A stretch of 63,413 bases of DNA, filler included, from Folioceros fuciformis (GCA_049999805.1; 6 parts of 5 records of this genome joined end to end with filler, not necessarily neighbours in it), one strand, 5' to 3'. Positions 1 to 63,413 are shown, counted from the first letter of the whole stretch. Numbers and translations are program-made. Notes: a model not told the origin generated them from the sequence alone.

Positions 1-228
1 AGCTTAGAATGAACTCCCTCCGCGGCGCCTCCCCCGAATTCACGCCTCCGCTTCTTGTGCCTGGCGGCCCAAATGTGGGCCGGGGAATTGCCGTTCCCAT
101 CGCCCTTCACGTCAGAGGGCCCTGCCACAATCTCAATGCGCAGAATCCGATCTGAGAAGTTGCTGTCGTTGAAGGCGAAGGCGAAGTCCGGGGCCTCTGC
201 CGTGCCCTGACTGAACAACTCGTGGTCC

Positions 229-1560
229 ATGCTGTGCTGCTCAATCGCTCCCTCCCGTCTGCTGCGTCCTTCTTCCTCGCTTCGCTTGCGCGCACTCACC
301 CGCAGCTGTCATCCGCAAGCTGCAAGCCTGGATCTGTGTCATCTGCCTCCTCTAACTTCTTCAAAATGGCAGACCATGCCCGACCCCGAGCCCGTTCCCG
401 TTCCCATTTCGCACCCGGCCGCACAGGGCGGGTCGGGTCTGGTCTGGTCGCCGCAATTAGGTCACCAACACGGCAGATGGGTTCGGCCTCGATGCGATGC
501 CCGGGCACTAGCCGATCAGTCTCGCCTGCGCATGTCCAAAGAGAACAAAGTGGGAGAGACTGGAGGGCAGGGTCAGGATATCCCGTTGCGCCAAAGGGCA
601 TGCGACGATACGCCGGCGGAAACGCGGGAAACCGAAACGGAGAAAGAACCAAACCAGCCCGGCTCTTCCTCCGAGGGGGGACTCTCCAGCACTATTTCAA
701 ATCTGGTTCAAATATCTTCGGTCCAGCATCGTCTGTCCCTAGTAGCCACCAAGTCTAAGTTAAGGATTAGGCGGCAAACCTCATTACGCAAAAGGGATGC
801 CAAACTTGGTGTGCGGAATAGGATCCCAGAATGCGATCTACAGGGGAAAAAGGAGCGCAATGGGGATTGTATACATTACTACGATGTCCAACAATCCTAC
901 GACTCTTCAGGGCTCACCTGATACCAAGACCGAGAGGTCTCGCTTTTGCTGTTTCCTAACTATGGACAAGTCGCTGCAGAAACATCTCCTGAGCTTCTCT
1001 TGGGTGTACCCCGTTGGGGATAGTATGAAATCATCGTGCACATCCAGCTCCTACGCAGCAAGCACGGGTTAGACCAGGCCATGGGAGGGTTAATTAGATC
1101 TTGCTAGAAGGTAAGGCTAAAGGCAAGCTGGCACCTGTAGAAGGTGGTGAACACACTTCAGGAACTCCACGTCCTGATCTGATGCACAGCCTGTACTGTC
1201 CTGGGCTCTGAGCCAGTTGAAACCAGATTGCAGGAGGCCGCGTATTCGATAGCGGAGAACGATCTGGCTTCTGCTGGCCACAACATACACGCATTTCACG
1301 TCAGGTCGAGTGATATGAGTACAAGACTCTACGCACGCAACCGTCACCCTGCTCACCTAAAGCAGATCACCCCTTCGTCATACAAAGTCGGAGTCAAGAT
1401 CGAGTGTGACCTACACAAGTTTTGGCCACGGGAAGGTCAGGGAATGACGTCGGAAGGTGAAACCTTTCACACGCTGACAGAGCTGAGGGCGGCTAACCGT
1501 GCTCGTTCAGCCAGAACTTCATGGTTAAGTTCGCGGCAATGAGATACCACCAATGTAAGC
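229..1560 (+). pseudogene. Possible decayed coding sequence of unknown family
   Basis: ORFs 229-921 and 1228-1542 are in the same frame, separated by a few isolated TGA/TAG stops. No domain recognised. Confidence 0.25.
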
Positions 1561-1811
1561 CAAAGTTTGTATCGCTTCCACAGTCTCGCCACTATCCCCC
1601 ACAAAGACACCCCAGCATGCCCGACTCCAAGGTTGAAGTTCCTGCCTTCATCGGTGTTTTCCGGACTAGAAAACTGAGTCCATTTGCCTGAGCATAACCT
1701 TTTGTCAGCACAGAACAGCTTAGGGTAACGCAAAAAGCATGCCCACTTATCAATGGTCGGCATTATAGCATGAAACTTTGTTGTGCACATCACTATCGCT
1801 CACTCCTAACA

Positions 1812-3103
1812 TCATGCTGTCCAACGGGTGTACCCACCTTTGTAACCATCTGCGCCCCAAACTACTCCCTTCACGTGGCGTGCATTTGGAGCTTGATGTC
1901 GCAGCTCACTGCTGCTGCCGCTACTCAAGTGGGCAGGCTCTTCTTGAACCGCAACGTCTGCAAGGAGCAAGTTTGCCATGTAGTCCGTCCTGTCAATGAA
2001 GGCCACACCGAAGCCTTCATACAGTAGACTCCAGTTGTTCACGGTCAGCTTCCGCATCATGCCTCGGAAACCTGATGAGTTGTAGCGACCGCCTGGCTTG
2101 CCCGACTCCCACCAGCTGTTCATGGCACATTTGAGAAACTCGTAACCTTTTCTATACACATGGAACTTCTGAATCACACGATCAGACACGGTCATATTCT
2201 TCACACCTGTCCATCTGCATACGACAAACCCGACAAATGTCAGCAACACATGAACCCCCATACTCACAGAGCTACCCTTGCTGCTAAGCTTCGTGACGAT
2301 ACCTGGGACAACTGTTGCCCCCGCAGTTGATCAATGGCCCAACCTTGACACCCAGGGCATCCCACAATTCATCCTGCAGACCCACGGCGTACCAGCGCCT
2401 GCAGGTTTCCGTGACCGAACACAGATCACGAATACTGAGCCTCTTGCATATGTTAGCCAGTATCTCATCCGGGAGGTCGTCGCAAGACCCTCTCCACACC
2501 ACCTCCGGTCCGCCCTCCACATCTTCCGAGCCTTGGCAGTGGCTCCCGGCCTTACAAAATCCCGGATCCCCTCCCACACCAAACTCCGAGGCTCCTTCCT
2601 CACAATCCTCCAATTTCCAAACCCTAGACCCAGGCCCGCAGCCCGCCTTACAAGCTTCCAGCTTCCAGGCCTTCTTTCTCGTACTGCGCGCTGCAGCCAC
2701 GTCCCCCACGCTTTTGGCTTCAATATGTCCATCTGCCTCAGCGGCAGACGATGGCAGAGGATGCCTCGTTATCGAGACCTTCCGCCGCTTTGCATCCTTG
2801 CAAATATCAATGGCCCAGTCGGGGAATGCAAACGTGAGCCTGGCAGACGGCACAACGGTCGACGACGACCTTGCCGCACCTGCATCCAACAACCGCTTGA
2901 GACCCAGACCGCATGCACCATCTTGCCGCCGAACTTGGCACTCGTAGTTGCAGCCAAAATTCACCTGGACTCGAATCAAGTCTGGAAGCGGGATTCTCAG
3001 GCTCCACAGGATTCCTCAGAAACGAGGCTGCCAAAGCCACGTCCAGCGCAGCCTCTATCTCGTCTTCCGAGCCGACCTCGGCCGCACACGCTGACTCTGC
3101 CAT
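1812..3103 (-). CDS. F-box protein, 3 exons (3103-2965, 2879-2303, 2214-1812), with a UIM-like N-terminal motif
   Basis: F-box motif DDLPDEILANICKRLSIRDLCSVTETCRRWYAVGLQDELW. Two GT-AG introns (85 and 88 nt) join three ORF-track segments in frame. The true start may lie upstream, since the frame is open to about 3190. Confidence 0.7.
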
Positions 3104-6100
3104 GTCCTTCACCAGCTGCGCAAAGTCCTCACTGACATTGTTTCCTCGCCAGTAGCTTGTTCCCTTAGACAGACTACGTTTTGCACATTAGGTGATACCG
3201 TAAAGATTTTAGTCATTATTAAGCCGAAAAAAAAACATTCCACAGTCGTTAGAGACATGGGTTATGGAATACCGATTAGGACACTGCCCACACACTCAAG
3301 TTTTTTTTTTTCTGTCATACGTATTTTATGTGGGAATATACGTTAGAATCTATGGAATATCAATGCGAACAGGGACTACACACTCATATTTTTTATGTTG
3401 GAATACATATTTTATATGCAAATATTCCATGGCATCTAAAGAATATTCCTCTATTCTACCTTGTCACACCATCCAACCCTCTATAGCAAATTATTTTAAA
3501 TATCTCTAACCTTTTTGGGACACGACGGTTTTCTTAAGTTTCTGGCACCCCATCTCGAAATGGGGCGGCCTGTTGCGAGCCCGGCCATGGGGGTGGGGCG
3601 GAAGTGGTGGGCTTAGAGCCAGTGGCGCTGATCGACCATGTGGCATGAGTGAGCATGCCAGTTCTAGAGGTGATGCCCGAGGAGCATGGGGGCACCCTGC
3701 ACATGAGCCGGGAGGAGCTGGAGCGCATCCTGGGGGGCGTGAGGGGCCAAGGAGAGTAGACGGTGCGCACGCTTGCGGGTGGGAGTGTGGCCAACACGAT
3801 CCGGGGCTTGGTGGGGCTCGGGGTGCATTGCGGGCTGGTGGGTGCCATAGGGGACTAAGCCTGCGGGGATATGTTCGCGGTCGCCATGACCGTGTGTAAG
3901 GTCGAGCTGAAGAATCTGGGAGGGTGCCACTCCCCTGCTCACTTGGCCTGCACCAATCAGACCCGCATGCTGCTCGTTTGGCCTTCAGCAAAGTCGTCCG
4001 CTCGCCGGCTCCCTGCCCCGCACCCTCCCAAGCACTCACACTTGCCACACTACACGCCACCCTACCATAGCGAGCAAAAAAAAATTGGTGTCTATGAGTT
4101 GTTGTTCCCATTGGGACGCTTTTATGGCCGCATCGCACCAATGCGAGCAAGATTGTTGCGTCGAAAACTTCAGACCGTATGCACAACAGCAAAACTTTGT
4201 GTAACAGAGCATATGACCGTATCAGTATTCCATACCTACCTCTGCACTGCAGTTATACTTTTCTTTTTATCACTACAAGGGGTATATGGACCGATACCAA
4301 CACATCCCTTTGCTTTTTTAGGATCCTCCACCTTAATCATTAAAGATCACAATACCACAAAATCTTTAAAGTTACACTACACATAGAGATAGATAGGAAA
4401 CATCGCGGGGGTTGGGATTTAATAGGGTTTCGTGGATCGATTGATTTACACTACCAGGGGTATGAAGCATGTAGGGGTGGTAGCCACTTAGGCCTTCCCT
4501 CCAATTCACGGCGTTCATGGTGAGACACTTCGAACGTGAATTGGGTTTGTTTAAGCATGCTAGCCTGCACCCCCTTGAGTTGAGTGCGTGGCCATCTGAA
4601 ATTGTGGATGCCGCCTTTCTAAGGAACCATCCGCATTTGGTTTCTGTTGCGAAACTAGCAACAAAAACAACCTGCTTCAAGTGCTTCGCACAATCCATTG
4701 GATGCTTGTAACAAGGCCTCAGGGATTTCGAGATGTGGAAGGATTTCGGGCCTCTTCCATCCCCACTTAATAATCATTTGTACAATTTGCATTCACATCG
4801 TACTACAGCTTTAAGCTGCGCCGACAGTTCTATGCAAATGACAACTTCAAAATTGCACATGGAACAAGTCACAGCAGCAATTGTGGCTCCAGTGAGTGCT
4901 TTAGGTTGTTGTTGCGGATGGCCATGCAAGAAGGTGTGGTTGCGTTTGAGAATGCAGCTTACAATTGCCTCCACATTGTAGGTCTACAAGTGTACGTTGT
5001 GCTTATTGTAGGTGGTGATGATTGATAACACAAATTGCTTGTGGCCTTATTTGTGCAGGCACTGTAGATCGCCCACGACAACACGTATGTCAAAAGCTTG
5101 GAGGGTATGGACTACCTCCATGATATGTACCGCTTGCACCTGGCCTTCACAATGTTGTGTAGGGAGTGCAACAGTAGACTAAAGCCCTTGCAGGCCTACC
5201 TACAGCCTTGGATGGAGGAGGAGGCCACTGCATGGGCATGGAGGGGCATTTGCCTCCTTCTCTCTTTGTAGGAGTGAGGTGTCTACCTAGCAGGGAAGGG
5301 GCATGGACGGTTTTGGGTGAAATGCTATGTATATTTGGCTTGCCCTCATGGGCTCCGGAATAAAGTTGGGGATTTCATTCCACTGTACACTATGGCTTTG
5401 CCTTCTAGTTGTGAATGCTGGCGGTTGTATGGAGGGAACATTCAAGGTGTGGACATGTGAGCAGAACGTGCTGTAGGAGAGATTTGCTTGCAATCAATTG
5501 TGTGGCAATACACGGGAGTGCACGAAGGGGCATCCCCTTGAGCTCCAACCCTGAAACCCTCAACGTGCTGTGTTGTGGAGATGGACAAAACAGCTGCAAG
5601 GGACATCCTCTTCAGTTATGCACATAGCATTGTAAATGACCGGGGGTGTGGAGATAGACGACAGTGAGTGGTCAAGGACATCTCTGTGTGCTCTTCCTCG
5701 ATATTGAACGCAGCCAGGTTTGCTGGGAATAGTAAACCTTAAAAACTACGTTATACATGAGAAAGGGATAGAGACGTGTTAGAAACAAAAACATGTCACA
5801 GCCGCTAAAAACTTATGAAAACGCTAAGTACACGCTAGGTTGTCTCTATCAAGATGCCCAAATGGCTGCCGATTACTGATGTGGGCAGGTTTGTGACGTC
5901 TAAACATTTGAAATGTACGGAGGGGGTAAAAATTCTATGAAAGACCCCTTGACCGTATCGGTATTCCATAATTGGTAGAGTAACAGCATAAAAGCAAACT
6001 AGATGAAAAGCATAAGATGGAAATAATAAAAATAATAACAATTAATCTAAGAACTGCTCTGTTGAAAATGTATGTGTTGGGTAAACTCTATAATAGGGTC

Positions 6101-6216
6101 TCAAATGTCGACCAAGTTTGACCATATATGGGCGTGGGTAGAAGCCCGAGTCCACACAAGCGACCGCTTGAGATTTGAAAACATGAGAACTTTGAAACCA
6201 TCCAAAGCTGCTCACA

Positions 6217-7480
6217 TGATTCATCCCTCACCTTCTACTCCCAACTACCATCAATCTTCACTACTTGAAGCTATGGTGCGACCCCTTGCCATTGTTCCAA
6301 CAGGGAGTCCTGCATTTGGTGCACTCCCAAGCAGTTCCTTTGGCTTCCAAAAGCTCAAGAAGAAGCATTACACTCTCATTTGTGATTACCTTGAGAAGAC
6401 TAAAAATTTAAATGCCTTCTTTGGAGAAGCAAAGAAGACTCGTATAGGATATCACATTTACTCCAAAAAGATGGCATTTGCAGCAATAGCTTATGTCCTC
6501 CAGCCCCACAAGTTTCCTTCGATGGATGGAGCACAACTCTTCAAGCATGTGGTCCAGTGTTTGGACAACTTCAAGAAAGTTCACGCTCTTCACAACAACA
6601 CCGTGGGTGGATTAACAGCAAAAGAGGTGGCATAAGGTCTCACACTTGGTGAGAAGTTGGAGAAGATTTGTCCTTTGTACGAGCATATGAATGCCCTCTT
6701 TGGGCAAAGACCAAACATGCAACCGCTGAATGTTCTGGACCATGGATTGCCAGGGCATTTTTCCAAGGCAGGTTCAAATACTGCTCCTTCAGGGCTCCTT
6801 CACAAATATCCAGTGTACACGGATTGCAGGTACCCACCACATTCTGTTTCTTTTAGTATAAGGGTATCAAGCCTCCCATCCGTTGATATCTAAGCTCACT
6901 AGCATTCTTTGTTGGTTCTTGCACAAATAGATGTAGGAGTTTCACAAACAGATGCAGGGGTTGAGAATGTGTTGGAGGATTACCCTACAACATTTCCTTT
7001 CTCACAACAAGAAGAAGAGGAATATCCGCAGTTGCAACCATCACCACCTCACCAACATCATCACCAAGGAACACCTCCCTTGACTCTAGCAACAACCCGA
7101 GGCGGTCTCCACCTATGTTGTCCATGACTACCAACTCGAGATAACCTAGATCTAAGATAACACTAAACCTCAACCTAGACTACAACCACCAGCGCAAAGC
7201 AAACCTGGCTGCCTAGTATGTAGAGAACTCCAAGGCAACCATGGAGTTGCGGAGGGACATGTTGTAGGCATCGATCTAGTGGAGAGACTAGGAAATGATG
7301 TTATGGAGGGTAGATCTGGATATGTGTCAACAAGAATTGACAACATGACACCAAGCTCAATTGTTGAAGCTTGTTCACCAAATGGATATTGCGCGCTTCA
7401 TTGCAAAGGAGCTGAACAAGCAAGTAAAACTACAAGCAAAAGCTAAGAATAGGCAACACAAGTTGGAGTTAGCTTCTCAT
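6217..7480 (+). mobile_element. Degenerate Myb/SANT-like ORF of a PIF/Harbinger-type DNA transposon
   Basis: Reading through a stop gives ...NFKKVHALHNNTVGGLTAKEVA*GLTLGEKLEKICPLYEHMNALFGQRPNMQP, resembling the TGxGL...CPxYxxMxxLFGxRPN pattern of Harbinger ORF1 proteins. A low-complexity and coiled-coil tail with many stops follows. No transposase seen. Confidence 0.55.
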
Positions 7481-8479
7481 GGGTGACAACACCGCTCTAC
7501 GGGCCAACTTCATCCCATTTCAGAGCTTTTGAAAGCGCAAAGGTTAGAGGAAGAGATTGGTAGATTTGAAGACAAAGCTCTAAAACTACGAGGGTTCAGG
7601 CAGGGCTTATCATTCAGGCGATTTCACCTTTTGTTATTCTCTAGCGCAAAAGAATAAAGAAACAACATGCTACCTCTTACATGTCTTTTCACCGATCAAA
7701 CAAGTTGCCATAATACTGCATATAGCCATACAACCCTTTCATGTCACACAAAAGCCTGCACGATGTTGGCCCCTTGACATCCATTGTGTAGGCAATTAAG
7801 CTACTTGAAAAATACATCATAACATTACAGAAAAACCAAAACTAGCTTTCCAACCAGAGTACAACATCAAACCAACAGCATCTCTATTTCACAACACTAT
7901 TTAGCATTAACCAATTTCACAATTGCATGGTTAAGATCCAGTTCTTCTCCAAAGTCCGTTTCCTCTAGCAAATCTGTTGTATAGTCCACAAACTTCTTAG
8001 TGGACTTCATGTTGTCCAAGCCCATTGAATCAATCTTGTTGGCTTCACTTCCTTCTCCATCAGTTGCCCGGAGAGTGGCTAGTACCTTTGTAGGCTTGGC
8101 TCAAAACTCGAACATCTAAACATTCAATAGGTGAATAATGTCCTTTGACAACGTCTTGTTCCTAGTGAGCTCAAAGTCTTGGTGCGATGTGTCTCTTAGT
8201 TCTTATCCCAATGTGAGCTGTCTCTCAATTCTTATCCACGAGCTGTCTCTAAATTCTTGTCCTACTGTGAGCTATCTAGAAGGCCACAAAGGAGATTTTC
8301 AGATATATGGATCCACATCCAACATAGGACTTCTATGTCAATCATCCACCAAGCGAGGTGAGCCTCTCCNNNNNNNNNNCATAGGACTTCTATGTCAATC
8401 ATCCACCAAGCGAGGTGAGCCTCTCCAACATCAAGCATTCAATGACGTTGGCTTGGGTTTGGAGCAGGCATAAAAACAA

Positions 8480-8880
8480 GCACCAACGTCTATGCATACA
8501 TGCTTATTGGAACAACCACAAATTGGAGCTGTAAGCGGCAACAAGTTATTGCATTGAGCTCCATAGAAGTGGAATAGTGCTCTTCAATACATGCTTGTAA
8601 GTAGGGGTTATGACAACTTCTCCAACTCTCAAAATGAGGAGCAACTCAACATCTGCCAAGACCTCTCTATTGTGATACGCAGGATGCTATGTTACTCATA
8701 AACAATCCCAAGTTCCATGCGTGTACCAAAGACATCGTAGTTCAATTCCATTTTATTTGAAAGGTGGTTAAGGATGGTAAATTTGAAGTTTTATATTAGC
8801 TGATCAAGCAAATGATGCCAAACATCCTGACCAAGGCACTTAGCTTGGTCGAGTACCAAGGACACGGTTACTTCTAAAGA
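8480..8880 (+). mobile_element. Ty1/Copia RNase H remnant
   Basis: Degenerate translation LYCDTQDAMLLINNPKFHACTKDIVVQFHFI*KVVKDG...NILTKAL matches Copia RNase H motifs. Confidence 0.8.
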
Positions 8881-8974
8881 GACGCTTCACCATAAGAACT
8901 CAACTATGTACATTTTATTCTATGGAGGCAATTGAGTACACATGAATGCGTATTGAGTACACATGAATGCGTAT

Positions 8975-9720
8975 TAATCCTGATATGTGACTATTATTGC
9001 ATGTTTGCATGATTGAACATAGGTTTCGCATACTTAGCCTCGTCAATATTTGAAACGCCTCGTCAATATTTGAAACAGCAAGTCATTCGACGACACCAAC
9101 TCTGGTGTGACATCTTCATCGTTACACATTATGTGATGCATTGCCATACTAGACTATGAGGCTCCTTCCTCAAAATCCTTAAATTTCAAAACCATTGACT
9201 CATGACCATTTCTATCTCACATATTTGTGTGTCACTACCAAGTCTTAGACATCCTTGAATTCCACATCTTTATCTACCTCACGGTTAGACGAGGTCTTGC
9301 CTTGCCTTAGTGCAGGTTATGCCTCATCTTCGAAACCCTCCACTTCCTTGCATCCTTGCATATCTCCATGGCTCTACTGGAAAACAAATTGGTAAGCTTA
9401 GCAGCGGGCTCGCTTTCCTAAGTACAACCTTGCCACACCCAAAATCAATACCCAGTGACATCCAGACCCCATCCAGCATCTTCCAATCCTAAGCCTACAA
9501 GTTACATTATAAACCTCACAACTGCAGCCAAAATCCACTTGCACATAAATCATGAAAGTAAGTGGGATGCTCTAGCTGCTTAGGATTCTTCAGCAACGAG
9601 ATTGCCAGTAATATGCATTGTAGCTACGCATTGTTCATTGTTGTAAAGGATGGTATCACGTGCATTAGTTTACTGGTGGTTTGGTGGTTTTTGCCATTTG
9701 CAAGGGCCAATTGTGAGAAC
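8975..9720 (-). pseudogene. Decayed paralogue of the F-box gene at 1812-3103
   Basis: Collinear matches: LLAISLLKNP vs ALAASFLRNP; EICKDARKWRVSKMRH vs DICKDAKRRKVSITRH; RLSMRNLCSIMQTC vs RLSIRDLCSVTETC. Shared DNA blocks tgcagccaaaat and gaggctccttcctca. Contains stops and frameshifts. Confidence 0.7.
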
Positions 9721-9851
9721 GATGCTGAATGTTTTAGCCGGTGTTTAGCAACTAGTGACAACTGTATGTTGTAGAGTCACACAACACGTCTCACATTGTG
9801 AACTAGTGTTCTAAGATGAAAGGTTGGAAGGGAACTTATGAATGTAATAAT

Positions 9852-11340
9852 TCAAAACAAGCTTTGATCCTTCACTAAGATCAATATACGAATTTCTAAA
9901 GAGAAACATGTGCTTTCTTGTCCTGCATCAAACAACAGTTCATATAGCTTACATAAAGCTAGAATCTCTCGGCATATTTCATAGTCTCTCGGCTCCCATT
10001 TCATAACGTGCATCCGGCATCTGGGGCGAGGAACCCTTTGTGTCAAATTCTTCTTCATCCTCTCCTCTTTCCCATCTTATTCTCAAATCATTTAGTGCTG
10101 TCGTTCGAATTGTTGCTTGCATGAGAATCTACGTCTTCGTCGTCTTCCAAAAGTGCATCCTCATCCACCTCTTCTTCGTCAATTGCGTCAAAGAGTTGAC
10201 CCAACTCCTCTCTTGATATAGCTAATGATTATGGAGTATCTAGAGGAGCACCTCTACCCGAGGCTTCCTCCTTTTGCTCGAAAATGTCATGCCTTCTAAT
10301 CTTGTCATTTTCACATTCGAGACAAATTTGTTCACCTTCCTCTCTTTGAAGCATACGATCCACGTTGCCGTAAATCCCATGCTCATGCTGCAGATGAAAA
10401 TGATGCCTGAGCCAATCAATTTCCGAATCCTCCAATCCGCTATGATGATTGCACTTGGTTCGTTTCATCAATCTATCCAGTAGCGTCTCATCGTTATCTG
10501 GGAGAGGCGCATAATCATTTGCTGAACATGTCTTGGGATGCACTATCTTGTTCTTGTCATAAGGCTGCTCACTATATAGCTTTTGCACCAAAATTGAACT
10601 CGCCTTTGAATACTTGAAGGATAATTTGCTACAACACTCATTAGCTACAGCCTTTGATGAAGACGGAGTGTGAGTCTGAAATGGTCCTTGCCCGGTGAAA
10701 ATGTCCACGTTTCCTGGCTCTGTTTGCTTCCTAGCTTCCTCCTCAGCCTCCAAAGCTGCATCACAATCTTCTAGAGTTAATCGTCTCGAATATCCCATAG
10801 CTAGCGTCACGACTTGACCTGGTTGTGGATTTTCTCTTATTGTCGAGGCGGAGCTTGAAGGACAGCCACCCGCTTCCACATCGCTCTTTCCCACCTCACC
10901 ACCACCATCCACCAAAGAAGAGAGCATTTCTAGCACCTCTTCAACGGGCTTTATATGAGAGGTTAAAGGACTGCCAACATCTTCCAAAGGTCTCTGTAAT
11001 GTCTCAGCACAATGAGCTCACAAACCAGAGAGTCTTTCCAACATTTGCTGATGTGCAATCTTTGCCCTACCCTCACCCTGAGATGGCCTCTAGAAAATGG
11101 AATGTCATTAGTTCATGTGAATTCGTTCTGCTATAGCACCTATAGTTCTTGAATCACAATGCATCTATCACCCACATAATCAAGCTTATACCTATGTACT
11201 TGTTCTCACTTTTGGGTGTTGTTCGTCCATCATCGATGCACACGGAGGAACAGAGCTTGCTGAATTTGGTTGAGCAATATTCTCCGTCAAATCGCACTCC
11301 GCCATATATCCTCACCCCTATCACATAAGCAAATCTCACA
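9852..11340 (-). pseudogene. Acidic, low-complexity coding remnant upstream of the F-box paralogue
   Basis: A 252-aa ORF (10229-10987) continues past isolated stops into an acidic tract. No family recognised. May be an N-terminal extension of the 8975-9720 relic. Confidence 0.35.
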
Positions 11341-11787
11341 ACTGCATCTGCAACATGCTTGACACATGTTTTGTAACAAAAGAAAACTTCTCTTCAAAGC
11401 ATCCACACCACAACTATCAAGCTTGCTTCGATGAAAGTATCAAAAGTTCTCATAGATAGAATGTAGACAATCCCAAGACTTGATTAGCACACTAATAGAA
11501 GTATGCTAACAAACTGCAATGAAAACCTATCACTACCTAACTTTGTAGTCCACACATATAGACTTAACAAGCTTGATGTTCTGGCGATACCAAGGATTAT
11601 CACTATGAGTAGAGATTAAAAAAATACCAATACATTTTTCTTTGAATGCATGTAGGAGCTTTGCAAATAAAGAATGCCCTTATACTTTGCCCACTAAATA
11701 TAAGCACATTAACTAACGAAACTATGCATATTAGAGTAGAATAAAAACTAGTATTCTCTAATTATGCAGTTACATATCTATCGGTCA

Positions 11788-12335
11788 TCGTATTCATTTC
11801 GATTTCAAACAAAGTCTTTATATTTCTAATAGTCTTGTATTCCAATATCAATACTACTATCTAATCAATGAAAATAAAATATATAATAATTTTATACTTG
11901 ATCATCTGATCACAAAAACGAGTAACTTTGGATGAAGATAAAAGAATAAAAATATAATCTTAATTCAATAAAATTAGCAGTNNNNNNNNNNAAGATAAAA
12001 GAATAAAAATATAATCTTAATTCAATAAAATTAGCAGTGCTCCCTACTATTGCTCTCGGTGTTCTCTTGCAATGCAATACAACTTTGCATCTAATAGTCT
12101 TCGTATTCATTTCGATTTCAAACGAAGTCTTTATGTTTCTAATACTCTTGTATTCCAATATCAATACTACTATCTATCAATGAAAATAAACTATATAATA
12201 ATTTTATACTTGATATTCTAATCACAAAACCGAGTAACTTTGAATAAAGATAAAAGAATAAAAATATAATCTTAATTCAATAAAATTAGCAGTGCTCCCT
12301 ACTATTGCTCTCGGTGTTCTCTTGCAATGCAATAC
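11788..12335. repeat. AT-rich tandem repeat, unit about 255 bp, running into a gap
   Basis: tcgtattcatttcgatttca recurs at 11788 and 12101; gtgctccctactattgc recurs at 12037 and 12292. Copies are diverged. Includes a 47-nt assembly overlap around a 10-N gap. Confidence 0.85.
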
Positions 12336-13462
12336 NNNNNNNNNNNNNNNNNNNNNNNNNNNNNNNNNNNNNNNNNNNNNNNNNNNNNNNNNNNNNNNNN
12401 NNNNNNNNNNNNNNNNNNNNNNNNNNNNNNNNNNNCCCTTGTGCAGGGTTTGTCATCACCTAGGAGCGTCCCGTTTCGTTGTAGTATTTGGAAAGCAAGT
12501 TGGATTAGTTAGAGCTTCGAGGATGATCCTCGATGTTAGACGGATGTTCACAGTCATCTACAAACCGTCTTAGCAGCACGGTTCCATCGGTGTCTTTTAA
12601 CTGGTTCTTTACCGAAGTCACTTGGGGACTATCAAATCGTTGTGTAGATGGCTTCTAACCTCTCTAAAACTCCAGGCACTTTGCATTTGCAGAGAAGCTG
12701 TTGAATAACAAGCAGGCAGACTTCAGAGTGCTTGAGGATGGATTGGAGACAACAAGCAGAGCTCGTGTACGGCCATAGAATTCTCTCTTTGCCTGGACGA
12801 GCAACTCTTTGACCAAGGGAAAGTGGAAGAATTGGCTCTAAATCTCGTAAGTGTGTTTTTGTCCTTCAGCCCTCTAACGCCCTTTGTACGGTTTTCGTAT
12901 GTGTCGATGTGATGAGTACGCAGCTTACACCTGTTGTGTTTTGTAGGCACTGAATCCGTTAACAGCGTTAAAAGAAGAATAGAATACGTATCCAGGACCT
13001 TTGCTTGTCATCACCTTTCCATCGATCGTAACTCGTGAATCAACAACACTCTAATCAACACGGCTGCCTGCCAGAACTGGGCAAACATGCCTTCTAGCCA
13101 CAATGGTGGTCAAGTTCAAGGAGGCAGCCTGACAAGGGTCAGGTGCTCAAAGGTAGTATGACAAGATCCGACTTGGTGTTGACCACATCTTCAATCGGCT
13201 TGTTTGCAATAATCTTTATCTGAGTCCAAGCTAGAATTTTCAAATTCCTCTTCGTAGAAACCCAAACAACATCCACCGGATCTCTTTGGAGGACAACTGG
13301 AACTTCGCTCTGGCTGGAGTGGAAACCTATTTGGACAATACAAGGCTGAAGTAATCATGGCTTCTGATGGTGTTCCAATATGAAAAGTGTGTTGCATCTC
13401 GCTCACCACTGTGCGTAGATGCATAACTTCCAAGACCAGAGGGGGCCATCGATGTGTAGCTT

Positions 13463-13783
13463 CTAAGATGAGACCAGGCCATAGCTCTATATGTACTGTA
13501 GTTGCTAAGATGAGACCTGGCTAGAGCTCTATATGTACTATAGTTGCTAAGATGAGACCAGACCATAGCTCTATATGTACTATAGTTGCTAAGATGAGAG
13601 ACCAGGCCATAGCTCTATATGTACTGTAGTTGCTAAGATGAGACCTGGCCATAGCTCTATATGTACTATAGTTGCTAAGATGAGACCAGGCCATAGCTCT
13701 ATATGTACTATAGTTGCTAAGATGAGAGACCAGGCCATAGCTCTATATATGTACTGTAGTTGCTGAGACCAGACCAGCTCTAG
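13463..13783. repeat. 42-bp minisatellite, 7 copies
   Basis: Unit ctaagatgagaccaggccatagctctatatgtactatagttg starts at 13463, 13505, 13547, 13589, 13633, 13675 and 13717. Confidence 0.95.
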
Positions 13784-13958
13784 AGCATAGTTTCTAATAG
13801 CAGACCACCCCAACCGTGTGGCATGGGTTGGTGTATCTTCGAGAGGCCTGAAAATCCTAAACCTAACTCCTAAATTCTGTCTACGAATGCCAACAATCTT
13901 TAGTTGGTAAGCTATAAATAGGCTCCATGGGTACGAGACCCACCTGTCACACGCAGCA

Positions 13959-14353
<395 letters not shown>

Positions 14354-15955
14354 GCAAATTTTGGGGGAGTTTGGAGGGCATACCGAGTGTGGACTGCAAT
14401 TTTGTGAGGATCTCCCCCACACTGTTGAGGTATGGTGGTGGACTTTCGGGTGGAGCTTCTCTTCGGTTGTGAGTTAGGGGCTAACGGCAGGGCAGCAGAA
14501 AGTGGGTGGAGCGCTGATATATGTAGGTATCTCTATTTGTGCTGGAAGAGGGTTCTCAGACAGCTGTGTACGTTTTCCAATTCGTAATTTTGGCGGAATT
14601 CATGTCTGGCCCTGCCGTTTTTCAGATGGGGACGTTGTGTAAGTTTGGCTGGTTGCAGGTGTTTGGGAATATTTGACTGCTTCTTCCTCCTTTGGTTTTC
14701 TCGAAGTATTTCTGTCTGTCCTACTCATGGCATGCCTTCCGTGAGTGACTGGGGGTGGTCTGGGTGTGACATACGGCTTGCCCTTTCTCTTGTGTGTGTG
14801 TTGCGGTTGGTGCTGCTGCGGTGACTAGGAAATTGGTTTTCTAGACCAGGTCTTAATGGAGGATGGTTTTGTGTATATTTGGCGTGGAGAACCGGGATAC
14901 GAATTTATTGCCACCCTTCTCCCGTGGAGGGTGGGCTACTAGTGCCGGAAAAACAACGTGGTTCTTTTAGCTCTATGCCTGCCCGTCCACAGCATAGGGT
15001 TACGCTAGCCACTATACTCTTGGTTGTTCATCTAGTTGTGCAACTTGGGTTCTGGATTTGGCTTGTAGTTTGCAAACCTAGGAATTCAATCTGATCGTCA
15101 ACCTTTCCTTTGCCTTACAAGTACCCAGAATATGAAGAATGTAGTGATTGTACAGGAAAGTCTAGGTGTGTTATTTGCTAACGCTCCAAGGTTCGAAGCT
15201 TTTCACCAGAGTGAGTTATCCATCGGGTGGCTTTTATTCTCTTTTTCCGATTTACTTATTTTCTGAAAAGACAAGCCACCCGGAAAGTGTCTGCGGCTTT
15301 AAATGCTTGACGTACCTGTCATGTATATGAAGTTAAGGTTTCGCCGCGAGATGTTTTTCTTCCTGTCTTGCTTGTGACAGCCGTTTCCAACATGAGTGCA
15401 ACCTTTTCATTGCCTAGTAGTAGCTTTGGGCATTGACAAAAGGCACTCAAAGATCAATACGATTGCTAATTCTTGCATAAGGCATCAGTGAATGCATGCT
15501 TCGCTCTTTCGGTACAGCCAATTTCATGAATGATACTTGGAATGTCTTGGTCAAGTTCTTCGAGTGCACTCGAAGAGTGTATTTCCCGTGATGATTTTTA
15601 AGTCATCTGGATGTCAGAAGATGCCTTCCTCTACAAGTGGATGGGTTGGCTGCTTTTTCACATCCATAGATTCGATGGCTTTGACATCAGCCAGGATCTT
15701 TGACAGGTGGGATTTTGAGCTAAACTACGGAGCTAGATCCATTTTTTGTGTCGTGGTTATCTGAAGCTCGTGACATGAATTCTGAGCTGGCTCTCTTGCC
15801 AACTGGACTGACCTTCCTGCTGATATCTAGTTGCGTGTCGTCTGTTTTCACGCATAGTCTCTCTTCGGCCGCCTGTACTAATTGTAGTCCCGTGTGAACA
15901 ACTGTTGTGATCAGTCAAGCCGCAATATGTTGAATGGAGGATCTGCCAAAGTATC

Positions 15956-16055
15956 NNNNNNNNNNNNNNNNNNNNNNNNNNNNNNNNNNNNNNNNNNNNT
16001 TAATTAATTAANNNNNNNNNNNNNNNNNNNNNNNNNNNNNNNNNNNNNNNNNNNN
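15956..16055. other. Artificial scaffold linker (also 39874-39973, 50477-50576, 57255-57354, 62088-62187)
   Basis: N44-TTAATTAATTAA-N44, identical each time, with stops in all six frames. Confidence 0.98.
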
Positions 16056-16914
16056 AGGCAAGCGGAACGTTTTGTCAGCAACCTTATGTCGCGGTCTATC
16101 GGTCCTCCCTCGTTCCTCTTCCTTCTTTTAGAAAAACAGAGATACGAGTCCAAGATATTCTGCACGTTTTTTACTATTTCCGTCCCTGTGATTCATCCTA
16201 AATTTTGGAAATCATGGTATCGTGGTATCCTGGGCTTCTTGTATGGGGCCATAAGCGAGCTGTGAACTCCATATTTATATTGTTTTTCCCGAAAATCGTC
16301 GATTGCAACCAAAGTTCTATTTTGCTGGAGAACCGGTAAATCTGATGTCAACGCAGAGGTGTGGACGACCTTTCGCAAACATTAGTAATCGGACATCGCG
16401 TAAGGCATCAAGGTTTGATCAGAATAATGTCTATTGATGGCACTTTACCATTCTGTGGCCGGCACTTCACCATTCTGTGGCGGGCACTTCGTCTTTTTTA
16501 TTAACGTTGGGCAATATCACTTCATGGGGTGTTGAAGATCACATTGACCAGATACTAAGTGATAGATTATAATTTGATATTAACGCTCAACAAAAAGTGA
16601 CCACATCCTCCAGGCTTCGGACTCATCCACCACCGTCTGCCTGGGAAAATTGGTGTAAACATAACCTAGACCCTCAGGTTCCTTCCGGATGGATTGCCAG
16701 GAGGAGCACCCACAAACAATATAATCTATGGCTTATCGACTGAGCGCCCGCAATACCTCTGTCATCGGACCTCGAGCTCCGCGTTGGTGCAAGCCGAGCT
16801 CAGGTACCACGATGGGCAATGTTCGTGATGCTGTGGGGACAACATCAGCGCAGAGAGCGGGGGTTTAAGTTAGTTCCTACGAGGCGGGAGCTTTGATGGT
16901 GGATTATCAGCTTG

Positions 16915-19900
16915 TCATGCCCCTTTTCTCACTTTTTTACCGATTCTGTGGCAAGAAATGCTAACAGTTAAGATGCATACGTGGCAAACCTGACAGAAGT
17001 ACAGACACTGGCATAGAAAAAGCATATGGAACATTTGAGTACCTGAAGCAATGAATGCCGAGAGCAGACGTGATATCACGAATGACACTTGAAACAAAGT
17101 GCAAGTACAACACACCTGCACACAGCGACAAGACCAATGCCCAGTTTCAGTTACGCTGATTCAGAAGCATTGTAATTTGGTACGGAACAGCATTGTGACA
17201 GACTTACTTGTGTAAGCGGTGAATGCCACCAACAGCCAAAACTCCTTTACGGGTTCCCTGCCAGCATGTTCATCATCCAGAAGTTAGCAAAGGCCTATAG
17301 CATTACAGGGTAACGTTTCCTTGGCACCCTCATGCGCCAAAAGCGATTCATACCTGCCCTGAAGTCTTGCCGACACAGCATTGGCGATGCAGAAAGGCAA
17401 AACCAGCAAAGACTGCAGGAGAAAAGATCATCCGCCATTAGGGCTTGTCCAGTGGAACTGCAACAGAGGGATTCACGAAGTCATACCATATACATCCCAG
17501 TCTTCAAGCCCTTAGGTTCGTCACACAGGTGAGCCAAAATGATCCGTCCCTGCGTACATGGTCCACCTAATTGACTGATGCACTTGCACACCGCAAACTT
17601 GCTATAAATGTGGAATAACTAACACACACTTCACGCTTGTACCAGAGAACAGGTACCACTCCCCAGTCACTTACCACAAGGTAGCCAAAGGCTAATCCTG
17701 TTCCCAGCAAAACCAAATGAGGGTGGTTTCCCAGAATATCAGATGGCGATAACCAGCCCCTAGAATACATCGCAGAAGATTGAGACATCAGAGAAATCGA
17801 AAAGGGACAACTGCATATTGTAGGTGGCATGAGCTGTCTGATGACACCAAAACATTGAGCGCAGCGACTAACCAGATAGAAACTCCTCCCACGAGCAAGA
17901 CGAAGGGCACGAGCTGCAAAGGAAAACGAAAAAATAGTTCATTAACGCATGACCCAAATGAACATCACCCTAAACGAAGGATCAGATCCTTTTCTGAACA
18001 GGGAAACCAGAAGGAACTTCATCACAGTGAACCACATGCTCACCATTGCAAAGGCAGGTACAATATTTCCCCTCTTTGAAGAAAGCACTTCCCGAACATT
18101 TGACACACTGCAAGGAAGCAGCCGCTCGAGTACTTAAGTATACATTATAGAGTCCTCGTCTACCAAAGATCTCTTGTCCTTCAGTGATTACAAAACTGCA
18201 CAATTTCTTATATTCGAACTATAGCGTGCTTACCTGCATAGCACAGTGGGAGTAACAGCAAAGAGCATCATGCCAGCAATGACAACACGATTCAGCGGAA
18301 CATCTGCCAAGGTGGAGGACACATTAGAATACTGCAGGTCACAGAGACAAAAATTGATGCTTAGAAATGCAATTCCTGGCAAGATGCAACACATTAAGGA
18401 CCGTCAGGCCGAGCAACCTCCAGCCTCCCTTGGCCTGAGATGCGAAATAGCATAGCACCTGGAAGAAATGGAGACCCAGTTGCTTGATGAACACTCTGCT
18501 TCCACCACTCAGGACCTGTAAAAATATGTTAGGCGGCTAGGACTCTCAAGAGCACGACTCGGAACTAAGCATCTGCTTAAAACACAGGGAGGGGAATATT
18601 TGCATGCTTGCAAGACAAGTACCGACAAAGGCAGTGAAGAAATGTGTGAGGTAAATGAGCATCAGGCCCTCTGTGGGACCATTAATTTCGGGTAGTATGA
18701 GAGTGTTTGTGAAGAAGCTGCAGTACCAAAGAAGCAATCTGAGCTGCAATAATCCTGGAAACTCACAAGCACGCCAGCTGCCGTAGGGCAAGCCATCATT
18801 TTTCACATAATAGCCAGTGCATACCAGGGCTGTAGTCTTCGAACATACCTCTCCCAAGTAGCTGCAAAGAACGGTATGCTTGCAATCACATAGAACCAGA
18901 ACGCACTCTTGCCACATAGCATTGCCGAGCTAAATGCCATTGTCTCAAACTGATTACCAGATTCCCAGCACACCAGAGTCAGAGGCAGATAACATAACGC
19001 GTCAATGAAAAGCCTGAGCAGTGGGACAAAAATAGTCTTACCGCACACGTAAGGGCATCACAGCCTGACCACCAACAACCACCCAATCCAGGGAAGCCAC
19101 CAGTGGAGTTAGAACATCTCTCCAACCATCGTTACAGCAGCAAAGGAGAGAAGGCTTTGCAAAACAAGGCTTGATCAAGGCTCTGCTGACCATGGTCGAA
19201 GAGCTCTCCCAGAGGACTTGAAGAATTCGTTCGCCTTGCTTGCTTCCCATCAACAGCATCAAATGTCTGAAGTTTTCAGCAAGAAGCGAACTTTAGAATG
19301 CACTCTGGGAAAGAGCAACTGGAAAAGGAAATGGGAAACACTTCACTGCCTCCTGCATTGATTTGCTTACCTGATACAGAAACAACAAGAGACCGTGCAA
19401 CAGGAAGACCCATCTTGGAGATGCTTCAGTAAGGTGGGGAGAAAAAACCTGAATAACGATCGGTCAAAAGTGAGTATCCCAGGGAAGCACAAACTATACC
19501 AGGCTCAGTGCAACAATAAGCCAACAACCTCGCTGCAAACAAAAGCACTAGATTTTCACTCAGCTTTCGTTCTTACGTAGCTCAACAAAGCTGATGTGAC
19601 GACAAAAAGGAAGCCAATCAGCGTGATCTGCACCCATCAAGCACAACCGGACGTCAGCTCCAGAGTGAAAACCAAGCCACAGCCCAGCAGCTGCATAACC
19701 AAACAGAGGCAAAACAGCTCACCATATTAGGCCTGTTCCAGGGCGCCACATGCATTGCATCCCACCACGATCCATCGTTAGAATTCCCGGCGACGAGCCC
19801 CAAAACCCTACTCATCCCCTAGACGTGGTTCCACGACAGCGCAGACACAATTGCTGTAGACCTCAGCCCAAAGGCAAGGAAATGTGAGCTGGGGGACTGT

Positions 19901-20045
19901 AGACTCACGGTATCCAGAGCGGGAAGAGCTTGACAAAGCGGCTCCAGAAGGGCTGCATCACGTATTTTGCCAGATAGGAGCGATCGACGCCGCTGTACTT
20001 GTATCTGTGCAGCGCCTCGACGCCATGCTTCCCGATGTAGCCCAT
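16915..20045 (-). CDS. AAPT1: Choline/ethanolaminephosphotransferase (aminoalcoholphosphotransferase), multi-exon
   Basis: Spliced translation [34 protein letters not shown]...PPNMITLIG...[29 protein letters not shown] (CDP-alcohol phosphotransferase motif)...[20 protein letters not shown]. Introns checked are GT-AG. Confidence 0.95.
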
Positions 20046-20516
20046 CCTGAAAGCCGATCGAAGTCAGCCCTCCCCGCTCCCGATCCCGAACGCGCCCCCG
20101 CCAACTCCGAGCTGCTGCTACCGGGCACCCTCGATTTTCCGCAGCTCCATTTACAGGTGAGATGATTTGGCGTTCCTTGGCGACGAGGACGGGGCCGCCA
20201 CCTGTTGAGCCTTCGTTCATTCCCAGGGTTTAGTAGCCGTAGCCGTAGCCGTAATTAGTTCGTCGCGTTGGGATTCGCACTTTTCATTCGAATTAGTGGC
20301 AGGTTTATGATAACATCTCAGGATTGACAGTCCTGGACGGATTGACTTTCGGGACTTGTGTCCCAGCCCCCTGGGCAGGATATTCTCTGGCCCCTCAGGT
20401 CAAGGGATAGTGACGATGACGGACAGGCAGGATCGTGTTGTCACCCTGGAGAGATCGCAGCGACGCATGTTTGGATTATATATAGCGTAAACTACAAAAT
20501 TGGTCGAGACCACGCG

Positions 20517-23134
20517 TCAAGCGAAAAGTTTGATAGCGTGCGGCCTTTCCCAATTCTCTCCTTCAGTTCGCGCTCGCGTCTTGCTGAGGGTACGCTGGAA
20601 GGACATCCATCCTTTGGCACGCTTCAGCAGTGCCTTGCCTGCCGGGCTTTTACCTAGAGTCAGAAAACGGTCGTTGCCGTGAGACAAGCTTCTCTTCAGA
20701 AAACCCACGCCTGGTGCGCATCCTGCAACGTAAAGGTTCTCCTTGCCGGGACTCGTGGGTTCGGTTGATGTCTGGACGTCGCCCACCATTGTAGGCTCCT
20801 CCTGCGGAACTACCATACTGCTGGGAAGTCCTGTAGTGCCTGATCGCCTTACCGAGTCGGATGTCTCGTCGCGGGTACCTGGAATGTTCTGGGCCGCCTC
20901 TGGGATCCTAGTGTCGGGGCAGATCTCGCTTTTGGGCACGATCTTGTGAACTGCGTTGATGGCTGCTGTGGCATTTCTTGCTGACTTGACGCTCTCCTTG
21001 TTGTGAACCACGTTCGAGTCTCGGACCTTGAGCTTGCACGCTGCGGGGCCTTTCCTTGTCGTCGTGTCCCTGGGGGTGAGTTCGGATGCTCTGCTGGGTT
21101 GGCCACCTCCGTTGCTGGATGCAGTCGGTTTCCTGTAGTTGGCTTGAAGCCCTCGCCCAGGTGGCGGAGGAAGCTCTCCTGCTTTGAAGGAGGTAGGTTC
21201 AGGAGCTACAGTAGTTGGCTTTACCTGGCTCGAGTCTACACTCTTTCTTCGAGAAGGAAGGGCTGAGATCAGTGATGGGAGGCTCTTAGCCGGCGATGAA
21301 GACCGGAGCCCGAAAGAAAGCCTCCTCAACCCCATGCTCTCAGATGTGAAGTGTTGCCCTATCCACCCTTTCTTCTTTCCATCAGAGTCTGTCTTCGAGC
21401 TCTTGACGGGCTTTGGATTCGGCACGAATGTCGGATTGGAGAATAGGACTACCTTGGATGTCTTGCCCTGCGAGAAGTTCCACGGTTGCTTGATCTCTGT
21501 TGCCTTGAGTGGAATGGTCTTCACTTCCAAGCTACCATCATGTAACACAATTTGATCGATTTTCGACTCGGCCCGACCAGAGGTTTCCCCAGCATGAACA
21601 TTGAGTGCCGGGGTCAACATGAAACCTTCCGTCTTCTTGCAATCCGTAACTGACCGGGCTGGCGCTTCTCGAACTTCAGATACCTCATTGCTTCTCTTTG
21701 ATAGAGAGATCTCAGCATCCTTCTTGAGCGATGTCGTTGACGTCACCTTTTTCTGGGCAATGGGTCTCTTGATGTCTTTGGCTTTGGGGCAAACCTCCCT
21801 CTTTGCCGGAGAATTCAGACATTCCGATACTTCTGTCCTCTGAAGCACAGGACTACGTGGTACGCTGGCAATGTTGTTCTCTGGGGAGCCGTCGTAAGGA
21901 AACACAACTTTGAACCTGTGTGCGGCCTTGGTTGCAATCTTCTTCTCTGTCAAGTTCTTCGCCTGTGATCTCCGAACTAGAACCTTCCTTGGCGCCGTGC
22001 CCGCTGCTGGTGCTCCACCCTTGATAGAATCTTTCACAGTCTCCTTTTCCGTATCTTTCGTAGCTGTGGCTGCCTTATCCTGTTCGAAGCATCTGTTCTC
22101 GTCCAGAGATTCCTTGACAATGCCGGCCATCTCCTTAGCATATTGGTTTGCTACAAGAATTTCTGAAACAGCTTGATGAACGGCAGCGGCGGGCTCTGAC
22201 CACCGTCTCCAGTCGCCCTCTGATAACAAACAAACTCACTTCGTCAATCAGTTGGAGAGAAACAACTATGCGGAACATGGATCCCATTCACGAAGGACAA
22301 CTGGGACTGCACCGGCGGGAGGGAGAGCCAAGATGTCGTGATCTTCAACCTTCAGGACATCCTTCATGCGAGGCAAGGGTTTTTTGCCTGCAAAACCTCT
22401 CAAGTATAAGTACCGAGGACACTTGTCTACAATATATTGCAGCTTTTCGTACATGCCAGAAAAAAAAACAAAAAAAAAATCAGTCCTTTTGACCAGGATG
22501 GCTGGTTTACCTCCGCGCATGTCGATCACTCCATGAGTTTTCTGCAGGGCGCAAGGCGGCGGGACTTCTTGCAGCCTACACCGAATAGGAATTAAAATCT
22601 ATCTGTGGCCGGCGGTGCGCCAGCATGACTGGGAAAGCACCACCCTGCGCCGACACTACGAATTACCTTCTCGTGGGGTTCTTTCGTCTCACGAGCATTT
22701 GCGACCTATTGGGACCGGCGATTTGTCTGCTTTTTTCTTTACCACTGTAACTCGCACCAAGGCAGCTCCTGGTGGTGGTTATGTTCTGTTGCAACTCTTG
22801 AAGTTTGGCAACCACAAGATCAACCTGACAAGTTTCCAAGGGATTTTAGCGAAGAAAGAGGGTATGAAAGACAGGGAAGGAAACGAAAAGCATTTCAGCA
22901 CTCCTCACCTTTTCAACAGCTTGCACTATCAGTGGGGATGCCATAGCCAGGCCCTGCTAGTGAGCAATTCAAAGTGAGAAGAGCAGACGCCAACAGACAG
23001 ACCATGCACAATACAGATATGAAGTATCTCCACGGTAGATCTTCAAAACGTTTGGAGTTACAACGTACCATGTTTTCGTCGCCTTCTGCACTTGGTGCAC
23101 GAATGATTTGACGGGAGGACGCCGGGGCTTGCAT
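20517..23134 (-). CDS. TAN1: TANGLED1-like microtubule-binding division-plane protein; 5' end may extend to the ATG at 23867
   Basis: Spliced N-terminus PLIVQAVEK|VDLVVAKLQELQQNI and GDWRRWSEPAAAVHQAVSEILVANQYAKEM resemble the conserved TAN1 region ([35 protein letters not shown]). A long basic Ser/Pro/Lys-rich exon with FSNPTF follows. Confidence 0.75.
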
Positions 23135-24175
23135 GTGACCTTAACTGATAACGCTTACAAACAGATGGAGAATCTCTTCAATAACGACAGACAATTGGAA
23201 ACCACATAGTCTTCCAGGCAGCAAAAGACTTCTTGATCTCTCGGTATCCTTGACAACCTCTCCCCGAGCAGTCGCTCAGTTATTGAAAATAGAGGAAAGT
23301 AGCTGGTCAGTTTCGGGGGTGGAGCACCTCACTACCAATGCGGCAGGCGAAGATGCGCATAATGCCCTGCAGAAATCTTCATCAGTCCCACTTCGAAACC
23401 CAAATCACAGCACCGCAACCCGACCAACATTTCAGCAGCGGAGGAAATACAAGAGAGTGACTCACACGAACAGGCGCTGTCAGATCGAAGACAACTCTGA
23501 AGCCACAAACTGCAGCTCATCTCTGCACGCCTTCCCGAAATCCTTCTCGAAGAAAAAATAGATTACAGATATATAGCAACGACAAGCAGGGGTCGCATCC
23601 TAAGCTTTAAAAGGGAGTAAATAACGATCAAATGCCGAGAAGAAAGCAGTTGGAGCTGGATCCAGACAAGCAGCTGGACCGGACACTCTGCAGCGGAGGG
23701 CATCTATCCAAGACCGCACACACCACCGGCTGCTCCCTTCCATCCGAATCCACACTCTCTTCCTGCAGTTTCTTGGACCCGGAGTAGAAGAGCAAACACA
23801 GCAACACGAACCGGACCTCGCACGGCGTTCTTGACCTGTTGCTTCCCAGGACAGGATCTTTCATCATGTCACCACAACAGCATCCCACCCAAGCACCGGA
23901 AACCCCTCAGCACAGCAATCTTGAGAGCAGCCGCAGCGCAGCGCAGCGGAAGCGGCAGCAGCAGTGGCAGCAGCAGCGGAGCGTAGCAGGAGCAGCCGCA
24001 GCGGCAGCAGAAGAGGAATCAGACGAAGGGGTGGAAATGGCGCCAACAGGACAGGTCGGGCGGGGGCAAGGCCACCACTATTCCATCCAGGAAGATGCCG
24101 TGCAGAGTGCAGCTGGTCCTGTATCCATATCCGGCCAGCTCCGGAAGCGGGGTGTAGGGAAATCGATGGAGACGC

Positions 24176-24406
24176 CGCCGTTACCGCACAGTGTGCCGCG
24201 GATTGCAGCCGAAATTGCAGCTCTCGTGGCGCATGCGGATTCTCGCCTCCCCCACCAATGCCGCATTTGAACGGGACGTGACAACACGCCGCGATGTGAC
24301 CGTTGGCCAGGGAGCGCCAGCACTACTACGGTCCCACCTACCACGCACACCTACACTTCAAACGTCCGGACATCGGACCCGCATCCCGTTATGCCGTTCT
24401 CCCGTT
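24176..24406. promoter_or_regulatory. Cluster of MSA-like AACGG cores upstream of TAN1
   Basis: Six AACGG/CCGTT cores in 230 bp, including gaccgttgg (24298-24306) and tttgaacggg (about 24266). Confidence 0.55.
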
Positions 24407-24879
24407 CTGTTCCTTCCCAACGACCCTTCCATTGTCGCTCCACCTTGTGAAGGTCAAGATCACACTCTTACACGGACTCGGCTGGGATGGGACGCCCAGG
24501 CTACCGACGTTAGCGTTGGATCTTATCCGGATAATATGTGTCACAAACATAACATCTATTTTTTTATCATCCTTTTTGTTATTAAAACTTTAAATATACA
24601 ACTACAATAATATATGTTTTTCTCAATTTTAATTAACTTCCTAATTTTAGCAGCCCCCTCTAGAGATCAATAGAGCCATCTACTTTGAAGTAATGGGTGA
24701 GGCCTTACCTCTCCTTCATAAAGGGAACATGTTAATCTAAATTCTTTGCTCCTCTTATGTTAAACCCCATGGGTTTATTACAACCATGGCCACTAGTTAC
24801 CTAGATACCTAGTTTAGGGTTAGATGTATATTGAAGGGTTATTCATAGTAACATTTAGGGTTTAGTATTTAAAGTCTAC

Positions 24880-25880
24880 TCTTTGTGAACATTTTATTAT
24901 CATTATTATTATTATTTGTCAAGTTTGTTCTCTCTCTAGTAGTTCTGACATCTTCTCTTCTTTTTGTGAAGATTTTATTATCATCATTATTATTATTTGT
25001 CAAGTTTGTTCTTTCTCTAGTACTGACATCTTCTCTTCTCCTGCAGTAGTCTCAATCATCTAAATTCATTACTCTTCTCTTCTCTTCTAGTAGTCTAAGT
25101 CTTTAGGGTTGGTGAGGTGATATATCTTTGCAATGTGTGTTGGGATTGAGATTCTTGCTAATGTTATTGTGCATGTAGATATCTTAGTTATATCTTTGCA
25201 ATGTTAGCTAGGATTGAGATCCTTGATGTTGTTGTTGTGCATAAATCTAAGTTCTAGAATAGTGTATTAGATGTTATACAAGCATATGATAGATCAATTG
25301 TCCAAAATGTATTGAGTAATTTGTTTGCTAAGAATATGTTGGGCAGTTTGTTAGTCTTGCAAGTGCTATTTCAATCTAGTTCTTAGAGATACCTCAAATT
25401 TAGGGTTTAAGGTTTAGAGTTTATTCTTTTCAATGACCTAGGTGCAATAACCCATCTAGGACTGTGCCTAATCCTAGAATCCTTCCTAATCCTACATCCA
25501 TGGACAAGCTTAAGAGGAACGAGGGGTCTTCAATGACCCGACCTAGGATTATGTCTAAACCTAGAATCCTTCCTAATTCTCTTCCTAATCCTCCATCCAT
25601 GGGCAAGCTTAAGAGGAACTAGGGGTCTTCAATGACCCCACCTAGGATTGTGCCTAAACCTAGAATCCCACCTAATTATCCATATGCCCAGGTCCATAGG
25701 TTAGTCCAGCACGGATTGTCCTTAGGCACCTAGGTCCATAGGTTAGTCCAGCACGGATTGTCCATACGCTTGACACCTAGGTGCATAGGTTAGTCCAAGA
25801 GGGTTGTCCATATGTCGAGCACCTAGGTCCATACGTGAGTCAAGAGGGATTGTCCATACTTCTAGCACCTAGGTGTGTGA
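24880..25880. repeat. AT-rich island with three short tandem arrays (about 80 bp x2, about 90-100 bp x2.5, about 41-45 bp x4); probable non-autonomous TE
   Basis: Repeats of ttttattatcattattattatttgtcaagtttgttc, caagcttaagaggaac..ggggtcttcaatgacc and cacctaggtccataggttagtcca. No ORF. Confidence 0.7.
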
Positions 25881-27020
25881 GGATTGAGAGGAACTAAGAG
25901 GCTGTCTATATAGCAATGAGAACAACTCAAGTCTGGGAAGGTCTTTTCTCGTGTGGGAAAGAGATATAATAAAAAATCATTAGAAATATTAAATTATTAA
26001 TTAAAGGGGATTTAGAACAGCAAACCAGAATCGAATTCAAAGGTGCTGGACGGATATGTTCTTCCATGAAGCTTTCACTGAAACATTTCCATACCTGTAG
26101 TCCTGCTATGACAGCTCACACAACATCAGCAAATCACCACCGCTGTCAGCTCTGAATTCTAAGCATGACATCTCAAGATTAATCGTCAACCAAAACTTGA
26201 ATAGTTGCTAGACCTGCTGCAAATCCAGTGCATAACCTTAGCCTTTTTCTGATGGACTCCTCAATCTATCACCCGAAAGCAGTGTTTCCCCCGTGTTCCA
26301 CATCAGAGAAAACTTGCTGCTTGAACATGGTTGTCCAGGATGGTATCTGGCTGTCCTTGATGCTGTCCTCCTTTCACAATACGAGTGTGCACCTGCCTGA
26401 ATATCTGTACCCTCACAGTAAGGCCATCAGTCTGAGGACAAGCAAAAAGCGACACGATCAGTCACAGTCGGTCCCTCTGCTCCTCCCTTTCCCCGTACAG
26501 AAACCTGTAAAAAACCTGTGTGCATGTTCCAGCTCCCCATATTCTGCCGGTTTGGGTCGGAATGTCTCAGACAATCGCGTCTGGAATCCTCTCCACTAGA
26601 AAGCAGCTAGAAATTCACAAACTCAACAGCCAGAGTTTCTCCGACTTCTCCAGCGACAGCAACTGCTCCCAGACCTCAACTGGCTGCCTATCGGAACGAA
26701 AAAGTCTGATTCACAGCAGGTCGCGGGAGGCAGGGCTGTGTCTGTATATGGTCCGAAATCTGCCCGGCCTGCACCAGCCATGCTGCTATTCGGGGAGTCA
26801 GGAGGCCCTAAAGTTGCCATCGGACTGGGATAAGAAATGTTGTTATCGAAAATTAACAGGAACATACCCACTACACCTAGGTGCATCCGCTTGCCCGAAG
26901 TTGGTTATTTGTCGTATTTAGTTGTGTCAGGGTTAGCCAGTTGTGCAGGCAAGTGGCGTCCTCTGGTGTGTGAAGAGCCAGCTGAGAAGGAAGAAGTCGA
27001 TCGGCGGAAGGTCGGTGCCG

Positions 27021-27986
27021 ATGGCGATGCGGTTGCGGAGGTCGATGGCGATGGCGGTCGGGCTGGTGCCGTTGCTGGTGTGCTTGTTTTTTGCGGCATG
27101 CTCGGCAAGCGTGGGGATGGAGGTATCGGTGATCGTGAAGGGGGAGGAGTCGTCGATGTCGAACCCGGGGATCAGGCAGGTGGTGGCGGGAGTCGGAGAC
27201 GAGTCTGTGGTGCTGCCGGTAGGAAGCTCTCCGGACTACGTGTGCCAGGTGTGCATGGAACTTGCGGCGCAGGCACAGCAGGTGCTATCGGATCCCGACC
27301 TGGAGGAGGCCGCGGCGTCGTATGTGGAGGGGCATGCGTGCGGGCGGGTGCCGCAGCCGAGCCTCCGGCAGAAGTGCGTGGGAATGGTGGAGGAGTACAT
27401 GCCGAATGTTTTCGTGGCTCTCAAGAATTACGCGGACCCGGAGAGCCTGTGCGTGAGTTCAGGGTTTTGCGGCCAAAAGAAGACGGTCTTGAGGCAGAAG
27501 AAGGATCCTGATGTGTGCACCATTTGCCGCGACTTGGCTTCCGGCGCGCTTGAGTTCTTGCAGGCTAACAGGACCACGACGGACGTCGTTAGAGCTCTGC
27601 ACCAGGTGTGCAGCAAGCTGCAGGATTTGAAGCAGGAGTGCGATCTGCTCGTGGACGTTTATGCACCAGAGCTCATCCGGCGCTTGAGGGAGACCACGCC
27701 CGACGATTTCTGTCAGCAGACGAGGCTCTGTTCGGATGTGTATCTGTTGGATGCCAAGGATTGCCAGATCTGCCAGTTTGTCATCCTGGAGCTGAAGTTG
27801 AAGCTCAAGGATCCGGTCTGGCAGGACAAGCTCCTGGAGTTGCTTTCCAAGAGCTGCTCCAGGGTGCCAAACCATGTGGAGGAATGCAAGCTCATCATAC
27901 AACAATATGTTCCCTTCATTCTGGCCAACTTGGACACCATCCTGGATGGCAACACTGTTTGCACTAGGATGGGAGCCTGTCCGTAG
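27021..27986 (+). CDS. Prosaposin-like protein, signal peptide plus three saposin-B domains, intronless
   Basis: Hydrophobic N-terminus, then three 6-Cys SapB units: CQVC...PESLCVSSGFC; CTIC...PDDFCQQTRLC; CQIC...GNTVCTRMGAC. Confidence 0.9.
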   Translation: MAMRLRRSMAMAVGLVPLLVCLFFAACSASVGMEVSVIVKGEESSMSNPGIRQVVAGVGDESVVLPVGSSPDYVCQVCMELAAQAQQVLSDPDLEEAAASYVEGHACGRVPQPSLRQKCVGMVEEYMPNVFVALKNYADPESLCVSSGFCGQKKTVLRQKKDPDVCTICRDLASGALEFLQANRTTTDVVRALHQVCSKLQDLKQECDLLVDVYAPELIRRLRETTPDDFCQQTRLCSDVYLLDAKDCQICQFVILELKLKLKDPVWQDKLLELLSKSCSRVPNHVEECKLIIQQYVPFILANLDTILDGNTVCTRMGACP

Positions 27987-28440
27987 ATATGGTCTTGTAG
28001 ATGGATTTCTCTGATGCGCCGGGGCTTTGCCGCTGGCGGATAATGTCATTTGTTTGCACATGGGTCAGATGGTGTATAAGCCGTTTCTGTGTCGGTCTGT
28101 TACCAGCCTTTACTGACTCGGCTTATGCATCATCTCATTCTGTGGTAGAAGATATAGGCTAGGGATGAAGGTGTGTGCTTGATTGATATGACGTTAGTCA
28201 CTCTTGCATAGGATGGTATTTCCTATTGCGTAGGAAAGTCAAGAGATATAGTAGGATATGTGTGTTGTCTGCTTTTCTGTGAAAAAACGAGCCTTTGTTG
28301 CTGTTGCTTCTCACGTTCTTCTGTACTGTGTTCCCTTGCGTGAAAATACCGTTAGAGTGCTGAGTTTGATCTCGGGTCGGACACACTGCTCGCAAGTAAG
28401 GTGAATCATGCAAACGGCAGTCCCTCCTTCGAGGCAAACA

Positions 28441-31400
28441 TCAGATTACTTTCAACGTTTGAGTTTTCTTCAGCTCCATGTCTACAGTACGCAGCAGCTC
28501 CTCCAGTTCTTTGTCAGGACAGTCTCCCACTTGGAAAGTGTGTTTGTGGTGGCGATGCACAATCCATGTCCGGCCAGGCTCCTTCCAGACACGTGCCCTG
28601 ATTCTGGAGTTCGCCACCTCGTTCGCACGTCCTATGAGTCCAGCGTCGGCGTAGATTTGGGACATGAGGACATATGCAGCAGCGTGGTTGGGTTGTAGGC
28701 GTACAGCAGAGCTGAAAGCCTGTTCTCCCATGACGATATTGCCGTGCTTCCGGCAGGCAGCCAGCAGGCACATCCATGTGGGCAGATCAGGCTGCATGGG
28801 CATGGAGGACAGAATCTCTTCCACTCTCTCAAAGGATCCTGCCCGGCCGAAGAGATCAATCATACCTACATAGTGTTGGATCTCCGGCGTGATGCCATGG
28901 TCTCTGTGCATGGATTCGAAGAACGCAACGCCTTCGTTCAAAAGGCCGGCGTGGCTGCATGCAGAGAGAAGGGAAACAAACGTGATGCTAGTTGGGTTCA
29001 CTCCCGCCAGCTGCATTTCCTGATAGCACTGTAAGGCCTCCTGAGCGAGCCCATGCTGTCCGTAGGCTGTTATCATGACAGTCCACGTGACCACATCTCT
29101 GACTTTCAGAGTCTTGAACACTTGGGTGGCGTCCTCTACGCTCCCACACTTGGCATACATGTCCACCAGGCAGTTGGTTATAACCACATCTGATTCCAGC
29201 TCTCGTTCACGAATCTGGGAGTGAAGCTGCTTTCCTTGGTGTAACGCTCCGATGCTGCCACATGCTTTCAGGAGGCTCACAAATGTGACCTGATCAGCTG
29301 GAGTGATGGCCTCCTCTTGCATCATGGAGTGGATTGCGAGTGCTTCCTGCCCAAGCCCGTGGTCACAATATCCCTTCAGCATAGCACTCCAGGAGACGAC
29401 ATCCTTTGTTCCCAGATTGTCGAATACCTTGCGTGCATCGTCTAAGCTCCCACATTTTGCGTACATTTCAACCAGACAGCTGCCAACAGCCACATCAAGT
29501 TCAAGTCTTCTTTCCTGAAATTGAGTGTGGAGCTGCTTTCCCTCATCCAATGATCCAAGGTTGGCACACGCTTTGAGGAGGCAGACAAACGTCGCATGAT
29601 CAGCTGGACTTGTACACTCGTGTTCCATAATTTTGGAAAGCGCAAGAGCTTCGTGGAATAAGCCATGGAGGACGTACCCTCCAAGCATGGCATTCCACGT
29701 TACTAAATTCTTTGCATCCAAATGATCGAATACACTTCGGGCCTTATCAAGGCTACCACACTTTGCGTACATGTCCACCAAGCAGCAACCCAGAACAACA
29801 TCTAATTCAAACCCCTTTTCCAGAACCTGGGCATGCAGTTGTTCCCCCATGTCCAGTGCTCCTATGCTGGCACATGCTTTAAGGAGGCAGACAAAGGTGA
29901 CACGATCACCTGGAGGTATGCCCTCTTGATGCATAGTGGCATAGAGATCAAGGGCGTCATCGCCCAGCCCATGCTCCACAAACCCTGCAAGCATGGCATT
30001 CCATGTTACCACACTTCTTGTGGGTAAACTGTCGAAGACCATGCGAGCATCGTCTAAGTGGCCACATTTCGAGTACATGTCCACCAGGCAACTCCCTATA
30101 ATCTCATCAGCGTCGAGTCCTCGTTCTCTAATCTGAGAATGAAACTGAATACCTTGATGCAAGGCCCCGATAGAGTTACACGCTTTAACGAGGCATACCC
30201 ATGTAATTTGGTCAGATGGAGTCAGGCCCTCGTCCTGCATCTGCGAATACAGAGCAAGAGCTTCCAGACCAAGGCCCTGCTCTACATATCCTGCAAGCAT
30301 ACAGGTCCATGTAACAACATTACGTGATGTCAAATTGTCGAACACCCTCCGAGCATCAACAAGACTTCCACATTTTGCATACATGTCGATAAGGCAGCTC
30401 CCAACAACCACATCGGCTTGCAGAGATTTCTCTTTAGCTTGAGCATGCAGCTGTTTCCCCATGTCTAAGGCTCCAAGGGCCGCACATGCTTTGAGCAAGC
30501 AAATCAGCGTGACACGATCAGCTGGAATTATAGCCTCCTTCTGCATATCAGCATACAAAGCAAGGGTTTCCTGACCAAGCCCTTGCTGGGCATATCCTGC
30601 AAGCATGGCAGTCCATGTTACCACATTTCTTGTTTCCAATCTGTCGAAGACGTTACGGGCGTCATCCAAACTCCCACATTTTGCATACAAGTCCACCAGG
30701 CAGCTGCCTACAAGAAGGTCAGCTTCAAGTCCTCTTTCCTGGATCTGCCTATGAAGGAACTTTCCTTCTTGCAACTTTCTAGTGCTCGCACATGCTTTGA
30801 GGAGACACACAAACGTAACTGGATCAGCTGGAGTAAGGCCCTCCTCCTCCATACGCCCATACAGAGCAAGCGCTTCCTGGGCAAGCCCGTTCTCAGCATA
30901 TCCCGCAAGCATGGCAGTCCATGTCACCACATTTCTAGTGGCTAAATTGTCAAAGACTCTACGGGCATCCTCTAAGCTCCCGCATTTAGCATACATGTCC
31001 ACCAAGCAGCTCCCAACAAACACATCGTGCTCAGCTGCACATCTCAAAAGGTCAGCATGCATCCTCCTGCCTGATACCAAATCAGCGGCACAGGCACATG
31101 CTTTAAGAACTGCCACGAATACATGGGTATCCGGCATCACTCTTGATTGCTGCATCTGTAAATAAAGCTTCACAGCCTGTGTGGACTGCCCATACTCCAC
31201 ATGCGCCAGTATAATGGAAGACCAGGAGTGGGCGTTTGGAGCAACCAGGTTGCGGAAGACATGTACTGCTTGCTGCAACCTTCCATTACATGCATACATG
31301 CCGATGACATGGTTGGCCAGAAATCTGTCCGACTGGTACCCATTTCTGAGAGCCAAAGCATGTACAACTTCGCCAGCGACGAGATTGCTGGACGTGCAGC

Positions 31401-31569
31401 TCTTGATGAGCCCACAGAACAGAGATGACGGAACAAAAGCTCCTCGGTGCACAAGAATGTCCAAGGCTTGTACATCCTCACTGAGCTCTCCTACATCACA
31501 AAGTTTGCCCCGGGATCTGACACGTAGTTTATCCTTAAAGTCCACGACCCTGCAACATCGAGGGTCCAT
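28441..31569 (-). CDS. PLS-class pentatricopeptide repeat protein with E1/E2/E+ tail and no DYW domain
   Basis: About 8 PLS triplets (LVDMYAKCGSL / VTWTAMLAGY / VTFVCLLKAC), then LLSACSHAGL, TWMCLLAACRKHG, AAYVLMSQIY and the PG box KEPGRTWI..HTFQVGD. The stop comes before any HxE/CxxC. Confidence 0.95.
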   Translation of the reverse strand: MDPRCCRVVDFKDKLRVRSRGKLCDVGELSEDVQALDILVHRGAFVPSSLFCGLIKSCTSSNLVAGEVVHALALRNGYQSDRFLANHVIGMYACNGRLQQAVHVFRNLVAPNAHSWSSIILAHVEYGQSTQAVKLYLQMQQSRVMPDTHVFVAVLKACACAADLVSGRRMHADLLRCAAEHDVFVGSCLVDMYAKCGSLEDARRVFDNLATRNVVTWTAMLAGYAENGLAQEALALYGRMEEEGLTPADPVTFVCLLKACASTRKLQEGKFLHRQIQERGLEADLLVGSCLVDLYAKCGSLDDARNVFDRLETRNVVTWTAMLAGYAQQGLGQETLALYADMQKEAIIPADRVTLICLLKACAALGALDMGKQLHAQAKEKSLQADVVVGSCLIDMYAKCGSLVDARRVFDNLTSRNVVTWTCMLAGYVEQGLGLEALALYSQMQDEGLTPSDQITWVCLVKACNSIGALHQGIQFHSQIRERGLDADEIIGSCLVDMYSKCGHLDDARMVFDSLPTRSVVTWNAMLAGFVEHGLGDDALDLYATMHQEGIPPGDRVTFVCLLKACASIGALDMGEQLHAQVLEKGFELDVVLGCCLVDMYAKCGSLDKARSVFDHLDAKNLVTWNAMLGGYVLHGLFHEALALSKIMEHECTSPADHATFVCLLKACANLGSLDEGKQLHTQFQERRLELDVAVGSCLVEMYAKCGSLDDARKVFDNLGTKDVVSWSAMLKGYCDHGLGQEALAIHSMMQEEAITPADQVTFVSLLKACGSIGALHQGKQLHSQIRERELESDVVITNCLVDMYAKCGSVEDATQVFKTLKVRDVVTWTVMITAYGQHGLAQEALQCYQEMQLAGVNPTSITFVSLLSACSHAGLLNEGVAFFESMHRDHGITPEIQHYVGMIDLFGRAGSFERVEEILSSMPMQPDLPTWMCLLAACRKHGNIVMGEQAFSSAVRLQPNHAAAYVLMSQIYADAGLIGRANEVANSRIRARVWKEPGRTWIVHRHHKHTFQVGDCPDKELEELLRTVDMELKKTQTLKVI

Positions 31570-32205
31570 CAAGTATAAGAAGCTTGGACCACCTCTTCCC
31601 TACCACTCGACCTACAAAGTCGTAGGAAAGTCGGAGACCCAACAACAACCAAGACAAAACAATAGAGAGATTTTGAGACCTTTTGAGTTCTAGTCCTGGC
31701 TGAGACGTTGCTCTACATGCACCAAAAGTCTTTGCTGGCTCTAGCGCACGCCGCATAGATCACCTCCCGGCAACGGTAACCCCTTGTTGCGACTTCCCCA
31801 CATTCGGAACAGTAGGAAATGCCTCCGGGGAAATGTTTGGACAGGGAGGACGGATCTAAGAGCGCTACACCGATCGAAAGGGTATGGAGGGCAAAGCCTC
31901 AATCAACCAATCCCGTCATGCGTGCTAATCTGTGCTCCGCCAGCTCCATTCATGCGAGGTTTACACAAAATTTGATTGAAACGTATGCAATGGTTTTTCA
32001 CATTACATCTTCTTTTGTGCAGTCTGAGCATCACTTTCACCCCTCTATCCACACATTATACAATGCGAACCTCCGATGGACGATGAAAATCGGAAATCAA
32101 CAACTTGGGACTCCAAAATTCAAATGTGCGACCCCGTCCGGAGATGAAGCAAGAACGAAGGCCCTCAGGCAAAGGCGTAACAAGTGGCCATTGATCTTCC
32201 ATCCT

Positions 32206-32544
32206 TCAGATGAGCTGAATCCCGTTTTCTCTCAAACTATCGATGAGGGCTTTCACCTTGCCATGGTACGACTGCTCCTTCCTCAGGACACAGCACACAG
32301 CAGGGATGTCCTTGAGCTTCAGGCGCTCAGCTAGGATGGAACCGACCTTAGTTGCCGCAGCCACATCGTGGGTTTTCAGCCCTTCAGCCAGGAACTGGTT
32401 CTTCAGTCTTTTCTCCTGCGAGCTTGCCGCCACTGAAACATGCATGGTAGGCGTGTGGATCACCTGCGCTGTCACATACTTGTTGGAGAAGTACAGGCGC
32501 AGCCTATAAGGCTTCAGATACTGCGTGATCCTTGGAGCGGACAT
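32206..32544 (-). CDS. Organellar ribosomal protein L18 (uL18) family protein, intronless
   Basis: LRLYFSNKYVTAQVIH...AASSQEK...DVAAATKVGSILAERLKLKDIPAV...YHGKVKALIDSLRENGI. Confidence 0.9.
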   Translation of the reverse strand: MSAPRITQYLKPYRLRLYFSNKYVTAQVIHTPTMHVSVAASSQEKRLKNQFLAEGLKTHDVAAATKVGSILAERLKLKDIPAVCCVLRKEQSYHGKVKALIDSLRENGIQLI

Positions 32545-32636
32545 GGGGACAAACGCCGAAAGTAGCACGAATTGCAGCCACGATTAGAATCCTTCCTTCC
32601 TTCCTCCGCGTTGTGTCCCTGTGACGAGCAGATCCG

Positions 32637-32645
32637 AAACCCTAA
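32637..32645 (+). promoter_or_regulatory. Telo-box in the shared uL18/VMA21 promoter
   Basis: Exact AAACCCTAA between divergent ATGs 232 bp apart. Confidence 0.55.
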
Positions 32646-32776
32646 TAATATCCAGAAGGCTCGCTATTAGGAACGCCCAGCTATAAGGTCACAAAGAATT
32701 TGGTAGACTCGAAGAGCATGTTGCCTGAGTGAGCAGGGTGAGTGTTGCTCAGGGCCTGCCCCAGCTCTTATTTGCC

Positions 32777-33115
32777 ATGGCTGCAAGTCAGGTCTTCGCA
32801 AGGTTTGGCCTCGCTTCCCTTGCCATGTGGGTGTTGCCGCTCTGCGTTCTCTTCGCATTCAACAATAATTGGCTACCAGGAGTTAGAGATCTCTCAACGG
32901 AAACACACACGCTGTTAAGCGGATTGCTTGCGGTACTGACAGTGAACGTAGTGATTGGGTTCTACATCTATCTGGCACTGAAAGACCCTCCAACGGCATC
33001 CGCTCCCCAGCCGGATCCAGCTTTCGAGGCGCGGACTAGGGCCAGTTTGGGATCTCCCATCTCCGCCACCAGGACGTCATCACTCCAAGCAGAAGGGGAC
33101 AAGAAATCAGAGTAG
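32777..33115 (+). CDS. VMA21: V-ATPase assembly integral membrane protein VMA21-like
   Basis: Two hydrophobic helices, LLSGLLAVLTVNVVIGFYIYLALKDP..PQPDPAF, and a C-terminal KKSE dilysine ER-retrieval signal. Confidence 0.85.
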   Translation: MAASQVFARFGLASLAMWVLPLCVLFAFNNNWLPGVRDLSTETHTLLSGLLAVLTVNVVIGFYIYLALKDPPTASAPQPDPAFEARTRASLGSPISATRTSSLQAEGDKKSE

Positions 33116-34181
33116 CCCAGTTCAGTATTGTGAGATTCATCCTTGCAGTGCGGCACTTTGGCACTTCAGACTTCTGTTTTCTTGGCCATGGTCAGCTAGG
33201 GTATCGGCGTTCACGTTTGAAGCAACTCCGACTTGGACGCCGAGCTCAGACTGCTTGTTGATTTTCATGTGGTGAATTGCCCTGTCACGTGAACAATTCC
33301 ATCGTTGATACTTGACTTCGGTTGCTCTCACTGATAATTCGCAATACGTGATGGCGAGCTTCTCTCTTTGCTCATGCAAAGATATGCTTGTCGACGATGA
33401 GTCGAGAGCGCTTTTATCTTCAACGCAGAACACAGAGCCTCTTCCCTACAACCCTTTCAACCACAAGGACCCTCCCTTTCGTGTTCTCCCCACCAGCTCT
33501 GGCCTCTCTGCTTCCATGCCCTGATGTTTGCCCTGCATCTCCTCTGCCTGCTCCCAGATGTAGACAACAGTGTTATGTAATCACAATCCTTATGAATGCG
33601 TCACACGACCCCGTCTGATGTACATTTCGACAACCACACGATACAAACTGTGCACTACACAGAAACAGTTCATCAAGAATGCACACTGTACAGCGAAGGT
33701 AGCTGTCTCTCGACCTTCCGCATTCCCTAAACTCCAACGCTGGTTCTGTCCTACGGGCGCTTTTGGTTGGAGGCCGTTTCCGAGACTAAGTCAAGTCAGA
33801 AGAGCAAAGCCACTGGTTTGCATGGCTGAGAAAAGTTTGAATTCATTCTTGCCGGAGGGTCTAGACCCGATTTCATGCAAATACGCATGCAACACAAGCT
33901 CCGTGAAGACGGAGAGCACTATCTCAGATCCTCTTCAATCTGGAGAACCGTGTGACACCCTCAAGAAGCAGCTTCACTTAACATCACAGCTTGAAGACTA
34001 TGTACTACCGATGTGAACCTTACTGAGGCCTGCAACAATCCAACATAGAGTCTGCCCCCTTCCCCCCTCACTCCAGACCGATGCATTGAGAAAAACACTG
34101 GCAAATGCTGTGCCCGTCAATTCCACGCCAAGGGGTCGGAGTCGGACATCCATTCTCTATGGCACATCTTGCTTGATCGGA

Positions 34182-34418
34182 TCACACAAAAACGCCGGTC
34201 CATAGCAGCAAAAACAAGCTTCCGAAGCCGAGGAAGAGGGACGACACGACAGCCGTGACGAGCTCCCGCTTCAAGCTCCGCATGGCCTTGGAGCTGGTGG
34301 CCTGGTAAACAAAGAAGGAGGCAGAGGAGACGATGCCGAGCGTCAGCAGCGACACCGCCAAGACGGAAAACAACACCTGCGGCACGGGGCTCGTCAGGGG
34401 TGATCCCACATCCGCCAT
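34182..34418 (-). CDS. TMEM258: Oligosaccharyltransferase subunit OST5/TMEM258, intronless
   Basis: 78 aa with two TM helices: TSPVP...[42 protein letters not shown]. Confidence 0.9.
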   Translation of the reverse strand: MADVGSPLTSPVPQVLFSVLAVSLLTLGIVSSASFFVYQATSSKAMRSLKRELVTAVVSSLFLGFGSLFLLLWTGVFV

Positions 34419-34647
34419 CGCCTTCCTCTGCTCGATCGATAGATCCGCTAGACCTCCAACCGTCCTAAATGGCTTTCAAAGCTTCACGCTCCGAAGGCAT
34501 TCACTCACAGCTCCTTTCGCCGGTTTGCCCTAAAACTCCATTCTCTGACCTGAGGGCATATAGTTATACTACCCGGTCGACGGGCAGTTGACTGGCTAAT
34601 TTGAAACCGGGAGAGAGCAGCAGTGGCAAGCTGCAGGCACGGGCGCC

Positions 34648-37600
34648 ATGGCCGTGATGCTCACCACCAGCCTCGGGGAGATGGTGGTGGATCTCTACAC
34701 CGATCTGTGCCCTGTCACCTGCAAGAATTTCCTCAAGCTTTGCAAGTACGGCACTTGTCTGCCAGCTCTGTCTGATGTGTGGTTGCAATTGTAGCTCTGA
34801 CGCAATTGGTGTGCTTTGATGGAGGACGGAAATGGGGTGTTTGTGAGAGGAGGCGTGCGTTGTGGGTGAGGGATTTTGATGGACATGGGTGCATTGTGCA
34901 GAATCAAGTACTACAACAATTGCCTCTTTCACTCGGTTCAGAAGGATTTCATTGCGCAGACTGGTGATCCTACAGGGTCTGGGACGGGTGGGGAGTCGGT
35001 GTACGCGTAAGAATCCAACCGAGAGCGTTTGAATTTGGCCTGGATTTCTTGTGCTTGGCTCATTAGCTTGGGACGTCTTGGGTTTCTGTGGCAGGCTTCT
35101 GTATGGAGAGCAAGCCAGATTCTTTGACGATGAGATTAGACCAAAACTTAAGCATGACAAGATTGGTGTGGTTGCCATGGCAAGTGGAGGGGAGAACCTC
35201 AATGCCTCGCAGGTGCTGGGTGCTGTAGGGATTGGCTACTTTTACACTTTCTAGAGTTTGTTGTACTTAACACAGGTCCATGGGGTTGCAGTTTTACATT
35301 ACAACTCGAGCAGACATCGACTATCTTGATGGCAAGCATACCGTAAGTCGCTTGCAAATTCTGGTTCTAGAGGTTACTGTCTGCTGGGATTTTGTTTTGT
35401 TTTGTTTTTTTTCTTGCTCCAGTATTGAAACTGAACTTGTGGGTAGACTTTCTGTGTAGATATTTGGAGAGATCGCGGAGGGCCTTGAGACTCTCATGCG
35501 GATCAATGAAGCTTATGTTGATGAGAAGGGCCGTCCCTACAAGAACATCAGGTTTGCTTTGGATCCTCTATTCTCTAGTTCTTGCGCAGTTTAAAGGATG
35601 GCTCACAGCTTATGCTATGACTTTGGCCACAGAGCATGGTCATGGGGTGCTTTAAGGCTCTGTGGTTTTTACACAGTTCTTGGTTGTGCGCTGGTGATCA
35701 GAGGGAAGAGAACTGAGTAGCCATGGTTCATGTTGGAAGCAGGGTAAAGCACACGTACATAGTGGATGATCCCTTCGATGATCCTCCAGAACTTGCCAGC
35801 CTGATCCCCGAAAGGTCTCCAGAGCTCAAGCCCCCGGGAGAGGTACATTTCTATCCCAAGAGCAGTATGGCTCCAAGTTCGGTCTTTTCTAGTACAAGAC
35901 AGTGAAGTGGGTTGTTGGAATCCTTTCCGTTTTTGACCCGGAGCACTGTCTGCATCAGGGAGAAGAAGTGAGACTGGAGGATGACTGGGTACCCATGGAT
36001 GAACAGCAAGACCCGGAGCAACTAGAACAATCACTACGAAGGAAAGAGGCTCATTCCCGTGCCGTTGTGCTCGAGATGGTTAGTATGGAAGCAAGGCGAG
36101 CCACAATGTATCTATTGCGGATGGTGTATGTCGGGTTCCTTGTCTTAACTTTCTTCTGGTGCATTCAGATTGGTGACATTCCTGAAGCCGATGTGAAACC
36201 TCCAGAGAATGTGCTCTTCGTTTGTAAGCTCAATCCTGTAACACAGGTAAGTTGTTCAAAGACGTGATGTTCGTCTCAAGCGTGATGCCTGTGGGTTTGA
36301 AGTATTCACTCTTATTGAGCTTGCTGCAGGACGAAGATCTTGAAATCATTTTCGCAAGATTTGGGAAAGTTGTTTCGTATGAGCCTCCTGAACCCCATGT
36401 GCTTTTTAGTCTTAGTTGGTTTGTGTCTCATTCTTGAGACCTTGCAAGATGGCATGCTGTCGATTTACCTGTGCCTATCCACTCTCATGACAGGGCTGAT
36501 ATCATCCGGGACTACAAGACAGGAGATAGCCTGTGTTATGCATTTATTGGTGAGGTTTGTGAGCACTAGCTACGAGCTCGACCTGGACCTTAGTCTCTTG
36601 TCTCACCTCTGGGTCCATTGCATTTTCCAGAGTTCGAGACACAGGAAGCCTGCGAAGCTGCCTATTTCAAGGTGAAGCCTTTCACCTATGGAAACGTCGT
36701 ATGCAACACTAACCTGTCCTGCTCCTTCGCCTGAAGTGCCTTTGCATGCAATCTACCGCACTAATCCTCATGTGGTGAATGTGCCTCCAGATGGACAACA
36801 CATTGATAGATGATCGTCGGATACACGTCGACTTCAGTCAGAGCGTGTCAAGACTGTGGTCAAGATTTCGTCGATTTGGTACCAAAGACACTGGTGAAAA
36901 TGGTGCGTCAAGCAGGGATATCGTTCTGCATTGGAGGGTGCTTTTCCATTAACTGCGCTTGCTGCTTGTTGCCTGCTGTGCTTCTTGATAGACGTTTGTT
37001 TGGGATGGAGATGGATCACCTGACCGAAACAGTTCTGCACGCTGTGTTGCAACAGGAGTAATGAATGGCAACAAGAAGGGCTGTTTCAACTGCGGGGAGA
37101 CCGGTCATCTTGCGAGAGACTGCACCAACAAGCCCAAAGCGGCTTCGGACAATCCTGGGGCACCGGAGCCCAAGAAATACGAACTGAAGGCAGAGGGAGG
37201 TCAACGAGGAAACGTCGGGAAGAGGTAGACGACATGGCAGCCCATTCAATTCACCAACACCCACTTCCTCTTTCCTGGTGGTTCCTGGTTCCTGGTTCCT
37301 TGTTCCTGGTTCCTTATTCCAATACCCTCGCCTTTGCCCCCGAAACCCGCAGGTACGACATGCTGTTCGAGGACCAGGAGCATCCAGAACCCGAGCCCAG
37401 AGCTGCCAGGAGAGACCACGCAGACAGGCCCTCACAGAAGACCCACGAAGACAAGCCTGCATCTTCAAGGAAGCACGACGGGCGGCACGAGAGCCGGCAC
37501 AGCAGTAGGGAGGAAGGCAGAGTACGGCACCGGGACAGCGACCGGGACGAGGACCAGGACAACCACTCCCGCAGGCGCCCGGGGCACCAGTCCCACCGGA

Positions 37601-38031
37601 ACGGCCATCTCCCCCGCCACCACCACCGGGACCGCGGAAGAGGCGTCTCGGACCACAGCAGGGACCGGGTCGAGGACAGCCGCGACCGCGACAGAGGCGG
37701 GGACCACCGAGACAGCCGCTCCGGGCGAGACCGAGGTCCCGGTAGCCGAGATCGCAGGAGCTGGGAGGAGAGGGAACGCCGGGAGAGAGAGCGCAAGGAG
37801 GAGGCCCGGCTGGATCAGGAGGACCGTGAAAAGGAAGCACTGGAACGGGAGATGCGAGATAAGAAACGAAAGGAGAAAGACAGCAGCGGCCAAGAGCAGG
37901 AGGAGAAGCACAAGGACAACGACGAGGTCGGTGGCAGGCGTCACGAGCGGAGCGACAGTCGAGATGCGGATCGCTCCAAGAGGCGCCACAGGGAGCATCG
38001 TCGGAATTCGGGCAGACACGAGGATTCATAA
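34648..38031 (+). CDS. CYP59: Cyclophilin-RRM-zinc knuckle protein (PPIL4 family), multi-exon
   Basis: [76 protein letters not shown]...[33 protein letters not shown]; long R/D/E-rich tail. Confidence 0.95.
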
Positions 38032-38190
38032 CAGTAGGAGCCAGGCAGCGAAGACACTGGGCAATTTCTTTCCAGTGAACTCCATTGTGAGAGGATGTTC
38101 ACTCTGGATCTTGTGCCAAGGAGGAAGGAAACACTAAGCGATGTTACTAGAGTCCATTAGGTGGATCAAACACCCACCCCCACATTCGAC

Positions 38191-38420
38191 ATGCAATTCC
38201 AAGAGTCTCTCAATCCTTGGAAACCTCACCTGTTGTTGCTAAAGCTCCCAGGTTGGACTCACTCATCTACATCTCAATAGTCCCGTAGCACCATAGGATG
38301 ATTTTGGGTTCGGAAAGTGTCAAAATGCAATTCCAAGAGTCTCTCAATCCTTCCAAAACTCACCTTTTGTTGCTAAACCTCCGGATCCACACTTATCTAC
38401 ATCTCAATTGTTCCTTAGCA
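38191..38420. repeat. Diverged direct repeat, period 134 bp
   Basis: atgcaattccaagagtctctcaatcctt at 38191 and 38325, with continuing similarity. Confidence 0.8.
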
Positions 38421-40072
38421 GAATCGGGTGATTTTTGGTTTGGATTGTTTTGTGCTGGAAAGTGTCCTCCTAAGCGGAATGCGCTTCTAGAACCTGTTTC
38501 CCAACAATGAAAGTAGATGGGCTCCTAAGGGACATGTGGATGGGTTGCAGGCCTTGCAGGGAAACCCATCGGATGGGGGATGGGTAACAGGGAAACCCCT
38601 TTGTCTAGCTTCATGGCTTGTCGTGTCGGAATTCACAACAGTGGAGTGTACGACAATGAATATTTGTTGTACCCAAATAACTCCAACTCCTCAATTCTAC
38701 CTTTTAGCACACAATCACCACACACACGCTATCCGGGCAGCGGGTCCTGACATGGTGCGTTTTCAGTTTTCCTGCACTGATTGCAGCCGGAGGTGGAGGC
38801 GGAGGCGGAGAAGAGGCCTTCCAGCTCGCCAGTTCACTGAACCCGTGACTCGTACGTACCAGGTGGGGAGGCTCGGGGGGCTAGGCTCGGAGAGCTAGGC
38901 TCGGAGGGCTAGGCTCGGGTCCAGGCTCGGCGACAATCACGGAAGATACGAGGAGTGAAATTTCTGGAGGCTCGGGCCGGCGGGATTACTGGAGGATGGC
39001 GACGTGGAGACATGAGGGGAGGGTATTTGGTGCGCCGCATCTTGTGGGAGGCTGGGCTTGTTCCAAGTACGGGACCGAGGTTCGCGGCCATCCAGGTTCG
39101 GAGATTCAGGTTCGGCAGTGCGGTCTGGCGCGGGACGAGATGACGCGCTCAGAGCCTTCCATTCTGCGCAGCTCCTCAGAGCCTCACAACAGCCATCCGA
39201 GCTCGACTGCCCTTGCTTTTATTCCGTCTGCGCCACATTAGGACTTGCATTACACGCCCGCGCCGGATCTGAAGCTGCTGCATTGTTGGTTTGAGTGTTG
39301 TTGTGGAAGAACGGGGACTTGAAGGGGGAGGGAAGTAAGGCAAGACGTTTTGGTAAGCCTAATTTGTCTGCCTCTGCCCGCCGGTTGTGGTGCTGTGGTT
39401 CTTGTTCCTCGTTGATGCTTGCTGCAAATTGCGCTCTGGTGATTGAATGTTGCCTGTGTCTACGGTTGTGGTTACAGTTGTTCCTCCTGCTTCCTACACG
39501 GTCCGAGTCTGGTTGCACGTGGTGAATTGGGACTGAAAGTCTGTGCCTGATCGGCCTTGTCACTGCCTTTTGAGGTGTGGAGGACGGGTTTGGAAGAACG
39601 AAGGATTGTTATGTATTTTGCCGCCTAGTTGCGGCGCTGTGGTTTCACGAAGTGAATTGGCGAGTGGAAGGCTAGGTCTTTCGTGTTCTTCGCTTAGTGG
39701 AACTGGTTTGGTGTGGTTTAATTGTGAGTGCACTGCGCCGGAGTCTTCGCTCGTTAGTGAGGTTGATCGGTGAGTTTGTGACTTGATCTGGTTTTGGCGC
39801 CCTAAGCAAATGATTGTCGTTGTGCAGGGTTAGGAGATATTACGTGTTGCAGAAATGGCTTATTCCGTTGTCTNNNNNNNNNNNNNNNNNNNNNNNNNNN
39901 NNNNNNNNNNNNNNNNNTTAATTAATTAANNNNNNNNNNNNNNNNNNNNNNNNNNNNNNNNNNNNNNNNNNNNGGAGACGGTGCCTGGAGAGGAGCAGCA
40001 ACAAGGGAACTTAGGTTCCCACCCCCCCCCCCCCCCCAGATAAGCGTTCAGATCCAGCTGCGGTAGCTAGAG

Positions 40073-43000
40073 TCATGACACTGAGTCGAAGTAGGCAGAG
40101 TAATCCTGCAGGCCGAGTCCCGTCATGTGCGTATAGTGCTTGAGCTTAGGGAGCGGCTTGGTGAAGATGTCGGCAGTGTTCAGCTCGGTATCGACATAAC
40201 CAACCCTCACCACGCCACGTGCAGATACATCTCGGATATAATGGTGTTGTATTTCGATATGCTTCGTGCGAGCATGATACCGGGGATTGGCAACAAGGTC
40301 AAGAGCACCAGTATTGTCGCAGAGGATAGGAGTGGGAGAAAGTTGAGGATGACCAAGATCAGCCAGAAATTGTCGAGCCCACTCTGCCTCCTTGGAGGCT
40401 TCTGTAAGAGATTTGTATTCAGCCTCCGTCGAGGACAGGGCTATTGTCGTTTGTTTCCTGCAGCTCCAACTCGCAGATGCATTGGCCAGCAAGAAATAGT
40501 AGGTTGACAAACTGCGACGTCCATCACTGTCCGAACCCCAGTCTGCATCCGTGAAACCAGAGAGATGGAATGTGCCTGTACCACTCCGTTTGTAGAATAA
40601 CCCATAGGTGTGAGTGCCCTGCAGGTAACGGAAAATTCGCTTTACGGCGACCCAATGAGGGCGTCCAGGGTTTTCCATAAATTGGGAAGCGGTGCTCACT
40701 GCATACTGTATGTCGGGGCGAGTCCAATTTGCCACAAACAAGAGACTGCCAACAGCATGCCTGTAAGGGACATCTGCCATATCCTGTTTTGCTTCAGTGG
40801 TGGTAGGATATTGAGAAAGCGTCAATTTGATGCCCACAGCTGAAGGTGTAACAGCTGGGCGAGCTTGATCCATCTTAAACTTATGCAGGATCTCACGGAT
40901 ATATTTGTGCTGATGGATAATGAGTAGCCCTTCTTCACGAACGCGGAGGATCTGTATCCCTAAACAGAATTTTAGATCGCCTATGTCCTTCATTTCAAAT
41001 CTGTCGCTGAGCATCTGCTTGACTTCTGCTAACAATGCTTTGCTGTTCGTGACCAGGATAACATCATCGACATATAAGGCAACGATGACGAAGGCAGTGC
41101 CCCTGGTCAATCTGTAAACATTTGTATCTGCAGCACTTTGGACAAACGACAGGCCTAGCAGGTAAACATGAATGGTGAAATACCAAACCCGTCCAGACTG
41201 TTTAAGTCCGTAAATGCATTTCAGCAGTTTAAGGACCTTCTTAGGATGCTGTTTGCTAACATACCCTTCCGGTTGTTGCATGTACAGTTCTTCATCTAAA
41301 GAGCCATAGAGATATGCTGTGCAGACATCCATCTGCCATAAGTCCAAGTCAAATTCTGCAGCCAGAGCCAGTAGCATGCGAATAGATTGAGACCGAACAA
41401 CAGGAGAAAATGTCTCCTGATAGTCCAGACCCTCCACCTGGGTAAAACCACGGGCCACAAGACGGGCCTTATACCTGGCAATCTTGCCCTCAGCATTCAA
41501 TTTATGTTTGAAGACCCATTTGCATGAAATGGGTTTGCGGCCAGGTGGCAAGTCCACAAGAGTCCAAGTTTTATTTTTAATCAATGACTGGTACTCGTCC
41601 TCAACAGCCGCATACCATTGCTTGCTATCAGGTCCGTTGTAAGCCTCAACCAAGGTGCGTGGCTCATCTGGTATGGCTGATGGAGCAGTGTGAGTAGTAG
41701 CTGGGGCTGCCCGGTGACGAAAGTCAATAGACTGATAGCGTGGTTCGGCCCATTGATCAGGTGGTGGTCGGTGGCGTTCTGAGCGGCGAGGAGCAACTTC
41801 TTCAGGATCACGGGTAATCTCAACGGGAGGGACTATTGGTAGTTGGACGTCCTCATGTATGTCTTCATCCGCGATGAAGTCTGAGTCGTGCTCATCGGCT
41901 ACTACTGGGAAGTCCTCGTCAGCCTGAGCAGGGGAAGAAGGGGCATTTAGGGCTGCAGGATCCGGGGCCGCCTGAATTTCTAATGCAGCGAGTGGTTCCG
42001 TTGCAGGAGGGTCAGCAGGCAGTGCGTCAGTCTCCACAGCGGCATCCAAAAGTCTCACAGCCGGTTCGGTGTCTTGAGGATACATGTGGTGGGTAACCTG
42101 GTCTTCAGGCACAGGGTACGTAGTAGCTCCCTCTGTCTCCTCAGGGACAGCCGTAACTCCCTCTGTCTGTGGAGCTTGAGCAAGCAATGGAGAGTGAGGT
42201 TCGATGAAGGTGACACTGCGTGCAAGGAACATCTTCCTTGTAGTTGGGTCATACAGCCGATATGCCTTGGCCTGCTCACTATACCCCACAAAAACTAGGG
42301 CTTGAGCTCGTGGGTCTAACTTCTGGCGTTTCTTTGCAGGAATGAAAGCATACGCACGAGAGCCAAAAACTCGTAAGTGCAGCAGGCTGGGTTTCTTCTT
42401 ATGGAGGGCCTCATAAGGAGTCTGGTTCGGGATAGAGCTCGTAAGAATTCTGTTCAGAACATACGTCGCAGCAGAGATGGCCTCTGCCCAGTACACTTGA
42501 GGTAGACCCGACCAGAGTAACATGCTCCGCGTCATAGAGAGCAAAGACTGGTTTTTCCTCTCCGAGACCCCGTTCTGCTGGGGTGTATAAGGAACAGTCA
42601 ACTGTCGCTGGATCCCCTCCGCAGCAAGGTATGCATCAAAAGCATCATTGACGAATTCACCCCCGTTATCAGTACGCAGGTACTTCAATAACAAACCTGT
42701 CTGACGTTGCACTGCAGGGAGCCATTCCTTGAAGATTTCAAGAACGTCACTCTTTCTCTGCATGGGAAACGTCCAGGTATATCGGCTGTAGTCGTCCGTC
42801 AAGGTGAGATAGTAATTGGAACCACCGATTGAGGGCACTTGTATCCGTCCGGAGATGTCCGCATGGACCAGACCTAGAACAAAGGTGGCTCTGTAAGCAG
42901 GCGCGAAAGGAAAAGGGTGCTCCTTTTGTTTGGCTATTATGCATGCCTCGCAGGATGGTAAGTCCTTAAAACAGCGGGGAAGTGGTTCCCTAAAACACTG

Positions 43001-44629
43001 TTTAACAGACATGTCCAACAATTTCTGTTTGTTGGGATGTCCCAGTCTCGCATGCCATAACATAGCCAACTGTTTGGTGTCCATATTAGCTAATCCAGTA
43101 CTGTGGACTGTGGCAGTCTTAACGGGTAAGAGGTCAAGGCAATACAGATCATCTTCAAGGAAACCCTGGAAGATAGAAATGTCGGGCGCTGCCTTCCTGT
43201 AGAAGGTGCACGTATCACCGGTGGCTCTCATTTCAATCGTCCGTAGCTTGAGAAGCTGGCTCATGGACAACAGATTTTTAGCCATGTCAGGTACGTACAA
43301 AACGCGTTCAAGGGTAAGATCTGAACCGTCCTTCAGTCTGAAAGTAACTTTGCCTTGTCCCTTAACTTGCAGGCTGCTGTCAAGTTGTTCATCTCCTAGA
43401 AACACCTTGTCGTTCTCACAACATAAGGTCAGTGAGATGAAATGAGTCTTGTTCCGATAGATATGAGCCGTGGCACCGGAATCAAGGTACCAGCTTTCCA
43501 TGTCCAGACAAGAACTTGTCAAGCAAACTGTAAGTATCTTGACCACATTTTTAGTGTCGCTGGATTTCTCCTTAACGACACTAGCCGAATTCTTAGGAGT
43601 TCGCTGCGGCTCACCAGCCCTCTTTTTCTTGCACTCACGGGCCCAGTGCCCAGCAATCCCGCACCAGTTACAAGTCCCTGTCCGCTTAGGTGGGTTACCA
43701 GAACTGGAATCAGACTTCAGGGTACCCTGAAACTTACCCTTGCCTCTGTTAGGTGTATGCCTTGCCGACAGAATTTTGTCTCCCTTGGAGCGTGAGCCCC
43801 CAGATGAGTGACTCCTGGCTTGTTCCTCCTGAAACAGTGCTCCGATGAGGGTGTCGACTGTATAGGTGGAGGTCCGGCCAGCTGAGGCAGTCAGGTAGGG
43901 AATATTCTGCGTAGTGATGAAGCCTTGGTACGACGGTGGCAACGTTGTGAGGAGGTGAGCGGCTGCATCCAACTCATCCATTTTCGTACCCATGCTCAAG
44001 AGTTGAGATCGGAGTTGACGAAACTTGGTGATGTGAGCAGCCATCTTCTCCCCCTCTCTCATCTTCAACGTGTAAAATTCCTGTCTTACAGCACAGAGGG
44101 ACATCAAATTTTTGACTTGATATGTACTCGCGAGCTGATCCCAAACTTGATGTGCTCGTGTGTGGAATTCCACTGTAGGTACAAGGTCTTCATCAAGGCC
44201 ATTTATCAAGAAAGCAAGAGCGATAGAGTTGAGGGACTGCCAACGCTCCACAGCAAGTGCGGATGGGGGAGGACTGCTGTTGGGGTCCGGCTCCGGAACT
44301 GACTGGTCCACAACCCCCCAAACTCCTCGAGCCTCGAGAGCAGATCGCATGCGCACCTTCCATACTGGGTATTTGGTGCCGTTAAAGCGGTCTTTCTCTT
44401 TCATGTCTGAGGTAAAGGTGGGGAGAGGTGCTGACCGATGCCAAACCGGGTTTGCAGGAAGGGGTGGTGGAGGAGGAGGTGGAGGAGGCGGTTGTGTGGG
44501 ATTGGTACCCATCTGTGGTACTAACACTAGCGCGTGCAACTGGGCAGAGAGTTGATCCACCAAGGAATCTAGAAAACCAGGGTGAGGAGGGTCGCTGCCG
44601 ACGTCAGAGGACGCAGAGCTGTCTGTCAT
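40073..44629 (-). CDS. Intact Ty1/Copia gag-pol polyprotein (element E1)
   Basis: Uninterrupted ~1518 aa: Zn knuckle CNWCGIAGHWAREC, protease YLDSGA, integrase WHARLGH / TDDYSR / RTDNGGEF / NGVSER, RT YVDD, RNase H TDADW..EAEY..CDN..ADIFTK, in Copia domain order. Confidence 0.97.
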   Translation of the reverse strand: MTDSSASSDVGSDPPHPGFLDSLVDQLSAQLHALVLVPQMGTNPTQPPPPPPPPPPLPANPVWHRSAPLPTFTSDMKEKDRFNGTKYPVWKVRMRSALEARGVWGVVDQSVPEPDPNSSPPPSALAVERWQSLNSIALAFLINGLDEDLVPTVEFHTRAHQVWDQLASTYQVKNLMSLCAVRQEFYTLKMREGEKMAAHITKFRQLRSQLLSMGTKMDELDAAAHLLTTLPPSYQGFITTQNIPYLTASAGRTSTYTVDTLIGALFQEEQARSHSSGGSRSKGDKILSARHTPNRGKGKFQGTLKSDSSSGNPPKRTGTCNWCGIAGHWARECKKKRAGEPQRTPKNSASVVKEKSSDTKNVVKILTVCLTSSCLDMESWYLDSGATAHIYRNKTHFISLTLCCENDKVFLGDEQLDSSLQVKGQGKVTFRLKDGSDLTLERVLYVPDMAKNLLSMSQLLKLRTIEMRATGDTCTFYRKAAPDISIFQGFLEDDLYCLDLLPVKTATVHSTGLANMDTKQLAMLWHARLGHPNKQKLLDMSVKQCFREPLPRCFKDLPSCEACIIAKQKEHPFPFAPAYRATFVLGLVHADISGRIQVPSIGGSNYYLTLTDDYSRYTWTFPMQRKSDVLEIFKEWLPAVQRQTGLLLKYLRTDNGGEFVNDAFDAYLAAEGIQRQLTVPYTPQQNGVSERKNQSLLSMTRSMLLWSGLPQVYWAEAISAATYVLNRILTSSIPNQTPYEALHKKKPSLLHLRVFGSRAYAFIPAKKRQKLDPRAQALVFVGYSEQAKAYRLYDPTTRKMFLARSVTFIEPHSPLLAQAPQTEGVTAVPEETEGATTYPVPEDQVTHHMYPQDTEPAVRLLDAAVETDALPADPPATEPLAALEIQAAPDPAALNAPSSPAQADEDFPVVADEHDSDFIADEDIHEDVQLPIVPPVEITRDPEEVAPRRSERHRPPPDQWAEPRYQSIDFRHRAAPATTHTAPSAIPDEPRTLVEAYNGPDSKQWYAAVEDEYQSLIKNKTWTLVDLPPGRKPISCKWVFKHKLNAEGKIARYKARLVARGFTQVEGLDYQETFSPVVRSQSIRMLLALAAEFDLDLWQMDVCTAYLYGSLDEELYMQQPEGYVSKQHPKKVLKLLKCIYGLKQSGRVWYFTIHVYLLGLSFVQSAADTNVYRLTRGTAFVIVALYVDDVILVTNSKALLAEVKQMLSDRFEMKDIGDLKFCLGIQILRVREEGLLIIHQHKYIREILHKFKMDQARPAVTPSAVGIKLTLSQYPTTTEAKQDMADVPYRHAVGSLLFVANWTRPDIQYAVSTASQFMENPGRPHWVAVKRIFRYLQGTHTYGLFYKRSGTGTFHLSGFTDADWGSDSDGRRSLSTYYFLLANASASWSCRKQTTIALSSTEAEYKSLTEASKEAEWARQFLADLGHPQLSPTPILCDNTGALDLVANPRYHARTKHIEIQHHYIRDVSARGVVRVGYVDTELNTADIFTKPLPKLKHYTHMTGLGLQDYSAYFDSVS

Positions 44630-45015
44630 ACGCAACGATTCCCTTCTGGAGGTGACGACCTACGGAAGGAAAGAGGGTATGTGTAACACTACACTATTGA
44701 TTGTAGTGCGCTAACCAGTGGGATTGCAAGGGAGGGTGCTGTCCAGGCACACAGGGAGGACCAGACAACTAGCAGGAGTTGGCTGGCTCGTCGTGTGTGG
44801 CTGGACGGCTCCTTCCTCAGTAATCCCGCCTTCCAGTTAGGTACTGTCTGTTGGCTTAGGGGCAACGCCAACCGACAGCGACTCTGTACCCGGTGGTGCG
44901 CGGCCTTCAGATCTCGCTCTCACACCTTCGGCAACGTGGACGCGCCGTTCCGCCAGCCGTCCTCACATGCCGAATAGTCGCGGGAGCAAACGCGGCGCTT
45001 CGCACCTCCCGGCTC

Positions 45016-45582
45016 TCAGGCAGCGGAATGTGGATGATCGGGAAGCACTGATGCCTGCGGGATGCCGTCAGCAATCTCCAATCTCAGCAGGTAATCAGTG
45101 AATTCCTTGATCTTCGTCGTCAATTGCTCAGCCAAATGCTTCATTTCATTGACGAGAATTCTTGTATGGCTGTGGTCTGTGGAGGTACAGGTCTCATGGA
45201 TGGGAAAGTTGAGTTGGCGGGGGACCGCGCTGCAGTGAAGGCCTTGCACAGGGTCTCCGCCTACGTAATTTGACGGATTGCCTGGAAGGACCTCCCTGGG
45301 TGCTGCGCAGAAGGAATCCGGGGCAAAAGGAGTGTAAGATTGCCGATGCCGCCTGCCTTTCCTCTGATTCCCAGAAATTTGGTCTTGCCGGTAGAATCGC
45401 CGAAGTAATTCAGCACGCTCCCGGTCTTGTGACCAGTAGGGATCGTGACCTGTTCCTCCCGCCAGATAGTATGCCAGGGCGTTAATTTCAGCCGGGACCG
45501 TCTTGGGAAATTGGCGCTGATTATCGCACTTGTAGAAATGCGATCCGCGCCCCTGATTGACGGAACCGCCTCGCCGAGGCAT
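45016..45582 (-). CDS. ORF0: intact 188-aa extra ORF between the PBS and gag of E1
   Basis: ATG lies 38 nt after the PBS and the ORF starts MPRR. An equivalent ORF occupies the same position in sister elements. Confidence 0.65.
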   Translation of the reverse strand: MPRRGGSVNQGRGSHFYKCDNQRQFPKTVPAEINALAYYLAGGTGHDPYWSQDRERAELLRRFYRQDQISGNQRKGRRHRQSYTPFAPDSFCAAPREVLPGNPSNYVGGDPVQGLHCSAVPRQLNFPIHETCTSTDHSHTRILVNEMKHLAEQLTTKIKEFTDYLLRLEIADGIPQASVLPDHPHSAA

Positions 45583-45619
45583 ACTTAGCAACGAGAGAGG
45601 GACATCAGAACCAGAGAAA

Positions 45620-45814
45620 CTCTGATACCATATTAAGTTTGTAGACAGCGGGGAGCGAGAGCCGGAGGGCGAGAGGCATTAGCATACAAACTATCCAAAT
45701 GATTAAGTGTTGATAAAGAACAAAAAAGGATCTTTAAATATAGTTTCGAAGTACTATCCACAGAACCCTAACCTAGCCGGTTAGTTGACCAGTGTAGGGT
45801 TATCCCTTTCAACA
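45620..45814 (-). mobile_element. 5' LTR (45814-45631, about 184 bp) and tRNA-iMet PBS of E1
   Basis: Minus strand reads TGTTGAAAGGG...CTTAATA then TGGTATCAGAG. It abuts an interrupted older Copia ORF. Confidence 0.75.
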
Positions 45815-46465
45815 ATACCATACACAAGATAGAAGGTCAAGGAACAATTCAGCTCAATCTCGAGCCCAATCAATTTGGAGATATCAAATGTATTATATGT
45901 TCCAGGTTTGACAAAGAACCTTGTATCAACCCGGAAGATTGATGAATCCGGCTGTTATGCTTGTTTTGGTGGTGGCAAGTGTGTAGTTGAAACTGCAGAC
46001 GGCACACTTTTGGCCACTGGTCACCTGCAAGACGATGACCTCTATCACTTAGACCTCAAGAAGCAGCAGGCAAACTCAGTCTTAGCTCATTCTCACTTTG
46101 CCAAACCCTCACTTACTTACTTGTGGCATTTGCATCTTGGCCACATGAATTTTCAAAAACTCGTGAAGATGTATTAGGAGCATCTAGTTGCTGGGGTCAC
46201 TTTGGATAACTTGGATGACTTTGGCGTCTGTGAGGCATGTATTCTTGGTAAGCATAAACGAGCCCCGTTTCCTATAGAAGCAGCCACAAGAGCTACTGAA
46301 GTGTTAGGACTTGTGCATAACGATATTTGTGGCCCCTAACCTAAATCTATTGGTGGCAAGGAGTATTATCTGACCTTTATAGATGACTTCACGCGTTTTT
46401 GTGTACTCTATCTCCTGAAGCGCAAGTTTGACACCTTTGGCTGCTTCCTGGAGTTCAAGGCATGG
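45815..46465 (+). mobile_element. Older Copia protease-integrase fragment, cut on both sides by younger insertions
   Basis: NVLYVPGLTKNLVS, LWHLHLGH, CEACILGK, LVHNDICGP, FIDDFTR, with stops. Confidence 0.9.
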
Positions 46466-47745
46466 TGTGGGGGAAAATATTGCACCCGTGGGTGTTGCGA
46501 GGTCCACACAAACCCTCTTTGTCGTTATAGCACTAGGATTCGATCCCAAGGGAATGATTTGTGTCAAATAACACAGGTTTCTTCTAAAAGACAGTTACTA
46601 CCTAGGTTGGACTTCAACTACCTAGCTCCACTACCTACAGGTTCAACTACCCCTACCTTTGTCCCTGAACTACCTGACAGACCTACTCGGCTACTAGGGT
46701 GGGGGTCTCTACAACTACCGACCCTTCAACTACCGAGGTAGGGGCTCAACTACCGGTAGCCGCTTCGGCTACCTCCGTCGTCTTTTAACTACCGGTAGCC
46801 GCTTCGGCCATCTCCGTGGTGGGTCCCACTTTCTCTCTCCTTCTCTTTCTCTCTCTATTTCGCTCCTTCTCTCTCCTCTACCTCGTGGTTACCCTCTAAT
46901 ACTTACTTTACTAGTCCTTGCCTTTCAAACCGCCAGCAACTTACCTCCAGTCGCGCTCACCTACGTACTCATAGACCTCCGCCCTTGCTTGTCAACCCTC
47001 CAGCGCCTCGTCCGAAACGCACCAGCGTCCATCATACACACATCGGCCCTCAGAGAATCGCGAGGGGCCTTTTGGTTGTACAGTTCCCAATCTATTCACG
47101 TAACCCCCAAGCCCGAACTCAGGTCGTTTTGCTCTTGATTGCCTTTCAGCTACACAAGCGCCCAGGTCTTGTCGGTGTTCGATCTTTCCAACTCGACTAC
47201 TCCTCTTTCATGGTTCCCCTTTCTCTCACACTTCCGGCACACGCCCTTGGTTCGCAGCGCCTCTCCGCGACGCCTCCAACATTTCCTGTTTTTATTATAG
47301 TGTCTAGTCTCTTTCACCCTCACAGGGATCTCGGCAGCTTCCACCATGTAGCCATCTCGTGTTTCTGCCACCACTCTTCTCCTCTCACACACACTCCAAT
47401 TGCGTGGTCCTGTCCTGACGACCGCTCAACATCTCGCACTCACACTCGCTTCCTCCCTTGATCCCGCTTCATCGCTTGTTTACATTTTCTCGACTCCATA
47501 CTTAGTCCTGCCTCTCCGGGCCTTCCCCTATGGAATGAAGGAATGCTGAAACACTGGGGCTTCGGGAAGGGATACCCACTTCTACTCCGAACTCACGGAT
47601 TCGGCCCCGACGTCCTCACCACTCCATGTGATCACCCCTAGGATAGCAAGGGAGCTCGTCTCCCACTCGGTGAGGTTCCACCTCCCGATTCGTCCCTTGG
47701 CTCGATCGTGGAGCGTCCACCACCTGCACCCACACCCCCAGGTTG
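46466..47745 (-). mobile_element. 3' LTR (47734-46466, about 1.27 kb) and PPT of a probable Ty3/Gypsy element
   Basis: Inverted termini TGTGGG...CCCACA, preceded on the minus strand by CAACCTGGGGG. It interrupts the Copia integrase exactly at 46466. Gypsy is inferred from LTR size and style; pol is not visible. Confidence 0.7.
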
Positions 47746-47986
47746 CTACGTGCGCGCGCTTGCCTAGACTTCCTGTCCGGCAACGGCCATCGCTAGACTC
47801 CTGCAAGGTTGGGTGGTTGGGCTGATTTTTACTAATTTTCCAGGCCTCAAGCTGGCCTCTTATACACGATGGTGGCGGTCTTTCCGCTATAAAGTCTGTC
47901 AGGGATCTGTCGGCGCTCTTAAATTCCAAGCGGCTCCAGTCCATGTAAAAGCATTAAAAAAAAAATGCTATCCTAGCCTGCAATTA

Positions 47987-50476
47987 CTATCGCCACTCTC
48001 CACGCCGTTGGCGCCTTCCCCCCAATCTGCGCGCTTCTCCTCTCACTGGTCCCCCTCTTGCTCTCCTACCCCTCCGTTGATCAGGCAGATCTTCCAACAG
48101 GATCTCTACATCACTACTGCTGCTGAACCTTTCCGGCGGCAGCACAGGTGGGCCCCGCCGCTGAGAACCACTGTTCCCCCTTCTCCTCTGGTTTCTGAGG
48201 ATGGCAACAGGCTCCCGTTCTACCCATTGTTGGCCCTCTTCTTTCGTCAACTCCTCCAGAACTGCCTCCGCGTAGCAATGGGGCAGGCCTGTCATCCACC
48301 AGCTGTAGCGGTAGAGTCCCTTACGGGTCCTCAGATGTAGGCCGTAGCCCCCCGTCCCTCCTGTGCCCATACGTACATACAGAAACAGTTTAAGAACTCT
48401 GGCCCCTTCCACATAAAGACCTGGCACATAGGAAGCCTCCTCCTCATACTGCAGCACAACCCAACCTTCTGTCATAAAGGAGGTGCTTACCCCTTCCTCC
48501 CTTGGGCTACCGTGGGCTGTCTGTTCCCCATCTTTCTGGGGTACCTGAAGATCCTTCACCCGTCCAGCTGTTGCTTCCTCCGGCTCTGTCCTTCTGGTGC
48601 GGATCAATCTCCTGGAGTGCCTAAGCTCAGGCGCCTTCGCTGTTTCTTCCTTGGTTCCCAGGGCTGTTCCCTCGGCTACTCTGGGCTTAGCAAGGCTACC
48701 GGTAGCCCTGGCGACTACTCGGCTACCGGTAGTCCGCTCAATTACCGGTTCCCCTGCTCGACTATCGGTAGCCTCTTCAGCTATCGGGGTCGCCGTTTGA
48801 CTTGGGCGCCCAACCTTACCCTTCCCCTTCACTCTCTCTCTGGCTTCGTCTCGCTCCCTCTTGCACCTGTCAGCCAGCTTCTGGGCCTGTTCCACGGCTG
48901 CTATCTCTAGCTCTTGCGCCTTGGCCATCTTCTGCTGTATCTCCAGGTTAATCTCATGGGCCTCCCTCACCTGAGCTAGTAGGATCCCCTGTTGCTCCCT
49001 TAGCGCTTGGACCTCGGCCTTTGCCTGGCGTACCTCTTCCTCAGCCTGTGCCTTCTCTTTATCTAGGACTCGCTGTCTCTCCTCCAGCTGTTGCCGCGCC
49101 GCCTCCGATTTTGCCAATAGCCTCCGGGCTTCACCCTCCTACTGGCATGCCTCTACTTCCTTCCCTTGGGCCTCGGCTTCCCGTTCCGCCTGCACACTCA
49201 GCCAGGTTAGTGCCCTAGCAGCCTGGTCCATGAGATCTGCTTGGGCCTGTACCATCGCGGCAGTCAGCCCTGGCAGATCCACCTCCTGCGTTTTTCCAAC
49301 AGTCATTCCCCTCGCCATAATCTGCTTGCCCAGAAACTCCCTCAGCTTCTCTAGGTCTCCCACGTGCAGCCTATCCTTTCTGAGGAATGCTCCTGAAGAT
49401 TTCCTCCCATCTTGAAAAAGTTCCTTGCGCTGAAACATGCCCTAATTCGCTCTCATGCCTAGGAGGAATTAACTCAGCGGCTAACGTCTGCTCCTAAGAC
49501 CCCTTAAGCCCTGCTTCATCCTGCCTCTGCTCTTCCAGTCCTTGATCCATAACCCCCCGATTAGCGAGCCCCTGTTCTACCTCCTGTTCTTGTACAGCCT
49601 GCTCCTCTATCTGACCTTCGATTCGCTCCAGGGCTGTCTCCGACCTACTCCCTCCTTTCGTGCTATGCCCGCTGACCCATCTCCTCTTGGCAAGGGTCTT
49701 CTCCTGAGCTGCTGTCCTCCTCTTAGGCCTGACGGGAACCTCCCCCTGCAAGCTGTCCCCACTCCCCGACACCCAATTGCTGGAGTCAGCCTTCACTGGC
49801 TCAGCAAGCTTCCATTTTACATCTCTGATTGGCCTCCACATGTGCAGTGAAGCCAACACCTCCAGTTCCGACACCAGGTTAGCATAACTATAAATATGCA
49901 CTAGAAACGGGGAAATCATCGAGGGCTGAGGAGAGGGCAGGCTCAAATTCTTCCTCTCCTCGTCCATCTTGGCATACAGAATTTTTCCCCAATCAATCTT
50001 GGTCCCCTTCACTACCTCATGCACAAACAGGAGCATCTGGTCAGACAGATAATCCTGTTTGCAAACCTGGAGAAAACTAAGAAACCACCTGGCCAGACCC
50101 ATCAGCTGTGGGCTCGCCATGTCGCGAACCAACCATCCGTTAGCCTCCTTCTTCGTGCCTAGTTTGAGCAGTCCTTCAGCGTCTCCCGTACCCCCCCTGT
50201 TTCCTCAGGGACTCCAGCACCAATCCTCCCTCTTCTCGTTGGTCACGGCCATACACCCTCCTCACTAGCTCCAGGTTCCACCCTTGTGGTCTGCCTCTGA
50301 TCCCCTTCTCACGGACAGGTTCCCTCAACCTCAAGGTGCACTCCCTTACCAACTATGGCGCTGCGTGGTTCCACTGCTGGGTCATGAAACCCAGACCCAA
50401 TTCATCCACCAGCCCTCCTGCTCTGACCCTCCAGTGCTCCATGTTGGGCCACAAGAGTAGGTCGATCCGGGGAACA
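47987..50476 (-). mobile_element. Long extra ORF (with stops) immediately before the PPT of the Gypsy-like element
   Basis: Segments 50476-49494, 49438-49139 and 49117-47987: globular domain (LVRE..IRGRPQGW..NGW..IDWGKIL..ISPFLVHIY), coiled coil and a C-terminal hydrophobic-rich block. Confidence 0.65.
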
Positions 50477-50576
50477 NNNNNNNNNNNNNNNNNNNNNNNN
50501 NNNNNNNNNNNNNNNNNNNNTTAATTAATTAANNNNNNNNNNNNNNNNNNNNNNNNNNNNNNNNNNNNNNNNNNNN

Positions 50577-51337
50577 TCTACAACCTCAAGCCGGAGCAGA
50601 ATCCTGTCTGTAGCAAATGGATCCGACGTAAGGTAAGGTTGCCCTTCAGCAATTCTCTGCCCTCCTCTTGCAGATGCAGGTAGCTCCTCGTCTTCACCAA
50701 TTCGCTGCTCCAAACGGTCTAGCAAGCGCTGGCGATGTGCTGCCGCATGGCCTTCAAAACTGTTTGGGGAAGCTGATGCTGTTGCAGCACGAATGCTATG
50801 ATTTCTCCTAGCACGCATTCCATCTCTGTCAGCAATCCAGCCATGTGTTATCAGCTCATTGTGGCGCCTTTGGATGTACTCCTCCCTGGCTAGAGCTCTA
50901 GAAGAATTGTTGATAGGTGGACATCCCCAACGTCGTCCATTTCTCCTAGGCATTTTTCCAGGCTAGGATGCTAGTATTCATCTAGCAATATTCTTATTGT
51001 TTACTACACATGTGTGCAGGCAGGCGAACCCGCGTTATCATCAGACACATGCATCTATCTAATGATAAATGTAGATGTTCGATGATAACCCTGTTTCGCT
51101 TGCCATGCTCTACATGAATTTAGCTATGTGCCTAGCTAAAGTAAACAAAGTGCAGCGGAAAGATCAGAGACACAGCTCTGCTACCATGACACGAATTAGA
51201 GAACACACACAAACATGTACTCATCAGAATGATTAATTAAATTAATGAACAAAATTATGTCTTATATACTGTGTTAAATATAAACCCTAATCGTTAACTA
51301 TGTGAGGTTAACTAACCAAGAGTAACAAACTCTAACA
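50577..51337 (-). mobile_element. 5' end of Copia-like element E2: 151-bp LTR (51337-51187), PBS (51186-51175) and partial ORF0 (50953 to gap)
   Basis: TGTTAGAG...GTGTCA followed by TGGTAGCAGAGC (iMet PBS, one mismatch). The ORF begins MPRRNGRRW and is open to the gap. Confidence 0.65.
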
Positions 51338-51857
51338 GATCAAGATTTTCTGACAAGTTTTTCATTGGCGCACGTTGGCGCACGCAACAACGTTTAGGCC
51401 AGTTCAAAGTTGAGTGAGTCTCATCAAGATTGAACCGGTGCCAAGTTTGGAGATGTACTGAGAACAAGATGGAGTTTGGCAGATGCGATGTTTCCGCAAG
51501 GTTGGATTTATCTGTGAAACAAATCTCAGAAGGATTTGAACGTCTGCCTCATGCATCGCTTTATACTCGAAATAGAAGCCCTGCATCATGTTCCAAAAGA
51601 GAGATGGCGGATGTGGTTAAAGAACTTAAATCCACCACCAAACTGGATCAAGTACACAACCTTGTGAGGATACCGCTGACACAAGATATGTCATGCCGGA
51701 GGATTCCAAACCGGCACCCTCTAAATCAGCAGACTGAATAAGGGGCAGAACTCCTGCCTGGTTGACCAAGGATCCCAATAAACCAAAATCAAGGTCGGAG
51801 TCTCATAGATTGTGGACTCCTACACCTGCGAGATCCAAATTGCGTCCCACTGCAAAG

Positions 51858-54800
51858 ATGGCTACTACAGCAATTAAACTAGACCTTAAAGATAAGGACA
51901 GATTTTTTGGACAATTATGATGTCTAGGCCCATCGCCTCAAGACTATTCTGCAGATAGAAGACGTCTGGGATGTGGTCAACGGTACTATTGCAATTCCAT
52001 CTGGACAGGCGGCTACGCAAATAGACATTGATGCGTGGAAGAAGAAGGACTTACGAGCCAGAGAAATTTTGGAGTTGGCAATCGACAGTTCGATGATTCA
52101 CCACATCGATGACGTCGATACATCGCATGAGGCTTGGACTGCTAAGCCAGATGTTCGCTACAACGAACCAGTCCTCACTCGTTCATGCAACTCGGTCCTT
52201 TTGGAACTGCAAGATGAAGGATGGTGAGAGCGTGGAAGATCACGTTATGCGATTTCGCCATCTACGTCAAAAATTAGCATCTGCAGGCACCAAGGTTACT
52301 GAATTACAGGCTTTCGTAGCACTGTTAATGTCACTCCCGGAAAAATACTGGATCTTTGTTAGTACACAAAACAGTAATCTCAAATCTATTGTAGCTGGAG
52401 CAGTCTCCTTGTCTAACACAATAGGTGCCCTCCTTGAGGAGGAGGCAACACTTACCTTGTCCCGGCAGCATGCTTCGCAAAGCAGTAGAGCTCTCTTCTC
52501 ATCGAGTGGTGGTCGTGGCATTCGAGGAGGGCGCTATGCCCAATGTGGACGAGGAAGAGGCATGTCTTCAGGGTTTCAAACAAACAAGCACATCATCTAT
52601 AACTGGCGCAGAATACCTGGGCATGTAGAGAATGACTGTAGGAAAAAGAAAGTAGGTGAGCCAAGGAAACTTGCACAAGGAGAAGCAAACATGTCAGTTA
52701 AGACCAAGAATGCGTCCACGATACTGGCAGTTTACCTTGCTCATGCCAAAGTGGAGAGGAATCGGTGGTTTGTAGATTTTGGAGTGTCCACAAATATCTG
52801 CCACTGTAAAAAGGATTTCTCGACTTATACTAGCATGGACCCAGGACATTATGTCCTTCTGGGCGATGAAAGTGGTTTACAGATAGCTGGAGTGGGAGAA
52901 GTTCCCTTACTCTTGGCAGATGGATCAATTCGACATCTGCGAGAAGTGCTCCGCGTTCCACAGATGAGAAAGAATCTCATCTCAGTAAGACAAGTCTGTA
53001 AAGACTGGGGTGTAACGATTGAATTTGATGATGAAACCTGTTGGTTAAGAGATATGGCCTCAAAGGAGATCTTGATGACTGCAAAAATGGAGTCCGACCT
53101 GTATCTGCTTGATTGTACGTCTGCAAAATCCTCACAAGCAGCTCATGCATATTTGGGGGTCAGGACTCAGTAGAATGATGCCACTTATATCTGGCACTGT
53201 AGACTAGGGTACCCTAGTCTCAAACGCATGGAGGCCATCTTCAGAGGAAATTTGTATAAGGATACACCCAAGCTAACGCTCTCCACCAAACTATTCTGTG
53301 AGGTGTGTGAAATTGCAAAGTCAAAGTATAAAAGTCCTAAAACATCCGATGCAAGTAAAGCTTCAGACCTGTTGGAAGTTGTTCATACAAACTTGTGTGG
53401 ACCCATGTCCGTTACCTCGCTAGGTGGATCTCGTTACTTTATGGCTATCACCGATGACTAGAGTCAGTTTACAATCACTTATTTTCTTCATCTAAAGTTG
53501 GAAGCGTTGGACAGGTTCTCTGAATACCTGCTCTATGCACAACGGTCCGCTGGCAGGCAGCTTAAAGCAATTAGAACCGATAACGGCGGGGAATTTATCA
53601 GTGATGCTTTCAATAAGTTTTGCATGGAAAGAGGGATAGCTCGACAATTTACTGTGCCATACAACTCCAGCCAAAACGCAATTGCTGAATTGAAAAACAG
53701 GTATCTTCAAGAGTGTGCGAGATCGCTCCTTACTCAATCCAAACTGCATAGAAGGTACTGGGCAAAAGCCATTCAAACGGCGACTTATTTGCATAATCGA
53801 CTACCGACCACGGTGTTTGAAGCAGCCACACTGTTTGAACGCTGGACGGGCCGCAAACCGAGAATAGATCACCTACAGATTTTTGGTGCGCCCATCTATG
53901 CTCATGTTCCAGGACAACTTCGAAGGAAGTTAGATGATAGAGCCAAGAAGCTCATATTTGTGGGATACTATGAACAGGTCAAAGGTTATAAGACTTATGA
54001 TCTAGAAACACGTAGTGTTAGCTTCACACGCTCTGCTAAATTTCATGAACGACAACAGTTCGCCACAGCACCGCAGAGTATTCCTACATTAACTCCATCT
54101 TTGCCCAGTACTGATGAGCAAGGGGATGTTTTGGAATTTGAACCTGAAGATGATTCCAGTCTAGGTCCACCTCCGCCTTCACAAATTCCATCCTCTACTA
54201 ACTCCACTACTGTATTTGATAATGTCGAAGATTTGTTGGAACCTAAAGTTGAGGAGCCACATGAGGAGGTTAGTCAACTGCCTCTATGGCGTTCTACGAG
54301 GCATCATACCTCATCTCCCCTTGAATGGCAGGAGGTTCCCCTTGCTATGCAGGATCATTTGTTCAGTGGGAGTACTTAGTTGTCAGTTTCTGACATCCCT
54401 TCACATGGTATGGCACTCATCGCCAAGGCTCTCCTGGCAGCACAAGATTTAGGTGAGCCTGCTACTTTATCCGAAGCTCTGAGTGGCCCTAATAAGGACA
54501 AATGGCAAGATGCAGTTAACTCTGAATATGCATCCATCATCAAAAATTGTACCTGGCAGCTTGTTCCTCTACCCTCGGGGAGGAGGCCAATTACTTGCCG
54601 CTGGGTATTCAAAACAAATCTAAATCCTGACGGCAGCATAGCCAGGTACAAAGCGAGGCTTGTCGTGTGTGGCTTCACTCAACGAGAAGGAATCGATTAC
54701 TTTGAGACTTTTTCACCTGTTGTCAAAACGTCGTCAGTACGTACCCTTTTGGCATTGGCAGCTCAGGGAGGATTTCTGGTACACTAGATGGATGTTTAGA

Positions 54801-56068
54801 CAGCCTTCCTGAACGTCATTCTCAAAGAGGAGGTTTACATGTGTCAACCTGAGGGATTTGTAGATAAAAACCGACCTACAGACATTTGCAAACTGCTAAA
54901 AACCCTGTATGGTCTAAAGCAATCTCCCAAAGAGTGGAACAGAAGACTACATAAGTATCTCCTTCGTAAGGGATTTGTTCAATCTGCCTCTGATAGCTGC
55001 GTGTACATCTATAGAAAAGGAGATCAGGTGACATACGTGGTGGTGTACGTCGACGACACTTTGATACTATCTTCGTCGTCAGCAGTCATGGAGGAGGTTA
55101 AGCAAATTCTCAAGTCAGAGTTTAAGATGATTGATCTCGGCCAAGCTTCTTTCTTCCTTGGAGTGCACGCTGAGCTGCTCATGACACCTAGTAGGATCGT
55201 GATACATTAGAGACATTATATTCAGAGGTTGCTGGAAAAGTTTAATATGACTGAGGCTAAGCCTGTGAACACACCTATAGCAACAAGTGCGTAGCTCAAT
55301 AAGGAGCAGTCTCCTAAGACGTCGGAGGAAGAGAAGGAGATGCAACAAGTTCCATACCGGGTACTTGTGGGATGTTTGCTCTGGGTGGCAAATTGGACCA
55401 GGCCCGATATAGCTTTTGCGACGTCACTGGTTTCACAATATTTGGTTAATCCAGGACCCGCACACTGGGTAGCAGCAAAACACATACTCAGGTATTTAAA
55501 AGGAACTGGGGATTTGGGCCTAGTCTATGCACAACAGAGTGAATCACAGAGTATCATTGAAATGCATGCGTGGTCAGACTTCGATTGGGCGTCGGACACC
55601 GATACTAGAAGGTCAATCACAGCATATTGCATAAAACTTGCGGGCAGTGTTTTTACCTGGGCTTCAAAGAAACAGAGTGTGGTTGCGCAATCATCCACGG
55701 AAGCAGAGTATATAGTTGCCGTGAGCGCGGTCCAGGAGATCATGCATTTGAGAGCGTTGCTTGATTCCCTGGGACATACACAAAAGCATGCCACAATACT
55801 CAAGTGCGATAATCAGTCTGCTATTGCATTGAGCAAAAATCCAGTTATGCATTCAAGGACGAGGCACATGGACGTTAAGTTGCATTTCATCAGGAAAGCG
55901 ATAGAAGATGGGCACATCAGGGTAGAATATGTGCCGACAGCTGAAAACGTGGCAGACATTCTTACCAAGTCTTTGCCTAGGGCAAAGCATGAAGAGCATG
56001 TAGCAGCACTAGGACTGACCAACCTGGAGAGGATTCAACAATCAAAAGCACAAACAAGCAAGACGTAG
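51858..56068 (+). mobile_element. Full-length but decayed Copia gag-pol (element E4), same lineage as E1
   Basis: gag DLKDKDRF, knuckle ..GHVENDCRKKKVGEP, RTDNGGEF, YVDD, EAEY, ADILTKSLP. Several in-frame stops and frameshifts. Confidence 0.95.
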
Positions 56069-56539
56069 ATTCTTCAGCACTTCACAACTTGCAGCGTTGA
56101 ATTGAATATCATCACCATAGAGCCGTCATCCGAGACATGTGACTAGTGTAGTGTCAGCCGCATGGCCGGACAGCGTGAGGTTGTAGGAAGAGTGCGCAAC
56201 GAGTCGACAGTTGCTGCACTCAACCCTTGAGCTTTCGCTAGGCGGCGATGCCACAATTGAAGCTGGTGGCGAGCTCTCTCTTCACTTATCGTGGGTGGAG
56301 AGCTTGAGTGGGAGTTGTGACGACGCCACTCCGTCACCATGGTTGCGTGGTAAAACGCGAGAAGAATTGTCAGGTATGCTTGGTGGTACGCCTGAATGTA
56401 GCTAAGAAAGCTGCCGTAGTTATGAATGTAAAGGATCAGCGCACCGAATTGCAACATCGTGAGAGATGGTCAAGCTGTCAGCAGTAGCTGGCGGCCGGGC
56501 CAAGTTCGAGAAGTTCAAGACTGAACGGCTGCCGCTACG

Positions 56540-56724
56540 ACTAAGTGGGAGTAAAGAAGTATCGAAGAGTAGTCTAGGGTAGCCGCCTGGATAGCTAAAT
56601 AGGAAAAAAACCTAATTACTTATTTATATATATTCGTAAATAGCCCTAGATTTAATAGTCACGTGAACGTAAACTCCAACGGTTGTAACCGTCAGCCGCA
56701 TGCTATGTAAACGTTTGATTCACA
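56540..56724 (+). mobile_element. Putative PPT and short 3' LTR of E4
   Basis: actaagtgggag followed by about 170 bp with an AT-rich TATA region ending ttcaca. No 5' LTR is available for comparison. Confidence 0.4.
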
Positions 56725-57354
56725 GTAAAATGCATCTTTGATGAATTCTAGATGTCCGAACCCGTGGCAGATCACAGGCCAACAAGGGGACAGGAGAGCC
56801 AACCAGGAAGGGAGAACGGGAAAGGAAAAGCAAAAAGGGGTGGGCTGTGTTCTCTGGCACGTCTAGGCCTTACGGGATGCCTTGACCTCAATCAACGGGG
56901 AAGAGAAGGAAGAGCAACCTCCGCCGATTCAAGAGGTAGTTTCGATTTGCCAGCCGGCGGTTGAGAAGGAGAATCTAGAAAAAGAGAGGGCGAGTATTGA
57001 TCCTGCGATGCACACTAAAGGTGGTGCCTGGACAGGGGAAAATCGAATCCATGAAACCAAAGAAGCAGGAGGAACCTCGCGATTTAAGAACTTGAGAGCG
57101 TTAGGATTTCCACTAGATGTCCGGAAGGAGGTAATGGAAATGATTCGAGAAGAGCTGGAGCAGACCACGACACACCCAGCCATGTTACGGGTTAAGCTGC
57201 CATATGGTTAACTTATCATATTTAGATATACCTTTCTGTTTTTAGGGTTTGGCTNNNNNNNNNNNNNNNNNNNNNNNNNNNNNNNNNNNNNNNNNNNNTT
57301 AATTAATTAANNNNNNNNNNNNNNNNNNNNNNNNNNNNNNNNNNNNNNNNNNNN

Positions 57355-58311
57355 GTTCTTCTTCATCAATATCATGAAATTGTTCGGCTGGTGCTCGTGT
57401 TCCCCTACCTAAGGGGAGCCCGGTTCGACGTGTGGTCGTAGCAAGGCTAATTTCTCCCTTATAATCTTCTTGTTTGCCACATATAGGTGCTTGCGTAATG
57501 TCAAGTGGAATCTGTAGTACACAATTATGGTTTTCTTGCTGTACAATTTCTAAACATTTGGAGGACGCTTGAGCTTGACCTTCTTCCCACCTGTTCCTCA
57601 AAATCTGCATCCCTTCCGTGCAACAAGTACTCTCTGACATACTTGCCCTCATATGCATCCGTATGATCTGTTTGCTACCAATGCACCAACAAGTACGGCT
57701 CCCCACGTGTGAAATGTGTGCTCACAACTTTTGCCACCCAAAACTCCCTATTATGAATATCACCCTCACATGGGGTGATTATGAACATTCTTTTTTCTGT
57801 ATCTGCAAGACATCTCCATTTATCCATGAAATCTCAGCCTCATGTCTGCTAATACTTTGGTATGCACCTATATACATGGGCCTCATCGGCAGGTCGCGAA
57901 GAAGCGCTTCCTTTAACATAACCCCTTCTGGTACCTGCATAGGCTGAAACAATCTTTCTGCCTCAAACCTATTGTACCACGTCCAGGGGATCGTCAGTAA
58001 CAAACCTATATTGTTGTCCACAATATTAGCAATTTCCTCTTGATCTTGCCAGAAGTCTTGCCACCACACATTTTCTGCATCAGTTAAGTATGTAGCTAGT
58101 TTTAACAACCCTTTCTTTACATGTCCCACACATTCTCTCGCAGTCATCTGCCCTTCATGCCCCTTTCTATCCTTTGGCTGCAGTGATAGTAGAGTTGTCA
58201 GTTTAATGAATGTATCCGGAACATGCGTAAGGCACTCCAATCCTTCCTCAGGTTCCCAAAGAAGGGAGGTGGCGTATTGCTTGCTCTGGATAACAGTGAC
58301 ATATCTTTTGC
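57355..58311 (-). pseudogene. Frameshifted non-Copia coding remnant fused to the truncated E3 integrase
   Basis: ...WWQDFW...RPMYIGAY...[shift] REFWVAKVVS...LLVHW*...AYEGKY...FHLT. Possibly the C-terminus of a DNA-transposon protein; family not certain. Confidence 0.4.
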
Positions 58312-61300
58312 CTGGTTTGGGCAGAGCCTTAGTGGTAAGTTTGTTCAGAATATAGGTTGCTGTGACCACAGCTTCTGCCCAGTATGGAGACGAAAGTCCA
58401 GACCACAACAACATGGATTTGGTCATGCCCATTAAGGTTTGGTTCTTTCTCTCCGCCACGCCATTTTGTTGCTCTGTGTAGGGAACAATAAGTTGATGTA
58501 TTATGCCTCTGTCTTCTAGAAATTGTTTGAATAAATTACTGACAAATTCGCCACCATTGTCAGATCTGAAAACCTTGAGAAGACAGCCAGTCTGCCTCTG
58601 AACAAGAAGCAGCCACTCTTGAAAAAGAGGAATGTACCACTTTTCCTTTGCATAGGATATGTCCAGGTATATCGACTGAAATCGTCTGTGAAGGTAAGGT
58701 AATATTTTGCTCCACCCAAGGATGGGACTTGCAGTCGTCCGGAAATGTCTGAATGTACTAAATCCAGGACTGTTGTCGTTCTGTGAGTAGGTATGCGAGG
58801 AAATGACGCTTCTCGTTGCTTTGTTAAAACGCAAATCTCGCATGTGGGGAGTTCCTTGAAACATGAAGGTAACGGCTCCCTGTAACAGTCCTGTCTAGAT
58901 GATGCCAAGAGTTTAGTCATGTTAGCATGGCCTAGGCATGCATGCCAAAGCCTGGCCATCTGGGTAGCTGTTAGGCTGCCTTTAGTTGTTGAACAGATGT
59001 GCTCTCGACGTGTCCAGGATATGTCTAGGCGATACAATTCTGACTCTAGGAAGGCCTTAAAAATACAAACTTCAGGAGCACTACGTCTAGAGAAGCAACA
59101 TACAGTTCCTGATACATTAAGTACTAGACTCTTCATTTTCATGAGTTTACTCAAGGACATCAGATTTTTCGCCATCTTGGGACATGTAAAACATATGGAA
59201 GCACTAGCTCAGAGTCATCATGTAACAAGAACTTACAGGTTCCAGATCCTAAGATACTTAAACTAGTGGCACTACTCTCATCACCAAGGTAGACTTTGTC
59301 TGGAGCAGAAGAAAACGTGAGGCAAGTGAGAAGAGACTCTTCCCGACAGATGTGCGCTGTTGCCCCACTGTCCAGGTACCAAGTGTCAACATCACTCGCT
59401 AGAGTATGAAGACATAGTTAGAATCTTTACAACTGGCTTGCCTAAATTTGGTGTTGAGAAATCCACTGTATGCTTATCTTTATGTTGTTGGGTGGTTAAA
59501 GTCGTAGTTGCTGGACGGGGTACCACCCGTTGAGGTTCGCCAACTTTCGTTTTGCGACATTCACGAGCCCAATGACTGGGTAGCCCACACCAGTTGCAGT
59601 TGCCTTGGCGTTTTTGTATATTTGATGAGGAGCTCTAGCCGCCAATGTTGGATGGTCGTTGAGACTGATTTCTTCCACAACCCCGGCCTCTACCCCTCCA
59701 GGCAGAATATACCTTGTCATTCTTGCCTTTATGCTGTCCTTGTCCGCGCATGTGACAGACTTGTTCTTCTTGGTATAATGCTCCAATAACAGCGTTGAGT
59801 GTTCGTGTGGATTGGCCTACAGGGACAGGTTGACCAGGAACCTGAATAGGAACATTCTGAGTGGTGACAAAGGTCTGATAGCTAGGAGGAAGACTGAGAA
59901 GAAACTGTGACACCACTTCAATCTCAGTGAAGGTAGTGCCAAGGGAGGCTAGTTGAGCACGCAAGTGCCGGAATTTGCTCGCGTGAGCAAAGACCGAGTC
60001 CCCCATCTCATCTTCAAGTTTATAAATTCTCCTCTAATAGCACACATCGTCATCAAATTCACTAATTAGTAGGTAGAAGCTAACTGGTCCCATATAGCTT
60101 TGGAAGATTCCAAAAATTCGACTTCAGGGACTAAATCAGAATCAAGACCAGCAATAATCAGGGCAACAACTATGCTATTTGCTATATCCCACTTGATCTT
60201 CTGGCCTGGAGTAACAACAGAGCCAGGAACACTTGGATGGGAAGGAGTCCCAGGATCAGAGTAAGTGCCATCCACTACTTTCCAAACTCCGCGAGCAATT
60301 AATGTAGACTTCATTCTGATTTTCCAAATATCATAACGCGTTCCATTGAAACGGTCTTTTTCTTTCAGATCTCCTGTAAAGGTTGGAATCACTGTTCCTG
60401 GTTGAATAGGAGGGGTAGGAGTAGCCATGACTGAGTCTACAACAAGCTAGTCTACGGAAGAAGACATACAGGTAAGAAACACTTCATATGAAATGGAAAA
60501 ACGAGATATGAACCCTAACTGAAAACCGTCTGATTAATTAGGGCTATTTCAAAAATTTATTGTTTGGAATAACTGAATGGGAAAATAACCGACATGACTG
60601 TTGTTCAAGGCAGCGAGAATTGAAAGGTAGCCCTGAATTTGTGGATGGAGCGCGCAACAGCTGTGGCAAATCAAGAACCCTAACTGCTGCCACTCAACCA
60701 CCTCAAAATTTTTTCTCAAATTAAGTTGCAACAGGGCTTGCAGGCCCTGCGCAATCTGCCATATCATTCGGAATTACATGCATTGAGTGCAACAATTGTG
60801 TGATGCACTCAATGCCGTGATTAATGTCATAGCTTCTATTGCTCATTTGTCGCAACAAACGTTCTTTCATATCATAAATTGACTCCAAAAAACACTCCTG
60901 CCTAGAGAGTAATTGAAAAAATCTAATTTCAATTCTCTCCAAATATTTTTGAATTAAATCTCCAGAAAAATCTCCTCTTCTCTCTTGGTCAGGATCCTTT
61001 AAGGCGCTCAATTTCTTCTTCAGTTTTGAATTGTTGGAACGCGAATAAAGATTATGCTTTACACAAGATGGCAAGATTTTTGCTGCTTGGAAATCACCTT
61101 CAACATCCTACTCACATAACTGAATTCGATGCGGTCTTCGCTCTTGGGCTTGCTTGTGCCAAAATGCACGGAGTTGAGTCCGATATTCATCAAGATATTC
61201 TTGGCTCCATGGACCTTATCGGGGTAGTGGAATCCACTCCACTCCTCGGCGAGTTTGATGTTGCATCTCCCGGGGCAATGATGAATCAACTACCCTCCTA

Positions 61301-61556
61301 CGAGGCATGGTTGCAGGCCCAAAAGGATCAGCATCTAGAATTAGGCTCTGATACCATGTGACGGAGTCTCAAACATCCACATTAAGAGGAATGTCTAGGA
61401 TACAAGAGACTTTGGGGTGACACACAAGTGGGTGTGCAAAATACTCAACTAACTCAATAAACACAAAAATGTGACATATGTACATTTAGGGTATGTGCCC
61501 TAATGAAAGTAGCTTTAACTTTATCTATTTAACCCTAAGAGGTTATTTATCTAACA
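58312..61556 (-). mobile_element. 5' half of Copia element E3: 200-bp LTR (61556-61357), PBS (61356-61345), ORF0 (61308-60721), decayed gag-PR-IN from 60428
   Basis: TGTTAG...CACA + TGGTATCAGAGC. gag IPTFTGDLKEKDRFNGTRYDIWKIRMKS is closely similar to E1. The integrase breaks off at about 58312. Confidence 0.9.
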
Positions 61557-62187
61557 CATCTAATCATCAGTCCTATTGTCCAACTCTTACTTTTAAGTGA
61601 ACAAGTTATGTTTTGATGAGGGACAACATTAACGGGTACTCATCTCATAAGCCATTTAGCAAATTCCTTCTTGCCAATAGCCATAGTCGGGCATCAAAAA
61701 ATGAAGTTTACAAGTAAAATCATACATGCATGCACTCTTCATCTGGCTCAATCATCACATGATACCTAACCAAAATCCAAAGGATATTGTCTTTTTCCAT
61801 GATCTGCGTGTACTCCACTCAAAACCCCAAATAAGGGTATGATCAACACACAAAGTTCTCTGCATGTGCTCCTCAACTACCTATTATCACGCTGCTCTTT
61901 ATATCCAACAACTCTAGTGATGGGTATGGGAGTTGCATCCCTACGGGGATGGTACACTGGCACTACATGGTTTGCTTTATGGCCCAACATGGCACTATAA
62001 GTGTATTCCATTCAAACGCCGGTGTCATTGGAGTGTACGAGTTCTTCTTCATCAATATCATGAAATTGTTCGGCTGGTGCTCGTGTTNNNNNNNNNNNNN
62101 NNNNNNNNNNNNNNNNNNNNNNNNNNNNNNNTTAATTAATTAANNNNNNNNNNNNNNNNNNNNNNNNNNNNNNNNNNNNNNNNNNNN

Positions 62188-63413
62188 AATATGCTTTGTC
62201 CTTGCATGATGCACTGGATTCTTGATCAAGGCCATACTTCCTTGACTATCGCTCCTAAGAGTGGTCGGATGCAATTGTTCATAACCAATCTCCTCCATGA
62301 GCTTTCTCAACCATACGGCCTCCTTGGTGGCTTGTGTGGATGCCATGTACTCAGCTTCAACTGTCGATATGGCCACCGTGGGTTGCTTCTTACTATTCCA
62401 GGTAATGGCACCTCCTCCTAAAATAAAAGTATATCCTGTAGTTGATCTTCTATCATCAAGATCACTTCCCCAATCCGAGTCACAATACCCAATAATATTA
62501 TGGCATTTGATTCCACCCGAGAATTCCAACCACATATCACTTGTACCTCTCAAGTATCGCATGATCCTTTTCACCGCAATCCAATGTTGCTTTCCAGGGC
62601 TTTGCATAAATTGGCTCACTACTCCCACTGCCTTTGCAATGTCTGGACGTGTTCCTACCATGGCATACATCAAACTTCCAACTGCTGCCCTATATGGGAT
62701 GTTACTCATCTCATGCTCCTCCCCATCATTTGATGAGTAGTCAACCTTACACAACTTCACACCTAAGTCTTGAGGGGTCCCAATAGGCTTGCAATCCATC
62801 ATTCCAAATCGCTCCAATAATCCCTCAACATACCCTTGCTGACCAAGCCTGATGATACGTGCTGCCCTATCTCTCCGCACTTCAATTCCAAGACAATAGT
62901 TGATGTTCCCTAAGTCCTTCATTTCAAACTTCTTTGACAACATCTCCTTCACTTTATCAATACTGCTTAAAGATGGACTCAACAAGATAAGATCATCCAC
63001 ATATATGGCTAAGATTACCTTACTTTGGGAGACCTCAAAAATGTAGATGCTCTCATCTGATGTGCATTGCCGAAAACCCTGCTCCAAAAGATATGAGTTA
63101 ATCTTTTGATACCAAGCTCTTGGAGCCTGCTTCAATCCATAAAGAGCTTTCTTCAATTTGCAAACCATGTTCTCCTTGCCCATAACTACATAGCCTTGGG
63201 GTTGCTCCATGTAAATGTCTTCCTCCAAGTCCCCATTTAGAAATGCTGTTTTCACATCCATTTGATGAATCTCCAAATCATACATTGCTCCCACTGCAAG
63301 TAAGGTTCTGATGGATGCAAACTTGGCAACTGGTGCAAATGTCTCATTGTAGTCAATGCCCTCCTCTTGGGAGTATCCCTTCACCACCAACCTAGCCTTG
63401 AATCTATCAATTT
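62188..63413 (-). mobile_element. Copia RT-RNase H fragment, open frame, truncated by the gap and the window end
   Basis: ETFAPVAK, QMDVKTAFLNG, LYGLKQAPRAW, YVDD, GYCDSDW, EAEY, HARTKHI. Confidence 0.97.

Follow-up and report, generated by a model that had tools for sequence, protein, structure and literature searches.

A probable accessory reading frame between the tRNA-iMet primer-binding site and gag in Ty1/copia elements of Folioceros fuciformis

Three diverged LTR retrotransposons of Folioceros fuciformis (GCA_049999805.1), here called E1, E2 and E3, carry downstream of a tRNA-iMet-type primer-binding site (PBS) not gag but a sense open reading frame, ORF0, which starts with the residues MPRR. 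ORF0 is probably a genuine, lineage-specific accessory ORF, and we lean slightly towards the stronger reading that it is a real, selected coding ORF of one tRNA-iMet-primed Ty1/copia lineage. Its conservation across the three elements is supported by position, start, length and stop depletion; as no alignment extends past MPRR, homology among the three frames rests on position and these four residues.

Elements E1, E2 and E3

The window, meaning the whole stretch of DNA that was analysed (63,413 nt), consists of six contigs joined via N44-TTAATTAATTAA-N44 linkers, so that E1, E2 and E3 lie on three separate contigs. All three are truncated by contig ends. Within the window no element with both LTRs was found, tblastn and blastn detected no further copies, and no Rfam family was matched; a search for direct repeats across 38500-46800, the region of E1, was likewise negative. 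The features of the elements are collected in Table 1.

In E1 both ORF0 and gag-pol are intact. The Pfam domains of the polyprotein are Retrotran_gag_2 (residues 94-276), Pol_BBD (380-461), gag_pre-integrs (495-568), rve (587-683) and RVT_2 (1019-1263), an order that is that of Ty1/copia elements (Pseudoviridae). The ORF0 ATG lies 37 nt past the 11-nt PBS core, and the spacer that separates the ORF0 stop from gag has a negative coding score in all frames and contains a pyrimidine tract followed by TAG, ending at 44660. The 48 nt beyond the polypurine tract show no match to the E1 5' LTR. In E3, a decayed element, the distance from PBS core to ORF0 ATG is again 37 nt, and the gag and integrase remnants are ordered as in E1. 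The distance from the ORF0 stop to the gag start is 292 nt in this element, which together with the E1 spacer agrees with the 290-390 nt estimated by an earlier sequence-only reading of this DNA. The contig of E2 lacks gag-pol, and the putative membership of this element in Copia is suggested by its LTR, PBS and ORF0 start; the palindromic insert between the PBS and ORF0 of E2 folds with an energy of -52.4 kcal/mol (z -6.7).

That reading had also described short LTRs of 150-200 bp. For E1 the limits are supported from outside by a unitig from the DNA runs, 184 nt long and of higher depth, which ends exactly at 45631 and 45814 and beyond which the flanks differ; this support pertains to E1 only, and the LTR starts of E2 and E3 are putative. 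The three frames which it had reported, namely an intact one of 188 residues in E1, one of 195 codons with two in-frame stops in E3 and one running in E2 from 50953 to the contig end, all starting MPRR, were each recovered, the last with 125 codons open.

Table 1. Features of the three elements (positions in the window)
Element	Feature	Position	Strand	Remarks
E1	5' LTR, 184 bp	45631..45814	-	TATA-like box and TTAGGGTT motif; limits from unitig
E1	PBS TGGTATCAGAGT	45619..45630	-	tRNA-iMet type, 1 mismatch
E1	ORF0	45016..45582	-	188 codons plus stop, intact, starts MPRR
E1	Spacer, ORF0 stop to gag ATG	44630..45015	-	386 nt, 1 ATG
E1	gag-pol	40073..44629	-	intact 1518-aa Copia polyprotein: gag, protease-region barrel, integrase, RVT_2
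E1	3' end	39974..40072	-	G-rich polypurine tract, then 48 nt to contig end
E2	Putative 5' LTR, ~151 bp	51187..51337	-	start inferred from TGTTAG terminus; holds TTAGGGTT
E2	PBS TGGTAGCAGAGC	51175..51186	-	1 mismatch
E2	Leader hairpin / palindromic insert between PBS and ORF0	51003..51124	-	inverted self-match
E2	ORF0	50577..50953	-	starts MPRR; open for at least 125 codons to contig end at 50577
E3	Putative 5' LTR, 200 bp	61357..61556	-	start inferred; holds TTAGGGTT
E3	PBS TGGTATCAGAGC	61345..61356	-	exact
E3	ORF0 remnant	60721..61308	-	195 codons, starts MPRR, in-frame stops at codons 31 and 67
E3	gag-pol remnant	57355..60428	-	several broken frames; integrase cut by contig end

The TGGTATCAGAGC string is identified as the tRNA-Met PBS from general knowledge and from the text of the REXdb survey (Neumann 2019, PMC6317226). 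With at most one mismatch, iMet-type sites occur three times in the window against 0.33 expected, and all three (3/3) are followed by ATG-CCT-MGN-MGN, encoding MPRR, and a long frame; a tolerance of two mismatches brings in further sites at chance level only (6 vs 5.48 expected). ARAGORN found no tRNA gene in the window or in 60 loci. The two Arg codons differ synonymously among the elements (CGG, CGT or AGG at codon 3; CGA, AGG or AGA at codon 4), the LTRs and leaders have only the PBS in common, the leader DNA being otherwise unalignable, and the gag-pol proteins are only 37-50% identical.

Coding character and predicted product of ORF0

Stops are depleted in the MPRR frame, which the ATG sets in advance: E1 has none against 4.97 expected (P 0.0042), E2 none against 5.76 (P 0.00155) and E3 two against 10.62 (P 0.00105), as judged from 20000 dinucleotide shuffles; Fisher's combination of the three values gives P ~1e-6. 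Under a codon log-likelihood model trained on E1 gag-pol, frame 0 of each ORF0 has a positive score (0.10, 0.08 and 0.07 bits per codon) and all other ORF0 frames, like every frame of both spacers, a negative one, and the GC content by codon position is similar to that of gag. Diverged sister copies are present in contigs from the DNA runs, and in two of them the middle of ORF0 has been replaced by sequence whose length differs by a multiple of three (399 vs 387, or 12 nt; 318 vs 348, or 30 nt), both copies also having a 3-nt insertion near the C-terminus; among the 12 of 20 indel rows listed, the 1-nt indels, six in number, all lie outside ORF0 and gag. A run guessed to be RNA contributed two short pieces on low-complexity gag and none on ORF0, and is uninformative on expression.

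The possibility that the frames arose by chance, as open frames at times do in long Copia leaders, or are decayed, MPRR being a coincidence or a relic, is very improbable. It could draw on one of two control Copia leaders from other organisms (L158), which has an ATG ORF of 111 codons, and on the E3 frame being already broken; the other control leader (L121), however, is 1509 nt long and has at most 60 codons open, single elements reach P 0.001-0.004 in a frame fixed by the ATG, the same four-residue start recurs in 3/3 elements, and the ORF0s contain no tandem repeats.

Similarity among the ORF0 proteins was looked for at several levels. BLASTP between pairs of E1, E2 and E3 gave E 0.3 or worse, global alignment scores fell inside the shuffle distributions and the best three-way block had P 0.13; the motif common to E1 and E3 and the resemblance which the sequence-only reading had judged by eye were thus not borne out, an outcome which that reading had itself named as counting against its proposal. 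No Pfam family was matched, no homologue was found in word-indexed searches of 5.8 billion proteins or, for E1, by phmmer against 1.84 billion representatives, the best score against the ESM Atlas (0.78) was under the lead level, and PDB sequences gave E 0.3 or worse. In viral contigs a pattern scan gave 0 matches and protein scans no relative. Comparison of ORF0 with E1 gag-pol, 120 Copia proteins and all loci collected returned nothing at E <0.06, and an origin of ORF0 as a duplicate of gag was rejected on this result.

ORF0 proteins have a pI of 9.0-10.8 and 9-17% Arg, and are mostly predicted to be disordered. Structure prediction performed poorly (mean pLDDT of 50.9 in E1 and of 39.0 in E3), the only confident helix being residues 137-171 in the AlphaFold model of E1 (pLDDT 80-94); the amphipathic helical C-terminus previously proposed for E1 and E3 is predicted in E1. 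We infer that an ORF0 protein is made. It would be a product of about 190 aa, basic, Arg-rich and mostly disordered, beginning with an invariant MPRR and carrying in E1 a predicted C-terminal amphipathic helix, and evolving so fast that only position, start, size and composition would remain recognisable across families. As to its role, a putative nucleic-acid-binding accessory factor acting on the element's own RNA or particle is a tentative suggestion, in which the basic disordered part might bind RNA and the helix might serve in oligomerisation or docking. The anti-silencing, RNA-binding or targeting roles offered as examples in the sequence-only reading are conjectural.

Translation of gag and alternative readings of the leader

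A frame of 188 codons ahead of gag raises the matter of how gag is translated. In E1 the 950 nt between the starts of ORF0 and gag contain four ATGs against 12.9 +/- 2.7 expected (P 0.0002), and none of the 64 triplets is more strongly depleted than ATG; on the opposite strand ATG is not depleted (13 vs 15.9) and the first 950 nt of E1 gag hold 13 ATGs. The effect is significant in E1 only, as the counts in E2 (7 vs 8.1) and E3 (16 vs 18.1) are not depleted. Positions -3 and +4 of the ORF0 AUG are A and C in 3/3 elements, which according to the text of PMC5902531 is a moderate context that permits leaky scanning, and four further ATGs lie upstream of this AUG in the LTR and PBS region of E1. 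The AUG-poor stretch is consistent with leaky scanning on a bicistronic RNA, and AUG depletion would also be expected in a long non-coding leader scanned by ribosomes. In E1, ORF0 and gag-pol would most likely both be read from the full-length RNA, some ribosomes initiating at the moderate-context ORF0 AUG and the remainder scanning through the AUG-poor 950 nt to the gag AUG, so that gag would be reached by leaky scanning. A fusion of ORF0 to gag by frameshifting was rejected, as the two are in different frames and the E1 leader has 14 stops in the gag frame; a fusion by splicing at the conserved acceptor is unsupported, as an in-frame TAG follows it in E3.

Splicing could also act in another way, with ORF0 in or overlapping a 5' leader intron and gag-pol read from the spliced RNA, a possibility to which we give little probability; the accompanying proposal that ORF0 is then read only from unspliced RNA, or never, is equally doubtful. 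The pyrimidine tract mentioned above for E1 is shared by E3; it ends in TTCCGTAG, at a distance from the gag ATG of 30 nt in E1 and 23 nt in E3, and no other strong acceptor-like site lies in the E1 leader. Donor-like sites occur in the E1 spacer (44966, 44925) and inside E3 ORF0 (61115, 61097), as scored by a simple ad hoc consensus on the sequence, and gag is otherwise difficult to reach past a 188-codon ORF. However, no donor has a conserved position among E1, E2 and E3, the acceptor gives no ORF0-gag fusion in E3, and the depletion of AUG over the whole of E1 ORF0 fits scanning rather than removal. A leader intron could be compatible with a coding ORF0.

The sister copies introduce a further consideration, as their conserved blocks straddle both limits of ORF0, one including the start together with the PBS and LTR and the other the stop together with 17-157 nt of the spacer; these could be cis-acting RNA elements instead of a sign of protein constraint. 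That the conserved part is such an element, or a short uORF, and the long frames have no function of their own is rather unlikely in our judgement, and the same holds for the candidates that might account for a ATGCCTCG.MGG pattern about 37 nt past the PBS as an RNA or DNA signal, namely a dimerisation-type palindrome, an extended pairing with the tRNA or the start of a regulatory uORF. Short CCT...AGG palindromes are present at the start in E1, E2 and E3, so the Pro-Arg-Arg codons could reflect an RNA element, and in the minimum-energy fold of E3 the region of the ORF0 AUG pairs with the 5' part of the PBS, although the z-scores of the folds are weak (-0.6 in E1 and -1.5 in E3). In metagenomes, at least 53 of 120 loci among the matches listed belong to a non-autonomous plant-like LTR family that has the PBS, 39 nt and ATGCCTCG.AGG, with a frame of only 6 to 64 codons and an internal region without gag-pol; this family was, however, picked by the pattern itself and may be a chance match, and its likeness to E1-E3 is limited to the PBS and to 13 nt at the ATG. 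Another match, L005, in which the gap is 37 nt, belongs to a Gypsy element and has a frame of 11 codons. In control Copia loci the motif follows none of the four exact PBS sites (0/4), and it is therefore not a general requirement of iMet priming. A cis-acting element would also leave unexplained the three independent long frames with their combined stop depletion, the frame-specific codon signal and the indel lengths in multiples of three.

Among the matches listed in the same metagenome scan there was no further Copia element with a long ORF0. Apart from the LTR family, these matches comprised one Gypsy element and apparent chance matches in coding DNA that looks bacterial.

If ORF0 is coding, a more specific proposal is that a Copia lineage acquired a 5' accessory gene, read ahead of gag from the genomic RNA and expressed by leaky scanning in the manner of pararetroviruses, whose small, basic and fast-diversifying protein takes part in an arms race with the host. 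This is an unlikely reading as a whole, and within it the protein could possibly suppress RNA silencing or regulate the RNA of the element itself as Rev/Rex do; the middle of ORF0, which in the sister copies is hypervariable and varies in length while staying in frame, would then be the trace of the conflict.

Relation to known extra ORFs

Descriptions of Copia elements usually give gag-pol alone, extra ORFs lying mainly 3' of pol, in SIRE. Extra ORFs (eORFs) are classified in REXdb by position and orientation, the class eORF-5'F comprising those in the 5' part with forward orientation, and the proteins are described as heterogeneous and mostly without known domains (Neumann 2019, PMC6317226). 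The text of that survey gives 582 Copia elements with some eORF, in 45 groups, and names mainly the SIRE 3' forward ORF (74% of elements), which agrees with the earlier statement that a 5' ORF is unusual in Copia, though the 5'-forward class is defined there; since the survey counted only ORFs of at least 250 codons, frames of 188-195 codons would be missed (PMC6317226). ORF0 is in sense and precedes the polyprotein ORF without being part of it, as in eORF-5'F, and has no tandem repeats, but at 188 and 195 codons (that of E2 being cut by the contig end) it falls below the length of that class. No Copia ORF between PBS and gag is described in the literature searched as full text, which for Neumann 2019 covers the running text.

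The closest description is that of ORF0 in the rice Ty3/gypsy family Retrosat2/FRetro3, a sense ORF upstream of the gag-pol ORF (PMC3485330). As presented there, it is kept across related elements despite divergence and has neither an outside homologue nor an assigned function, as is the case here, whereas Retrosat2, which belongs to Gypsy, exceeds 12 kb and has LTRs over 3.2 kb and the present elements are Copia with LTRs of 150-200 bp. The Pfam, word-indexed and phmmer searches found no sequence relation between the two ORF0s. ORF-1 of Athila and ORF1 of Ogre are likewise extra ORFs beside gag-pol in large plant LTR elements, but these are Ty3/gypsy non-chromoviruses without tRNA-Met primers as far as the survey text states, unlike Copia elements with an iMet PBS, and some ORFs of this type have known domains (plant mobile domain, Athila ORF-1; PMC6317226) while ORF0 has no Pfam match. 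ORF0 is probably a modest variation on extra ORFs known elsewhere, such as that of Gypsy Retrosat2. Other assignments were considered and set aside: a 5' ORF of Ogre/Retrosat2 type is at odds with the Copia domain order, the lack of a Pfam match and the short LTRs; an env-like ORF of SIRE type with the position of the extra ORF 5' of gag, none being found in the 99 nt between the E1 pol stop and the contig end; and a short regulatory uORF with frames of 188, 195 and at least 125 codons.

For translation the nearest parallel is Rice tungro bacilliform virus (RTBV), a pararetrovirus in which the start of an upstream ORF is moderate or weak and the roughly 900 nt after it have few AUGs, so that ribosomes can reach the next ORF (PMC5902531). 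E1 ORF0 similarly has a moderate-context start followed by an AUG-poor stretch on the full-length RNA of a reverse-transcribing element; RTBV ORFs I and II, however, have no internal AUG as described there (PMC5902531), whereas E1 has four, and the RTBV mechanism is experimentally shown, whereas here it is proposed from E1 and the AUG depletion is not seen in E2 and E3. The predicted ORF0 product would also resemble Rev and Rex in size and basic composition, with no sequence or structural match among PDB sequences. Rev and Rex are small Arg-rich proteins that complex retroviruses encode beyond gag-pol-env; their N-terminal part is basic, a further part is helical or leucine-rich, and they are translated from spliced RNAs that derive from 3' regions.

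Should the conserved part prove to be no more than a cis-element, the frame being incidental to it, the finding would be an ordinary one. A kept 5' ORF in Copia, if true, would place such an accessory gene in a second superfamily and would mean that surveys with a 250-codon cut-off overlook genes of this kind. The 188-codon ORF ahead of gag would pose a concrete problem of translation, for which the AUG-poor stretch of E1 suggests the answer of a plant pararetrovirus, and if the ORF0 protein counters silencing or controls the RNA of the element, it would offer a handle on how such elements stay active.

Composition of the window and anatomy of the elements

The 63.4-kb window is not one locus: at least six contigs have been joined artificially. 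Linkers in which runs of 44 N flank TTAATTAATTAA occur at five places (15956-16055, 39874-39973, 50477-50576, 57255-57354 and 62088-62187), so that adjacency across them is meaningless. The three diverged retrotransposons E1, E2 and E3, which carry a tRNA-iMet-type primer binding site (PBS) and an extra sense frame (ORF0) between PBS and gag, are each located on a separate contig.

Contigs of the window and features of the retrotransposons E1, E2 and E3
Feature	Position	Strand	Remarks
Contigs	1-15955, 16056-39873, 39974-50476, 50577-57254, 57355-62087, 62188-63413		
E1 PBS	45619-45630	-	
E1 ORF0	45582-45016	-	188 codons, intact
E1 polyprotein	44629-40073	-	1518 aa, intact, all Copia domains in Copia order
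E2 PBS	51175-51186	-	
E2 ORF0 frame	from 50953	-	open for 125 codons until contig end
E3 PBS	61345-61356	-	exact
E3 ORF0 frame	from 61308	-	195 codons, two in-frame stops
E3 gag ATG	60428	-	then fragmented gag-integrase cut by contig end

The PBS string occurs three times in the window at no more than one mismatch (0.33 expected), and a search allowing two mismatches adds sites at chance level only. A frame starting MPRR is present in all three PBS-bearing elements. The corresponding pattern ATGCCNMGNMG occurs eight times in the window (1.66 expected), and the frames of the five copies away from a PBS end after 5-51 codons. The ORF0 ATG lies exactly 37 nt past the 11-nt PBS core in both E1 and E3 and 222 nt past it in E2, where the extra stretch contains a strong hairpin. 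This imperfect palindrome of about 120 nt between PBS and ORF0 (51003-51124, minus strand; -52.4 kcal/mol, z -6.7), not present in E1 or E3, possibly represents a structured leader or the insertion of a small element.

Short motifs are also shared near the LTR and PBS. In E1, E2 and E3 the last A of the LTR and the TGG of the PBS form an ATG (45631/45619, 51187/51175 and 61357/61345, minus strand) which opens a uORF of 7-9 codons ending at a TGA inside a common CTGAT motif, 23-26 nt upstream of the ORF0 ATG in both E1 and E3. The telomere-repeat-like TTAGGGTT occurs 11 times in the window (1.57 expected): one copy in the U3 of each LTR (45764-45771, 51283-51290, 61531-61538), twice in the E3 stretch between ORF0 and gag (60511, 60676), in a four-copy cluster at 24.8-25.4 kb (24814-25407) and at 32638 and 57242. 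It may represent a promoter motif common to the elements.

The LTRs are only partly verified. The limits of the E1 5' LTR (45631-45814) are backed by a 184-nt higher-depth unitig in DNA runs; no direct repeat pair was found around E1, because the contig breaks off without its 3' LTR. After the E1 pol stop (39974-40072, minus strand) there are 16 G, TGGG and 48 nt up to the contig end. The 48 nt past this G-rich polypurine tract do not match the 5' LTR, sharing only TGTTG with its start, so either the 3' LTR differs or the contig tip was misassembled.

Directly upstream of the E1 5' LTR, on the opposite strand, lies another Copia polyprotein fragment (45872-46456, plus strand; 37% identical to E1 residues 437-636), which indicates that E1 is nested in an older Copia. 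More Copia remnants occur at 8455-8865, 52142-56023 (plus strand) and 62188-63411. ORFs of 313, 99 and 208 codons (47987-48928, 49139-49438 and 49494-50120, minus strand), none of them matching a Pfam family, lie in a stretch rich in GC whose GC skew is strongly negative and which may be another unclassified mobile element.

Coding signal and divergence of ORF0

The coordinates proposed for ORF0 by the sequence-only reading were borne out, and stop depletion places the frames beyond chance. In-frame stops from the MPRR ATG number 0 in 188 codons (E1), 2 in 195 (E3) and 0 in 125 (E2), against dinucleotide-shuffle means of 4.97 (P 0.0042), 10.62 (P 0.00105) and 5.76 (P 0.00155), respectively (about 1e-6 combined by Fisher's method), and the other two frames contain 4-18 stops. 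Scored by the contrast between in-frame and out-of-frame codons of E1 gag-pol, each ORF0 is positive in frame 0 only, and both ORF0-gag spacers are negative in every frame. No tandem repeats were found in the ORF0s. Controls from other organisms were few (80 Copia loci, contaminants in prokaryotic assemblies): four had an exact PBS, none of these with the MPRR pattern after it. Two had long leaders, in which the longest ATG ORF was 60 codons (L121, 1509 nt) and 111 codons (L158, 1271 nt); by the latter example, a leader may contain an ORF of such length. The source scan for these loci gave 161 stretches in prokaryotic assemblies and MAGs matching Copia query patterns; 135 encode a Copia polyprotein relative, and such stretches are eukaryotic contamination.

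The similarity among the ORF0 proteins that had been judged by eye did not hold. BLASTP between pairs gave E values of 0.3 or worse, global alignment scores fell within shuffle distributions, the top three-way block without gaps (FTDYLLRLEI, IQKYLERIEI, TDRILLRLEV) had P 0.13 and the suggested WSQ motif was not significant. Homology across E1-E3 cannot be shown at the level of sequence. Common to the ORF0s are their position, a start with MPRR, a length of roughly 190 codons, the 37-nt spacing (E1 and E3), a basic composition (pI 9.0-10.8, 9-17% Arg) and C-terminal halves helix-rich in predicted structures. In the AlphaFold model made without alignment, most of the E1 protein is disordered (mean pLDDT 50.9) and the one confident helix spans 137-171; the E3 model was helical and unreliable (mean pLDDT 39.0). 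The Arg codons of MPRR vary between elements while the residue stays Arg, LTR and leader DNA are otherwise unalignable and E1 and E3 gag-pol are only 37-50% identical. A neutral four-codon string would not outlast such divergence, so something selects for this stretch; its bases also form short CCT...AGG palindromes, and selection may therefore act on RNA.

No ORF0 homologue was found in Pfam, two word-indexed searches, ESM Atlas or PDB sequences, nor for E1 ORF0 with phmmer over 1.84 billion representatives. An origin as a copy of gag-pol was ruled out by comparison with gag-pol. The E1 RT-RNase H region matches thousands of Copia proteins, the best only about 50% identical, which implies that the organism's own elements are not in protein collections; the gag motif of E1 and E3 was found in one of 123 stored Copia proteins (P0074).

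Metagenome contigs scanned for the PBS core, 20-50 nt and ATGCCNMGNMG yielded at least 120 loci (L001-L120). At least 53 belong to a single plant-like family of LTR elements with 39 nt between PBS and ATG (e.g., L100, L079, L020), about 5.5 kb long, with an iMet PBS and abundant in a few metagenome projects. Its MPRR-starting frame spans only 6 to 64 codons, a second LTR follows 4.2-5.8 kb downstream in 12 of the 30 loci of sufficient length and no gag-pol was found in the interior, so the family is non-autonomous. Its likeness to E1-E3 is confined to the PBS and a 13-nt stretch at the ATG. Since the scan selected for the pattern, the family may be a coincidence; it may also descend as a relic from a parent that carried ORF0, or be a sign of a cis-element, alternatives between which it does not decide. 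Other matches were chance-like; L005, with a 37-nt gap, belongs to a Gypsy element, and its frame has 11 codons.

Sister copies and the leader

Two DNA runs of one sample contain E1 with four differences, and contigs of diverged sister copies from them were placed at 80% likeness. These match gag at about 85%, a block covering the ORF0 start, PBS and LTR (45449 or 45524 to 45675) and another over the end of ORF0 (44859 or 44999 to about 45130), and the middle of ORF0 is replaced. One sister has 387 nt in place of 399, another 348 in place of 318; both differences (12 and 30 nt) are multiples of three, and a 3-nt insertion occurs near the C-terminus. All six single-base indels among those listed (12 of 20 indel rows) fall outside ORF0, either within the spacer or ahead of the ATG. 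This pattern favours a retained ORF0 frame; the conserved blocks, crossing the ORF0 limits, also fit cis-elements. A further run, X3, shows C>T at 135 places and G>A at 134 on 44300-45900. This points to a bisulfite library, from which the element's methylation could be read.

In E1, E2 and E3 alike the ORF0 AUG is preceded by A at -3 and followed by C at +4, a moderate context which part of the ribosomes pass according to a review of pararetrovirus translation (PMC5902531). Between the ORF0 and gag AUGs of E1 (950 nt) there are four ATGs (12.9 +/- 2.7 expected, P 0.0002), no other of the 64 triplets being as depleted as ATG; no such depletion was seen on the opposite strand, in the first 950 nt of gag or in E2 and E3. 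Only E1 is intact, and E3 is clearly decayed. From this context and depletion, the E1 RNA is proposed to be bicistronic, with ORF0 and gag both reached through leaky scanning, as the same review describes for Rice tungro bacilliform virus across 900 AUG-free nt. The LTR and PBS region of E1 holds four further ATGs ahead of ORF0, and an AUG-poor leader would be selected even with a non-functional ORF0.

Interpretation and known counterparts

Taken with some reserve, the reading we lean towards is that one Copia lineage carries ORF0 as a genuine accessory ORF, which evolves fast and may be co-expressed with gag via leaky scanning. A cis-element or uORF behind which the long frames are merely incidental is unlikely, though the palindromes in the MPRR bases and the sister blocks crossing the ORF0 limits speak for it. 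A leader intron is more doubtful still: a pyrimidine tract that ends in TTCCGTAG lies shortly upstream of gag in both E1 and E3, but there is no conserved donor.

As an accessory ORF, ORF0 would join the extra ORFs well known among plant LTR retrotransposons, as a review describes (PMC7264820). In Neumann et al. 2019 (PMC6317226), eORFs are classed as 5' or 3' and forward or reverse, those of at least 250 codons are reported in 582 Copia elements of 45 groups as heterogeneous and mostly without domains, and the 3' ORF of SIRE is singled out for Copia; ORF0 would be missed by that cut-off. No description of a Copia ORF between PBS and gag was found in the running text of the literature searched. 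The closest analogue is the ORF0 of rice Retrosat2 and FRetro3 (PMC3485330), likewise upstream of gag-pol, retained yet divergent and without assigned function, whereas its hosts are large Gypsy elements and the E1-type elements are Copia. ORF0 is a variation on a kind of extra ORF already known.
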